In this document: one piece after another, positions 1-64,000 of the stretch
Layout: each line of letters starts with the position of its first letter
Numbering within the stretch: the first letter of the stretch is position 1
From: Hyaloraphidium curvatum SAG 235-1
Lineage: Eukaryota; Fungi; Monoblepharomycota
Assembly: GCA_025558095.1 (NCBI GenBank)
Contig: JAIVFI010000011.1
Coordinates: forward strand, 558,001 to 622,000
DNA: 64,000 nucleotides
Direction of reading: 5' to 3'
The notes under the pieces: generated by a model
What the model saw: only the letters and a program-made list of their open reading frames with translations
Databases searched by the model: none
What the model was told of the DNA's origin: nothing
Position numbers and translations under genes: made by a program

Positions 1-1900
1 GTCGAGCAGGATGACCTTCTTGCCCTTGGATGCCGCGTACTTTTGCACGACGGTGTTCGTCTCGAGCTTTGGCAACGACATCCTGCTGTCGTACTCGGCG
101 GCAACCCTCTGCCAAACCGCCAGATCAGCTTACTGCCGAAAGACAAAAGGCCCGGGGCACGCACCGTTAGCTCGGCAACGAAGCTGGTTCCCCAGTAGGC
201 AGCCGTGTACTTGGTCACGTAGCGGTAAAGCTTCTGGTAGTTCTCCGCCCTCGCCTTGTCCGACATGGTCACGGCGTCGTGGATCGCATGCGCCAGCTCC
301 TCCGTGTTCCACGGGTTGACGATAATGGAGCCGTTGAGGCTCTGCGCGGCGCCGGCAAACTCGGAAAGCACCATGACGCCGTGCCGCTCCTGCTGGCACG
401 CGATGTACTCGTACGAGACGAGGTTCATGCCGTCCCGGGTCGAGGAGACGATGCAGGCGTCCGAGATGGCGTAGAGGGCGACGAGCTCCTCGAAGGTGAC
501 GGACTTGTGCATGAAGTGGATTGGCATGTAGTCGACCGTGCCTGCCGAAACAGGTCAGACCGTGCTGCGACAGATGAAGAGCAAACTCACCAAAACGTCC
601 GTTGATCCTGCCAACGAGTTCGTTTACCACCGTCTGCAGCCGCTGGTACTCCTCCACATCCTGCCGGCTGGGTACGGCGACCTGCACGAGCACCACCTTC
701 TCGACCCATTCCGGGTGCTTGCTCAGGAACAGCTCCAGCGCGTGGAGCTTCTGCGGCACGCCCTTGATGTAGTCGAGCCGGTCCACGCCGACGAGGATCT
801 TGGTCCCGGCGAACTTGGCCTCGAGCCGCGCGATCCGCTGCTTGATCGAAGGCTTCTGGAGGCCCTCGGCGAACTTGTCGGGGTCGATGCCGATGGGGAA
901 GGTGCCCACGTGGACCAGGCGGCCCTCGAACTCGACGCCGTTGGGCATCGAGTGGAGGCCGAGGACGCGGGTGCAGGAGGAGAGGAAGTGTCGGGCTGCC
1001 AACTCACGCTTCAGTAACACTTCTCGGCGTCAGCCGCCAGATCCTCACCGTAGTCGTAGGTGTGGAACCCAAGCAGGTCCGAGTGCACCACGCCCATCAG
1101 AACTTCGCGTCGGACGGGAAGAATTCTGATCAAGGACGGGCCGTCAAGTGTGTCGTGGCGAACGGAACCCACTCCAAACTCACCGATAGATTTCCGAGCT
1201 GGGAAACGGCGTGTGCAGGAAGAAACCGATCTTGACGTTCAGCTTGGGATCAATCCGCTGGCGCAACATCATTGGAACGAGCATCTGAAGACGCGTGTTG
1301 AGTGGGGGAGGAGGACAAGCCGTTCCAGTCCTTCTCACCAGGTGGTAGTCGTGGATCCAGACCAGGTCGTCCTCCTTCACAATCTCGCTGATGGCATCGG
1401 CAAAGATCTCGTTGCACCGCTGGTAAGCGTCCCAGTATACCTCGGAGAACGAGATTTCGCCCGGGTGGTAGTGGAACAGGGGCCAGAGGATCGAGTTGGA
1501 GAAGCCGTTGTAGTGCTTGTCGGCCAGGTCGTCGGGAACAAACACCGGCACGGAGGAGTGCTGGCTCCGGAGCTGGTTCTTGACCGTTTCCTGCTCCTCA
1601 GGGGAGACTTCGAGGCCTGCCGGGGAGTCGCGTAAGAAACACCGCCCGCGCCGCCAAACGGGCCAACCAACCGGGCCATCCGATCCACGTGAACGACATC
1701 TGCTTCTTCAGCCCGCTCAGGGCCGACACCAGGCCGCCGGAGCTCATCGCGAACTTCCAGCCGTTCTCGGTCTTGGTTATCGTGATGGGCAGGCGGTTCG
1801 ACACGCAGAGCAAGCGTCCGGTGACGCCGGGGGAAAGATGGCCCTCGGGCTCGGCGGCAGAAGGGCCGGGTTCCGACGGAGCGGTGCCGTTGGCGGCCAT
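1..1900 (-). CDS. TPS1: Trehalose-6-phosphate synthase (GT20), multi-exon, 3' end beyond window; appears to continue into a TPP/HAD domain
   Basis: Spliced ORF pieces: VSNRLP, SSGGLVSAL, WIGWPG, HYNGFSNSILWPLFHY, WIHDYHL, GFFLHTPFPSSEIYR, GVDRLDYIKGVPQKL, SSTRDGMNLVSYEY. GT..AG introns about 50-60 nt. Last visible exon reads ...KYAASKGKKVILLD at the window edge. Confidence 0.95.
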
Positions 1901-2257
1901 CGTTGCGGGGCACGTCAGCGGGTGGGGCGCCTGTCGTGCTCCGCGCGCTGCACACGTCGAAACTCCCGAAAGACCGCGGAACTGCGGTCAGGGCATATGA
2001 AATCGACTGCCGACGCGTCCTCTCGGCTTCTGGAGGCTGGCCGGAGGAAGGCTTCTACGCCGCAGATGGTGTCTCAGAGGGGCGGCCGAGTTTCGCCGAG
2101 CGTGTTCGCTCCGCCTCGTTCCGATTCTGCCGAGTTCGCTGGCGCCGTTGCGCAAAACCAAGCCCAATTTTGAACACGCATGTACACTCTACTGCACAAT
2201 CCACTTCCGACTAGCCCAATGTCGCTTCCCGTACCCGGATGCGCCTGCGTCTGGAAC

Positions 2258-3898
2258 CTACAACTTTCCTTCCAGCCCATCCCCGCTCTCACCGGTCGCA
2301 TCGAAGCGGAAGCCGCGATACTCCTCGGCGGCGATCCGCGCGCAGGTGTGGCGGTAGCCGGCGCCGACGTAGGGCATGAACACCTTCGGTTTGCCCGGTA
2401 TGTTTACCCCACGGTACCAGGAATTGGCCTCGGGAAAGAGCGTCCGCGACGCCACGTCTGCGACGTGCTCGACCCAGGCCCGCTGCGCCTCCTCCTCAGG
2501 CTCGACGGTGCGCAGGTTGCGCTCCCGCATGTGACCGAGGCACCCGATCAGCCAATCGACGTGGTGCTCGCCGTTGGTGATGACGTTGCCGATCACCGAC
2601 GGGCTCTGCGGCCCGGTGAGGCAAAAGAGGTTGGGGAACCCCGCGACGGTCAGGCCGAGATAGGTCTGCGGACCCTCGGCCCAGGCCTGCTTCAGGGTGC
2701 GCCCGCCGCGGCCGGTGATGTCGATCGCCAGCAGCGCGCCGGTGACCGCGTCGAAGCCGGTGGCGAACACGATGGCATCGAGCTTGATGTGGCGGGCGGC
2801 GGTATTCACGCCGTCCGGCACGATGCGCTCGATCGGCTCGCGCCGCAGGTTAACCAGCGCGACGTTGGGCCGGTTGAAGGTCTGGTAGTACCCCGTGTCG
2901 ACGCAGATGCGCTTCACGCCCAGCGGGTGGTCGGTCGGGCAGAGATCCTCGGCGGTCCGCGGATCGTGCACTGTGTCGCGGATCTTCTGGCGCACAAACT
3001 CGCACGCGACGTCGTTGACCCCGTGGTGGGTCAGGATGTTGGGGAAGGCGTAGAGTATGCCGCCGCCGCCCTCCTGCCACAGCTGCTCGTAGCGCTGCCA
3101 CTGCACGTCGCGCGGCGGCACCGGCGCGGTGGCTGCGTTCGGCGGCACGCGGCCGAAGTCCGAGTGCTCGAAGCTCTGGCGGTAGGCCTCGAAGCCCTTC
3201 TCAAAAAGCACGTGGTCCTCCTCCGTCAGTGGCCGGTTGCGCGACGGCATCGAGAAGTTGGGCGTGCGCTGGAACACGGTGAGGTGGGCCGCGGCCTCGG
3301 CGATCAGCGGGATCGCCTGGACGCCAGACGAGCCTGTCCCCACGACGCCGACGCGCATGCCGCTGAAGTCGACCGGCTCGTGCGGCCACTTTGCGGTGTG
3401 GTAGACGGCGCCGGCGAAGCTGTCTTTGCCGGGGATGTCCGGCGTGTTGGGCACCGATAGGGCGCCGGTCGCCAGGATGCAGAAGCGCGCGCGGAGGACG
3501 TCGCCTTTGTCGGTGCGCACCGTCCACCGCGCGGTGGCCTCGTCCCATGCCGCCGCGGTCACGCGGGTCTCAAATTTGATCAGATCACGCAGCCGGAAGC
3601 GGTCGGCCGCGTGGGAGACGTATTGCAGGATCTCGGCCCGCGCGGCAAACTTCTCCGACCAGCGCCAGTCGCGCCGCAGCTCGGGGGACCACGAGTACGA
3701 ATAGAGCAGGCTCGGAACGTCGCAGCGCACCCCGGGATAACGGTTCCAGTACCACGTGCCCCCAACGTCCGGCGCGGCCTCGAGGCCGACGACCGACAGC
3801 CCGCTCTCGCGCAGCCGGTGCAGCGCATAGAGGCCGGCGAACCCGGCTCCGACGACCACCGCGTCGCAATCCATCTGAGGCGCGTACGGAGTTCCCAA
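2258..3898 (-). CDS. Type I Baeyer-Villiger monooxygenase (cyclohexanone/phenylacetone monooxygenase family), intron-less
   Basis: Two Rossmann motifs (GAGFAG, GTGSSG), GGTWYWNRYPG, BVMO fingerprint FAGAVYHTAKWP, ATGFD, SWYRGVNIPGKP; 546 aa. Confidence 0.95.
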   Translation of the reverse strand: MGTPYAPQMDCDAVVVGAGFAGLYALHRLRESGLSVVGLEAAPDVGGTWYWNRYPGVRCDVPSLLYSYSWSPELRRDWRWSEKFAARAEILQYVSHAADRFRLRDLIKFETRVTAAAWDEATARWTVRTDKGDVLRARFCILATGALSVPNTPDIPGKDSFAGAVYHTAKWPHEPVDFSGMRVGVVGTGSSGVQAIPLIAEAAAHLTVFQRTPNFSMPSRNRPLTEEDHVLFEKGFEAYRQSFEHSDFGRVPPNAATAPVPPRDVQWQRYEQLWQEGGGGILYAFPNILTHHGVNDVACEFVRQKIRDTVHDPRTAEDLCPTDHPLGVKRICVDTGYYQTFNRPNVALVNLRREPIERIVPDGVNTAARHIKLDAIVFATGFDAVTGALLAIDITGRGGRTLKQAWAEGPQTYLGLTVAGFPNLFCLTGPQSPSVIGNVITNGEHHVDWLIGCLGHMRERNLRTVEPEEEAQRAWVEHVADVASRTLFPEANSWYRGVNIPGKPKVFMPYVGAGYRHTCARIAAEEYRGFRFDATGESGDGLEGKL

Positions 3899-4152
3899 TG
3901 TGGCGACCGGCCGTGTGCAGGAGAGGATGAGGATTCTCCGTGTTCACAGTGGCAAAGCGTCTGGGGCCGATGCCGCTCTTGGGATTCGCCCGGCGAAACC
4001 CTCCGATCTAACTTCAAGATCTCAATTTGACGACGCATGTACAACTGGCAACACGATCCACATCCGACATGTCGGTAACTTCCCGGCCACACCATCGCTG
4101 AAGCATCCCGATCCCCGGTCCGCCTCTCAGTCAAAGAGGGCGTGCTACCACA

Positions 4153-5379
4153 TCACTCGAACAGGTCGGGCTGCTCCTTGGCGATGATGTCGAAGTAGGG
4201 CTGCGCCTGGAACCAGCCGGCAATGGTCGTGCCCACGAGGCCCCTCGTCTTGGTCGCGACCTCGTGCGTGAGGATCTTGGGCTTGCCGACGCTCTCGGCG
4301 AGGATCTGCGCCTGGCACTGGCGCTCGGCCGACCTGCGCGGCCTCAAGAGTCAGAAAAAGGTGGGAAAGGCGGCAGGAAAAGCGAACCCACAGGAACCAC
4401 CAGAAGCACTCGTCGACGGACCGGCCCGCGGTCAGCAGCCCGTGGTTCGACAGGATGACGAGGTGGTTCTCCTTGCCAATCAGCTTGCCGATGAGCTTGC
4501 CCTCCTCCTTGTCGTCCACGACGCCCGTGTAGTCGTCGTAGACCTCCTGCCTCTCGTAGAACGCGCACGCGTCCTGCGTGATGGGGTCGAGCTTGCGGAG
4601 GAGGGTCGACCAGACCTTGCCGTACATGCTGTGCGAGTGCGCGGCGGCGGTCACCCAGGGCTGGGTCTTGTGGATGCCCGAGTGGATGGCGAACGCGGCG
4701 GCGTTGACGGGGCGGTTGCCCTCGATGACCTCGCCGGCCTCGTTGACGCGGATCAGGTCCGAGACCTTGATGAGCTTGAAGGCCATTCCGAACGGGTTGA
4801 CCTGCCGACGGCATACGGAGGTCAGCGAGGAAGGCAGGGAAAGGCGGACGGTGCGCCCAGCTACCCACCCAGAAAGTGTCAGGAAACTCCGGGTCCCGCA
4901 CGGTCAGGTGCCCGGCAACGCCCTCGTCGAAGCCGTACTTGCCTGGGACGAGCGCGGGCCGAGTTAGCAACCCCTGCGCGGCGTTCCTGGGAGACAGCCC
5001 CGATGCCCGTGCCCTGCCTCCTCCGCCAGTCCTGCGCCGGAAAACTATCCTCCTGCGCTCTCCGAACGGGCTCCTGCGGGTTTCCGGGGCTCCCCGCTGC
5101 CACCGCCGGCCCCGCGCGACGCCCTCCGCCCCGAGCCCCGCCCTCTGCCCCGCGCGGCGCCCCCCGCCCCGCCCGAAACGCACCGAACAGCCTGATGGCC
5201 ATCGTCAGCCGCTCCTTCCGGTACTTGCGCTCCTCCGCCACGGTCTCGAACTTGGGCGGCGTCGACATCATGAAGGGGATAGACCGGACCTCGCCGTCCG
5301 CGGCCTGCAGCTTCTCGGTGCGGTCCGACATGTATCCGGTGGCCGCGGCGGGCTCGATGGCGTCTCCGGAGGGAGGCAT
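4153..5379 (-). CDS. Class II aldolase/adducin family protein, 4 exons
   Basis: Joined exons give ERKYRKERL..F/GKYGFDEGVAGHLTVRDPE..FW/VNPFG..FAIHSGIH..AAHSHSMYG..ILSNHGLLT..QPYFD; metal-binding His residues present. Confidence 0.9.
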
Positions 5380-5704
5380 ATTGGGCGCTGGAAGGTAGGG
5401 GTGCGCCTGGAAGCGAAGTGGAACGCAACTGGCCCGTGGCAAGGACGACCAGCAGGGCGCGGAAGAGAACAGCGCTCGCCCATCGCATTTCCCCTGTATT
5501 GACAGCGAAGCGGATGGGATATCCAGAGGATATGAAGAAGAACTAGCTTGGGAAAGACCGGGTCTTTCTGGACGGATTGCGGAACAAGATCACTTGAAAA
5601 GTCCCACAGAAGAAGATCTACCCGAGGCACCCGAGAAAAAGCCGACCACCGCGTCCATCGTCGACCGTACTCTCCAACGGTCTTCTCCAGAGTCCGATTG
5701 CCGC

Positions 5705-5941
5705 TCAGTCCGTCACCCCGGCCCTGATAAGATCCTCGCACTTCGCGTTGGCCCAGTCGTGAGCGTACATGGCCAGCAGGAGCGGCGGGGCAAAGCAAGG
5801 CACGTTGGCGATGACGCGGCGGTAGGCGTTGAACAGGCTCTGGTTGAACATGCCGGCGGTGACTCGCTGGCGCATCGGCGAGAGGGCATACGTCCAAATG
5901 CCCATCTGCGGCAGTCCGGGCAGTCGGCCCCACTGAAGCAT
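5705..5941 (-). CDS. QCR8: Cytochrome bc1 complex subunit 8 (UcrQ family)
   Basis: WGRLPGLPQMGIWTYALSPMRQ..GMFNQSLFNAYRR plus one TM segment matches the fungal Qcr8 pattern; start codon uncertain. Confidence 0.8.
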   Translation of the reverse strand: MLQWGRLPGLPQMGIWTYALSPMRQRVTAGMFNQSLFNAYRRVIANVPCFAPPLLLAMYAHDWANAKCEDLIRAGVTD

Positions 5942-6258
5942 CGTGGCTCTGAGAAAGTGAGCTGGAGTCAGTGACGTGTCACCAAAGAGGCGCGCGCGGG
6001 AGCCTGAAGCAGGGCGGCACGACACTCTCGGCCAGCCGGAACAGAAATCGACTTCCTCAGTCGTCTTGTAGGGGCCCTCACCTTTATTGGAGGGCAGCGG
6101 TGGTTTGCGCTTTGCGCGGCCGGTCGACGAACCATCTCAGACCTGGACCGGGTCTTCACGCCGACCGACCACAAAGGCGATCAAGATTCTATGCGTTCGC
6201 GCTGCTCATCCAACAGATGCCACGCTCCTTTTTCCTCCTCCCTGCCCCGTCAGCCCGT

Positions 6259-9200
6259 TCAGTCGTGGAAGTCCGTCTTGGCTACCACAACCCTCTTGAC
6301 GATCCCCGCCCGGATGACCCAGTCCCCGAACGGCTCGCCCTTCTGCCTCTCGACCGCGTACCGCTTGATGAGCGGCGACAGCTCGGCTACGATCTCGTCG
6401 TCGCCGAGCGACTCCTTGAACAGCTTTGCCAGCCGCTCGCCGTGGTGGCCGCCGCCCAGGTAGACGTTGTACGAGCCCGGCGCCTTGCCGACAAAGGCGA
6501 TTTCGGCGTTGTACGGGCGGGCGCAGCCGTTGGGGCAGCCTGTGACAGGAAAAGGTTGTGAGACTCCTGCAGAAGAGATCGCAGGTTCAAGTCAACGTAC
6601 CGGTCATGCGGATCACGATCGAGTCGTGCATCAGCCCCGACTCCTCGATGGCGTCCTCGAGCCTGCTGATCAGGCTGGGCAGGTACCGCTCGCTCTCGGC
6701 GAACGCCAGCCCGCACGTCGGCAGCGCGACGCAAGCCATGCTCGACAGCCGCAGACCGGACTTCTTGCTGTCGTCGATGCCGTACTTTTCCAGGAGCGCC
6801 TGGATGCGCGGCTTCTCGGCGGCGGGGACGCCGGCGATCATGAGGTGCTGGTTCGGGGTCAGCCGGAAGTCGCCCTTGTGCACCTTGGCGATCTCGCGGA
6901 TCGCCGTGCGCATCTGCTGCTCGGGCGTGTCCTTGACGCGGCCGTTGGTGATGAAGAAGGTGAAGTGCCACGTGTCGTTGAGCCCCTTGAACCAGCCGTA
7001 CTTGTCCGTGTTCTCGGTGAACTTGAACGGCTTGGCCGGCTCGAGCTTGTACCCCAGCCGCGCCTCGACCTCGCCGCGGAACCAGTCGATCCCGCGGTCG
7101 TCGATGGTGTACTTGAGCCTCGCGTGCTTGCGGTTGGTCCGGTCGCCGTAGTCGCGCTGCACCAGCACCACCTTCTCGCCGACGTCGATGGCCCTGTCGG
7201 CCGGCGCGTAGCCGAGCATGTCGGCCAGGCGCGGGTACGTCTTCTTGTTGCCGTGCGTCATGCCCATGCCGCCGCCGACGGTGATGTTGTACCCGACGAC
7301 GCGGGTGCCCTCGACGATGGCGATGAAGCCGAGGTCGTGTGCAAAGATGTCGACGTCGTTGGAGGGCGGTACGGCGACGACGGTCTTGAACTTGCGCGGC
7401 AAAAAGGTGCGCCCGTAGATGGGCTCGACCTCCTCGGACGTCATGACGGGCTTCTTGTCGAGCCAGATCTCGTGGTAGGCCGCCGACTTGGGCAGCATGT
7501 GCTCGCTCCAGCGCTTGGAAAATTCGTACACCTGCGCGTGCACCTCGGACTGCTCGGGGTTGGCGCCGCACATGACGGTGCGGTTCACGTCGCCGCAGGC
7601 GGCGATGGTGTCCATCAGCACGCGGTTCATGTCCTGGATCGCGGGCTTGAGGTGCCGCTTGATGATGCCGTGCAGCTGGAACGTCTGCCGCGTGGTGATC
7701 TTGATGGTCCCGTTGGCGTGCTCCTCGCAGATGCGGTCCATGGCCAGCCACTGCTCCGTGGAGCACACGCCGGCGGGCAGGCGCACGCGGACCATGAACG
7801 AGAAGGCGGGCTCGAAGCCCGCGTTCTTGCGCTCCTCGCGGATGTCGCGGTCGTCCTGCTGGTAGATGCCGTGGAACTTGAGCAGCTTCTGGTCCCACTC
7901 CATCACGCCGCCCGTGGAGCCGTCGACGAGGCCCTCGTTGATGGTGCCGCGGAGGAAGTTGCTGGCCTCCTTGATGTTGTCATCGGGGGCCACCGCGGGC
8001 TCGCCCGCGGGACCGACGCCCTCGACGCCGAGCGCGGACCAGAACTCGGGCATCCACGCCGAGTAGCCCGTCAGCCACCCGTCGGGGTCCTGGTCGTCGC
8101 CGACGCCGCACTCGGTCAGCCTCTGCGCGCCGAGCTTGGCGATGCGCGCGTCGAGGTCCTTGCCGGCCTTGGCGAAGAAGTGCTCGTCGCCCGGGGCCGG
8201 CCAGTAGTGCCTGTCGCCCATGCTGAAGACCGAGAACTTGACGTTGCGCAGGTCCAGCGCGGTGGAGCCGACGAACTTCCAGAACTCCCTCGCGTTCTGC
8301 GGGAACTCGCCCTGCCCCGCCGTGCTCGTCACGAAGCACACGTGCTTCTCCTCGGGCAGCCCCTCGGCGTCGTACTCGTCCATCGGCATCACCCTCGGGG
8401 AAAAGGCAAACTCCTTGGCCTGCTTGGCGAGCTTCTTGGCCACCCCCGCCGCGTTGCCGCCGTCGGACCCGTACAGGATCAGCAGCGGCTCCGTCTTCAT
8501 GCCCCCGAGCAGGGCCTCGTACGTGTCCCGTGCCTTGGCCTCGAACTCGCCGCGCATGGCCCGCTCCCAGTCGGCGTTCCACTCGCCCTCCCCGCCGCGG
8601 GCCTGCGTCACCTGCGCCAGCAGCTCGCGGCCCTCGAGGAACCTCTCCACCTCGATCCGCAGCTTCTCGCTCTCGAGGTCGAACCGCTCCTGCTGGGGAT
8701 CCCACCGGTAGAGCGGCCACTTGCCGGAATCCACGGCCAGCTTGACCTCCTTGAGCTGCGCCAGCGCAGCCGACTGCCCCGGCTTGTCCGCCTTGACCGT
8801 CGGAGCGTAGCACAGCACCACGGCCGGCCCGTCGAACGCGTCGGCCTCGGCGATGCTCCGCACCAGCTGCGAGTAGCTCGACCCCAGCGCGCACGAGGCC
8901 ACGTAGGCCGTGCCGTACTGCATCGCCCACAGGCCGAGGTCCTTCTTGCCGCCCTGTTCCCCGGCGGGGGTGGTGTCGACGAGGACGAGCTTGACCGGGT
9001 GCGGGGACTTGAGCAGGTGCGCGATGCCGGCGCTGGCGGGGTCGTACGCGGTCGTCGAGCCCGAGAGGAGCCACATGGAGGGCGGCACGAGGTGGTGCTT
9101 GTGCTCCGAGAGGAGCTTGGCGAGGGGCGACGAGGCGAACCACGCCTCGGCGGCGAGGAACGCGGTGATCTTGTCCGCGGCCTCGGCGGCCTGCGCCGGC

Positions 9201-10680
9201 GAGCCGGTGGCCCACTCGTCGATCAGGCCCTTGAGCGCGGGCGGGCACACGCCCGACTCGGCCTCCTTCCGGGCCTTGACGACGAACTCCTTCCTCGCCC
9301 TCGCCCGCTCCTCGAGCACCCCCAGGCCAAACTCGACCGTCCTGTCCTCCTCGCCCTGCCCCTCGACGCGGACGCCCCATGCGGACTTGTACCGCGGCGC
9401 ATTGCCGACCACCAGCCTGTCGCCAAACAGCTGCGAGAGCATCTTCATGTAGCCGGCCTCTGGGGCGGAGGGGTCGAAACCGCGGCGGAAGTCGGCGCCG
9501 CGCGAGGGGGCGGCGGTGCCGAGGGCGATCGGGGAGGCGGCGGGGCCGGGGGCGGCCAGGGCAGAGAGGAGGGTGGGGACGTAGGTGGCGGCGAGGGTGG
9601 GGGAGAGGAGGTGGATCTGGTGCGCGGCGGGGGGCGAGGGGAGCGTAGCGAGAGATGCACTGTGGGAATGAAGTGCATCCCGGATCAGCGCGGAACGGCG
9701 ATCGCCATGCACGTTGCAACCCACCACACGTCCGCAAACAGCGCATCGCCTTCAGTCTCGACGACGCCGACGGCCCTGACGCGCTTGTGTGAGGCGAGCA
9801 GCTCCAGCAGCGCCGGCTCGGGCCACGGCCTGAGCAGGTTCAGCGAGGCCACGCCCAGCGATCCCGACGAGTCGCCTTTTGCGAGCTCGCGGATGGCGGG
9901 AGACAGCGCGCCGGGCACCACGAGCACCGCGGCGGCATCGTCAGAGCCCGAGTAGGCCACGGGCAGCGGCACGGCCGAGATCAGGCCCTTGGCCTTTAGC
10001 GCGGCGGCGACCTCGGCGAAGCGCGCGGGGTACGCGGCCAGCTCCGGGTTCTCGGTGCGGCGCCTGAGCACGCCGGCCTTTTCCTCTGCGGGCGGCGCGG
10101 CCGGCTCGGGGAAGGCGGCTGCGACGTCTGCGGGGTCGGCCAGGGTGACCTCCTCCTCGGCGTCTGCGGCCTGCTCGCGCACGAACACGACGGCGGGCAC
10201 GCCGGTGGCGCGAGCGGCGGCGTGCGCGGCGATGCCGACGTCGGCGACCTCCTGCGGCGTCGCGGCGAACCACACGGCGCAGCCGGTGCCGCGGACGGCC
10301 GATGCCTTTGCGGCGTCTGCGAACGCCAGCCGCACAAACACCGTGACGGGCGCCCCGCGGGCGGCCAGCTGGAAGAGCGTCGGCAGCAGCGGCAGCAGCA
10401 GCGCCGACGGCGCGGCGACGACGGCCGGCGTGGGCGGCAGCGCCGCGGGCAGCTGCAGCCGCGGGTTGGCCTGCGATCCGATGTCAGCGGCGGACTCCCA
10501 TTCCCGCTCCAGTCCACCGACCAGCCTGATCACGCCCTCGCCGAGCTCCTTCTCGATAGCCTTGCCAAACTCCACGCGCCCGCCGTCCGCGCAGAGCACC
10601 GCGGTGCCGACGGCCCGCGCGACGTGCAGCAGCGCCGCCTCGCCCGTCGCCCGCCGCGGCGCGCTCGCCGCCGACGGCAT
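6259..10680 (-). CDS. MET5: Assimilatory sulfite reductase beta (hemoprotein) subunit, multi-exon
   Basis: PFOR-like N-terminus, [12 protein letters not shown], flavodoxin [39 protein letters not shown], siroheme/4Fe-4S motifs [10 protein letters not shown] and [11 protein letters not shown] (split by an intron at about 6545-6600); ends ..DFHD*. Confidence 0.93.
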
Positions 10681-11056
10681 CGTGTCCTCTGCCCGGCTGT
10701 GCCCCGCGATGCGGGTTCCCGGCAGCGTCCTACGGCGCGGAGCGGCTGCGGGGATTCCTCCGCGGCCTGGAGTTTTGTTGTTTGCCGATCTGTCGCCATT
10801 CTCCGCCACCGGGCCGGCATGCGGCCGAGGCGGCCATCCCTCGACGGTACCTGCTGCATTCAAAAGATACGTGCCTCGTACATCCATCTCCAGCACTCCA
10901 TCCACAGCATGCGCCTGTCATTTTCCCTCAACCGCCATCGGTCCGATCCGATCTCCGGTCCCGGCCGATTCAAGGCCAACCAGCACACGGGCCCTGAAGT
11001 AAGCGAGTCCTGCTAGACGAGCATGTATTCAGCGCACGTCAGCCCGAAACCACCCG

Positions 11057-12050
11057 TCACATCTTCACGCCGTGCCGCCTGGCCAGGTCCGCCATACCCT
11101 GCTCGACGGACACCACGTTGGCGTACCCCAGCTCCTTCCTCGCCCTGGCATCGCTGACAGTCACTTCCTGCGCCATCAGCGCCAGCAGCTGGTTCCCCTC
11201 GGCCGGCAGCGGCACCGACTCCGACTCGGGCGGCGCCTCGACGCCGGCGGCGGCGAGCATCCGCGTCATGAAGGCCCGGAACGGGTCGTCCTCGCCGTCG
11301 GTGAGGAAGTAGACGCCGCCGGCGGGGCCCTTGGTCGCCGCGAGCACCATGCCGTGGCAGCAGTTGTCCACGTGGCAGTGCGAGATCCTGTTGTTCCCCC
11401 CGTCGAACCACTTGAGCTGCCCGGACTTGGCCATGCCGACAAAGATGGGCAGGATCGACGAGTCGTCTGCAAACGCCGGCCGTCAGACCCGACGGCACGC
11501 CTCCCCGCCCGGGGATCCCACCGTTGCCCCAGATGAACCTCGGCCTGACCACCACGACCTTCAGCCCGTCCCCGTTCCCCTGTAGCGCGATCCTCTCCGC
11601 CTTGGCCTTGGTCTCGCTGTACGGTCCCGCCCACGTGTCCGGAATCGGGAAGCTCTCGTCCACCCCGACCAGCGGGTGTCCCAGTCCTTTCACGAGCCCC
11701 GCCTCCGTGCCGACGTGCAGCAGCACCCGCACCCCGGCGCGCTTGGCCGCCTCCACGACGTTGGCCGTGCCCCGCACGTTGATCTCCTCCATCGTCTTGG
11801 GGTCCTCCCTCCCGAGCGACGCGGCGCAGTGGTACACCGCATCGCACCCTTTCATCCCATCTGCCAGCACGCCGACGTCCGAGAGGTCCCCGCGGACGAC
11901 GCGCGTGGCGCCGGCAGCCAAAGCCTTCTTCTCGGCTTCGTCGGTGCGGACCAGGGCGACGAGGTCCGTGGCGCCGGCGCGGCGCAAGTGGGGGAAGAGG
12001 TTGCGGCCGACGAATCCCGAACCGCCGGTAATGAAGACCGACGATGCCAT
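11057..12050 (-). CDS. Extended SDR, NAD-dependent epimerase / 3-beta-hydroxysteroid dehydrogenase-like, 2 exons
   Basis: TGGSGFVG, HCAA, INVRGT, YSETK (YxxxK), RPRFIWG; intron about 11468-11522; second exon HVDN..YFLTDG. Confidence 0.88.
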
Positions 12051-12160
12051 CGCGGGAACGGGGGCTTTGGAGGGGTTGGGAGACAGCTGATGATGCCCGC
12101 CTTGCCTCGCGGAACGTGGGTTTTGGAGGGGTTGGGAGACAGCTGATCCCGCCTTGCCTC
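12051..12160. repeat. Imperfect ~55-bp tandem duplication directly upstream of the SDR start codon
   Basis: Core TTTGGAGGGGTTGGGAGACAGCTGAT...CCCGCCTTGCCTC occurs twice (about 12066 and 12122). Confidence 0.85.
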
Positions 12161-12307
12161 AGGTCGTGGGAAGCTTAGTTTCTGACGGCCAAACATCCCA
12201 GATCTCCACCAAAAGACCATTGCCGTAAGATCTGTCCACCGTACATCCATTCCCTGCATCCCATCCGCCGCATGCAAACCGATCCTGCTCCTCATTCCAT
12301 CCCCGAT

Positions 12308-14451
12308 CTACTCGTCCAGATCCATCCCCTCGCTCCCCGACCCGCTCGCGCCCCGCTTCTTCCTCGCCGGCCCGTCGTCGCTGCTGCTGCTCCTGCTGCT
12401 CGTGCTCGCGCTCCTGCTCCTCTTCCCTCCCCTTCCAGCGGGCGACGGCGACCTCGACCCGAGCCTCCTCCTCCCACCGGGCCTCTCCGCCGGAGAAGCC
12501 GACCGCTTCCGCGGCACCGTGTTAGCGGGCTCGGGGGACGCGCTGCGGCTCCGCTTGGCGGGGGGCGAGGGGGAACGGGAGGGGGAGGGAGGCCGCTTGG
12601 CGGGGCTGCGCTCCTTGACCGCGACGGGCACTTTGGCTGGCGGGCTGCGCGGTCGCGGAGGGGGGCTACGTGCGCGCGGGGGGCTGCGTGCGCGCGGGGG
12701 GCTCCACATGCGCGGGGGAGGGCTGCGACGCGGGGGGGTGCGCCTCCGCGGCGGGCTCCTTCCGAACCGCCTCGGCGGCGGCCCGCGCCGTCCGCGGTCG
12801 TCGTCCGAGTCCGAGTCGGGGCGGCCGCGGAAGACCTTGGCGTCGCGCCTGGGGGGGCTGGGGGAGCGGCGAGGGGGAGAGCGGCGGCGGGGAGGGGAGC
12901 GGCTCCGACGGGGGGGGCTGCGCGTGCGGCGCGGGGGGCTGCGGGAGCGCGAGGGGGAGGGGGTGCGGCGGCGCCGAGGGGGAGACGGGGAGCGGCCACG
13001 GTTCGGGGGAGGAGAGCGGCTGCGGTCGCGCCTGGGGGGCGAGCGGCTGCGCTCCGTGCGCTTGGGGGGCGACGGGCTGCGGCCACGCTTGGGGGGTGAG
13101 CGGCTGCGAGCGCGCTTGGCAGGCGGCGAAGGGCTGCGGCCGCGCTTCGGCGGCGAAGGGCTGCGGCCGCGCTTGAGAGGCGAAGGGCTTCGGCCGCGCT
13201 TGAGAGGCGACGGGCTGCGTCCGCGCTTGGGAGGCGTCGGGCTGCGGCCCCGCTTGGGCGGCGAAGGGCTGCGGCCGCGCTTGGGAGGAGATCGGCTGCG
13301 CTCCATGCGCTTGGGCGGCGACGGGCTCCGCCGGCGTTTCGGAGGCGACCGGCTCCTGCTGCTCCCGCTCTCCGACCTCGACGGCGAACGCCTCGCGTTT
13401 CCCTTTCCCTTCGCCGGCGACGGCGACCGTGACGGCGTGTCCATCCTCCTCCTCGGCGGCGTGCGCGAGCGCCTGCGATCGGGCGAGCGGCTTGGCGCGC
13501 GGCGCTTGGGCGGCGGCGACGCCGAGGGAGGCCTGCGCTTGGCCGGCGGCGAGGGCGAGCGGCGGCGCGGCGGCGGCGAGGCCGAGGGCTCCCTGCGCCT
13601 CGGGGCCGGGGATCGTCCGCGGCCGCCTTCCGAGCGGTCGCGCTGGGGCGCGTCCCGCGGCGGGCCTTCGCCCCTTTCGACGATCTTCGGCCGCACGCGC
13701 TCGCGCTCGGCGTCCCGGCGCTTCCTCTCCTCCTCCATCCACGCCCTGCGCCGCTCGTCGTCCTCCTTCCTGCGCTGCTCGGCCTCCTTTGCGCGCTGCT
13801 CGCGCTCCTTTTCGCGGCGCTCGAACTCCTTTGCGCGCGCCTCGCGCTGGCGCACCCGCTCCTCGTACGCCTCCTTCTCCTTTTCCCGCTCGGCCTCGCG
13901 CTCGGCGGCCTTCTGCGCCTGCCACACCGGGTCGAACGACTTGCCCTCCTCGTAGTCGGCGGCGATGCCCAGCACGGAGGCGAACGCGGCGTTCTGCGCG
14001 CGCTTGGCCTCGGAGATGCCGTGCGTGTCCGACGGCTTGAACTGCCGCCGCTGGCCGTCCTCGCCCTTCCACTTGTCCGCGTCCTTCTTCTCCGCCATCT
14101 CCTTCAGCAGCTTTTCCCTCAGCTCCTGCACCTTTTTCTCCACCTCGTCGTCGGGCTCGCCGTCCTCCTCCAGCTGCTCCTGCAGCGCGAGGCACCGGAT
14201 CTCCACCGCGCGCTTGGCCTCGTGCTCCAGGATGGCCGGGTTCGGCTCGCGCGACAGCATCGACGGCGCCGTGAGCGGCATGCCGCGGGACAGGTCGGCC
14301 GGCGGCTGCGGGGCGGTCAGCGCAACCCAGCGGGGGAGTGGGCGGCGCGCACCTTCTCGCGCCACTTGGGCAGGAACGACTTGTTCTTCTGGACATAGCC
14401 GTTGGTGCCGCTGCCGCGGACCGTCGAGAGGCCGATGCCGTTGTAGCTCAT
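12308..14451 (-). CDS. CWC21: Pre-mRNA splicing factor Cwc21/SRRM2-like with long RS/RP domain, 2 exons
   Basis: N-terminus MSYNGIGLSTVRGSGTNGYVQKN, cwf21 domain ILEHEAKRAVEIRCLAL..VEKKVQELR, then RSPSP repeats. Confidence 0.92.
13070..13295 (-). repeat. Coding 27-nt tandem repeat (KRGRSPSPP-like units) within CWC21
   Basis: About 7-8 near-identical 9-aa units, visible in both DNA and protein. Confidence 0.85.
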
Positions 14452-14944
14452 GGCGTGGGGGGGGGGGTTGGGGGAAGGTGGAAAACGAAGAATGGACGGC
14501 GAGTGACCGCGCCGCGCAGCGCATGCAAGCCAATGCAGAACCACGCGATTTCGCAAGGCAGGCCTCAATGCCAAATGAAAATCGCCAAAGATGATTGCGA
14601 GGAGCACGATGAAGCTGCTCGCCGGGTGCCAGGCGCTGATGCCTCTTGGGATGGCTCGATTCATTCACTCCTTCGCCTTGCGGTCTCGATGAACATTGCT
14701 TCACCAGAAAAAGGTCAGCTCAAGGCCCTGCTTGTGATTCAGAAAGTATCTGGACAATCGACGATGCCTCTACTGGCGTGGTTCATGTTTGTCGCCTAGG
14801 TCGAGATGGGCAAGGACAGCACTTCGACAATCCATTCCGGCAGCACCCCAACCGGACCATTTTACGTTGAACGATTTGAGAAACCTTTTGCATGTTCCGC
14901 GTGGTATCTTCACAACATGATTCCGGACCCCGCTACACGGCACG

Positions 14945-15780
14945 CTAGCATTCCAGCGCCGAGAAGCACGGCGGCGGCCTGTACCCGAGCATCAGCCCCA
15001 GGTTCACGGCGACAAAGACCACGATGTTGATGGCGAAGGTCCCGAGGCTCATGCTCGCCAGGAAGTCGCTGTAGCCGTCGCCCTTCCTGTTTGTGCACGG
15101 GCCGAAGTTCCAGCACCACCGGTCGGCGTCCTCGGCGTCCTGCCCGAGCTCCAGGCGGTCCGCTTCGTTCCGCTTGTCTGGAGGCAGGTACTCGTCTGAC
15201 TTTTTATACGCGTGGTGCTTCCGCTCGTGCCGAATTACAAGCCACTTTTCCAGGATGCTCTCGATGAAGGTGAAGCCGACCAGGATGAGTACCGTGATAT
15301 TGGCTTGACCGTCGAGTAGAAGGTGAAGTTTGCCCCGAACCCCGTGACGTCGGTGATGTTGCGCCTCTCGGCGCCGGTCTGCTCGAGCCCGTTGCGCTTC
15401 ACGTCGATGACCTCGAGGTCCTCGGTCGAATGGTCCCCGTCGCAGACGGTCGTGAGCCAGCCCTCGTAGACGGCCGACTCCTCGGTGAAGGAAAAGTCCC
15501 GCACGCTCATGGTGAAGAGCGAAAAACGACAGGTCGATGCGGACTGCCGCCGCTGCAGCCGGTCCCCGTCCGGCCGCCAATGCATCCCGTCTGCGTCCTG
15601 CCGCCGATGCAGGCTGTCCTCGGGTTCAAGCCCGTCGGGCCGCGGCATCCGACGCAGAGTGGCAAGAACCCCCTTCCCATTGTGGTCGCCGGGTACCCTG
15701 GCGTCCGCCGGCCGGGCGAAAAGCAGCTGCGGTAATGCGAGCGCGAGCAGCGCCAGGGCCCGCCGGGCGAGGGGAGACAT
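14945..15780 (-). pseudogene. Signal-peptide membrane protein split over two frames; possible internally deleted pentameric ligand-gated ion channel-like gene
   Basis: Signal peptide and beta-rich ectodomain (15780-15305) join out of frame to two hydrophobic helices with a charged loop (ANITVLILVGFTFIESIL..DADRWCWNFGP..FAINIVVFVAVNLG); no obvious intron at the junction. Confidence 0.45.
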
Positions 15781-16142
15781 CCTCGCGGTGTTGCGTTAGG
15801 GTGAACTCCTCAGGGGTTCGGGCGGTGCTAAGGCAGCCCCGATCTCGCCTCGCTGGCCGCCCGGGGTTCTCACGGCGCACCGGCGGATGTACGGGCTCCA
15901 ATGGTTCCGCACATAGCACGAGGCATGTCTTTGATGACTCCGGGACGGATTGCGCTGGAGCATTTGGATCAGCTGTGCTGTATCGAACAACTGGGGGATC
16001 TAGAGTGTATCGAGTCGCGATCTATTGCCCGTCCATCCATGCTGCCAAATAGCTCTACAGGTCCTCTTGTCCGTTCCAGTCCAAGACAGTCAGTCAGGCA
16101 TTCCGCAATCCAAGCCAGATCCTATGCCACGCCACCCGCCCC

Positions 16143-18253
16143 TCATCCCGCCCTCGCGAATCCGCTGTCGAGGTTCCTCCAGTCGCCCGCGCCGTAGAAC
16201 TCCTGGTCCCGCTTGGACACGGCCGACGCGACGGCCAGCGAGTCGACCTTGACGATCTTGTGCCCCGCGGCCCGCATCCGCTCCTCGATCTCCGCGGGCA
16301 CCTCGTGCTCCATCCACAGCTCGTTGGGGAACAGCTGGTGGTGCAGCCGCGGGAAGCCGAGGGCCCGCTCGACGGGGAGCTTGCGGTCCAGCACGTCCAC
16401 GAGCACCTGGGCCACCGTCGAGGTGATCTTGGAGCCGCCCGCCGCGCCGACGGCCATGATGACGTCGACGGGCTTGCCCTTCTTGTCGAGGAGCTCGACG
16501 ATGGCGGGGGCCGAGGCCGAGACGGGGCGCTTGTGCGGGGCGATGAAGTTGGCGTGCGAGGGAGGCAGGCCGGTCTGGGAGCCGTTGTTGACGTATCCAG
16601 GCCAGGAGAAATCGTCCATATGGTTGTTGAAAATGACGCCAGTCTGTCGGGAGGAGTGTCAGGATAGACGGGGTTGGTTGTCGAACGTCTGGACCCACCG
16701 TCGGCTCGACCAGCCGGTTGCCCCACCACAGGTTGATCGTGGACGTCATCGACACGGCCCAACCCTGGCCATCGACGATGGAAAAGTGCGTGGTCCCGTG
16801 AATCTCGTTGGGCTCGAACTTCGGGGCGTAGAAGTCGATCTCGTGGGTCCGGTTGTCCATCATCTTCTCCCGAATCTTCCTCGCCCGCTCGCGGTCCGTC
16901 GCCTCCTCGATCACCTTGCTGATGTTGGGCAGGAACTTGAACCCCGGCGCCCATCCCGGGTCGCCGAGCTCGCCGCGGAAGGCGTAGCTCCACTTGAACG
17001 CCTCGACGAGGCGCTGGGTGTAGTGCGCGCGGTCCTTGGACGGAGGTGGGAGCTCGTCCAGGATCGAGAGGATGGAGAGGAGCACGGCGCCCGAGGCCGG
17101 CGGGGGGACGGTGGAGATGCGGTACTTGCCGCGGTAGGTCGTCGAGATCGAGTCCTTGAAAAGGGGGAGGATGAGGAAACGTAGCAAACTTGCGACCACC
17201 GCAATGCCCACCCTGATTTCCGGCTGGTACTCCCTCCAGTCCTCGAGCTTGTGCTGCCCGCCGTGCTGGTTCAGGTACTCGACCATCTTCTCGGTCAGGT
17301 CGCTCCGGTAAAAGGCGTCCGGCCCCTCCTTGGCCACGCGCTCCAGCGTGCGTCCGTACTCGGGCCTGTAGACCATCTCCCCCTCGCGCAGCATGGTCCC
17401 GTTGGGCGCAAAGATCTTCGCGACGTCGGATTCGAGCACCTCGTCGCGGTACCAGTCCAACAGGCGGGCGTGCTGCGGGGTCAGGGCGAAGCCGTTCTTG
17501 GAGATGTTGGCGGCGGGCATGATGAGGTCCGCCCACGGGAGGCGGCCAAAGACCGAGTGGGCGAGGTAGAGGCCGGCAAGCTCGCCGCTGTCACACGACC
17601 GATCGTCAGCCAAGGCCGGCGGGGAGCAGAACGGGGCACCCACGGGACGGCGGTCGACTTACCGCCGACCTGGCTCTCGATCGGGTTCTTCTCGAACATG
17701 TCCCTGTCGGCGGTCGAGGGCGCCGCCTCGCGGAAAATGAAGCTCTTGGACTGGCCGTGGGGCGCCCGCACGATCATGAAGCCGCCCCTGCGAAACGGAT
17801 GGGGTGAGCCCGCGGAGGGAAGAAAAACTCCGTGGCCCGTCCACGGCGCCGAGGAGGTCCGAATCGCCCCAGAAAAGCGGGCTGCGTGCCAATGAATGCT
17901 CGAAGGAGAGCTACGTACCCTCCGATGCCGCTGTGGTAGCTCGCCACGACGCCCAGGCACGCCGCCACCGCGACCGCCGCGTCCACCGCGTTCCCCCCGT
18001 CCGACAGCACCCCCGCCCCGATCTCGGCGCACGCCTTGGACTCGGCCGACACCGCGCCGACGCCCTTGCGCCGGTGCGGGCGGTGTCCCTCCGGTTCGGA
18101 GGCCAGGAGCGCGAACGCGGCGAGGGCGGTCGCGGACGCGACGAGGGCGACGCGGGCGGCCACGGCAAGGGCACCGCGCCGCGCCGGGGGCTTGGAGAGG
18201 CCGCCGGATTCCATGAGGAGCGGCTCGCGGGAGCCGTCGTCCTTGTAGCTCAT
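16143..18253 (-). CDS. Gamma-glutamyltranspeptidase (Ntn hydrolase, T3), type II membrane anchor, multi-exon
   Basis: GGNAVDAAVA, SGIGG/GGF, FREAAP, PPPASG, catalytic HGTTHFS, SMTSTIN, NNHMDDFS, GAAGGSKI, PRLHHQL. Confidence 0.93.
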
Positions 18254-18656
18254 CTTTGAGGGGAGAAGATATTGTCGCCGGGCGGCAGTCGACGCCTGCG
18301 CAGCCACACGTGGACAAACAACGGCCAGAGGGAACCCCGAGATCGCCGCCGAGAGGCTCCTTGTAGATTGGATCGCAGCAGAAAAGATCAGATCGGCGGT
18401 TTAGGGCGGAGCGTGGGGCCGGGCGAGGCGATCGGCGGGCTGCGGGGCGATGGACATCGCCGGCGGTCCTGAATGAATCAACGACGCCCGCATGAAAACG
18501 ATCGCCGCGATCGCACGTTCGAGCATCATGATACCATGTGCCCTTTCCACTTTTCGGACGCCGGGGAGGTGTCGATCGTGCGGTGCGAATCGCCGCCCGC
18601 AAACGCGTCAGGGCTCGCACCACCACTCCCTGATAAGCGTCGCACGCCGCATCGCG

Positions 18657-19985
18657 ATGGCGCGCCCGCTCCTCCTCCTCCTCGCCCTCTCGATGCTCCT
18701 CCTCGGCGCGTCCGCCGCGGTCGCGCCGCGCGAGGACGGCCCCGCGCGCGCGTGGCGGGAGCTGCCCGTGAAGACGCCCGCGCCGGCCATCGGCATCCTC
18801 TCGCAGATCTGCCACACGTGCCCCGGAAAGTGCGGCCCGTCTGCATCGCATTCTTAGCGGTCGGCTGACGTGGTCGGCGCAGGTCCTACATCAGCGCGGC
18901 GTTCGTCAAGCTCGTCGAGATGGCCGGCGCGCGCGCGGTGCCGATCCGGTTCTACCGCTCCGAGGCCGAGCTCCGCCGCATCTTCAAGTCCGTTAACGGG
19001 ATCATCTTCCCCGGCGGGCTGACGGACATCTGGCTGGACGACCCGTACACCGTCGCCGCGAGGAAGCTGTGGACATGGGCCAAGCAGAGCACCGACAAGG
19101 GGGAGCCGTACCCGATCTTTGGCGTGTGCCTGGGGTTCCAGCTGCTGCACGTGCTCGAGGCCAACGTGTCGTTCCCCGAGATCCTCGTCGAGACGGACGC
19201 CGTCGGCTATCCTTCTAGTGTGAAGTTCACCCCCGACGGCACCAAGTCGGAGCTGTTCGGCACCATGGACCCCGTCCTGATCGGCGAGCTCGAGGACGAA
19301 AAGCGCAACATCGTGATGGAGAACCACGAGTTTGGTCTGCCCCCGGAGCGGTACAAGCAGTTCCCGGCCCTGGGCAAGGGGTTCCACTCGCTCAACACGG
19401 CCCTGGACCGCGATGGGGTCGAGTACGTGGCCACGGCGGAGCACTGGAAGTACCCGTTCTTCGGCACGCAGTGGCACCCCGAGAAGGTCGGTGGACGCGC
19501 CCCAAAGGACGTGCTAAACGCTAACCATTCCCCTTCGCTCCACGTCATTCTTCTGCCGCCCGTTGCAGCCCCCGTTCGAGTTCGGCATGCCCGACGTCCC
19601 GCACACCCTCGAGGCCATCCGCGTCGCGCAGCACATGTCCAACGTCTTTGTCGAGATCGCCCGGCGCAACTCGCACGGCTTCGAGTCCCGCGAGGAGGAG
19701 ATCGACAGCATGATCTACAACTGGTGCCCCGCCTACACGCTCGAGGACCAGAACTTCGACCCCACGTACGACGGGCCGGACGCGACCTACTTCTTCGACA
19801 GCCAGAACGAGCCGCCGCACGAGGGGCCCGGGCGGCCGGGCGGGGGCGGCGGAAGCAGGGAGGGGGACAAGGAGAGGGAGCGGCTGCTGGCCAAGCAGAG
19901 GGAGATGGTTAGGGCGCAGATGGTCAAGGAGGGCAGGCCGGTCAAGCAGCGCAAGGCAGGCAAGGTCACGAAGCAGGGTGCCTGA
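18657..19985 (+). CDS. Gamma-glutamyl hydrolase (peptidase C26), secreted/vacuolar, 3 exons
   Basis: Signal peptide, PAIGILSQ, SYISAAFVKLVEMAGAR, NGIIFPGG, nucleophile GVCLGFQ, ENH, TQWHPEK/PPFEF; introns about 18830-18882 and 19487-19568. Confidence 0.92.
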
Positions 19986-20192
19986 ACCGGGGGACCGGGC
20001 CCGGCAGGATGGAGAGCGGGAAAACGGGCATGCCCCTCGCTTAGTGGAGATGTGCTATTCTGCGGTACACTATTGGGCGATCGCGGAGCTTCGGAGGGCG
20101 GTGAGTGATCGAAGGGTCCTCGGCCTGGGTGGCTTAGGATTTGACGCGGTCGCCGAAGTCGCGGACGCGGCCGCAGCAGGATCCGCGCCGCC

Positions 20193-22710
20193 ATGGAATC
20201 TCCGCCGGGCGCCGGAGCCGCGGCCGTTCCGACGGCCGCGCAGTCGCCGACTTTTTCCGCGGTGCTGTGGTCGCCGGGCGGGCCGGGCGGCGCGGCCGAG
20301 CACACGCCGACGTCGGCGGCCCACGGGGCGTCGCCGCACGGGGCGTCGCCTCAGTCGCCCGCTCCGCTGCTTCCCACGATCATAACGACGCCCGCAACGC
20401 CGGGATCCGCCGGATCGGAGGCGCCGGCCGGCGTGGGGCCGCCCGCGCTCGCCGTGGAAGTGCCCGCCTACCGCCCCGCGACGCCCAACAAGGCCAACGC
20501 GTCGCCGCCCGACGTGGTCGCAAAGACCCTCACCTCGCGGGCAGACAGCGACCGCGGCGCCCGCAACGTGCTATTCTCGTACTGCCTCGACATGATCGCC
20601 CTGATCCTGCTGCTGCTCGCGTCGACCGGCACCCCGGCCGGCGCCCGCAGCCTGGCCTGGACCGCCTACGACAACTGCGTGGTCGACGGCGTGCCCAACG
20701 TCGACATTTTCACGGGGTACTGTTGGCCCTGTTGAGCCGTCCCCTATTGGTTCCTGACGCGCCCGCCGTCCAGCGTCTGGGGCCAGTGCGTCGACTTCGA
20801 GGGCCGCACCGGCTGCGCCACCTGGTTCACCGACACCCGCGCCAAGAACAGCTTTGGCACCGCATACGTCTATTCCATGCCGATCCTCGCCATCGTGGGT
20901 CCGCCCGGTCGGCCGCCCGCGGCCTTTGCTGACGACCTCCGCGCCGCAGATCGCCAAGTGCTTCCTCCTCTTCCCGCCCTGCGTCGCGACCTACTTCCTC
21001 CGCGGCCGCGAGTCCTTCATGTTCGTCGCCGGCACCACCGCCCTGGCCATCGCCTGCTGGGTCGCCTCCTGGGTGATGCTGCTCCTCCTGAACCCGCGGA
21101 TCGGGGCGCTGGCGGGGCCGTGTCAGAAGTGGTGGTACGGCGCCGGGTTCTACCGTGGGTTTCCCCTCTCGTGGCTCGGTTTGCTAGCTGCTGATCCTCC
21201 GTTTGGGGCGCCAGTCGGCTGCGTGGCCACGGCGATCATGCTCGCCTCCCTCGTCATCAAGCTCTCGGGCGTCCTCCTTCTCCACCGCGCCGCCGAGAAG
21301 CGGTACGCCGCCGCCGCCGCCGCCGCCGCCGTCCCCATCTCCCCCGCCTCCCCCACCATGCGCGCCGCTCAGCCGGCCAAGCCCCCCGCCCCCGCGCCGA
21401 CGCAGGAGCAGCTCACCGCGCTGCTTCTCGCCTCCGCCGCCGACCGCGACGCGGCGGACCTCGAGGGTGGTGCGGTGTGGGAGCCGGCGGAGGGATCGGA
21501 CGAGACGCTGGCGGAGGGGGACAGCCCGGATCGCGAGGTGTCTGAAGGGGAGGGCAAGGCGTGGGGCGGGGCGCCGGAGCCGCAGCAGGGGGGCCAGACG
21601 GTTCAGGCGGGCCACCAGACCGCGGCGATGCCTCAGCAGGCGCAGGTGCAGGCCTACCAGCAGGCGCAAGCCGTCTCGCAGACCCAGGTCGTCTCGCAGA
21701 CGCAGAACTTCCAGCAGGCGCAGGCGGTCTCGCAGGTGCAGGCTGTTCCTCAACCCCAACCCGCACAACCCGAGGCGCCGCGCGCGGCGGAGGTGGCAGC
21801 GGCAGCGACGGTCGCGGCGTACGCGGCCCAGGGCGCGGCAGCATCGTCGGTCTACGACCCGTCCGTCGCGTCGAACTCGGGCGGGACCGCCACCGGGCGC
21901 AGCCGCACGCCTTCGCCCTCGCGCAACCCGGCGGCAACAGCGCCCGCTGCCAACCCGCAGTACTCTGGCGCGCCGCCGCCCGCGGGCGCTGCCCCCGCCC
22001 CTGCCCCGCCGCCCGTCGCGGCTGCCCCCGCCCCCGGCTCCGCCGCGGCGGTGATCGCCTCCCTCCCCCCCGACCTGCAGCTCTACCTCGCCCAGCACGT
22101 GCAGCAGCAAATCGCGCAGTACGCCCCCGCGATCGCCGAGCACGTCCGCCGCACGTACCCCGCCGCCAGCCCCGCGGACCAGGAGCGCGCCTACGCCTAC
22201 TACGTCGGGCTGTACCGCGAGCAGGTCGAGACCGAGTACGCGGCCTGGGTGGCGGCAAACTACGCGCCCGCCCCCTTGCCCGCCGCCCGCTACCCCTCGG
22301 GGAACCCTATGCAGGCCGCCATGGCCGCCAGCTTCGCGGCCAACCCCTCGGTCGGGCCCTCCTGGCCCGCCGGCGCATCCGCGAGCTTCGGCGCGGGCGC
22401 GGTGCAGGCCTACGGCGCACAGTCGATCCCCATCGCCCGCATGCCGTCCTCGGCGTACGCGTACAACCCCGCCCTCGCCGCCCGCGCGCCGTCGGGGGCC
22501 GTGGCGGGGCAGCAGTACGTCCTCGCGCAGCAGCAGGCCATCGCGGCCGCGCAGCAGCAGCAGGCTATGATGCAGCAGCAGGCGATGATGCAGCAGGCGG
22601 CGTTGCAGCAGCAGATGGCGGCGAGTATGGGCTACGGGATGCCGTTGACCAGGACGCCTTCTAAACCGGCGAGTGTCTACGGCGCCCAAGGGGTCTACCA
22701 ACCCCAGTGA
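20193..22710 (+). CDS. Claudin/SUR7-like four-TM protein with long Pro/Ala/Gln-rich C-terminal tail, multi-exon
   Basis: TM1, then W and a GVWGQC..C loop (claudin-like GLWxxC), three more hydrophobic helices; low-complexity tail; short GT-AG introns. Confidence 0.55.
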
Positions 22711-22833
22711 GGGTGCGCTTAGATGCGCTTATTGGGTCGCTTTGTCTATGTATGGCCCGTTTTCTATTGGATGTCGCGTGCGCTGGATGTTCTCAGAGAG
22801 GCATTAATCGCGGACTAAGCGATCCGGACGTCG

Positions 22834-23177
22834 ATGGAAGTTGGGACGGGCGTCGCCACGAGCTCGGCTCTCCACATCCTCGGCGCCAAGGAGGAGCTCG
22901 AGATCTGGGCTGCCAGCCCTGCGGTGTGCGGTTCGGGTTCAACCTCGCCAAACATCGGCGGCTGCTGGACCAATGGGAAGAGTGGGCGGAAGAGGAGAAA
23001 CGCGAAAGTGACGCGCGCTTCATGCGGAAGGGCTGGTTCTCCGGCAACAGCGACAGCGAAGATGACGAGGACGAGGAGCCTCAAGATGGGCCAGACCTAA
23101 GTTATCTAAGGGCCTTGTTGACGCGTGTGGGAGGGTCGTTTCATCAAGGCGGTAATGGCGGCTTCTTCCTCCTTTGA
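22834..23177 (+). pseudogene. Possible frameshifted 3' fragment of the F-box-like family
   Basis: Two frames join as GAKEELEIWAASPAV/RFGFNL.., resembling GALNELRVWMRAENVTFT at the C-terminus of the 26917-28491 protein; acidic tail. Confidence 0.3.
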
Positions 23178-23367
23178 CGTTGATGTGTATGGGACCAGCA
23201 GCAGTGACGGTAACGGATGTAAGGTGGATGCATCGGAATGAATTTCTAGGAGTGCTTGCAAAGTTGGTTTGATCCCGGAAGGTGCCGTCGTCGTCGCCCC
23301 GGTCGCCGGCCAGGCGCGGCATCAGTGGCTTCGTGCGCGAGCGGAAGCACAAACACCAACGGAGAAA

Positions 23368-25809
23368 ATGTCCTGGTTCAGAGCCAACGACCCGAAAGTC
23401 CCTCTCGATACAGGGCATCGGGCACCGTCGTCGTCGTCTGCGGCGCCTCCTGCCCCGGAACCGGCCCCTGCGCCGCCTGCAGCCGCTCCGCCCGACGCGT
23501 CGGCTCCAGCACCGCGGGGACGCCCACCTCGGCGCGGACGTGGCGGACGGACAGAAAACGCCGAATCACGCGCGGAACCGGAGACGGGCAGCGAGCCGGT
23601 GGCTACTCCGGCCCGCGGAGGACGCGGAGGGCGGGGAGGATGCGGTCGGGCTGCTCCACCGCCGACCGGAGAACCGAAAGAGGAGGCCGCACCGCAGCTG
23701 CCGGCCGCAGAAAGACCCCCGCGGGGCCGCAAGCGCCCCACTGCACGCGGATCTGGTGCTCCGGGACCCGTTGCGGCCTCCTTTGCCCGGATAGACTCGG
23801 ACTTTGGCGACGATGACGTGGACTCGGACGCGCAGGCGGCGGCCGTGCAGGCGGGCCAGAGCGCTGGCGATCTTGCCCGCTCGGCGCAGTTTGTCGGCGC
23901 TGGATCTCGCGGCGGTCGGTCGCGAGGTCGAGGAAGGGATCGGGGACAAGGACAAGGGCGAGGCCGAGATCAAGCACCTCGTCAAGCCAGCGAGCAGGCC
24001 CTGGACGTGAACGCCGCGGAGTTTGTACCATCGGCAGCAGCCGCAAGTGCCCCTGCCGCACCGGCACCGCAGCCGGCGCCCTCGGCCCCCGCCGCTCCGG
24101 AACAGCAGCAAGCTGCCGCCCCAACGGCCAACGCCCCGCGACCTCGCCCGCCCGTGCGCCCCAACCGCCAATCCACCCTCTCACCCCTGGAACGCGACCT
24201 GGCCCAGCTCAACACCCGCTTCCCAGGCACCATTGTCCTGGACCTCGGCTCGATCCGCACCGCGCGGCTCCATTTTGCCCCCTCGGACCCGGACTTCCCC
24301 TTTGAGCTCCCCCGCCTCGACGTGGAGCTCCGCATCCCGGAAACCTATCCGGCGGGGTACCCGCGGCTGACCGTGCTCACCGCCGACATCCCGCCCGCGC
24401 TCAGGCGGCGCTGCGAGGGGCGGTGGGAGCGGTTCGCGCAGGCCAACGCCAAGAAGGTCGAGGGGAGGCTGTCGCTCGTGGGGCTCGTCAACTGGCTGGA
24501 CAGGGAGCTCGAGGGGATGCTCGTGAGCGCGGAGGAGGGGGCGGTGACGGGGATCGTGCGGCCCGGAGAGCGGCCTGCTGCGGAGACCGGTGCGGGCATG
24601 CATCAGCCCGACGCCGTTCCGGCGAGCCTGCACGTGCCGGAAGCAAGTGAACCGCCGAAGACCTCGGACGACGAGGAAGGAGACAATGCGGACGGCAGCG
24701 GCAGGCCTTTGGGCGCTGCGCCTGCGGATGTCAGCGCCGACTCGCTCGAGACGGCGTCGGACGAATCGGATTCCGAGTCGGATTCTGGCACATCCGACGG
24801 CGATTCCGAAGGGCCGGATCGCCCAGCTCAGGAGCTCGCGGAGCAGCTCGAAGCTGCGGTGCTCGACGACGACGCCGAAGGCACGCCGGGACAGGCCATC
24901 TCGGACGAGCGCCGCGGCACGCACCTCCGCCTCCCCGGCCTCCACCACCCCAACATCTCCCTCCTCCAGCCGCATTCGCTGCACCTCCTCCTCCGCTGCG
25001 GCCGCTGCCGCGCCCAGTTCCCCGGCCAGGACCTGCCGAACGACCGCGCGGTGCAGATCCCGTGTCCGCGGTGCGCGGCGCCTTGCGGCATCCGGATCCG
25101 GCCCTCGGCCATCACCGCGGACCCGCAGTCGGGCCTGGCATACATCGACTCGGACCTGTGCGCCCCCGCGGGGCTGCTCCCCGCGTCGTCCTACACCCCG
25201 ACATGCTCCGCGTGCGCGCAGCCCACCCCGGGCCTCTTCGCCGGCGTCGAGCGCGGCGAGACCGTCACCCGCTTCTGCAGGCACTGCCACCGCCGCATGG
25301 AGATGCGCTGGGAAGACGTGCGCTTCGTGCGGCTGGGCGAAGGCCTCCCCATCGGCGATTCGGAGCACCGTACCGGCGCCGAGCTCCCCCCGCGCAAAAA
25401 GACCTCCAAGCTCCCCGAGCACCCCGACGTGATACCTGGCAAGCCGCTGCCGAACAAGGGCGCATGCGCGGACTACACTCGCTCCTTCCGTTGGTTCCGC
25501 TTCCCGTGCTGCGGCATGCTCTATCCTTGTGACCTTTGCCACGAGCGCGGCAAGGCGGATTCGCACCCCCTGGAGTGGGCGACGAGGATGGTATGCGGCC
25601 ATTGCGGGCGGGAGCAGGGGTACCGCGCCGAAGGGCCCTGTTCGAGGTGCGGGGCGGACATGAGGAAGCGGAACCCGGTCGGGGGATTCTGGGAAGGTGG
25701 AAAGGGAACGCGGGACAGAGCGAAGATGAACAGGAGGGAGAAGAGGAAGTACCAGGGCATGGGGAAGACGGAGAGCAAGAAGGCCGAGCGGGTCGGCAAG
25801 AAGGCCTGA
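23368..25809 (+). CDS. CHY zinc-finger protein with RWD/UBC-like domain and extra CxxC pairs
   Basis: PSDPDFPFEL..IPETYP (RWD-like); C-terminal GKPLPNKGAC.DY.RSFRWFRFPCC..YPCD.CH..RMVCG.C.REQ..FWEGGKGTRD. Confidence 0.85.
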   Translation: MSWFRANDPKVPLDTGHRAPSSSSAAPPAPEPAPAPPAAAPPDASAPAPRGRPPRRGRGGRTENAESRAEPETGSEPVATPARGGRGGRGGCGRAAPPPTGEPKEEAAPQLPAAERPPRGRKRPTARGSGAPGPVAASFARIDSDFGDDDVDSDAQAAAVQAGQSAGDLARSAQFVGAGSRGGRSRGRGRDRGQGQGRGRDQAPRQASEQALDVNAAEFVPSAAAASAPAAPAPQPAPSAPAAPEQQQAAAPTANAPRPRPPVRPNRQSTLSPLERDLAQLNTRFPGTIVLDLGSIRTARLHFAPSDPDFPFELPRLDVELRIPETYPAGYPRLTVLTADIPPALRRRCEGRWERFAQANAKKVEGRLSLVGLVNWLDRELEGMLVSAEEGAVTGIVRPGERPAAETGAGMHQPDAVPASLHVPEASEPPKTSDDEEGDNADGSGRPLGAAPADVSADSLETASDESDSESDSGTSDGDSEGPDRPAQELAEQLEAAVLDDDAEGTPGQAISDERRGTHLRLPGLHHPNISLLQPHSLHLLLRCGRCRAQFPGQDLPNDRAVQIPCPRCAAPCGIRIRPSAITADPQSGLAYIDSDLCAPAGLLPASSYTPTCSACAQPTPGLFAGVERGETVTRFCRHCHRRMEMRWEDVRFVRLGEGLPIGDSEHRTGAELPPRKKTSKLPEHPDVIPGKPLPNKGACADYTRSFRWFRFPCCGMLYPCDLCHERGKADSHPLEWATRMVCGHCGREQGYRAEGPCSRCGADMRKRNPVGGFWEGGKGTRDRAKMNRREKRKYQGMGKTESKKAERVGKKA

Positions 25810-26395
25810 ATCTGTTGTGCTCGTGTGGCAACAGATGAAATGAGGCCTTCACGGTGACTCGTTCCGTCGTTCCCCATCAACCAAGCTAAGTGTCAAGCCG
25901 CAACACACCAGGCAGGTCAGTCAGCGTCTCCTTATCTCGAAGCAAACATCCTTGTGCCCGCCATTCCATGCTGCCCGGCCGGAGGGGGGGGAGGGGGTGG
26001 GGAAGGAGAATCAGGGGTGGGAAAGAGGGGCAGCCGCCGAGGATGCTTCCGCCGCTGCTTCGTCGGAATCCAGACGGATCCACTGTGTAAAGCGTGATCC
26101 TGCCGCAGGATCTCGGCACGCAGCGCCGGATGGCTGCTCCACTGGTGCCCATGTTGCTCGGGCGAAGGCATACGCATGGGCGTCCTGCTCCGCACCAAAG
26201 TACGCGAATCGGCCAATGGGGTCCAACTCCATAGTCTGCTCAGCAAGGCTCATCATCTGTGCAGCACGATTGGACAAGGCGGGCGGTGTGCGCGGCAACT
26301 GCGGGGCGGCAAGCCGGCCGGCGGCGGGACGCTGCGTCCTGCGATCCCCCCCGCTTCCTTTCCGTTCCGGGCCCAAGACGCGTCCATTCTACCAA

Positions 26396-26767
26396 TCATG
26401 ACTCCTCCACGATGCTCAACCCCTCCACCTTCTTCTTCCCCACTCTCAAACCCGGAACCAGCCTCTTCGCGCGCTCCAAAAACCTCTCCCCATCGTCGCA
26501 CGAGAAGCACTTGACGATCCCGTCCCCGTGCACGCCGATCATCAAGTACATCTTCGGCGGCGTCGCGCGGCCGAATCGCGTCATGTCCAGAGCCCACCAG
26601 TGCGTGAAGTCCCCGGACCCGGAAATGCGGTACGCGGGGCCGTCGAAGATCCAGAGCTTGGCGATGTCGGCCAGGGGAATGGTCTTGGAACCCGCGGGGA
26701 AGAAGTAGTGCTTGATGACGAGGCCTGACGCGTCGAGGGCGCAGAAACCGTCGGAGTACGAGGCCAT
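26396..26767 (-). CDS. Small hypothetical protein, PH-like fold of a type common in actinobacteria
   Basis: YSDG..LDASGLVIKHYFFPAGSKTIPLADI..RISGSGDF.HWWALD..R; strong coding codon bias. Confidence 0.6.
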   Translation of the reverse strand: MASYSDGFCALDASGLVIKHYFFPAGSKTIPLADIAKLWIFDGPAYRISGSGDFTHWWALDMTRFGRATPPKMYLMIGVHGDGIVKCFSCDDGERFLERAKRLVPGLRVGKKKVEGLSIVEES

Positions 26768-26916
26768 CGGAAGTGCGACGCGTTGTTTCGGCCCCGGGGT
26801 GGACAATTTCCGCTGCATGGAGCGAATCCTTGAATCCCCTATCTGCCAAGTACAAAGGTCATCAAAGTCTTCATCTCGATCACCAATCCGCCCTTAGCCA
26901 GCTGCGTTCACTGTAG

Positions 26917-28491
26917 CTAGGTGTCACTTTCTTCATCCGACGAATCGAGGGTGAGAACGGGAACAGAGCGGCGGGGCGGGTGGCTCATCCCGTCGCTCGG
27001 ATTGCTGAAGTCGCTGTTGTGACCCAGCTGGTCGATGTCGCTGCTGAGGGGTATCTCGAATCGGGGCGGGCTCGCGAGGAACCGTGTGAGCCAATCCCGA
27101 AGTCGTCCGGTCCGGGCGGGAACGGGGGGCGGGATCGTTATGTGGTCGAGGCTTTCCCAGGGCTCGACGTTGTCCTGCTGCAAGAGCTCCAGCTCAGCAA
27201 GTACGGCGCCAACGTCGCAGGTGAAGGTGACGTTCTCGGCGCGCATCCACACCCGGAGCTCGTTCAGTGCCCCATGAGCCCTGTTCCCGCCAAAACCGAT
27301 AAAATCGGAAATGCTTGTGCGATCGAGCTCCTGAAGGCCCTTGCGATCGAAATCCTGAATCCGGATCCTGCAGGACGATCTACTCCGTAGGGTTGCCTCG
27401 AGCCGCAGAAGGCTGGTGCGGCTAATCCCAATCAGACGAAGGCACCCGATCGTGAGCGTCTCGAGATTCCGCGGCAGTCTATCATCGACGAGGTCCCAGG
27501 GTCCGACGAGGCTGAAGGCCACATGGCGAAGAAAGTCCAGCTTCGCAAGTCGCTCCCACTGATTGGGTGAGACGTACCTCGTCCTGGTGTCGTTGTCAAG
27601 AGGGAGGAGGGCGTCCGGCCGGAAGTTAGGGAGAACTTCCACCAGGTGAAGAAAGTCAGCGATTTCTCCGTACCGCCAGACTTTGACCTTGGGAACCAGC
27701 GAAGGTCGGAGTGCGGTATCCGTAGATTCTCCGAGCCTATTGAGGTTGCTCAGGTGGCATTCGAAGACCTCGAGCCCGGAAGCGGCCGCGTTCAGCATGA
27801 CGAGAGTTCCTCTTGCTCGGGCATCACAGGACAAGAAGGCGTGCTTCAGCTTCGGCAGAGTGTTTCGGGTAGTGGCAACCTGGAGCGCGTCCATGGGCTC
27901 GTCACCGAGTCCGAAACGGAAGCGCATGTCCCTGGTGTCGAGGTGCATCTCCAGGTACGTCAGTTCCGAAAAAGAATGGTCCTCCACTGCAATCCAAAAG
28001 TTCGTTGCCTCCTGCGAGTCCGTGAACGAGCATTTGAGGCTCCTGAGTCCAGGGCACATCTCGGCAAACCGCACTCCGTGGTCGAATCCGACAGCGTCGA
28101 GTTCGCGCACGTGCCGGAGCCTCCGGTCGGCGAGGTTTGCGGCGAGCATGCGGTCAATGTGAACCTCCGGCTTCTGGAGCATCGACTTCAGGTCCAGGCT
28201 CGAGAGGGACAGTGGGAACAGTATCTCGTGGAAGTCGCGGCAGGCGAGCATCATGTTGACGAGGGTCCGAGAGCCGGATTTCAGGTGCTTTCCAATCTCG
28301 ACGATGAGCTCGAGCGGTAGAGCGGCGCGTTCGATGGCCACGACTTCGTTGTCCTGAGGGGCAGGCAGCGCGAGTCCCGCACCGGCGAGCATCCGCTCCG
28401 CGGCGGCGCGAGCTGCTTTCTCGGCATTGAGCCGCAGCTTCAGCGAGGCAACTTCGGCGCGAAGCGCCTCGACCTCGGCGTGGGAGGCCAT
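26917..28491 (-). CDS. F-box-like/LRR-like protein with N-terminal coiled coil (lineage-expanded family)
   Basis: Coiled coil followed by LPLELIVEIGKHL..TLVNMMLACRDF (F-box-like) and LxxLxL-type repeats. Confidence 0.65.
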   Translation of the reverse strand: MASHAEVEALRAEVASLKLRLNAEKAARAAAERMLAGAGLALPAPQDNEVVAIERAALPLELIVEIGKHLKSGSRTLVNMMLACRDFHEILFPLSLSSLDLKSMLQKPEVHIDRMLAANLADRRLRHVRELDAVGFDHGVRFAEMCPGLRSLKCSFTDSQEATNFWIAVEDHSFSELTYLEMHLDTRDMRFRFGLGDEPMDALQVATTRNTLPKLKHAFLSCDARARGTLVMLNAAASGLEVFECHLSNLNRLGESTDTALRPSLVPKVKVWRYGEIADFLHLVEVLPNFRPDALLPLDNDTRTRYVSPNQWERLAKLDFLRHVAFSLVGPWDLVDDRLPRNLETLTIGCLRLIGISRTSLLRLEATLRSRSSCRIRIQDFDRKGLQELDRTSISDFIGFGGNRAHGALNELRVWMRAENVTFTCDVGAVLAELELLQQDNVEPWESLDHITIPPPVPARTGRLRDWLTRFLASPPRFEIPLSSDIDQLGHNSDFSNPSDGMSHPPRRSVPVLTLDSSDEESDT

Positions 28492-28599
28492 GTCTTTGGC
28501 ATTCAATGTTTGGCGGCCTCGCGCGCCCTCGCGTGTGCAGAAACCTCCGGACCGCGGCCGCCCCACTCTGATTGCCTGGAAAGTTGCAATCGACTGCTA

Positions 28600-29370
28600 A
28601 TGTCGAGCGGTGCATCCGACGGACTCCGCCGCCGTGCCGCAAACGGGACTCCGGGCGGTCCCGTGGGCACAGAACGCGTCGGCGCCCAAGCTGGGCCTCG
28701 CGTCGTGCCTCCGGAGCTTCAGGCGCGCCTGGATCTCGTTCCGTACCAAATTGCTGCGCTTGTCATTGCGCTCGTCATCGCGGTTGCCCCGTACTTTATG
28801 CCTTCGAGGGCTGCAACCACTCCCGAAGCACTATTGGACCTTGGCCGCAGCGGGAGATGGGAACAGGTCATCGGCGCGTTTGCGGCCGATCACACGCTGG
28901 GCAGACGGACGGCAAGATTCGCGGATAGCAAATCCGGCTGGACGCTGCTGCACGAGGCCGCGCGGGCCGGAAACGAGGCGGCGGTTCGTATTCTGATCGA
29001 GCACGGGGCTGACGCGGCCAAAAGTTCGAACTTCGAGCCGCCGAGGAGGGAGGCGAGGGAGGTGGCCGAGTTCTACGGGCACAAGGCCCTGGCAGAACTG
29101 CTCGATCGTGCCCTGGAGGGCGCCGCATCGTCCTGGGCTCCGTCGCCCGATCCGGAAACGTGGCCGGCGAGCGGCGCGTGGAAGGAGGCCAGGCCGGTGC
29201 CTGTTGAGGAGAACATGGCGGTGGCATACGCTGGGAGCGTGGTTAAAGTTGAGGCCGGCACGACCCGGTGGATCGACGAATTTGGGCGGACGCTGATTGG
29301 GTGGCACGGGAGCTACAACCCGCCGACCGGGATGGATGGGGAGCCGATGGTTGAAACTCAGGACCAGTAG
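28600..29370 (+). CDS. Ankyrin-repeat protein with N-terminal TM segment and distinct C-terminal domain
   Basis: TM IAALVIALVIAVA; ankyrin GWTLLHEAARAGNEAAVRILIEHGAD; C-terminal VAYAG..IDEFGRTLIGWHGSYNPP.GMDG. Confidence 0.75.
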   Translation: MSSGASDGLRRRAANGTPGGPVGTERVGAQAGPRVVPPELQARLDLVPYQIAALVIALVIAVAPYFMPSRAATTPEALLDLGRSGRWEQVIGAFAADHTLGRRTARFADSKSGWTLLHEAARAGNEAAVRILIEHGADAAKSSNFEPPRREAREVAEFYGHKALAELLDRALEGAASSWAPSPDPETWPASGAWKEARPVPVEENMAVAYAGSVVKVEAGTTRWIDEFGRTLIGWHGSYNPPTGMDGEPMVETQDQ

Positions 29371-29564
29371 ATTTATTTCGCTACGCTTTGCCTTATGCTT
29401 CCGGGAAGTTGGTGTGACAGGTGAAGTCGTCGACCTGCTCACGGCCGGCGGGTCGCGCGCGACCGGCGCGACCAACCCGGTCTCCGCCGCCAGGCGGCGT
29501 CCTACTCCGCTCTCCCCGCATTCGGCGTGTCATTCGACACAGCCGCCACTTCTTGTCGTCAGAA

Positions 29565-32135
29565 ATGAGCGCGAGCGAGTCGCCCGGCTCTCCCGGGACC
29601 GCTTCCACGTCGGACCTTCCCCCTCTCCCGCCGTCGCCCACCACACCCGAGGACTCCGACGCGGTCGAATCTCCCCAAGGCTACCCGACGGACAACAGCT
29701 TGGACGAAGACGGCTCCGCCCGGGACGAGATTCCTGCCCACGTGCTGAGGCAAATCGAGCTCCTCAACCTCGAAGTGGAATCGGACCCGAAGTCGATATG
29801 GTTCGACAAATTAATCTACGCTCCCGCGTCTATCCTGGACCATGCTGCGACTACCAGAACAATAGGGAGCCGCCGGAAGCGCGAGCCATCTTCCTCAATG
29901 ACTCTGTTGGACCTGCCTCCGCCCGCGGACCTCGAAGTCATGTTTGGGTGGCCGCCGCCGAACGGCGACGGGGATGAGACTCCGGAAAAGGAGAGCGTGT
30001 GGTCCGAATGGCAGGATGGCGCCGTGCCGGCGCCCATTGCCCACGGCCCGGCGCACCGCGAGCTCGTGTTGCGTGGACCTCCGCCCAGCGCGCGACCGGA
30101 CGTCTGGGGCACGTTGGCAGCCGTCGCCGAGCTCGGCATCGGCACGCTGTACAAGCAGCTGAAGGAGGACCACAGTCCGTTCGACAAGCTGATATCGCGG
30201 GACGTGCCGCGGACATTCCCGAAACTGGGCATGTTCCGCGAGGACTCGGGACCGGGGCAGGAGCTTCTGGGGAGCATTTTGAGGGCATACAGCCTGTACG
30301 ATGGGGAGGTTGGGTACTGCCAGGGAATGAGTTTCGTCGTTGCCGGCATGCTGATTGTCGGGGTGAGAGCTTTTCCGCGCCGTTGGTCGTTCCCCGCTCA
30401 TCCTCACTCCCTCCAGCTGACGGAACTGGACAGCTTCAGCATGCTAGTTCGCTTGATGGAGGGCTTTCCACCTTTCTTCCGCGGCACTCCGGAGGTGGTC
30501 CGACGCCCTTCGGGGGCCCTCAGGCGCAGCCATTACGCCTATCCGTTGCGCCACCTCTACACGCCCGGCATGCCGCTTCTGCACGCACTACTCCATCTCC
30601 TGACGCACTTTGCGTCCGAAACGATGCCAGAGGTGCAGAAGCACCTTGAAGACGCCGGCTTGGAACCCGCGACGTGGGCAAGCCAGTGGTTCCTGACTTT
30701 GTTTACCTACTCGTTCCCCCGGTTCGTCTGGGAGCGGACGTGGGACATGTGTTTTGCCGAGGTCTCCGACGAGGGCGACCACGGTGATCAGCCGGCGGAC
30801 GGCGCCGCGCCGGAAGCCAGCAGAGCCTCGCCGGCCAGCAACGCGAAGCCGCGCAAGACGTACTTTCTCCCGCGGACCTTGCTGATTGCCGCCCTGGCAG
30901 CATTACAGCACGTAAAACCCCGCCTTCTCGAGGCGAACGATCCGGAGGTCTTGCTCCAGCTCCTGCGAGGGGACCGGATCTGCAACACATTCGCGGACTG
31001 CGAGGCTGTCGTCGACCAAGCTTCATCTTGGTACAACGAGTCCTCTTTCGTGCCCGTGGATCAGGTCAGGAAGAAGATGCGCGAGTTTTGGCGGAGCATC
31101 GTCGATCGGGTGGCGAGCCGGGGCACGTCGCCGGCGGAGGGCGATGCCGCGCGCGAAGAGAAGCAACCCGAGGTGGTTGCCGCCCCCGAGACGGACAACC
31201 GCAGCAATGTGGCTCCTGCTGTTCGTCAGCAGTCGTCGTTTACCTTTGGTTTGTTCCGAGGAAGGGGGGCACGCAACGACGAACAGGACCTGAAGCAAGC
31301 ATTGATGGAGGCCCGGCGCCGGGCCGAGGAGGCGGAAAGCCGGGCGGAGTTGCTTTCTCATCAGTTGGACGTGATGGCGGCCCGGCAGCACGACGCCCCC
31401 CTCGCTGGGCAGGAGCTTGACGAGCCGATGATGGACGGCTCCGATGGGTGGCGCGCAGAGAAGGAGATGTGGAGGGAGGAAGTCCTGCGCTTGGGACGTG
31501 TCGTGGATGCGCGCGAGGCGGAAATGGTCCGGTGAGATGTTTCGAGGGCTGCACCGCACGCACGATGCTAACGAATCGACGACGCGGACAGCATCACCGA
31601 TGCGATGGCTTCTTTGAACGCGCGGGTGGAAGAACTGGAGGTCATGAACGCGGAGCTCCGGCTGGAGAACACAATGCTGAAGGACATGCTTCGGGCGGCA
31701 ACGCCGTCGCCGGATCCCGGAAAGGGCGGTTCTCGGAACGTTGCGCGGGCCCCGAGCAAGACCCTCCCGCCTCCCCCGCTTACGGTCGTGGACGCTTCGT
31801 ACCCGAACGCTGCTCCGTCGTCGGCTGGCGACGAGGAAGGCGACTCCAAGCCGGCGTCTTGGACGAGCCGCATCTTTGCGTCGGTGAAGGAGTCGGTCTT
31901 CGGGGACGACGAGGACGACGATCTTCCGGACACTCCCGTCGACGAAGAGCGCGGAAGGAGGACTCCAACCGGCTCGCGGGACGCTGCGAGGGCAAGTGGG
32001 CGGAAATCGCCCGACGGACGGTCGGTCTTGCCCGCGCCGCCCGACAGCGGTTCGTTGTTCGTCATCACGCCCGAGATGCGCGCTGCTGGCGGGACCGTGT
32101 TTCGAAGCCCTAGCTTGCGGAGAAACAAGCAATAA
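29565..32135 (+). CDS. TBC-domain Rab GTPase-activating protein (Gyp5/EVI5-like) with coiled coil, 3 exons
   Basis: ISRDVPRTF (R finger), YCQGMSF (Q finger), SQWFLTLF; introns about 30363-30417 and 31532-31591. Confidence 0.88.
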
Positions 32136-32191
32136 ATGGGCGTAGCTGACGCTCACATTCTTTTCTTCTTCCATCTCCACCAGTTGTCCCG

Positions 32192-34081
32192 TTACGCTGC
32201 CTTCGCCGCCGTCGCGATCACTTTCGCCGGAACGGGTTCGGCCGCGGGCCCCTTGGCCTCCTTCCCCTGCTCCTCCACGACCCCCGCCTTCTCCTTCCCG
32301 AGCTTCTTAAACCTGTGCGGCGAGCACTTTTCCAGGTACCCCGGCATCTCCTTCCTCCCCGGCACCCCCTCGGCCCACTCCGCATCGCCGTACTTGCCGC
32401 ACACCTCGGCTGCGAGCAGCATCCCCGCCGCGCCGCCCTTGGTAAAGGCCGCCCCCGTGCACACGTGCAGGCCGGGCTCGAGCTCCCCCACGATCACGTT
32501 CTGGTCCGGCGTGAAGGGCATCGTCCCGCCCCACCCCCTGCCGACCGTCGGCGCGCCCGCAAACGCCGGCAGCAGGTCCGCCAGCTTCTCCCGCGTCGCC
32601 GCGAGCCCCTCGCGGAGCGGCACCCCGCCGAGGTCGCCGACCACCCTGTCCCCGCCGAACTTGCACACGCGCTCCGAGGTGCCCAGCTGCAGCCCGTAGA
32701 AGTGGTTGGTGCGCCTTTCCATGTCCGGGCCGAGGGTCGAGTTGTGCCCGTCGCGGTTGCGGGCCCAGTACAGCGGGCCCTCGTACGAGAAGAGGAGGTG
32801 CTTGAGCTCGGGTAGGTCGGGGGGGAGGCGGACGGCGAGCATCTGGCCGTGCATGGGTTTGACGGGGACGTCGTGGCCCAGCTGCGCGGCCATGGCGTTG
32901 TCCCACGGGCCCGCGCAGAGGAGCAGGACGTCGGCGTGCAGCGGGATCGAAGGGTCGGAGGTGCCAACGGGGCGGAGGGCGAGGTCGTACCCCGTGCCGG
33001 CGCGGTCGAGGCCGAGGACCTCGGTGCCGAGGGCGAATTCGACGCCGTTGTCGCGCGCGCGGTCGGCGTAGGCCTTGCAGAGCGAGTAGGGGTCCATGGT
33101 GAAGCAGCCCTGCTTGAGCACGGCGCCGGCGAGGTTCTTGCTGCCCTTGAGCGCGGGCTCGGCGGCCACGGCCTCCTCGGGGGTCAGGAGGACGTCGGTG
33201 CCGCGGCAGGCCTTGCGGGCGAACTCGAGCTCCTCGGGCGAGTTAGCCAGGCCGAGCATGGGCCGCGGGCTGAAACCAATGGGGCCCCAGTTCTCGTGCA
33301 CGGACTTGCTCATCTCGAACGACATCTGGCCCAGCCATTCGGCGAGGCCGACGGCCTGCGCGTTGGCGGCGCGGGCCTCGAGCAGCGGGCCGGCGTACAT
33401 GATGGCCGAGGAGCGCAGCGCGGTGCCGCCGATGAGGTGCGAGCGGTCCACGACGAGGATGCGGTACTCGTCGGCGAGCTTCTTGTCGAGCGACAGGTGG
33501 TACGCGGCCGACACCCCGCAGATGCCCGCGCCCACCACGACCAGCGTCTTTTTGTCAGACTTGGCGGGCGGAACTGCCGCCTTGGGCGGCACGTAATCGG
33601 CCACGGTGCCGATCAGCAGCGCGTCGCGGATGGCGGTGGCCTCCTCCGAGTGGCCGAGCTCGGCCCACTCGCGCGACACGTCCTTGCCGGCGTACGCGGC
33701 CAGGATGGCGCGGCCGCCCGGGTGCGACGGGATCCACGCCGATGCGTCGTACACGCGGCCGTCGACGACGAACCAGCAGTCGGCGGGCGAGTTGTGCGTG
33801 GCGACCTCGTCCATTTTGAAGGCGGGCAGCGGGTGCTCGTCGGCCTCGCGCCTCGGCGGCGCCTCGGCGAGCACCGCGCGCCTCTGAGAGAAGAGCGCGG
33901 CAAAGAGGCCGGCGGCGGCGGCGACGCCCGCGGCCGCGAACGGCGAGGCGCGCGCGGCGGGGCGGCCGCCCGGCCCCGACGACCACGCGCGGCGCACGGC
34001 GGGGAGCACCGGCGCGCCCGCCGGCCGCGCCGCCGCGAGCCTTAAAGCGCCGAAGCCGCGGAGCAGCGCCGGCCGGGTCAT
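32192..34081 (-). CDS. Mitochondria-targeted cytochrome b5 + FAD-dependent (DAO/glycine oxidase-like) oxidoreductase fusion
   Basis: Arg/Ala-rich presequence, short hydrophobic stretch, b5 domain (EVATHNS..CW..VDGRVYD..HPGG..GHS), then VVGAGICG, P.HGQM, WGGTMPFTPD. Confidence 0.85.
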   Translation of the reverse strand: MTRPALLRGFGALRLAAARPAGAPVLPAVRRAWSSGPGGRPAARASPFAAAGVAAAAGLFAALFSQRRAVLAEAPPRREADEHPLPAFKMDEVATHNSPADCWFVVDGRVYDASAWIPSHPGGRAILAAYAGKDVSREWAELGHSEEATAIRDALLIGTVADYVPPKAAVPPAKSDKKTLVVVGAGICGVSAAYHLSLDKKLADEYRILVVDRSHLIGGTALRSSAIMYAGPLLEARAANAQAVGLAEWLGQMSFEMSKSVHENWGPIGFSPRPMLGLANSPEELEFARKACRGTDVLLTPEEAVAAEPALKGSKNLAGAVLKQGCFTMDPYSLCKAYADRARDNGVEFALGTEVLGLDRAGTGYDLALRPVGTSDPSIPLHADVLLLCAGPWDNAMAAQLGHDVPVKPMHGQMLAVRLPPDLPELKHLLFSYEGPLYWARNRDGHNSTLGPDMERRTNHFYGLQLGTSERVCKFGGDRVVGDLGGVPLREGLAATREKLADLLPAFAGAPTVGRGWGGTMPFTPDQNVIVGELEPGLHVCTGAAFTKGGAAGMLLAAEVCGKYGDAEWAEGVPGRKEMPGYLEKCSPHRFKKLGKEKAGVVEEQGKEAKGPAAEPVPAKVIATAAKAA

Positions 34082-34159
34082 CGTCGGCTGGCTAAGCAGG
34101 AAGTTGGATCGGCCGGTAAACAAACAGACGCGTGCCTCCTACGGTAGATTTAACCGACG

Positions 34160-37099
34160 ATGCCTCCCACGATCCGCCCCGCGAACCCGCGATGCGAGTA
34201 CGAGCGCAATCCCCTGGGCATTGGCACAGCGCTGCCGCGCTTCAGCTGGACGCTCGAGGCCGCAGACGCGTCGGCACGCGGGCTGAAGCAGTTGGCCTAC
34301 CGCGTCGTAGTGGCCGCCTCGCCCGAGGCCCTGGACGCTCTTTGTGGCGATAGTACCAGGTCATCAGCAACCCCAGTGTCGGATGTGCTGTGGGACTGTG
34401 GCAAGGTCGAGTCGCGGCAGACGCTGCACGTGGTCTACGCCGGCACCCCGCTCGCCTCGCGCCAGCGCTGCCACTGGAAGGTCTGCGCCTTCGATTCCGC
34501 CTCCGAACCCTCCTGGAGCGACGCCGCGTGGTTCGAACTCGGCATCCTCGAGCCCACCGCCGACGCCTGGCGCGGCGCAAAGTGGATCGAACCGGACCTC
34601 CCCCCCGTCCGCGCCGAGCCAAGGCGCAGCGCGGCCGTCATGAGCTTCTCCACTTCCCAAACGCCCCCCGAGACCAGGCTCACCCCGTGCTCCATGCTGC
34701 GCCGGGAGTTCGCCGTGCGCGGGCCCGTCCGCCGCGCGAGGGCCTACGCGACCGCGCACGGCATCTACGCCCTCGAAATCAACGGCCGCCGCGCCGACGA
34801 CCGCGAGTTCGCGCCCGAATTCACGCCCTACCGCACGATGCTCTGCGTGCAGACCTACGACGTCGCCCCGCTGCTCGCCGAGGGGCCCAACGCGCTCGGC
34901 GTGACGGTCGCGGACGGGTGGTGGGCCGGCCGCGTGGGCATGTCGGGGGACGCGCTGCAGTACGGGGACAGGCACGGGCTGCTGCTGCTGCTCGAGATCG
35001 AGTACGAGGACGGGACGACGGAGCGGGTGGTGTCGGACGAAAAGTGGAGGTGCTCGACGGGGCCGCTGGTCTACAGCGACATCTTCGTCGGGGAGATGTA
35101 CGACGCCAGGCTCGAGGTGGACGGGTGGAGCAGTGCCGGGTTCGATGCCTCGGGGTGGAAGGGCGTCAAAACTGCCGACCAGGTGCGTCCTGCGGGCGAC
35201 CGCTTGGAATCCACGATCTTACTCGCCCTGCCTTTCCAGCACGGGTACGCGAACCTGGTCCCCCAGCAGGGACCTCCCGTCCGCGCCATCGCCACGCTGC
35301 CCTGCACCGACATCATTACCACGCCCAAGGGCGAGACCGTCCTGGACTTTGGCCAGGTCATCGCCGGCCGTATCAAAATGAAGGTGCGCGGCGAGGCCGG
35401 GACAAAGATCGTCATGGAGCACTCCGAGGTGCTCGACAGGGAGGGCAACTACTTCAACAACATCCTCGGGCGGAATAAGGACCAGTGCGACGTGTACATC
35501 TGCAGGGGCGGCGGCGAAGAGGAGTACGAGGCGCGGTTCACGTACCACGGCTTCCGCTACGTGCGCCTCACGGGCTACCCGGGCACGCCGAGCAAGGCCG
35601 ATTTCGCCGCGGTGGCCTACTCCTCGGACCTCGAGCCCACGGGCACCTTCACGAGCTCCTCGCCGGAGCTCACCAAGCTCCAGCAGAACATCGTCTGGTC
35701 CCAGCGCGGCAACTTCCTCTCCATCCCCACCGACTGCCCGCAGCGCGAGCGCGCGGGCTGGACCGGCGACATCCAGATCTTCGGCCCCACCGCGTGCTTC
35801 AACCTCGACTCGGACGCCTTCCTCGCGCGGTGGATGGACGCCGTCGCCGCGGACCAGCTGCCCGACGGACAGGTGCCGCACGTGGTACCCTACCTGGACG
35901 CGTACAGGGAGCTCGTCGGCAAGTCGCTGGGAAGCGACTCGTCGGCGGCGTGGGGCGACGCGTGCATCGCGGTGCCGCTGCAGCTGTACCTGAGGTACGG
36001 CGACAGGCGCGCCCTGGAGCGGCACTGGCCCGTCATGGAAAAATGGCTGGCCTACATCGACCGGCGCGCGGCGAACCACGCGAGCTGGTCGTACTACCTC
36101 GACCCGCGCAAGTTCCTCTCTCCCTCGCGCCGCGCGGCCGAGAGGTACCTGTGGAACACCGGGTGGCATTTCGGGGACTGGCTCGCGCCGTCGCAGTGCT
36201 GGGACATGTTCGGCGCCGCGGGGATGTTCCTCTCGGCGTTCCCGACGCGGCAGTTTGTTGCATCGGCGCAGTACGCCGAGTCCACGAAGATGGCGGCCCG
36301 GGTGGCGGAAGTGCTGGGGATGGATGAGAAGGCGGCACACTACCGCGAGCTGAGCGGCAAGATCAGGGAGGCGTTCGTGGGCGAGCACGTGGACAAGCGC
36401 GGGCGGCTGTCGCCCCACCTGCAGGGCACCTACGTCATCGCGCTCAAGTTCGGGCTGGTCCCCGAGCACCTCGTCCCCGCGGCGGTCGCCAACCTGGTCT
36501 CGCTGCTCGAGGCCAACGAGCACCGCCTCGACACGGGCTTCGTCTCGGTGCCCCACCTCCTAGACGTCCTGTGCGACCACGGCCGGCGGGACGTCGCCGC
36601 GAAGGTGCTGCACCAGCGCAAGTGTCCCGGCTGGCTGTTCGAGGTGGACAACGGCGCGACGACCATGTGGGAATCGTGGAAGGCGGTGGCGCCCGACGGG
36701 ACCGTGAGCAAGTTCTCGTTCAACCACTTTGCCTTTGGGTGCGTGGGGGACTGGATCTACCGGAAGCTCGGCGGCGTGCATGCCGACGTGACGGGGATCA
36801 GGATCGCGCCCAAACCGGACGGGGTGGTGACGAGCGCCGAGACGAGGTTTGAGTCGGCGTGGGGGAGGGTGGCGTGCCGCTGGAAGCTCGACGGGGGCCG
36901 GATGGAGCTGGTTGCGGAGGTGCCGGTGAACGCCGAGGCGACGGTGGTGCTTCCGGGCGCCGATCCCGGGGAGGTGGTGCTGGACGGGAAGCCGCTGGCG
37001 GTTCCGGCAAAGAAGACGACTGAGGGCACGGAGATGGTCGTGGGCTCGGGCACGTGGACCTTCAGCTTCAGTTTCCCTGGAGAGGAAGCTATGGCTTGA
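34160..37099 (+). CDS. GH78 alpha-L-rhamnosidase (bacterial-type architecture), one probable in-frame intron
   Basis: CEYERNPLGI..PRFSW, DFGQ, FTYHGFRY, PTDCPQRERAGWTGD, GATTMWESW, SFNHFAFG; intron GTGCGT..CAG about 35183-35239; no signal peptide. Confidence 0.93.
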   Translation: MPPTIRPANPRCEYERNPLGIGTALPRFSWTLEAADASARGLKQLAYRVVVAASPEALDALCGDSTRSSATPVSDVLWDCGKVESRQTLHVVYAGTPLASRQRCHWKVCAFDSASEPSWSDAAWFELGILEPTADAWRGAKWIEPDLPPVRAEPRRSAAVMSFSTSQTPPETRLTPCSMLRREFAVRGPVRRARAYATAHGIYALEINGRRADDREFAPEFTPYRTMLCVQTYDVAPLLAEGPNALGVTVADGWWAGRVGMSGDALQYGDRHGLLLLLEIEYEDGTTERVVSDEKWRCSTGPLVYSDIFVGEMYDARLEVDGWSSAGFDASGWKGVKTADQVRPAGDRLESTILLALPFQHGYANLVPQQGPPVRAIATLPCTDIITTPKGETVLDFGQVIAGRIKMKVRGEAGTKIVMEHSEVLDREGNYFNNILGRNKDQCDVYICRGGGEEEYEARFTYHGFRYVRLTGYPGTPSKADFAAVAYSSDLEPTGTFTSSSPELTKLQQNIVWSQRGNFLSIPTDCPQRERAGWTGDIQIFGPTACFNLDSDAFLARWMDAVAADQLPDGQVPHVVPYLDAYRELVGKSLGSDSSAAWGDACIAVPLQLYLRYGDRRALERHWPVMEKWLAYIDRRAANHASWSYYLDPRKFLSPSRRAAERYLWNTGWHFGDWLAPSQCWDMFGAAGMFLSAFPTRQFVASAQYAESTKMAARVAEVLGMDEKAAHYRELSGKIREAFVGEHVDKRGRLSPHLQGTYVIALKFGLVPEHLVPAAVANLVSLLEANEHRLDTGFVSVPHLLDVLCDHGRRDVAAKVLHQRKCPGWLFEVDNGATTMWESWKAVAPDGTVSKFSFNHFAFGCVGDWIYRKLGGVHADVTGIRIAPKPDGVVTSAETRFESAWGRVACRWKLDGGRMELVAEVPVNAEATVVLPGADPGEVVLDGKPLAVPAKKTTEGTEMVVGSGTWTFSFSFPGEEAMA

Positions 37100-37540
37100 T
37101 CGCTGTACTTTCTATCCACTGTATGTGCGCTGCTCGAAACGATTGTCGGCATCAGTGCCGGGGACGTACTTTCTCGCTCGGGTCGTTTCGGGACGGATGC
37201 GCCCATGTCTGCGGCGGGGCGGGGTACGGGTAATCGGCGAAACCGGCAAGTGGCGCAGGCTAGGGGTTCCATCGCCACCATTCCACTTCCTCCTCATGGC
37301 CGATGCGCATCGGCACCGGGACGGGGACCCGCCGCAATGTGCCTTCGTCCTCCTTCAATTGCGGCGCGATGTTCCACCGGCGAGCCGCTTGGAGTCGTGG
37401 GCGGGTGTCCCGAGCGTCCCGGCTCCGCAACGTTCGGGGACCTCAACCCGTCCTCGCCCGGGGGCTGCAACCGGCACCCGGAAAGCGGCGCAGACGAATC
37501 CGGGGGGGATAAAGGCCGCCTGAGCAACGACTCGCCAACG

Positions 37541-39603
37541 ATGGCGCCCGCCGACTTCGTCCTGTGTGGCGCAACGACGAAAGATGGCAACTCATGCAAG
37601 AAGCCCGTGAGCGAGCAGGAATTGCGGTGCTATCTGCACCGAGAGAAGGAGGAAGCCGCCGCAGAGTCCAAGACGACCGGAAAAGTTGCTGGCGGTGGGG
37701 ACTTGCGTTCGAGTCTGCGGGTGATTGAAGCTGATTGGATCCCGCGACAGACATTCCTATAGTGCCGACTGAGCCCCTTAAGCTCTTCTGTGGGGCATAT
37801 ACTGTCAAAGGGACCCCTTGTCGCATTTCGGTTCGCGTCGTAGGCGGCCGCTGCCACCTTCACGCTGGGCAGGAACCTGCGGTCCTGGGCAAGGACGTCG
37901 CGGCCGAAATGTACCAGCTGGAACTAAGGACCAATGCCGAGCCAATTGACGTGAAGGTAGAGAAGCACATCAACGAGCTCGAGCCTTACGTCGGTGAGTT
38001 CAGCTGAATTGCTTCAGACGGCTATGGCGCTGACCAACATCATCGCAGAACGCGAAGACGATCACAAGTTCGAGGAGGCACCTATCTGCGGCGGGATGAC
38101 GGCCGCCGGGACTCGTTACAAGCGCATCGTGAAGAGCCCGGCGACATGTGCCACCAGCACGATGGCAGCAACGCCAAGGCCACCCCTGTGGAGCCCTTGA
38201 AGCCGGAGCGGCAGGGTAGACCCTCTTGCCCAGTGGCCGCGGAGGTTTTCCTTAGATGCTCCCGTTGCAGATCACGTGGACGTGCCGTCTGTCCGCACAT
38301 CCAACGATGCCATCTGCGGGGCCACGAGCAAGAACGGCATGCCGTGAAGGATCCGCGTTGCGACCGCTGGATTGCGCTGCCGCCTCCACATCCGCATCGG
38401 CGACGAGGAAGCGGTCGTGGAAGGGGACTTCCCCAACGACGCGGCGCTGAGGATCCAAGTCGCACCTGGTGACGCCCCGATTGTGCAACCCGAGGTGGTG
38501 GTGGCCGACACTTGTGAGCGATCTTCATCGCGGCCGATGGATATGGTGATGCTGACCCGCGAACGGCGAACTGGAGAAGCGACCTTGTGGCGCCTTTACA
38601 CGCGCTGGCACTACATGCACTCGCTCTGCTCAACCTGGCGACTCTCTTTGCTCGCAGCACGCTCGGATGCGTGTCGTTGAGGCGCAGCCGGCCGCAACGA
38701 GGGACAGCGGCGTTGAATCAGCTCTTCCAGTGCCGCCTTCGATTCCTGCGCCTGTTCCCGTGCAGAAACACCGTGAGAACACTCACGATATGTGCGCTAC
38801 TGGTCATTAACAAACTTCTATCCTTACCAGACATCGGAGTTGGGACGCCGCGGCCCGAACCATCGATCGCTCCTGTGGATACACCCGCTGGAGTTGGGAC
38901 ACCCTCCAAGCTCCAAGGCATGCCAACAAGAACCACAAGTCCCGCCCAGCTCCTCTGCGGCGCCCCAACGAAGAAAGGCCAGCCGTGCAAGCGACGTGTT
39001 CGCGAGGCTGGAACGCAGTGCCACCTTCACCAACCGCGCCTGGATGCGAACACAAGTTCGTTCAGAAACCTGGATCTCGAGGCACGCGAACTTACGCTGG
39101 TTCTTCTCTCCTCAGAGCCCCTCGGAAAACAGGAAAACCAGAACTGCGGAGCCTTGACCAGAGCCGGAACACCCTCCAAGCTCCCTGGCACAATGCCAGA
39201 CGGACGCTGCCCGCAGTTTCACTTTGGAAGGCCCAAGTACATTGAACCCGAGCCGGTCGTCAGCAGCGGATCCTTTTCAACCGCTCCGGTACGCCACTAC
39301 GCGCGCATCATCCACCTTTGGGGCACGGGGAAGCACAAGTGGGCTACGTCATGGATCGAATACTATCGCGGGCCGCCAAAGACGGTCCCGTCGACGACAC
39401 TTGCCCGTGCATCAGCGACAACGGGTGGCATGGCTTCAAAGGCGAGCACGGGGCTCACGTGGCGGTCGAGCTGGTGGACGGCACGGTCCTTTTTGGGCTC
39501 ACAAGGGCGTGCGCCGGTTGCAACCTTGCAGCTCGGCCCTTCAACCATTCCGGCGAGCTTCACATCCGTTCGTTCTACGGAGGGCATCGCGAAGGCTTGC
39601 TAG
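37541..39603 (+). pseudogene. Decayed gene(s) with six CGAxTxxGxxC..CxxH zinc-finger-like repeats and a C-terminal HNH-like motif
   Basis: Repeats at about 37565, 37789, 38087, 38315, 38956 and 39145 lie in different frames with stops; GAHV..GLTRACAGCN at about 39450-39525; lower GC than flanks. Confidence 0.6.
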
Positions 39604-39803
39604 ATCTAACGTTGCACTCATATCAACTTGCCGATAGACACGCAGTGTCCCTACTTGCTATAGTCCCCTCATCACGACCCGCGAGCCATAGGCGGACAAT
39701 AGAAGCTTCTGATCCACCGAGAAGCCAGCAAGAGGGCCGAATCACAGCGAGCTCCCGACTTTCACATCGACAGCGCGTCCCTTTCCCTGCCCCTTGGCCT
39801 CCT

Positions 39804-40505
39804 TCAAAGCTTCCCGTTGATCGCCTTTGCCGGGATCCCCACCCACGTCAGCCCCGGCTCCTTGATCGGCGCGCTCACCGCCGCATGCATGCCGATCCTG
39901 GACCAGTCCGCAATGTCGCACCGGTCGCGCACCGAAGCGGCGAGACCCATCTTCACGCCCCGCCCGATCCTGAGAAATCCGCCGACACTGTTTGTGCCGC
40001 CCAGGTGGCATCCTTCCCCGATGACGACGTCGTGGCCGATCAGTGACAAGGCCCCGACGTGGGCAAAGTCGCCGATGTGGACCTGCGAGCTGACGACGGC
40101 CAGGTTCCCGACGTAGGCGCCTCTCCCGAGCGTGGTGTTTGTGAAGGAAACCTGACAGTCCTTGCCGAGGATCACGGGGAAGCTGGTCGGCAGGCCCCAC
40201 CTGGGCACCTCGGCGTCGACCTGGGCGGCGAGCCTCAGCTTCCCGCCGGGGTCGGCGAGCACAATGAAGACGTCGAGGGCGTCGGCGCCACACCGTTTGA
40301 GGAAAGCGGCCACGCCCTCGGACGACCGCACGTGCGCCCAGCCATTGTTGACGAGCACGGGGTGCACGCGCTCGCCGTCGTCCCAGCAGACGGCGCGGCC
40401 GGCGGCAATTTCGGCGGCGTGAGACGTGGCGACCGAGTCGTAGATGCTGGCCGCGTGGCCGCCGCCGCAGCGGAAGAGCACGGCCCTGCGGGACGGCGCC
40501 GCCAT
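39804..40505 (-). CDS. Sugar O/N-acetyltransferase, NeuD/PglD family (hexapeptide repeat), intron-less
   Basis: LFRCGGGHA..WDD N-domain; hexapeptide repeats LGRGAYV/IGDFAHV/IGHDVVIGEGCHL; C-terminal WVGIPAK. Confidence 0.8.
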   Translation of the reverse strand: MAAPSRRAVLFRCGGGHAASIYDSVATSHAAEIAAGRAVCWDDGERVHPVLVNNGWAHVRSSEGVAAFLKRCGADALDVFIVLADPGGKLRLAAQVDAEVPRWGLPTSFPVILGKDCQVSFTNTTLGRGAYVGNLAVVSSQVHIGDFAHVGALSLIGHDVVIGEGCHLGGTNSVGGFLRIGRGVKMGLAASVRDRCDIADWSRIGMHAAVSAPIKEPGLTWVGIPAKAINGKL

Positions 40506-41226
40506 CGGGCGGGCGGGCGGGTCGGCGGGTCGCGCAACAAGGGCCTTTCCAGTTCGCAACGCGGCGATACCGCAGGCGGCCACGCGGTGCGGAAGAGGCG
40601 GGTACGGAGACTGCCGAACGGGAAGTGTCCTCAAGGTAGTCACAGGCAAGCGCGATCCGCTAAGCCCCATTCATCCCCCGCCACGTTGTCTGGACCCTGC
40701 CCTCGGCCCAAAGAGGTGCAACTCAGAAGCAGTCGCCGTGACCGCCGGAAAAATTGGTACAGTGCCGAAGGTCTTCCAGGACGCCCGGATGAAGAGCCGA
40801 GTGGGTCTCGCGGCTGCGTCTCGATTGGATTCCAGTGGCCCCTTCCCGCGCCCAGGGCTTCCAACCCGAGGCAAAGCCGCAGTGAGGTTTGATGGACACT
40901 ATCTGCAGCTTCGCACGGACGAGCCCTTGAGTCGTTTGACTGTGGTCGAGCACCTTGAGCTATGGACGGTGCCGGAACATGACGAGCAGCAATGTGAACC
41001 CCAGGAGTGAGCTGGCTCCAGTGGTGAATGGGAACGCAAGGTCATCCAAAGCGACATCGTGCCTCTAGCATGACACGTTCTCCGCCCTCTACCTTTTCCC
41101 CGCACTCCATAGCCCGCATCCAGCCTTCGGAATCTGCGGGCCACCTGCCTGGGTTTGGCCGCGCTTGACTCACTTGGCCCCTTTCCCCAATAAACTATAA
41201 ACAACGACCGGTCGGCTTCGGCCGCC

Positions 41227-42408
41227 ATGGTACGACTCGGGCGATACGCCCAACAGCTGCTGTTTGGGATCGCGTGCGTGGCGGCAGGGCATTGGAGCGC
41301 CCGCGGCCTGGTCGCGGCGCCCTGGTCGTCGCCGGTTGCTGGCGCGGCATCCCAGGACTTGTCGGCGTCGGCTGCCCCGCGGGTGCGGTTCCTGCCGCCG
41401 GACGTGTTCTTTGTCTTCTACGCGCCCCCGTACGGGGAAACCTGCGGCGGCTGCACGTCGGTGCACGTGCTGGTGGACCAACTGAACCGGCTCTACGGCT
41501 CGGTGCAGGCGCCGGCCGCCTACCTCGTGCCGCGGGCCGAGGACCGCCGCAGAAACAGGACACTCGAGACCAACCCCGCGTACGCCACGCCGCTCCTGCC
41601 GCCGTGGATGAACGCTTCCGAGGGCGTGGCCGTGTACACGGACACGACGCGCGGGAACCCGCTCCGCGCCCGGCGAGCCGTGCGCTGGGTGCTCTACTTT
41701 CCCGGTGGGATCTGGGGCGCGCCCAAGGCGTCCGAGTACCCCAATGAGGACCTCATCGCGTGCTACATGCCCGCGTTCTGCAGCGAGTTCGCTGGGCGAC
41801 CGACCCTCACGCTGTTCGTCGTGGACATATACCTGGACTACTACCGGAATCTGCCTCGGCCTCCCGGTGGCCGCCGCAACGGGACGCTCTGGTTCTCGAG
41901 GAAGAACACTTACGCCGTCAACGGGACCCTGCTCACGAGGCCGCCGCCGGACCTTTCCGGAAAGGATGTCCTGGACCCCGAGACCAAGAAGCGCGAACGG
42001 CTCGAGCGCTTCGCCGTCTCGGAGCTCTTTGTCTCGTACGACCCGGCGACGTACCGCACCGTCGAGGCCGTGTTGACGGGGTGCTCCACCGTCGTTATGC
42101 CCTTTCCCGGGGTGGACCGGGAGACTTTCTTCCGCCAGTTCCCACGCTATGGGATGGGCTTCGGCTTGGAGGGGCGGCAGGATTCTGTGAGAAACATGGG
42201 CATGGCGATCGACCGCTCCCAGCTGAGGCTGAGGAACATGAAGGAGAACGTCGGTGCGTTCGTGGACGCCGTGGTGGAAAAGTGGTACCCGGGGGCGCTG
42301 GATTCTCCGGAAGTGCGGAGGTTCGCGTCGTCGCCGGATCCGCGGGCGTCGATCCAACTGGAGCGGATGCGGGAACGGCAGAAGGAGGGGCATCCAAGCT
42401 TAGCTTAG
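41227..42408 (+). CDS. WavQ-like putative glycosyltransferase-related protein, copy 1, N-terminal signal anchor
   Basis: YAPPYGETCGG..VHVLVDQLN, VAVYTD..GNPL.ARRAVRWVLYFPG, ELFVSYDPATY..EAVL.GC; intron-less. Confidence 0.65.
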   Translation: MVRLGRYAQQLLFGIACVAAGHWSARGLVAAPWSSPVAGAASQDLSASAAPRVRFLPPDVFFVFYAPPYGETCGGCTSVHVLVDQLNRLYGSVQAPAAYLVPRAEDRRRNRTLETNPAYATPLLPPWMNASEGVAVYTDTTRGNPLRARRAVRWVLYFPGGIWGAPKASEYPNEDLIACYMPAFCSEFAGRPTLTLFVVDIYLDYYRNLPRPPGGRRNGTLWFSRKNTYAVNGTLLTRPPPDLSGKDVLDPETKKRERLERFAVSELFVSYDPATYRTVEAVLTGCSTVVMPFPGVDRETFFRQFPRYGMGFGLEGRQDSVRNMGMAIDRSQLRLRNMKENVGAFVDAVVEKWYPGALDSPEVRRFASSPDPRASIQLERMRERQKEGHPSLA

Positions 42409-42732
42409 CGCTTTCTTCGCTTGATTGGGTCCCTGGTGGAAGAGCGAGCCTGCGCTTCATCCATTGTTGAATCTCCTAGCGCGCTCAGTCGGAGGGGGAA
42501 GCGCGGGTTCGGCGCAGGATCAGACGCGCGAATAAACGAACCCTCGCCCCCGAAAACCACCCTTTCCTCTCGTAGCGCCGCTGAGCCGTCGCCGCCACCC
42601 GACCAGTTACCTCATTGGCCGCCCTCCCGACCGCGGTGGCGCTCCCTGATCGCGATTGGGAGCTGGCAGCAGGAAGCAACGACGCGCTTCAGCACGCGTC
42701 GCAGCGACACGTTCCTCTCCCCTTTTGGGGCA

Positions 42733-43896
42733 ATGGCACGATTGAGAAGCTTCCTTAAGGAGCTGCTGATCGGGATCGCTTGTATTGCGGCGGGATGGGC
42801 TGCACGCGGCGCGGTTCCGCCGCCGTCGGCCTCGCTCTCCGTGGCGGCGGCCGCCCGCCTGCATTCACCGACAGCCTCCCCGCGGCTGCGTCTCCTGCCG
42901 CCGGACGTGTTCTTTGTCTTCTACGCGCCCCCGTACGGGGAGACCTGCGGCGGCTGCACCGTCGTGCACGTGCTGGTGGACCAACTGAACCGGTTCTATG
43001 GCTCGGTGCAGGCCCCCGCAGCCTACGTCGTGCCGATGGCGGGCATCAAGTGGTTCGACACGAACCCGGCGTACGCCACGCCGCGCCTGCCCCCGTGGAT
43101 GAACGCTTCCGACGGCGTGGCCGTGTACACCGACACGGTGCACGGGAACCCGCTCGGCGCCCGGCGAGCCGTGCGCTGGGTGCTCTACTTTCCCGGTGGG
43201 ATCTGGGGCGCGCCCAAGGCGTCCGAGTACCCCGCCGAGGACCTCATCGCGTGCTACTTGCCCGCGTACTGCAGCGAGTTCCCGGGGCGGCCGACCATCA
43301 TGCTCTTCGTCGTGGACATGTACCTGGACTACTACCGGAATCTGCCTCGGCCTCCCGGTGGCCGACGCAACGGGACTATCTGGTTCTCGAGGAAGAATTC
43401 CTACAGCCTCAACGGGACCCTGCTCACGAGGCCGCCGCCGGACCTTTCCGGCAAGGACGTCCTGGATCCCGCGACCAAGAAGCGCGAACGGCTCGAGCGC
43501 TTCGCCGTCGCGGAGCTCTTTGTCTCGTACGACCCCGCGACGTACCGCACCGTCGAGGCCGTGTTCACGGGTTGCCCCGCCGTTGTGATGCCGTTCCCCG
43601 GGGTGGACCGGACGACCTTTTTCCGCGACTTCCCGCGCCACGGGATCGGATTCGGCCTTGAGGAAGAGGAACGGCAGTTTTCGGTGAAAAACATGGGCAT
43701 GGCGATCGACCGCTCCCAGATGCGGCTGGGGAACATGAAGGAGAACGTCGGTGCCTTCGTGGATGCGGTGCTGGAAAAGTGGTACCCCGGCGCGATGGAT
43801 TCTCCAGAAGTGCGGAGGTTCGCGTCGGCACCGGATCCGCGGGCGTCCATCTTGCTGGAGCGGATTCGGGCACGGCAGAAGGAAGGGCATGTGTAA
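42733..43896 (+). CDS. WavQ-like putative glycosyltransferase-related protein, copy 2 (tandem paralog)
   Basis: Highly similar to copy 1 along its whole length in DNA and protein; same motifs. Confidence 0.65.
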   Translation: MARLRSFLKELLIGIACIAAGWAARGAVPPPSASLSVAAAARLHSPTASPRLRLLPPDVFFVFYAPPYGETCGGCTVVHVLVDQLNRFYGSVQAPAAYVVPMAGIKWFDTNPAYATPRLPPWMNASDGVAVYTDTVHGNPLGARRAVRWVLYFPGGIWGAPKASEYPAEDLIACYLPAYCSEFPGRPTIMLFVVDMYLDYYRNLPRPPGGRRNGTIWFSRKNSYSLNGTLLTRPPPDLSGKDVLDPATKKRERLERFAVAELFVSYDPATYRTVEAVFTGCPAVVMPFPGVDRTTFFRDFPRHGIGFGLEEEERQFSVKNMGMAIDRSQMRLGNMKENVGAFVDAVLEKWYPGAMDSPEVRRFASAPDPRASILLERIRARQKEGHV

Positions 43897-43962
43897 TCTT
43901 GAGGTATCCATTCTCACCGGCGCCTCGTCGACGGGCGCGAACGGAACCATGCCAAAGTGCGG

Positions 43963-45348
43963 TCAGGTCCCGACGGGCCGAGCCGCGGCCCCGAGCGCCT
44001 CCAGCAACGCCCCCAGGTCCCCGGCCTCGTGCAGCCCCACCACCGCCTCCCTCAGCGCGTCCGCCCCCTCCCTTCCGAGCCTAGGTCCCGCGAGCTCCGC
44101 GAACTTGTCCAGCAGCTCCCTTTCCGGGAACGGCGCGCGCGGGTGCGCGGGCGGAAAAGGCACCTTCCTTGCCATCACCACCCCCGCGTCGTCCTCGACC
44201 TCCACCCTGCACGGCCAGTACGGCAGCTCCCCCGCATGCGCACGCGTCAGCTCCGGGTCCTCCAATACCTCCACGCGGGCCACGAGCGCCCGCACGTCCG
44301 AATCGCGCCACCGCTCGGCGTCGAACGTGCGCAGGTCCACGCGGCCGTCGAGCACCGCAGCGGCGGCGAGGAAGGGCATCGAATGGTCCGCGCTCTCTCT
44401 TGTCTCCGGGTTCCACTTTGCGTCGCGGTCACCCTGCCCGCCACCGATCTCGTGCCACCCCCCTCTGGGCAGGTGCACCGTGATACGGCGGATGCGGTCC
44501 GAGGGTGGAAGCTCCGCCCGCATCGCTACGAGCGCGTGGATGGCGCCCTGGGAACTGTACTCGGCGGGGTAGAGCTTGAATCCCGTGCATCCGAGCGCGG
44601 TGCGGCCCTCGCAGCGTGCGCCGAGGGAGGACAGGTCGAACCGCGGGACGCCGAGGAGGTCGTACAGCCCCGCCACGCCCGAAAAGGGAGCCTCGGGCCC
44701 CGTCATCCCCGCTGCGGCGAGCCGGCACGCAAAGGCGCCGAGCATGGCGCCGTGCGCGGCGGCGAAGCCCTTCCAGTCCGAGAGCTGGCCGGTGCGGGTC
44801 GCGCGCAGCGGCACCGCGGGCACGACGGCCAGCGAGAGCGCGTGGGCCATCGTTTCCCGCGAGAAGCCGCGGAGGCGTCCGATGCCCGCGGCGGAGGCGA
44901 TGGCGACCTGCATCTGGTCGACGTGCCTGTCGCGCAACCGCATGCCGCCGCGGCGGAGGCCCGCCTGCACCTCGTACGCGACGGCGAGCGCCTCCAGCAG
45001 CGCACGGCCATCGCATTTAATCGAGGAGGCGGCGGCGAGCAGCGCGCCCAGCACGTCGCTCGGGTGGCCGCCGATGCCCGTGTCGTTGAAGTCGAGGTGG
45101 CGCGCCAGCCCCGCGTTGACGAACGCCGCCAGCTCGCACGGCAGCCGCCGATCGCAGCCGATCGCGAACGACGCGCCGCCGTCGCCGTCGGCCGCCAGCG
45201 CGGCGCACAGCTCGCCGGCGCGGCGGTCGAGAGCGGCCACGGCGCAGCCGAGCGCGTCCAGCACGTGCCACCGCGCCCGGAGCACGTCCTCGGCGGGCAC
45301 GGCGGCCTCGGCTGCGAATTTTGCAAGCGCTTCGAGTGCAGCGTCCAT
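43963..45348 (-). CDS. MmgE/PrpD family protein (2-methylcitrate dehydratase-like), intron-less
   Basis: VLDALGCA, RHLDFNDT..GHPSD, SDWKG, FKLYPAEY, TRESADHSMPF, HPRAPF..KF; no targeting peptide. Confidence 0.9.
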   Translation of the reverse strand: MDAALEALAKFAAEAAVPAEDVLRARWHVLDALGCAVAALDRRAGELCAALAADGDGGASFAIGCDRRLPCELAAFVNAGLARHLDFNDTGIGGHPSDVLGALLAAASSIKCDGRALLEALAVAYEVQAGLRRGGMRLRDRHVDQMQVAIASAAGIGRLRGFSRETMAHALSLAVVPAVPLRATRTGQLSDWKGFAAAHGAMLGAFACRLAAAGMTGPEAPFSGVAGLYDLLGVPRFDLSSLGARCEGRTALGCTGFKLYPAEYSSQGAIHALVAMRAELPPSDRIRRITVHLPRGGWHEIGGGQGDRDAKWNPETRESADHSMPFLAAAAVLDGRVDLRTFDAERWRDSDVRALVARVEVLEDPELTRAHAGELPYWPCRVEVEDDAGVVMARKVPFPPAHPRAPFPERELLDKFAELAGPRLGREGADALREAVVGLHEAGDLGALLEALGAAARPVGT

Positions 45349-45454
45349 CGCGATGCTGCGATGCGTGGACCTGATCCACGGACGCGGTTGTTTGTTTACG
45401 CTTCCTCAGACGCTAGCTTTCGTTCTTCCATCACAGTTGAACAAGCGGCCTGAA

Positions 45455-46648
45455 TCAATTGCAGGTAGAACAACCAGAGCGTGCAGCACACGGCATCCGC
45501 GTCGCCTCGGGCTCCGGGCGCATCCAGTGCCCCGTCCGCTGCAGCGCCTCCACCCAAACGCCCTCGACGGCCCTGCTCGCCGGCTGGCGTCTCACGTCGT
45601 CCGGCCAGCCGCACCGCCCCGATCCCCGCAGCCCAGGTATTGCGATCCCGCCAAAGAGCTCCAGCCCCATCGCGACCTCGTCGTACCCCAGCAGCGCCCT
45701 GGCGGCCGTCGCCCCCGTGTACCGCCCGCTGTACTCGTGGATGCCGTACCCCCCCGGCGTCCCCGGATCGCGCACGCATTGCACATTCAACGGCCCGCGC
45801 CACCCCTCGGCCGCAAACGCCGCGGCGCACCGCTCCCCGAGGTCCAGCAGCGCCGGATCCGCGCCGCGCTCCACGCGCTCGCTCTTGCCCTGGCGCATGG
45901 CGTGCCGCGTGGCGATCATCCCCACGATCGAACCGTCGGGGGCGATGAAGACCTGGATGGAGTGCTTGTCGGCCTCGAACGAGTGGAACAGGGGGACGCC
46001 CTCGTCGGCGACGCGGGCGAGGTAGGAGCGCAGGGGGGCGGGGTCGCCGAGGAAGCGCTGCACGACGTAGCCGGGCCTGCCGGCCAGACGGGCGAGCTGG
46101 GCGCCGTCGCCGACGAAGAAGACGCCCCCGGACGCGAAGCCCTCGCGCGGCTTGGCGACCAGGGGGAAGCCGTGGCGGGCGGCAAAGGCGGCCAGCTCCG
46201 CGGGGCCGGCGTCGGCTGTCGCCAGCGTGGGAGCGTACGGAAGCCCGTGGCGCGACGAGAATGCGGCGCTCTCGGCCTTGTCGAGCATGGCCAGGGCGGG
46301 GCCGGGGGCGCCGCACAGGAACGCCGTGCCGTGCGGCCGCCCCGCCTCGGCCCTGGCAGCCATCCACGCCACATCGGCATCGCGGCACGGAACGATCAGT
46401 TGCGGCCGCAGGCGGGCGAGTGCCTCGTCGAATTTGCGCGCAAAGCCGTCCTCCGCCAGGTTCGGCGCGAGGAACACCTCGTCGAAGTCAAACACAGCCG
46501 GGTCGCACGCGGTGCTGTTGAGCGCCGCGACATGCAGCCCGCCCCGGCGGCCTGCGAGCGCCGCGAGGACGTTCTGGCCGACGCCGCTGGCGCCCGACAG
46601 AAGCAGCACGCAGGGCCGGTCGGCGTCGGCCGCGCCGTCGCTCGGCAT
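45455..46648 (-). CDS. ATP-grasp enzyme (CarB-like short form of bacterial type), intron-less
   Basis: LLSGASGVGQNV, IVPCRD, LDKAES..F..GLPYAPT, FPLVAKPREGFASGGV, VVQRFL, GWRGPLNVQ, HEYSGRYTGAT. Confidence 0.78.
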   Translation of the reverse strand: MPSDGAADADRPCVLLLSGASGVGQNVLAALAGRRGGLHVAALNSTACDPAVFDFDEVFLAPNLAEDGFARKFDEALARLRPQLIVPCRDADVAWMAARAEAGRPHGTAFLCGAPGPALAMLDKAESAAFSSRHGLPYAPTLATADAGPAELAAFAARHGFPLVAKPREGFASGGVFFVGDGAQLARLAGRPGYVVQRFLGDPAPLRSYLARVADEGVPLFHSFEADKHSIQVFIAPDGSIVGMIATRHAMRQGKSERVERGADPALLDLGERCAAAFAAEGWRGPLNVQCVRDPGTPGGYGIHEYSGRYTGATAARALLGYDEVAMGLELFGGIAIPGLRGSGRCGWPDDVRRQPASRAVEGVWVEALQRTGHWMRPEPEATRMPCAARSGCSTCN

Positions 46649-46918
46649 CGCCAGCCGCAGGGACGCAGGACCGCGTGAGGGCAAACTCAAGGCCGCCGTC
46701 GGCAGCAGCGCAAAGTCGATGGAAGATTGAGGGTGGAGGGTGTTTGCTCGGAGCGCGGCCACCATCATCATCGATCCCTCAAACAAGGGATGGCATTGTG
46801 CAGGGATCGGCGGTGTCGGACGCAGCCCCATGTAATCTGACGCCCGCTGCTAGCCATCCACGGCAAAAGAATCCCGCCGGGCCTCGGAACGGCATCCCAT
46901 CGGCCGCCCGCCCCAGCA

Positions 46919-48064
46919 TCACTGGTGAAACATGAAGGTCCGCCTGACGATCACCTTGCGCTTCACCCCCCCTTTCTCCTCACGCGCCACCGCCTCCTCC
47001 TCCCCTATCCGCCCCGCGAGCTCCTCCATCCAGTGTCCGTCCGACAGCGTGGCCTTGAGCTTGGGCTCGAGCGCCGTCGGGCCGGCCAGGAACCTCCGCG
47101 CGTGGTTCGACATGATCCGCAGCGGCGGGTTGCCCTCCCCCACCGGCACCCCGCGCTCCAGGCCCTGCTTGAGCAGGTAGGGCACCGACACGAGCGCGGC
47201 GCCGAGGTCGATCCCCATGATCCTGAACCGGGCCAGCCGCGGGTGCGACGGCCCGATGCCCACCACGCCGGGCGCCTCCTCGGCCCAGCTCGTGTTCCAG
47301 TACCGCGAGACAAAGTCGAACCCGATCAGGTCCGCCGCGCCCTCCTCGCCGCCGTTCATCCAGCGGAACAGCTGGTCCGCGAACGCCGTCGAGTACAGGT
47401 TGTCCCCGTTGGTCACGAGCAGCCAGTGGCACCCGTGCGGGTTGCGGTCGTTGGCCTGCCCGAATAACCGGTCCAGCGCCGCGTCGGTGAAGGCGTACGG
47501 GCGGTCGTAGCACGTGCCGTTGACGCACCGCAGCCGCGCCAGCAGCGGGCCCACCTCCCGCGCCGCGACCGCCGCCGCCTCCTCATCCGAGACCGGCAGC
47601 ACGTCGGCGAAGCCCGGGCAGCCCAGGACGTCCCCGGCGTAGCCGCGCACCGCGTCCGCAAACAGCGCGCGGTCCGTGGCGGGGTCCGTCACCACGAAGA
47701 ACAGCTTGAACGGCACCGTGCCGTGCGAGAGTGCCGACAGAAAGGTCGGCATGAAGGCGAGGTGCCCGTCGTACGACCGCACCACCGCGCAGACGGTGTT
47801 TGTGCTCGTCGGGTACGACCACGCGCGGCACGCCGGCGCCGCGGCGGTGTACGCGAATGCCGGCGTCGCAGCCGATCGCGCGGCGCGGAGTGCCGTCGCC
47901 GCGTCGCCGAGCACCGCCGCATCGTGCGACGCCGGATGCGGCGGCGGTCCGCCGAGCGCGGAGAAGTGGCTCGCCGGCGCGCCGGGCACGAACCGCGGGA
48001 GGAGCTGGCAGGCGAGCACGCCGAGGAGAAAAGGCACGGCGCCGCCGCGGAGCCGCCGGGACAT
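46919..48064 (-). CDS. Type II membrane GT-A-fold glycosyltransferase (GT2-like), intron-less
   Basis: N-terminal TM and stem; VCAVVRSY, LLVTNGDNLYS (DxD-like), DFVSRY, IDLGAALV, SDG, terminal FMFHQ. Confidence 0.65.
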   Translation of the reverse strand: MSRRLRGGAVPFLLGVLACQLLPRFVPGAPASHFSALGGPPPHPASHDAAVLGDAATALRAARSAATPAFAYTAAAPACRAWSYPTSTNTVCAVVRSYDGHLAFMPTFLSALSHGTVPFKLFFVVTDPATDRALFADAVRGYAGDVLGCPGFADVLPVSDEEAAAVAAREVGPLLARLRCVNGTCYDRPYAFTDAALDRLFGQANDRNPHGCHWLLVTNGDNLYSTAFADQLFRWMNGGEEGAADLIGFDFVSRYWNTSWAEEAPGVVGIGPSHPRLARFRIMGIDLGAALVSVPYLLKQGLERGVPVGEGNPPLRIMSNHARRFLAGPTALEPKLKATLSDGHWMEELAGRIGEEEAVAREEKGGVKRKVIVRRTFMFHQ

Positions 48065-48750
48065 GGCCCGGTCCGCGGCCGGGCGTCGTGGTTTTGGCCA
48101 CCGACGAGGGTTGAGGGATTGAGGACGCCGAAGGCCCGGGCACCCTCACCATTCCCGGAGCTCTTTGACCGGAGGCGAGCCGGATAAGGTACTTTCACCG
48201 AACGCCCGGCTCGGGGAGATGCACCGCAGGGCAGCGCTGTCCCCGTCGCCGCAACGGCCCGCAGGGGACCGAAGCCGCCGTCGTCGCCGCATGAGGGCGA
48301 AATAATCGCCACATCCGAATCCCGGTCCGATCCGAGACGAGCGGGCTCTGTTGCACCCGTCGCCCTCCCTGCATATCGGGCTGTTCCGGCCCAACCCTCG
48401 TGGGGCGTGCAGTGTGGCTTTTCCAGAGAACGGCGGCCACTCCGGCACGGGAACTCCCGTGCGAGGTTCCTCCAGATTTACATTGACGGAAGACATCGCA
48501 ATCAACGTCCAATGCCGATGCGGCCTGCTCGGCAGCGGGACTCTGCCGCCCCGGTGGGACGCTGGGACCTTGTTGACGACGGTTTCGCAGTAGCGATACG
48601 TTCGCAGCAGCTGGACGAAGCTCCTCATCCGTGCCATGGATGGCCAGCAAAAGAGCGAAAGTCTCGCCTGAGGCCCTCACTGATGCGCATGCTTGCGATC
48701 ACGTCCCGCGACGCGTCCGCAATCAAACGGTCGGAGCACGCGTCGGGCCG

Positions 48751-49845
48751 ATGGCATCCGCCCGCTCCGCCGTGCTCCGCGCCGCTCTGCTTCTTTCGGC
48801 GTGCGCGCTTCTTGGCCAGCTCGCCGGATTCCCGCCCGCACGCGGCCCTGTCGACGCGTCCCACTCCCGCATGGCGCTCCGCGGGATCGCGTACCCGATC
48901 CTCGCCGAGAACAACTCGCTCCCCGGCCTCCCGCGGCTGCTCCGCGCGATCCACCACCCGCTGAACGCGTACGCGGTGCACGTCGACGCCCGGGCCGCCA
49001 ACACCTCGGCCCACGCCGCGCTCGTGGAGTTTGCCTCGCGGCCGCCCTATTCCCGGAATGTCCTCCTCCTGCCCCCGACGCTGACCACGTACGCGGGCAT
49101 CTCGACGGTACTGGCCCGCGTCGAGGCGACGGAGGCGCTGCTGCGGCTGTTCCCGGGGTGGTCGCACTGCATCCCCCTGAGCGGGAGCGACTACCCGCTG
49201 GTGGGGCAGGAGGACCTGATGGCGGCGCTGGACGGGGCGTCGCGGGACGCGCGGGGGAAGCCCATCGACGCCGTGTTCCTCGCAACCTGGAGGCACACGG
49301 AACGGTGGCGCACCGCGGCCCTGGACGCGGCGATGCTCGGCGCCGACAACGGGCAGCTGGCCGTGCTCAGAAGCAAATGGCACTGGATCCGGCCCCCCCG
49401 GCCCGTACCGAGCGGGCCGGCGCAGTTCATCCTCCCGCGGCGGGTGGTCGGGGCCGCGCTGCCCTCGGCCGAGTTCAGGAGGATGCTGGTGGCGTTCGCC
49501 GGGACCGAGGCGCCCGGGGAGACCGTATGGCAGGCCTTCTTCGAGTGGACGCAGCTGGGGAGGGAGCTCGGGCGATACATAGCGGACGACTCGATGCGGT
49601 ACGACGAGCCCGTGCCGGAGGAGTCGCACACGCTGTTCCTCGAGACGAGGGAGCAGCTCGAGCGGGCGCTGGCGTCGGGCGCGCCGTTCGCGCGCAAGTT
49701 TCGGCCCGACGCGACGGTACTGGACGCCGTCGATGCGCTGGACGTAAAGCGGAGGGAGGAGGTCAGGGCTGCGGTGGTGGCGCGGATGAAGCGCGCAGTT
49801 GCCAAGGCGCTGGAGAAGGACGAGGCACGTGCGGCGGGAGAATGA
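48751..49845 (+). CDS. GT14 family (core-2/I-branching/xylosyltransferase-like) glycosyltransferase, intron-less
   Basis: Signal anchor; IAYPILA, LLRAIHHPLNAYAVHVDAR, WSHCIPLSGSDYPL, FARKF. Confidence 0.85.
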   Translation: MASARSAVLRAALLLSACALLGQLAGFPPARGPVDASHSRMALRGIAYPILAENNSLPGLPRLLRAIHHPLNAYAVHVDARAANTSAHAALVEFASRPPYSRNVLLLPPTLTTYAGISTVLARVEATEALLRLFPGWSHCIPLSGSDYPLVGQEDLMAALDGASRDARGKPIDAVFLATWRHTERWRTAALDAAMLGADNGQLAVLRSKWHWIRPPRPVPSGPAQFILPRRVVGAALPSAEFRRMLVAFAGTEAPGETVWQAFFEWTQLGRELGRYIADDSMRYDEPVPEESHTLFLETREQLERALASGAPFARKFRPDATVLDAVDALDVKRREEVRAAVVARMKRAVAKALEKDEARAAGE

Positions 49846-49892
49846 CCATGTTCGTCCTTCGAATACAGCCCAGTGACCCCGACCGACGCCGA

Positions 49893-51503
49893 TCACCCCC
49901 CGCATATCGAGTTCGGCGTCACCGAGATCCCGCTCCCCCTCACCAGGGAGTAGAACACCCCCGCGACCGTGAGCGCCGAGATGGCGACGGCCCTCAGCGC
50001 GCCCATGGTCACCGCGGCCCCCAGCCACCGCACGGCGTACCGGTCCGTGTCGCAGAACAGCTCGAGGATGCCGTCGTGGTGCGCCGCGTCCTGCACCGCG
50101 GCGGGGGGCATCGATCGCGCGGCGCGGCGGAGCGAGGCGCGGGCTTCCTTGTAGAGGTACGCCGCGCCGCGGATGCTCGAGTTGGTGGCGGCGACGAGGA
50201 CGAGGTCGAAGCCGGCGTAGACGGCGACAAAGAGGAGGAAGAGGAAGACGTACATCGGGAGGCAGGAGCCCGCGGCGAGGTTGATGACGGAGGGAACGAG
50301 CACGCTCGTCAGGAGGATGTAGACGATGAGGTCGCGGCCGGAGGTGAGGAACGGCAGGCCCTGTCGCCACCGTGCCGAGAGCTGGGCGTGGATGATTTCG
50401 TAGGGTTCCATGGTCGAGCAGTGGTCGGCGGACGGCGCGGCGCCGTTGGCGGCATACTTGTCGACCAAGGACCGAAGAGACATTGCGGTTGCGCGGCGCT
50501 GGATCCTGTCGGCAAGCTGCAGGCTCGCCAGGGTGAATTGCGGCCTGGCAATGACGTTGAGACACTGGTAGCCCATGAATCCCAGGAGCAGGAAGACCAG
50601 CATCGGCGGGCCGTACCACGTCGCAAAGAACGCCGGGCCGAAGGTCACCAGGGAGGTCCACTCCAACCCGATGCAGTAAGGCAGCATAGTGACAACCATG
50701 CGAAGGACCATGTCCAGAACCCGCAGTGCCGCTTCGTAGCGCACGACGCCCCCGGCGCACGACTCGGCCGGGCACGGGCAGTAGCCGTCGCCGGCAACGT
50801 GCGAAAGCAGCCTCTTCCTCGGGTTGCCGCCCTTGCCCCCGGCCGCGGCATCCCTCGCCACGAGCTGCGACCACCTCGCGATCCCCGAGACCACGCTCCC
50901 GCTCCTGTCCGCCGGGCCCCGCGGGCCCGTCCGGCCCTGCTTGGCCGCGGCCTGGTACTGCCTCCGCATGCCCGCCAGGACCGTCACGAAGAGCTGGCCT
51001 GCGACGACGACGAAGAGCATCGCGACGGTTCCGGCGACGAGCTGCGTGTTCGCAAAAGTGGTTCCCCCGCTCCCGTTCAGCACGATGGGGGGCACCGCGA
51101 AGAGCGCGGCCGGGATGCCGTACAGCATGGAGCGGAGCGACGGGCGGCCGGTAAAGGGTTCCAGAAGGATGCTGAGCCGCACGAGCCTGCCGAGCGCGGG
51201 GCTGACCCGCGACAGCTCGCGGACCAGCGCGTCGGCGTCGAGCGGCATCTCCGCGCGCAGGTTTTTAGCGGGATCGGGGTCGGGCAGGGCCTCTCCGCGC
51301 GCCGGCGGGCCGAGAGGAGGTAGCAATGTCGGCGGCGGGGTTGGAAATATGGCGAGCCACTCGAGGTCGTCGAACAGCGGCTCGTCTTCCGGCGGGGGAG
51401 CGGGGAGCGCGTGTGCGTCTCCAATGCCGGAATCCCGCGCCGGGGCGGACTCCGCCGACTCCGCTCGCGGCAGAAAGGCAGGCGCCGCCACCGGGCCCTC
51501 CAT
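49893..51503 (-). CDS. Multi-pass (about 7 TM) membrane protein of an expanded family, intact copy A; GR/7TMIC-like C-terminus
   Basis: About 7 hydrophobic helices, cytosolic loop with CPCP..C, C-terminal ILELF..YAVRWLGAAVTMGALRAVAISALTV; paralogs at 58.7 and 63.0 kb. Confidence 0.7.
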   Translation of the reverse strand: MEGPVAAPAFLPRAESAESAPARDSGIGDAHALPAPPPEDEPLFDDLEWLAIFPTPPPTLLPPLGPPARGEALPDPDPAKNLRAEMPLDADALVRELSRVSPALGRLVRLSILLEPFTGRPSLRSMLYGIPAALFAVPPIVLNGSGGTTFANTQLVAGTVAMLFVVVAGQLFVTVLAGMRRQYQAAAKQGRTGPRGPADRSGSVVSGIARWSQLVARDAAAGGKGGNPRKRLLSHVAGDGYCPCPAESCAGGVVRYEAALRVLDMVLRMVVTMLPYCIGLEWTSLVTFGPAFFATWYGPPMLVFLLLGFMGYQCLNVIARPQFTLASLQLADRIQRRATAMSLRSLVDKYAANGAAPSADHCSTMEPYEIIHAQLSARWRQGLPFLTSGRDLIVYILLTSVLVPSVINLAAGSCLPMYVFLFLLFVAVYAGFDLVLVAATNSSIRGAAYLYKEARASLRRAARSMPPAAVQDAAHHDGILELFCDTDRYAVRWLGAAVTMGALRAVAISALTVAGVFYSLVRGSGISVTPNSICGG

Positions 51504-51725
51504 TGGAGCGCTCGCAGGGAAGCTGGTGGATCCGGAGTTGGCCAAGTCAGGCTGGCGCAAGGGCTGGCGAATCACTCGATCGCGAGTTGCGCTCGATGGA
51601 TCGCGCGCAATCGCTGGTTGGATTCACAAGGCGGGGAGGGTCTCTTTATAGCATTTGTCGCGTCGCCTGTTTCTTCTTGAGGCTCAGGACATGGGTTTCG
51701 GGCGGGTCGTCTCTGGGACGCAGAG

Positions 51726-53186
51726 ATGACAACCGCGATCGCGCAGCTCGTTGAACAGCCGCTCTCGCTCGTGAGGCCTCGGCACCCACGCGATCAACTG
51801 GCTGCCACGAAACCAATGGATCTCCCTGCGCGTTCCGTGGCCGCGGCGCCGGATCCCGGCCCGCAGCTGCCGCCGGAGCTCGTCGCCATGGTCGTCGCGT
51901 TCGTGCCCGGCCGCCGCACCCTCGCCGCCGTGGCGCGCGCCTGCCGCGGCTTCCTGCCCATCGCCCTCGCGTGCCTGCTCGACACGGTTGATTTCGGCGC
52001 CTTCTCCAGCCGGATGCGCGGCCTCCGGCTGCTGGGGCAGTTTTCGGCGGACGGGCTGGCCACGGGCAAGTTCTCCCTGGTCCGCCGCATCCGCGGTCTC
52101 GGCTTCCACGGCCTGTCCCAGGAAGAAGTGGAGATCCTCAGGCGATGCACGAACATGGAGGACGTGGAGGTGTGCTTCTGCACCCCGCACGACGTGTTCC
52201 GCGCCTGGGGCAAACTTCGGACGTCGAAGTCCTACCGGATCTTGTCCGTGGCGTTCTGGAGGGCAGCCTGGTGCTGCCAAGCACTCGCCGTGCTCCGGGT
52301 GGACGTGCGTCCCTTCAAGCTATCGGACGACTCGGACGACGACGACTGGATTACTGACGACGGCGATTCCGACGACGTCGATTCCGATTCCGACTCCTGG
52401 CGCGGACCCGAAAAGATCCCGGCCCGCAGCCCCTCCTTCTTCTTCACGCCCCCTCCCCGGGAGGGCAACATCCTCGAGCGTTGGCTCGGTCTCGCCCCAG
52501 GACCGCGACCACCCTTCCGAGTGGAGCTCCAGGCACCAAACTCCGACGAGGAATGGGACCGGACCGCCCTGGAACCGCTGGCGTCGTGGCTGGCCTCGTG
52601 CCCCGAGGTGGAGGCGGTCTGCTCCGCCGGCGCCCCGTCCAAGGCCCTCTCCCACATCGGAGCCAAGCTGCACACCGTCCGCCTTGAAGCGGAGGACGCC
52701 ACCGCGTTCGCCGACATGGCCGTCCCCTGCCGCACGGTCGTCCTGCGCAGCCGGGACCGCCGGCCCGGCGACCTCTGGGGCCCCTGGACCGTCGACCTGC
52801 CCGACGAACCCCCGCCGCGCAGGCTCGTGCTCCTGGGCATCCCCACCAACACCCTGTTCCGCCTGCCCGGCGGCGTGCGGGAGCTGGACGTGCTCTGCCG
52901 CCCGGGCCGGCGGGACTTCAACGTCCCCGGCTTCGCGCTGCCCGACCTCGAGGCGATCGTGCGCTCCGCGGGGCTCGAGCGCATCCATGTCGGCGGGCTC
53001 GAGGAGCCCCAGTGGAGCTCGATCGACGGGGAGGAGGCGATGCGCATGAAACGGCTGGGCGAGGACCCGGACAGGATCGCGGCGGACGAGAATGCGGAGA
53101 TGGCCATGTGGCGGCGGCTGGCGAACGAGTTGCCCTTCTTCGCGCCGCCGGAGGATCTGGAGGAAGTCTCCCGCGGCTGGCGATGA
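51726..53186 (+). CDS. F-box-like protein (lineage-expanded family)
   Basis: LPPELVAMVVAFVPGRRTLAAVARACRGF F-box-like motif, LRR-like segments; start could be 51816. Confidence 0.6.
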   Translation: MTTAIAQLVEQPLSLVRPRHPRDQLAATKPMDLPARSVAAAPDPGPQLPPELVAMVVAFVPGRRTLAAVARACRGFLPIALACLLDTVDFGAFSSRMRGLRLLGQFSADGLATGKFSLVRRIRGLGFHGLSQEEVEILRRCTNMEDVEVCFCTPHDVFRAWGKLRTSKSYRILSVAFWRAAWCCQALAVLRVDVRPFKLSDDSDDDDWITDDGDSDDVDSDSDSWRGPEKIPARSPSFFFTPPPREGNILERWLGLAPGPRPPFRVELQAPNSDEEWDRTALEPLASWLASCPEVEAVCSAGAPSKALSHIGAKLHTVRLEAEDATAFADMAVPCRTVVLRSRDRRPGDLWGPWTVDLPDEPPPRRLVLLGIPTNTLFRLPGGVRELDVLCRPGRRDFNVPGFALPDLEAIVRSAGLERIHVGGLEEPQWSSIDGEEAMRMKRLGEDPDRIAADENAEMAMWRRLANELPFFAPPEDLEEVSRGWR

Positions 53187-53380
53187 GGGATCGGTGCGAC
53201 GGCGAACGAAGCCGCTTGGCCCGCATGCACCACGGCAAACACAGGCGCGGACGGGAGGCTCTTGTTCCCCCAAATCACCACTCTCTTGCCCTCAAAATAC
53301 AGTGCCGGAACTCTAGCCGATAGCGCATAACGGGGCCGTCCGCAGCCCGCGCGGCCGTCCCATAACCTCATGCTCGGGCT

Positions 53381-54438
53381 TTACACCTGCGTGACGGGAT
53401 CCGAGGCCTCGAGCGTGGCCATCACCACCCCCGGCTTCTCCGCCGGCGCCTCCGCGGCCTTCTCGGGCTGCCACCCCACTGTGCCCGTCAGCTTGGGCGC
53501 GAACCTCTCCATCAGCGCAAAGGTGAGCGAGGCCGACCAGCCGAGCCAGCCAAAGACGTCCATCGCGAGGGTGCCCTGGATCTTGCCGCACGCCGAGTTG
53601 GCGCTGCCGCCCCACCAGTAGCCGTCGGAGCAGTAGTTCCACGAGGCGGCGTTGGCCATGGCGGCCGTCCAGAAGACCCATTCGATGATGTTGATCAGGA
53701 TCCAGACCCACTGCACCACGTTGCGGTCGGTGTTGCCCCAGACGGACATGATGGCGACGTAGGCGGGCTGCCGGCGCGAAGTTGATCAGCGGGTGATCGC
53801 GGCATTCGGAGCGGCAGGAAGCGCACCTTGTACCCGAACATGACGGCCAGCACGCCGGCGTACAGCCAGCCCTGCAGACCGTTGAAGATCTGCCACCCGA
53901 ACGAGACGTACCAGGTCCCGTTGGCCGAGGCGGCGATGCACATGGCGATGAAGGCGATCAGGGAGAGGGTGGCGTAGCCGATGCAGAGGCCGTTGGTGGG
54001 GCCGCCCGAGACGAACCACTGCGTGCGGGGGAGGATGGGGAAGGGGTGGATCAGCGGAGGGAGCGGCGTTGATCACGGGGTGATGCGGGTGATCACGGGG
54101 AGGGAAGCGGAGGTGGTGATCAGAACGGATCAGCGCACTCCCCGCCCGCGGAAACCCACCGACATGTACTTGTTGGGCGGCGCGACGTACGTGTAGCTCC
54201 TCTTGAGCGGGTTGTCCGCCGGCGGCGCGACCACCACGACGGTGGTCCCCGCGGGCTGCGGGGCGTCCGACATGGACACGGGGGCGGGGTAGGCGGCGGC
54301 GACGGCGGGTTCGAACGAGTTGGCGGGGGCCTCGGCGGCGACGGCGACGGGCTCGGGGGGGGCGGGGTACTTTGCGGCGAGGTCCTCGTTGGCGAGGTTG
54401 GCGGCGACGGCGGCCTTTTCGTCGGCGGTGTCGGCCAT
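53381..54438 (-). CDS. MARVEL-like four-TM membrane protein, 3 exons
   Basis: Pro/Ala-rich N-terminus, four TM helices, E.VFWTAAMA..C..C..G.LA..F..W..SL; GT-AG introns. Confidence 0.7.
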
Positions 54439-55319
54439 TGCGGTTGGAGGTGCGAAGATGGAGTTCTGAATGCGATTAAGCTGGAAATCAGGGGTGGGGA
54501 GACGGGGGGGAGGGGAGGGAGGGGAGGAGGGGAGTCAGAAGCAGTCAAACTCGCTCGGGCCAACCCCGCGCCGCGCCGCCCCGCAAGCCCGACGCGCCCC
54601 GCCGGGAACGCATCGCGCCCTCCCCGCGCGCCTGTCTGCGCCGCCGCCCCGCGCGCGACGTGCGCCGGCCGATGCCGTCCGGGGATGCCGCACTCCCGCG
54701 CCGGCGCGCGGTGCTCCCTCCAACGCCGCGGTGCGCGCGCGTGCCGGGTGCCGGTGCTCACCGTGTGCTGCTTGGTGCCTGCTGCGGGGTGTCCTCCGGG
54801 CGGGCTCTTTATGCTGTGCGAGTTGGTGCTTTGCTTTGTGACGTCTTCTGACTCCCTCGGCCCCGCACAGCGGGCTGTGGTGATCTCTTTTTTTGATCTC
54901 TTTTTTCCGTCCCGCCGCCACACAGGCCCGTGATTTCACTTCACAGCGGCTCCGCCTGCGAGCTCAGCAGCGATGCAGGTAGGGACGCGATGGCGGCTGT
55001 GTCGCTCGGAGGCGGCACCAGCGCCGGACGCCATGGGTGGAGATCCGGCAGGTTGGTCGGGAGCGGCCGGCGCCGAGCGGATCAACCGCCCTTGCCGCTG
55101 GGCGCCTGAACCGACACATCGGTCCCGCAGTGCGGATCGTGCAGGATCGGGTGCGAAGGGGCCCGGAATGTGCTCTGCGGACGCGGACGAGTCCGAGGGA
55201 GGGCATCGGTCCCCTCAACTGGCGATCCCTCGCGTCCAAGGCTTCCGCTCCTCATTCGCAACAATTCCCGGCGGCGCCCCGAAACAGACCACGCCCGTTT
55301 CCCGCTCCGACCGCCGCGA

Positions 55320-56099
55320 TCACAGCTTCTCCCTTCCCGCCCCTTCGTCCGCCGTCCCACCCCTCCTCAGCGGCCTCGCCGGGGTGCCCACCCACGTCCA
55401 ACCCGGCTCGACGATGTCGCGGACCACCCTCGCGTGCATGCCGATCATGCTCCAGTCGGCCACCCTCGCCCCGTCCCTCACCACCGCCCCCATGCCCAAC
55501 CACACCCCCTCGCCCAGGCTCGCCCCCCCCGCGCACATCGCCCCCCCGCTGGCCTGCGGGTAGTCCCCTACGAGCGTGTCGTGGGAAAACGTCACGGGCC
55601 CCGAGAGCATGCAGAACCTGCCCACGATCGCCGCGTTGCCCACCGCCGCATGGTACCCGACGAAGGTGCCCTCGCCCAGCGCGGCCGTGGGCGCCACGTA
55701 GGCGGTCGGGTGCACCGCGACCGGGAACCGCAGGCGGGCGCGGGCGAGCTCGGCCCGCAGCTCGCACGCGAGGCGTTTCCGCACGGCGGGCTTGCCGTGG
55801 CACACGAAGGCATCGACGGGGCCGGCGCCGCAGAATGCCCGGGCGTCGTCGGCGGTCCGGAGGTGCACGAAGCCCGCGGCGGCCAGCGTGCGGTGGAGCG
55901 CCGGCCCCTCGTCCCACGCAGCCGCCCGCCCGGCCTCCGCCGAGTCGGCGTACTTCCCTCCCAGCGCGTCGAGCGTCACCCCGGCCTGCTTTCCCCCGCA
56001 GCGGAAGAGGACAAGCGGCGGAATGCCGATCGCCGGGTCCCTGCTGGGTCCCCGGCCCCGGCCCCCTCGCGGCCCCGCCGCCCCCCGCTCGCACTGCAT
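55320..56099 (-). CDS. Sugar O/N-acetyltransferase, NeuD/PglD family, paralog of 39804-40505
   Basis: LFRCGGKQA..WDEG, FPVAVHPTAYVAPTAALGEGTFV, FSHDTLVGD, VADWSMIGMHA..EPGWTWVGTPAR; start uncertain. Confidence 0.8.
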   Translation of the reverse strand: MQCERGAAGPRGGRGRGPSRDPAIGIPPLVLFRCGGKQAGVTLDALGGKYADSAEAGRAAAWDEGPALHRTLAAAGFVHLRTADDARAFCGAGPVDAFVCHGKPAVRKRLACELRAELARARLRFPVAVHPTAYVAPTAALGEGTFVGYHAAVGNAAIVGRFCMLSGPVTFSHDTLVGDYPQASGGAMCAGGASLGEGVWLGMGAVVRDGARVADWSMIGMHARVVRDIVEPGWTWVGTPARPLRRGGTADEGAGREKL

Positions 56100-56408
56100 C
56101 GCGGGGGTGGCACACGGAACAAGGGCCGCGGGTGCTGGCGCTCGATGCGGCGGCGGCAGGGGCGTCGGGCGTGGACCCCAGAACACTTGGTCCGAGGGCG
56201 CGGTCGCGGCGGCGGCGGCATCCTTGTTTGTCCCCAGCCCCCGACGAAGCCCCAAGGTGCGGATTCATCTTCCACTTGGACCACGCGATCACCGATGTTG
56301 CGTTAGCCACGTCCTGGGTGGGTGATGATGCGGGGCCCCTTTGCCCAATCCACAGGGCACATCAATTCGAATGACCAATCTTTCTGACCTGACGCCTCAA
56401 AATCCCTC

Positions 56409-58168
56409 CTACACATGGTACGCCGGCGGCGGCCCCTCCGGCACCCTCCCCTCGGCGCTCCGCCTCACGTCCTCGCTCTCCCTCCCGCTGCGGTACGACG
56501 GCGGCCTCGCGCCCGCCGCGAACCCCGGGAGCGCCTCGCCCGCGAGCTCCGACGGCAGCGCCGCGAGGCCGAACCTCCCCAGCCCAAACTCGTCGTCCGT
56601 CGCCGCCGATCCCGTCCGGTACGCGCGGTCGTACCCCGGCATCCCCGGAGGCACGCGCGCGGAGAGGTTGACCAGGAGTTCGCACGGCCCGCCGGCGCAG
56701 ACGACCGCGTGCAGCCCGGGGGTCTCGAAGACGAGGTTCTTTTCCCTTTCCGGGGACCCCTCGGGCGGCGGGGGCAGCTGCGCCGCCGAGGCGGCGAGGA
56801 ACCGCACCGAGGCCTGCGCCCCGAAGGCGGGCATGAAGTCGTGAGGGTCCCGCCCCGGGGGCGGCGACGCGGTCGCCGCCGCGCGCGCCGCCGCCGCCGC
56901 GCTGGGCAGCGCCGAGAAGGACCCCGACCGTCCGTACGACCCGCTCCGCACCTCGCGCTGCTGCGGCACCGCCAGCGGCGAGCCGTTCACCAGCACGTAC
57001 AGCCTCATCCCCCTCTCGGTCCGCCCGTCCGGCATCGCCTCCGACGTGCGCTTGAGCAGGATGCCGACGGTGTCGCCCTCCCCGCACAGCACCGCCCCCG
57101 GCTGCTTCAGCTTGGGCAGCTTGACCTCGACCACGGGCGGGTTGCCGGCCGCGCTGAGGCCCGCGGCGCCGGTGCACGCCGTTATGCGGATCTTGTGGCC
57201 GGGGGTGATGGAGACGCCGAAGGAGAGGGGGACGGTGCCGGGGGCGTAGTAGGGTAGGAAGGGCCGCGCGGCGGCGCCGATGGTGATGTTCACGGGGCGG
57301 GTGCGGTCGTCCCGGGGCTTGGGCACCCGTAGGAGGAGCACCTCGAAGTAGGCGTCCTCCTCCGTCGCCGCGCCCGGCGACTCCTCAGGCCCCCTGGACC
57401 GCGCGCGGAACGCCAGCGGCGCCTCGGAGCACGCGGCCCGCAGAAAGAACCGCTGGTTGAACCGCACGTGCCCCGTTCTCCCGACCTCGACCCCCGCGAA
57501 GCCCTGCGGCAGCCTTTTGGCCAGGTCGCGGGGCACGTTCTGGGGCAGCCCGTTGGGGAAGGTGAAGAAGCGCACGACGCGGTGCAGGCACTTGCGCTCG
57601 CCCTCGAAGAGGTCGAAGCAGGGCGTGAGGCCGCCCTCGCCCGGCGGGGGCATCGGTGGGAGGCGCGGGAGGAGGGCGAGCTCCGGGGGGTTGCCGCCGG
57701 AGCGGGCCTCGGCGAGGATCTGGTTGATCACGGCGCGGCGTTCCATGGCGCGGCGCCGCATGCTGTTTCGGCGGGCCGGGAGGCGTTGGCCATTACATGG
57801 ATTCAGTCGGGAGACGTCCGAGAGATAGAGGAAATCAGGAACGTCCCCGGGCACCCGCGGCAGGACCCACCGCATCTGGTACCGCGGAAACTCCAGCTCG
57901 ACATCGAAGCCGAACGCCATGCTGCTCTGGTACAGCATCGGCCTCAGCGCCTCTGCGGCGCTCACGTCGTCCTCGCCGCCGTCGTCGAACGCCGCCGGCG
58001 CCTCGGTCCGCCGCGCGCGCTTGGCCGCCAGCGCGACGTCGACGGTGCGGACGAGGCCGACTGCGGTGGGCGGCGGCGGGGGGCGGGCAAGGGGGGGCGG
58101 TGCGGCGCGGGAGACGGTCAGGAGAAAAGGGGGGCGGCCGGGAGGCACCCACGGAGCGCGGCCGCCAT
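56409..58168 (-). CDS. Divergent SPRY-domain (SSH4-like) protein with C-terminal PPxY motifs
   Basis: AYFEV..ITIGAAARPF..PG..SFG, GDTVGI, VNG, LHAVVCAGGPC..VNL; PPSY and PPAY; probable short first exon plus C-rich intron (about 58152-58061). Confidence 0.6.
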
Positions 58169-58676
58169 TGCGGTGGCACGCGGCGGGCCGCTGGAGGGGC
58201 AAGAGGCAGGATCCGGGGGCGCGGAAGCGCGGGAAAGCGGGTCGGAAGTGGCGTTATTCGAAGACGCGATAGAAGAGTGTCTCGGCGGTCAGGGCTTGGG
58301 GTCAACTTGGGGCGTCGTTCGTACCCATCCCGGCCGCTGATCCAGACGTAGCAGTCACGGATTTAGAAACAAGAGACAGGGAATAAGCGGTGCTTCGTCT
58401 TCTCGATCCGCGATCGAGCCGCTGGACCGGCATCGGAACCCGTTGCCTGGTGCGTTGTCCAAAGTCTCGCGCCACGCAGACCACGGACACAACGGGACCT
58501 TTCATCGCGGCCGAAAACAGCACGAATTTGGTTCTCAAAAAACGAGATGTCGGTGATCGCGAGGATCAGGACTGGGGCGTTGGCACTGCGCGCGTTGTTT
58601 AACGCGCGGCGTGGGGCGGGCCGGGCGGGCAATCTCGTTGCCCACTTCACGCCTCCACGACTCCGCGAAGGTCCCA

Positions 58677-60291
58677 ATGGAGGGCCCGGTGCCAATGTCT
58701 GCCTTTTTGCCGCCACCGGACTCGGCCGAAGCCGCCCCGGTCCCGGATTCCGGGGCGGGAGACGAACACGCCCTCCCCGTTCCCCCGCCCGAAGACGAGC
58801 CGCTGTTCGACGACCTCGAGTGGCTCGCCATATTTCCCACCCCGCCGCCGACATTGCTGCCTCCTCTCGGCCCGCCGACACGCGGCGAGCCGCGGCCGGA
58901 CCCCGATCCCGCCGCCCGCCTCCGCGCGGAGATGCCGCTAGACGCGGACTCGCTCGTCCGCGAGCTGTCGCGGGTCAGCCCCCCGCTCGGCCGGCTGGTT
59001 CGGTTCAGCCTCCTGATGGAACCCTGGGCCGGCCGTCCGTTGCTCCGCGGCGTCCTGCTCGCGGTCTTCTCCGCGCTGTTTGCGGTGCCTCCCATCCTGC
59101 TGAACGGGTTCGGGGGCACCACGTTCGGCAGCACGCAGCTCGTTGCGGGAACGGTCGCGATGCTCCTGGTCGTCCTCATCACCCTGCTCCACCCCGTCAT
59201 CCTCCGGGGCATGGCGAAGCAGTACCAGGCCGCCGCCGGGCGCTCGCGGCCCGCGCCGCGCGACTCGGTGGACAGGAGCGGGAGCGTCGTCTCGGGGATC
59301 GCGAGGTGGTCGCAGTCGCCGCCAGGGATGTCGCGACGGATGCTGAAATCGGAAGCAAGGACGGTACCGGGAGGAAAAGGCTCCTCTCGCACGTTTTCGG
59401 CGATCCTTACTGCCCGTGCCCGGCGGAATCGTGTGCCGGAGGGATCGTGCGCTACGAGGCACCTCTGCGGGTTCTGGACATGGTTCTTCGCGTTCTGGTC
59501 ATTTTCCCCCAATACTGCATAGGCATGCCGCGGACCTCCCTCGTGACTTTCGGCGGGGCGTTCTTTTCGACGTGGTACGGGCCGCCGATGCTGGTCTTCC
59601 TGCTCCTCGGGTTCTTCGCCTACCACTTTGTAAACGTCGTCGCCAGGCCCCAGGTCACCCTGGCAAGCCTGCAGCTTGCCGACAGGATCCAGCACCGCGC
59701 AACCGCCATGTCCCTGCGGTCCCTGGTGGACAAATATGCCGTTGACGGAGCACCCTTCGCCAACCGCCGTGCGACCACGGAACCGTACGAGATTATCACG
59801 CCCAGCTGTCGGCGCAGTGGCGCCAGGGCTTGCCGTACCTCACCTCGGGGCGCGGCCTCCTCGTCGTGGTGCTCCTGGTGTGCGTGCTCGTCTCCGTCGT
59901 CAACCTCGCCGCGGGCTCCTGCATCCCCATGTACGTCTTCTTCTTCCTCCTGTTCGCCGCCGTCTACGCCGGCTTCGACCTCGTCCTCGTCGCCGCCACC
60001 AACTCGAGCATCCAGGGCATCGCATCCCTGTACAAGGAGGCCCGCGCCTCGCTCCGTCGAGCGGCGCGATCGATGACCCCCGCCGCGGCCCGCGAACCAG
60101 CGCACCACGACGGCATCCTCGAGCTGTTCTGCGACACGGACCGTTACGCCGTGCGGTGGCTGGGCGCCGCGGTGACCATGGGCGCGCTGAGGGCCGTGGC
60201 CATCTCGGCGCTCACGGTCGCGGGGGTGTTCTACTCCCTGGTGAGGGGGAGCGGGATCTCGGTGACGCCGAAGACAATATGCGGAGGCTGA
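58677..60291 (+). pseudogene. Multi-TM family copy B (inverted relative to copy A) with two single-base frameshifts
   Basis: Collinear with 49893-51503; one C missing at about 59315 (CAG-TCGCC) and at about 59797 (ATC-AC versus ATC CAC). Confidence 0.8.
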
Positions 60292-60328
60292 TGTATTTGA
60301 AGGACGAAATGCAAGGTGCTTCAAGGAC

Positions 60329-61018
60329 CTTGTGCAACCGCCAGTCACCTCCGGATCCGTGGACGGGCAGCGCAGAGAAGAGACGGGTAGTACGGTATAA
60401 TTGATATGCGAATGATCAGAATGAGCAGCAATGCAGCTGATTTTTCTAGTGGGGTGCGACGACCATCTTCGGGGTCACGAGCGCGAGGGCGTTCCTCGAG
60501 AGGGCGGAGCAAGCCGCCAGGCCGGCCACGCCGGCAGCAGCGTTGCTGGCACCCGCGCGCACGGCAAACCCGGAGATCTCGACCTGCACGCCCCAGACGC
60601 CGCTCCAGTCCCAGTCGTTGGGGTCCATGTTGGCGCTCGGCGAGATGCGGAACTTGCCAAACACCGAAGGCACGTAGTAGCGGGCCGATGCGTCCGAGGT
60701 GAGGGCGCCGGGCACGGTGACGTGCCATCCGTTGGTCGGCTCGACCTGCATCGCGTAGGTCCACGGGGTCGCCAGGAAGTCCTCGATGTAGCGCGCCCCC
60801 GTGGGGAGGGTGAGCGTGTTGCGGTACTCGCCGGTCGGCTTGATGTCGAGTTGGAGGATGGGAGTGTCGCCGGGCGCGGCGTCGCCGACGAACTGGATGC
60901 CGTAGGGCTTCAGGTTGATCTGCAGCATGTGCACATCGTCCAGGCCGCCGAAGTGGTTGCGCAGGGCCGGCAGGGTGGGGTCGCGCAGGTCCAGGAAGGC
61001 GGTGCCGTGCGCCGAGAG
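60329..61018 (+). repeat. Direct repeat copy 1 (~690 bp)
   Basis: By eye identical to 63309-64000 apart from a 2-nt indel near the start. Confidence 0.93.
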
Positions 61019-61078
61019 GTCAGAGATGAAGGTCGGGTCCATGTGGATCCAGCTCGAATTGCACACGGGCTGCGACAT
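60446..61078 (-). CDS. Hypothetical protein (210 aa, hydrophobic C-terminus), possibly 5'-truncated
   Basis: Strong coding codon bias; no recognised motif; upstream sequence runs into a retroelement remnant. Confidence 0.5.
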   Translation of the reverse strand: MSQPVCNSSWIHMDPTFISDLSAHGTAFLDLRDPTLPALRNHFGGLDDVHMLQINLKPYGIQFVGDAAPGDTPILQLDIKPTGEYRNTLTLPTGARYIEDFLATPWTYAMQVEPTNGWHVTVPGALTSDASARYYVPSVFGKFRISPSANMDPNDWDWSGVWGVQVEISGFAVRAGASNAAAGVAGLAACSALSRNALALVTPKMVVAPH

Positions 61079-61189
61079 GGCCGCCTGGTTGTCGAGCGAA
61101 GTCGGCGTGGTCGCACGTCATGTGCGCGCCGTCGGGACCCGCTCGGTGCACGTGTAGGACGACTTGCCGCGCAGCTCCCGCAGCTTCGT

Positions 61190-61530
61190 CAAGGAGAGCC
61201 ACCAACCCCTACTTGAACAAGAGTTATGCAGAGGCGACACTTTTGGCAGAGACCACGGTTGTTAACCAAATAGACAGGATGTTCCGGCCATCATGGAGAG
61301 CTACGGAGCGTTCAACGAGGATGCCGAGCGCCTCATCAAGAAGATTGCGCACATCAAGTACGCCAACGAGGACGATATCGATGGCCTGCGCGCACTCTTT
61401 ACGTGCCGTGCCCGCCAACGCCTTTCAGTGGCCTGCATGAAGGGCAACGCGGCCATCTATACCGCTTTTAGGGAGAAAGGATACAAATATCCGACGGCCG
61501 CCGATGCGGCCTAATGTATTGTAGACGTTC
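61190..61530 (+). mobile_element. 3' remnant of an RLE-type non-LTR retrotransposon (restriction-like endonuclease C-terminus)
   Basis: FRP/IMESYGAFNEDAERLIKKIA..RQRLSVACMKGNA matches the FxPxxxExxG..SvxxqrGNA end of CRE/R2-group endonucleases; frameshifted; AT-richer than flanks. Confidence 0.65.
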
Positions 61531-61625
61531 AACCGCATTAGATCCGTCAGACATTGAAGTAGACAGGACACACAATTCTCCCAACTCCCAAGCTACATGT
61601 AGCGAAATCCGGGCCATCTAGACAT

Positions 61626-62489
61626 CTACACAACGAAAACAGCGACGACCGCAGCAACCAGCGCGCCCACGACGGCGCTCCAAGAGTACGCTGCAGATCC
61701 AATGAGTCCAGACGAAGGCTTCGAAGTCGTGGTCGCGATCGGGCCCGCGGCCCCTGTGGGCGTCGCCGTCGCCGTCGCTGTTGGGGGAGTTGGGGGCCCC
61801 GGTACCGCCTCCGTCGCACCCAGCAGCCCTCCCGTCTTTTTCGTCCCCGTCACCGTCGCCGCCACCCCTGTCTTTGTCGGCAGCGGCGGCGGCACGGGCC
61901 TCGTGTCCGACTTGATCGGGGGCCTCGTGGTCCACGCCTCCTTATCCACCGGCACCACGGTCGACGCCGCCGCGGCCGCAACTCCCGTCGCCTTGTTCGT
62001 GGCGGTCCTCTCCGGCGCGCCTTCGCTGTACAAATCCGACGGCACGGCCAGCACCGACTGCACCTCGTCGTTCGACACCCAGTACACGTACGGCGGGTAC
62101 TCAAACGCGGGAGGATCGCCGTAAGTGTAGTAAATCATGCACTGCGGGATGCAGTCCCCCATGTCCCCGGGCACCCAAAACGTCATGTCCCGCAGCTTGT
62201 CGGTCGAATCGTTCCCGTCGTACCCGTCGCGCCACAGGCACAAGCAACCCGAGAAGCCCTTGTCGCAGTAGTCCCATCGCTCGCCGTACCAGTCGTTGTA
62301 GATGCCGCAGTGGCCCTGGGTGATGCACCACGGGGTGCGGTCGAAGGCGGAGGGGCCGCAGTCGGACTTGCAGAAGCAGCCGGTGTTGGAGACCTTCTGT
62401 GCCGCGGCGGGTGCGAGCGCGAGCAGCAGGGAAAGCGCGAAGATGCCGGCCGCGGGGAGCACGGAGAGCGCGGCGCGGCGGGCGTTCAT
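61626..62489 (-). CDS. Secreted, probably GPI-anchored protein with Cys-rich kringle/FN2-like domain and Thr/Pro stalk
   Basis: Signal peptide; C.C..C..PWCIT..CG..WDYC; T/P/A-rich stalk; hydrophobic C-terminus. Confidence 0.75.
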   Translation of the reverse strand: MNARRAALSVLPAAGIFALSLLLALAPAAAQKVSNTGCFCKSDCGPSAFDRTPWCITQGHCGIYNDWYGERWDYCDKGFSGCLCLWRDGYDGNDSTDKLRDMTFWVPGDMGDCIPQCMIYYTYGDPPAFEYPPYVYWVSNDEVQSVLAVPSDLYSEGAPERTATNKATGVAAAAASTVVPVDKEAWTTRPPIKSDTRPVPPPLPTKTGVAATVTGTKKTGGLLGATEAVPGPPTPPTATATATPTGAAGPIATTTSKPSSGLIGSAAYSWSAVVGALVAAVVAVFVV

Positions 62490-63025
62490 TACAGTTGGAG
62501 AAGTGTGAGCCCAAACGGTTTGGCTCGGTGGCTCTACGAGGTGGAAGGGTAGTTTTTGGGAGGCAGGGCGCGCTTGTCGTGTATATTGCCTTCGAACGGT
62601 TTGGCACTGTCTCCCCCTCAGCCTCATCGCGCGCCTGCCCTGAGCCCGCACCAAAACCCCCAAAACGGAACTCGCCAAAATCAATGATTCCCGCGGGAAA
62701 CTCACCAAACTGTGCTGCAAAACATGATAAACCATGTTGGCAATGTAATCCGTAGGTTTCCCAAGGGACAGCGTGCCAACGGGCAAGGTGGTCTGTTCCG
62801 CACGGCCGGTCGCCGGTGACTTAGCGACGCCAGTCCCCGCCCAAATCAAAGTCGCTCCCCTACGCGATGGAGGAGATGATGTTCGAGTTCGACACCGGGC
62901 CGCCACCGAAAAAGCCGGCCAAAGCCAAACCTTCCTCAGGATCCGCGGCTCCGCCGTCGCTGTTCTCGAAGTGGAACTCGGCGCGACCTTCGCGGAACGC
63001 GCCTGCACCACTCCGCGAGGTCCCA

Positions 63026-63305
63026 ATGGAGGACCCGATGGCGGCGCCTGCCTTTTTGTCGCCTATGGACCCGGCCGAGCCCGCCTCGGCGCGGGATTCC
63101 GGGGCAGGAAACGCTCCCGCCCTCCCCGCTCCCCCTCGGGAAGACGAACCGCTGTTCGACGGCCACGAATGGCTCGTCATTTTTTCCCACCCCGCCGCCC
63201 ACATTGCTACCTCCCCTCGGCCGGCCAGCGCGCGGCGAGGCCCTGCCTGACCCGGATCCCGCCAAGAACCTGCGCGCGGAGATGACCCTCGACGCCGCGG
63301 CGCTG
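63026..63305 (+). pseudogene. 5' fragment of multi-TM family (copy C), truncated and frameshifted
   Basis: MEDPMAAPAFL..EDEPLFDGHEWLVIF..PDPDPAKNLRAEM matches the N-termini of copies A and B, then breaks off. Confidence 0.75.
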
Positions 63306-63308
63306 GTT

Positions 63309-64000
63309 CTTGTGCAACCGCCTCAGTCACCTCCGGATCCGTGGACGGGCAGCGCAGAGAAGAGACGGGTAGTACGGTATAATTGATATGCGAATGATCA
63401 GAATGAGCAGCAATGCAGCTGATTTTTCTAGTGGGGTGCGACGACCATCTTCGGGGTCACGAGCGCGAGGGCGTTCCTCGAGAGGGCGGAGCAAGCCGCC
63501 AGGCCGGCCACGCCGGCAGCAGCGTTGCTGGCACCCGCGCGCACGGCAAACCCGGAGATCTCGACCTGCACGCCCCAGACGCCGCTCCAGTCCCAGTCGT
63601 TGGGGTCCATGTTGGCGCTCGGCGAGATGCGGAACTTGCCAAACACCGAAGGCACGTAGTAGCGGGCCGATGCGTCCGAGGTGAGGGCGCCGGGCACGGT
63701 GACGTGCCATCCGTTGGTCGGCTCGACCTGCATCGCGTAGGTCCACGGGGTCGCCAGGAAGTCCTCGATGTAGCGCGCCCCCGTGGGGAGGGTGAGCGTG
63801 TTGCGGTACTCGCCGGTCGGCTTGATGTCGAGTTGGAGGATGGGAGTGTCGCCGGGCGCGGCGTCGCCGACGAACTGGATGCCGTAGGGCTTCAGGTTGA
63901 TCTGCAGCATGTGCACATCGTCCAGGCCGCCGAAGTGGTTGCGCAGGGCCGGCAGGGTGGGGTCGCGCAGGTCCAGGAAGGCGGTGCCGTGCGCCGAGAG
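63309..64000 (+). repeat. Direct repeat copy 2 (continues past window end); carries a second copy of the hypothetical gene on the - strand (stop at 63428)
   Basis: Same translated ORFs as copy 1 at offset +2982. Confidence 0.93.

Follow-up and report, generated by a model that had tools for sequence, protein, structure and literature searches.

A candidate glycan-decoration gene cluster with a bacterial-type ATP-grasp/PrpD gene pair in the nuclear genome of the fungus Hyaloraphidium curvatum

The described systems closest to the locus reported here are bacterial loci of the PglC-F / DegT-PglD type, associated with bacillosamine, viosamine and perosamine and with O-antigen, capsule and protein glycosylation. 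These loci share with it a NeuD/PglD-like acyltransferase, glycosyltransferases and ATP-grasp accessory enzymes, and homologues of the ATP-grasp, PrpD and WavQ-like proteins discussed below occur in them beside DegT and PglD genes. Among fungi, the Aspergillus galactosaminogalactan cluster makes and modifies a surface glycan that contains amino sugars. It resembles our locus in the co-location of fungal genes for what would be a surface amino-sugar glycan, but its enzyme families are wholly different. To our knowledge, no member of the ATP-grasp, PrpD, NeuD-like or WavQ-like families is known in fungal polysaccharide clusters.

Here, we describe a block of seven genes (positions 39804-49845) in the window, the whole 64-kb stretch of Hyaloraphidium curvatum DNA that was analyzed, and we lean towards reading it as a true nuclear cluster of glycan-decoration genes that differ in origin. 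The block had been predicted to contain seven contiguous intron-less genes, and all seven open reading frames (ORFs) are complete, each in one uninterrupted frame. It resides in nuclear DNA, on an 816-kb contig, and its neighbors are eukaryotic genes for a RabGAP-TBC protein and a gamma-glutamyltranspeptidase (GGT). The flanking GGT gene is split between two frames, with the break at profile position 84/85, which indicates that spliced genes are present in the window. Compared with the PglC-F / DegT-PglD loci, the block has a eukaryotic host and four enzymes with N-terminal anchors suggesting the secretory pathway, lacks an aminotransferase, dehydratase, flippase and polymerase, and encodes an acyltransferase that scores under the NeuD family cut-off.

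This acyltransferase, a NeuD/PglD-like hexapeptide enzyme of 288 aa (39804-40670, minus strand), matches Hexapep PF00132 at 39.5 bits (cut-off 27), as expected of a C-terminal left-handed beta-helix of hexapeptide repeats. Its match to TIGR03570 (NeuD/PglB/VioB), which scores 81.7 bits where the cut-off is 160.8, covers model positions 6-202 and thus extends into the N-terminal part, although the Pfam search reported no match to PglD_N (PF17836). Sequence matches in the PDB include PglD, VioB, PerB and a pilin glycosylation protein. An alternative start at Met56 (40505) is possible. Counting this gene, H. curvatum has at least 16 paralogous loci.

Four further genes encode putative glycosyltransferases: two WavQ-like proteins, a GT-A-like protein and a GT14 protein. 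WavQ-like copies 1 (393 aa; 41227-42408) and 2 (387 aa from the first ATG; 42733-43896), both on the plus strand, are tandem paralogues with 81% identity. Neither was assigned to a family by the Pfam search, and their classification follows from fold: a GT-B fold is well supported by the structure models (VIA Z 14.6 to 8xsg). A shape search of the ESM Atlas returned two nearest clusters automatically named “WavQ” (TM 0.60-0.62 by query, 0.74-0.81 by row), an uncurated source name that has no curated family model and is absent from the searchable literature. The orphan GT-A-fold glycosyltransferase (381 aa; 46919-48064, minus strand) has no Pfam family and no assignable CAZy family. From a structure model with a pLDDT of only 69, the top Foldseek matches are all GT-A enzymes (WrtF, LARGE1, SpsA, TarS and TarP; E down to 1e-6), and an invariant Asp-Asn at 221-222, together with Asp245/Asp250, is kept in all eight paralogues; the protein accordingly has the Rossmann-like fold of GT-A enzymes and their acidic metal-binding motif. 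Among the collections searched, this family, with about eight copies, was found only in H. curvatum. Divergently arranged to it is a GT14 “Branch” glycosyltransferase of the core-2/I-branching type (48751-49845, plus strand, in an ORF that opens at 48631), a member of Pfam family Branch PF02485 (67.4 bits; cut-off 23.4).

Four Golgi-type signal anchors had been predicted. In a hydropathy scan, the one means by which anchors were judged, the hydrophobic helix stands out in the GT-A-like (residues 8-26) and GT14 proteins and is weaker in the two WavQ-like proteins, where hydropathy peaks at residue 11 and AF2 places a helix at 4-20. The GT14 helix spans ORF residues 46-67, or 6-27 counted from the internal Met at 48751, which is likely the true start and would place the signal anchor at the N-terminus. 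The acyltransferase, PrpD and ATP-grasp proteins, expected to be cytosolic, have no hydrophobic N-terminal anchor in the same scan.

The MmgE/PrpD-family enzyme (461 aa; 43963-45348, minus strand) contains the N- and C-terminal MmgE/PrpD Pfam domains (162.7 and 126.6 bits; cut-off 32.1 each), like 2-methylcitrate dehydratase PrpD and cis-aconitate decarboxylase (CAD), its closest solved structures being 1szq and 6r6t. However, it falls in a clade separate from the canonical PrpD/CAD-like outgroup (100* away), and its gene is paired with that of an ATP-grasp ligase rather than with prp genes. Its best matches are bacterial, with 48-51% identity, and the fungal sequence agrees with its subfamily alignment at all 73 of the columns that are invariant there. 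Assignment as a 2-methylcitrate dehydratase equivalog was rejected (156 versus 950, 86 versus 575 and 68.5 versus 458 bits).

The partner gene (45455-46831, minus strand; a 458-aa ORF, with Met62 at 46648 the likely start) encodes a probable CarB-like ATP-grasp ligase, assigned through NF009402 (104 bits, under the 218 cut-off) and through its homologues. Pfam gave no match for the protein itself; its close homologues match PylC-like_N, CPSase_L_D2 and ATPgrasp_Ter, and the family profile finds PDB 2pn1 at E = 1e-15 along with many ATP-grasp enzymes. The fungal protein is 63-68% identical to Zoogloea homologues, keeps 22 of 22 invariant columns of its subfamily alignment, and lies inside the Zoogloea clade (SH-aLRT 96, 99 and 97). 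Because a gene on a eukaryotic chromosome is here nested with support within a bacterial clade, its phylogeny points to an origin by horizontal transfer from a betaproteobacterium; this tree and that of PrpD were sampled without eukaryotic sequences, so older eukaryotic relatives are possible. The PrpD protein, in its tree, belongs to the same ATP-grasp-linked bacterial subfamily, but outside the Zoogloea branch (AU p = 0.009). The two trees are discordant and so lend no support to a transfer of both genes in one event.

What is new here is that the ATP-grasp and PrpD genes, present in one copy each in H. curvatum and 106 bp apart, are, judged by their sequences, homologues of a conserved bacterial two-gene cassette. 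Adjacent homologues are found in Zoogloea, Rhodocyclaceae, Methylobacillus, Thioalkalivibrio and others, usually with a DegT sugar aminotransferase and a glycosyltransferase as neighbors and sometimes with a PglD-type acetyltransferase. Of 80 bacterial loci that the ATP-grasp profile retrieved, 13 have a PrpD homologue within 10 kb and 27 have DegT; for the 10 loci with the closest ATP-grasp, these counts are nine and eight. DegT often stands immediately upstream of ATP-grasp, in one operon with a glycosyltransferase, and the order in Zoogloea is AAA / TPR-GT41 / DegT / PrpD / ATP-grasp. The fungal pair resembles this operon in adjacency, shared strand and subfamilies, but its order is reversed (ATP-grasp then PrpD, matching a Pseudomonadales MAG), DegT and TPR-GT41 do not adjoin it, and its PrpD is off the Zoogloea branch. 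The two homologues abut in Thioalkalivibrio paradoxus, a betaproteobacterial MAG and the Pseudomonadales MAG, with DegT, GT2 and PglD-type genes nearby in two of the three; the T. paradoxus cassette has no glycan neighbors and sits beside SDR, FAD oxidase, Leu/Phe-tRNA transferase and FemAB-like genes.

WavQ-like genes show comparable associations. In Pseudohoeflea suaedae, the order is ATP-grasp (same family) / Amidohydro_2 / WavQ-like / DegT, and WavQ-like genes occur with DegT on two metagenomic contigs, one of which also carries PglD and a neighboring protein that exceeds the TIGR03570 cut-off (210.7 bits). At the 80 ATP-grasp loci, no counterparts of the fungal acyltransferase, GT-A-like or GT14 genes were found beside the bacterial cassettes; linkage of the same families is conserved in other organisms in part, not extending to GT-A-like and GT14. 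The literature searched describes no function for any member of the ATP-grasp/PrpD subfamilies. Taken with the trees, these loci agree with the original prediction that the block is built partly from bacterial-type genes, which account for at least four families (NeuD-like acyltransferase, WavQ-like GT-B, PrpD and ATP-grasp), and that such families occur in bacterial polysaccharide loci, where the homologues sit together in amino-sugar glycan loci. The bacterial nesting proposed as a sign of transfer was recovered for ATP-grasp within Zoogloea; PrpD reached the bacterial subfamily but not that branch.

We propose that an amino sugar is N-acylated, in an ATP-dependent reaction, with a carboxylic acid that PrpD processes, and we infer that the genes of the block function together. 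In the cytosol, a nucleotide-linked amino sugar would be made by a DegT enzyme whose gene lies outside the window. The ATP-grasp enzyme would activate a carboxylic acid as an acyl phosphate and N-acylate the amino sugar, the PrpD-family enzyme would dehydrate, decarboxylate or isomerize this same hydroxy- or tricarboxylic acid before or after ligation, and the NeuD-like enzyme would acetylate an amino sugar. With their membrane anchors, the WavQ-like, GT-A-like and GT14 enzymes could then transfer the sugars to a wall or surface glycan in the secretory pathway. The pathway sketched in the original prediction needs a sugar aminotransferase; neither DegT nor a sugar dehydratase is encoded within the window, so genes at other loci have to supply the substrate, and the genome contains at least eight DegT genes outside it. 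As the ligase gene of the bacterial pair is nested within Zoogloea, H. curvatum probably performs a bacterial-style decoration of surface sugars.

The clustering itself can be read in more than one way. The four multi-copy families comprise about 40 loci in 31.9 Mb (acyltransferase about 16, WavQ-like 5, GT-A-like 8, GT14 11), and assuming uniform placement, they would meet within this 10-kb span with P ~1e-9; the seven-gene block clusters far more tightly than chance and is a non-random group of glycan enzymes. Nevertheless, these four of the six families are large and dispersed, and their members might have come together here because such families tend to pile up, not because they share a pathway: families would duplicate locally and accumulate in permissive regions, the foreign ATP-grasp and PrpD genes would merely have landed among them, and the genes would act on separate glycans or on no glycan at all. 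Mixed mini-clusters of differing composition elsewhere in the genome fit this picture (GT14 with GT-A-like on contig C2; an acyltransferase-DegT fusion, an acyltransferase and GT-A-like on C20; WavQ-like paralogues adjoined by DegT on C39), as does the missing aminotransferase. Large dispersed families with no co-expression or conserved linkage had been named in advance as evidence against a cluster, and those four families are indeed large and dispersed; however, the ATP-grasp/PrpD linkage is conserved and the families cluster again on these three contigs. ATP-grasp with WavQ-like and DegT, and ATP-grasp/PrpD with PglD-type and glycosyltransferase genes, recur in unrelated bacteria, as co-function predicts, and GT-A-like, ATP-grasp and PrpD follow one another on one strand with spacers of 87 and 106 bp. 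We regard a neighborhood of glycan genes with no common pathway as a rather improbable explanation. Less probable still is that the ATP-grasp/PrpD pair makes or modifies a free small molecule, such as a siderophore- or osmolyte-like tricarboxylic-acid amide, in an incidental glycosyltransferase setting. Characterized MmgE/PrpD enzymes do act on free tri- or dicarboxylates (PDB relatives include 2-methylcitrate dehydratase, cis-aconitate decarboxylase and IDS epimerase), the T. paradoxus pair is not among glycan genes, and a TctC tricarboxylate-binding protein is encoded near the cassette at one bacterial locus, but the frequency of DegT beside ATP-grasp, highest at the closest loci, and the glycosyltransferase genes on both flanks of the fungal pair argue for a glycan role.

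That the bacterial-type genes are contamination or a chimeric assembly is very improbable. The identity of the ATP-grasp protein to Zoogloea would fit such an artifact, and composition cannot discriminate, since GC and GC3 of Zoogloea and the fungus are alike. The genes, however, lie midway in the contig and are flanked by members of fungus-specific families, no bacterium exceeds ~68% identity, the stretch is present in other runs of the same organism, and a contig from another sequencing run bridges ATP-grasp and the fungus-specific GT-A-like gene.

A single run whose RNA nature is a guess gives a weak hint of expression. Its contigs span the genes for ATP-grasp, GT-A-like and GT14 at a depth of 20-107, falling to 2-3 between the two divergent genes; they show no joints over these three genes, and coverage of the PrpD region is patchy and low.

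Two genes beyond the block are candidates for extending the cluster. One encodes a multi-pass membrane protein with no assigned family (560 aa; 49893-51575, minus strand); it has one paralogue in the window, adjoining the other candidate, a second NeuD-like hexapeptide acyltransferase paralogue (55320-56255, minus strand), and a further one ~3 kb from the WavQ-like gene on contig C30. The second acyltransferase is 38% identical to the first.

Seven complete, intron-less open reading frames (ORFs) fill the interval 39804-49845, as the original prediction had proposed. That observation is real, and its interpretation as a eukaryotic glycan gene cluster taking in horizontally acquired bacterial tailoring enzymes is supported in part only. 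To this picture we add fold assignments, a bacterial ATP-grasp/PrpD cassette that is single-copy and for whose ATP-grasp gene a donor lineage can be named, and a recurring bacterial linkage to DegT, PglD-type and WavQ-like genes.

The leftmost gene (39804-40670, minus strand) encodes a NeuD-like hexapeptide acyltransferase of 288 aa, with hexapeptide repeats, which spans the whole NeuD/PglB/VioB model and scores 81.7 bits, short of the 160.8 cut-off. The two WavQ-like genes (41227-42408 and 42733-43896, both on the plus strand) are tandem duplicates, 81% identical, for which no family was found in Pfam or NCBIfam. An AlphaFold model built from ten family members (pLDDT 78) was determined to have a GT-B fold, with a Foldseek probability of 1.0 and a VIA Z of 14.6 against the glucosyltransferase 8xsg. 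The WavQ label is reasonable by shape, given that the nearest ESM Atlas clusters carry this automatic name, but there is no curated WavQ model by which to assign membership, and the literature searched held nothing relevant on WavQ. The MmgE/PrpD-family gene (43963-45348, minus strand) encodes both MmgE/PrpD domains and falls below every 2-methylcitrate dehydratase equivalog cut-off, and the family profile of the CarB-like ATP-grasp gene (45455-46831, minus strand) matches PDB 2pn1 together with many ATP-grasp enzymes. The GT-A-like gene (46919-48064, minus strand) likewise has no family in Pfam or NCBIfam; the structural matches of its predicted model (pLDDT 69) are exclusively GT-A glycosyltransferases. 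The seventh gene (48631-49845, plus strand) encodes a GT14 Branch enzyme. In a hydropathy scan, two of the four predicted signal anchors, those of the GT-A-like and GT14 proteins, were supported and those of the WavQ-like pair were weaker, while none was detected in the acyltransferase, PrpD and ATP-grasp proteins.

Expression was assessed from the assembled contigs of three runs, among them X1, a putative RNA run. The X1 contigs over the ATP-grasp (45436-46524), GT-A-like (46582-48097) and GT14 (48723 onward) genes have depths of 20-107, which drop to 2-3 between the divergent GT-A-like and GT14 genes; PrpD is covered in patches, with a depth of 1-12. Over the cluster genes these contigs contain no internal joints, and their ends agree with the positions proposed as the starts of the GT-A-like (48064) and GT14 (48751) genes. 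Such a pattern suggests, without proving it, that unspliced genes are transcribed here. One further X1 contig, with a depth of 557, joins 44998 and 47194 with 34 unrelated letters between them and is probably chimeric or repeat-derived.

The public annotation describes the cassette as a single protein of 849 aa (P0129), consisting of the ATP-grasp from Met62 and the entire PrpD, joined across a predicted intron of ~125 nt. The ATP-grasp ORF ends in a stop of its own and the PrpD ORF opens with its own ATG 106 bp further on, and the same-strand spacers of the cluster (87 and 106 bp) are very short. Because an X1 contig enters this interval unspliced, ending at 45436, and because stop and ATG are separate, the fusion is unsupported; the corresponding splice at 45349-45480 (minus strand) was not seen in the contigs of the three runs. 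A spliced fusion might still be expressed in the fungus.

The PrpD-like protein finds its closest relatives among bacteria, in Thioalkalivibrio paradoxus and a Pseudomonadales MAG (43-51% identity). A PrpD homologue directly adjoins an ATP-grasp homologue, 40-50% identical to that of the window, in three bacterial loci, two of which place the pair amid DegT, GT2, PglD-type, hexapeptide, methyltransferase and formyltransferase genes. An ATP-grasp profile scan with one genome per species returned 80 loci, with the closest matches in Zoogloea spp. (63-68% identity). A PrpD homologue lies within 10 kb in 13 of the 80, among them nine of the ten loci whose ATP-grasp is nearest to the fungal one, and a DegT aminotransferase is present in 27. 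In Zoogloea, the genes for an AAA ATPase, a TPR-GT41 glycosyltransferase, DegT, PrpD and ATP-grasp follow in this order on one strand, for instance at 3598-11086 of L034, a Zoogloea MAG locus, and in L033-L038. This DegT/PrpD/ATP-grasp operon is conserved and apparently undescribed, and no description of the ATP-grasp and PrpD pairing was found in the literature searched.

WavQ-like homologues are rare. Outside the fungus, a word-based search for them returned three metagenomic clusters only, and a profile search of 301 Pseudomonadota genomes gave sparse hits, with relatives in just 11; viral contigs contained just two, both distant (27-28% identity). Wherever their gene context could be read, WavQ-like genes accompany amino-sugar genes. 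On one metagenomic contig of 82 kb the companions are DegT, an acetyltransferase of the NeuD family (210 bits) and a GT2, and on another a WecE-like DegT. The isolate Pseudohoeflea suaedae has a four-gene island (L067:9920-14075) of ATP-grasp, Amidohydro_2, WavQ-like and DegT genes, where the position of PrpD is occupied by an enzyme of the amidohydrolase-2 family. This repeated association of ATP-grasp, WavQ-like, PglD-type and DegT genes in unrelated genomes is our chief reason to regard their fungal co-location as functional. No equivalent linkage from other genomes supports the GT-A-like and GT14 genes, and a word-based search found GT-A-like homologues in this species only.

The ATP-grasp shows the bacterial nesting that the original prediction had named as support for horizontal transfer. 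In a maximum-likelihood tree of 81 rows the fungal protein lies inside the Zoogloea clade (SH-aLRT 96, 99, 97), as sister to five Zoogloea genomes, followed by Z. dura and then by Rhodocyclaceae and Methylobacillus, the pattern expected of a transfer from a Zoogloea-like betaproteobacterium. It is for this gene only that a donor lineage can be named. The fungal PrpD has a long branch that takes an unresolved, basal position in the bacterial subfamily linked to the ATP-grasp (95*), well apart from the canonical PrpD/aconitate-decarboxylase-like outgroup (100*). Joint arrival of both genes from Zoogloea is contradicted by this tree and by the cost of constraining the fungal PrpD into the Zoogloea PrpDs (61 log-likelihood units, AU p = 0.009), a soft rejection, since the branch is long and the group was chosen post hoc, from a tree already inspected. 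The fungal order, ATP-grasp then PrpD, is that of the Pseudomonadales MAG, unlike Zoogloea. The readings left are that an unsampled donor had this order together with a mosaic operon, or that the two genes were acquired separately. The literature searched contained nothing relevant on gene transfer in Hyaloraphidium.

Bacterial contamination is unlikely as the source of the ATP-grasp/PrpD pair: identity to any bacterium tops out at ~68%, fungus-specific families lie on both flanks of the pair, and in a different sequencing run a contig links the ATP-grasp gene to the GT-A-like gene. Composition is uninformative here, because the GC3 of the cluster genes (0.85-0.94) resembles both that of their neighbours (0.71-0.95) and that of Zoogloea. 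GC, at 61-75% across the whole window with no step at the cluster, likewise fails to tell foreign from native genes. The fungal sequences keep all columns that are invariant across the subfamily alignments (22/22 for ATP-grasp and 73/73 for PrpD), and this conservation argues for function. Elsewhere in the window lie a RabGAP-TBC gene and a gamma-glutamyltranspeptidase gene. The latter shows signs of an intron: its match to the Pfam profile breaks at position 84/85 and continues in a second, overlapping ORF of another frame.

Within the fungal assembly (31.9 Mb, 55 contigs) the ATP-grasp gene has one copy and the PrpD-like gene just one distant relative. The acyltransferase family has at least 16 loci, a second of which lies at 55320-56255 of the window; there are 5 WavQ-like loci (6 genes), ~8 GT-A-like loci and ~11 GT14 loci. 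The original prediction had named dispersal of each gene in a large family as an argument against a cluster. Such dispersal is found for four families, yet their linkage is not random: with ~40 loci of these families in 31.9 Mb, the Poisson probability that four independent ones fall in a 10-kb stretch set by the position of the unique pair is ~1e-9. Comparable small groupings recur on three other contigs. On C39, a second amino-sugar cluster (290001-302000; L017, L018) comprises a GH114 hydrolase, a WavQ-like-methyltransferase fusion (a 745-aa WavQ-like protein whose C-terminal part is methyltransferase-like), DegT and a second WavQ-like gene. C20 carries a NeuD-like acyltransferase fused to DegT in one 628-aa ORF (342110-343996; L019:6110-7996); a further acyltransferase and a GT-A-like gene lie in the same 33 kb. 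The DegT portion of the fusion shares 52% identity with the DegT on metagenomic contig L011; an uncharacterised 438-aa protein of L011 had no match in the fungal genome, so this contig cannot be called a close relative. On C2, 9 kb separate a GT14 from a GT-A-like gene. Sugar aminotransferase genes of the DegT/DnrJ/EryC1 type, full-length and intron-less, number at least eight in the genome, and one of them adjoins WavQ-like paralogues; a search for a PglF-type dehydratase (PF02719) gave weak generic SDR matches only.

That the cluster is an incidental neighbourhood of expanding families would suit these copy numbers, and sits poorly with the non-random linkage and the bacterial associations; we consider it unlikely. 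Joint action of the cluster in glycan decoration is, by a small degree, the probable reading. ATP-grasp enzymes convert a carboxylate to an acyl phosphate, which is passed to an amine. DegT, a maker of sugar amines, is the constant bacterial companion of this ATP-grasp, and characterised MmgE/PrpD enzymes (PDB relatives) dehydrate, decarboxylate or epimerise hydroxy- or tri-carboxylic acids. The most economical reading of this companionship and chemistry is that the cassette N-acylates a nucleotide-linked amino sugar. The acyl group would be unusual and derived from a carboxylic acid; this specific chemistry we rate as possible but doubtful. A role of the cassette in small-molecule metabolism, with which such acid chemistry could also agree, appears distinctly improbable beside the DegT companionship. 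In this model the NeuD-like enzyme would provide N-acetylation, and the anchored transferases would add the product to a glycan of the secretory pathway.

In the prevailing view only a narrow set of sugars goes into fungal walls, and to our knowledge DegT, NeuD/PglD-like, WavQ-like and ATP-grasp tailoring enzymes lie outside textbook fungal glycobiology. Hyaloraphidium curvatum, an early-diverging aquatic fungus, has dozens of bacterial-type amino-sugar tailoring genes. It is possible, though doubtful at present, that it places bacterial-style N-acylated amino-deoxy sugars on secretory-pathway glycans, with a horizontally acquired cassette joining a PrpD-processed di- or tricarboxylic acid to a sugar amine. 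If so, both the sugar modification and the enzyme pairing would be undescribed in any organism, and the pathway would be the first of its kind in a eukaryote; were the product confirmed, the known glycan modifications would gain a new member, and fungi would offer a clear example of a whole pathway received by gene transfer. The DegT-PrpD-ATP-grasp operon, with or without a glycosyltransferase, is widespread in bacteria and uncharacterised, and now has a concrete, testable hypothesis.

Other genes lie close to the cluster. A multi-pass membrane protein gene at 49893-51575 has no family in Pfam or NCBIfam, and a feature-based Atlas search returned unnamed eukaryotic transmembrane clusters only. 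A paralogue, 73-79% identical, occurs near the second acyltransferase at 58665-60288 (plus strand), and also at 63023-63308, in three frame-shifted pieces that reflect introns or decay; a third family member on C30 lies ~3 kb from a WavQ-like gene. On the other side, an intron-less GH78 alpha-L-rhamnosidase gene (34160-37099, plus strand; 979 aa), with all five bacterial-rhamnosidase Pfam domains, is 2.7 kb from the acyltransferase gene and could be part of the same glycan neighbourhood. Beyond it, a single 643-aa ORF at 32192-34123 (minus strand) fuses a cytochrome b5 domain to an FAD-dependent oxidoreductase (DAO).
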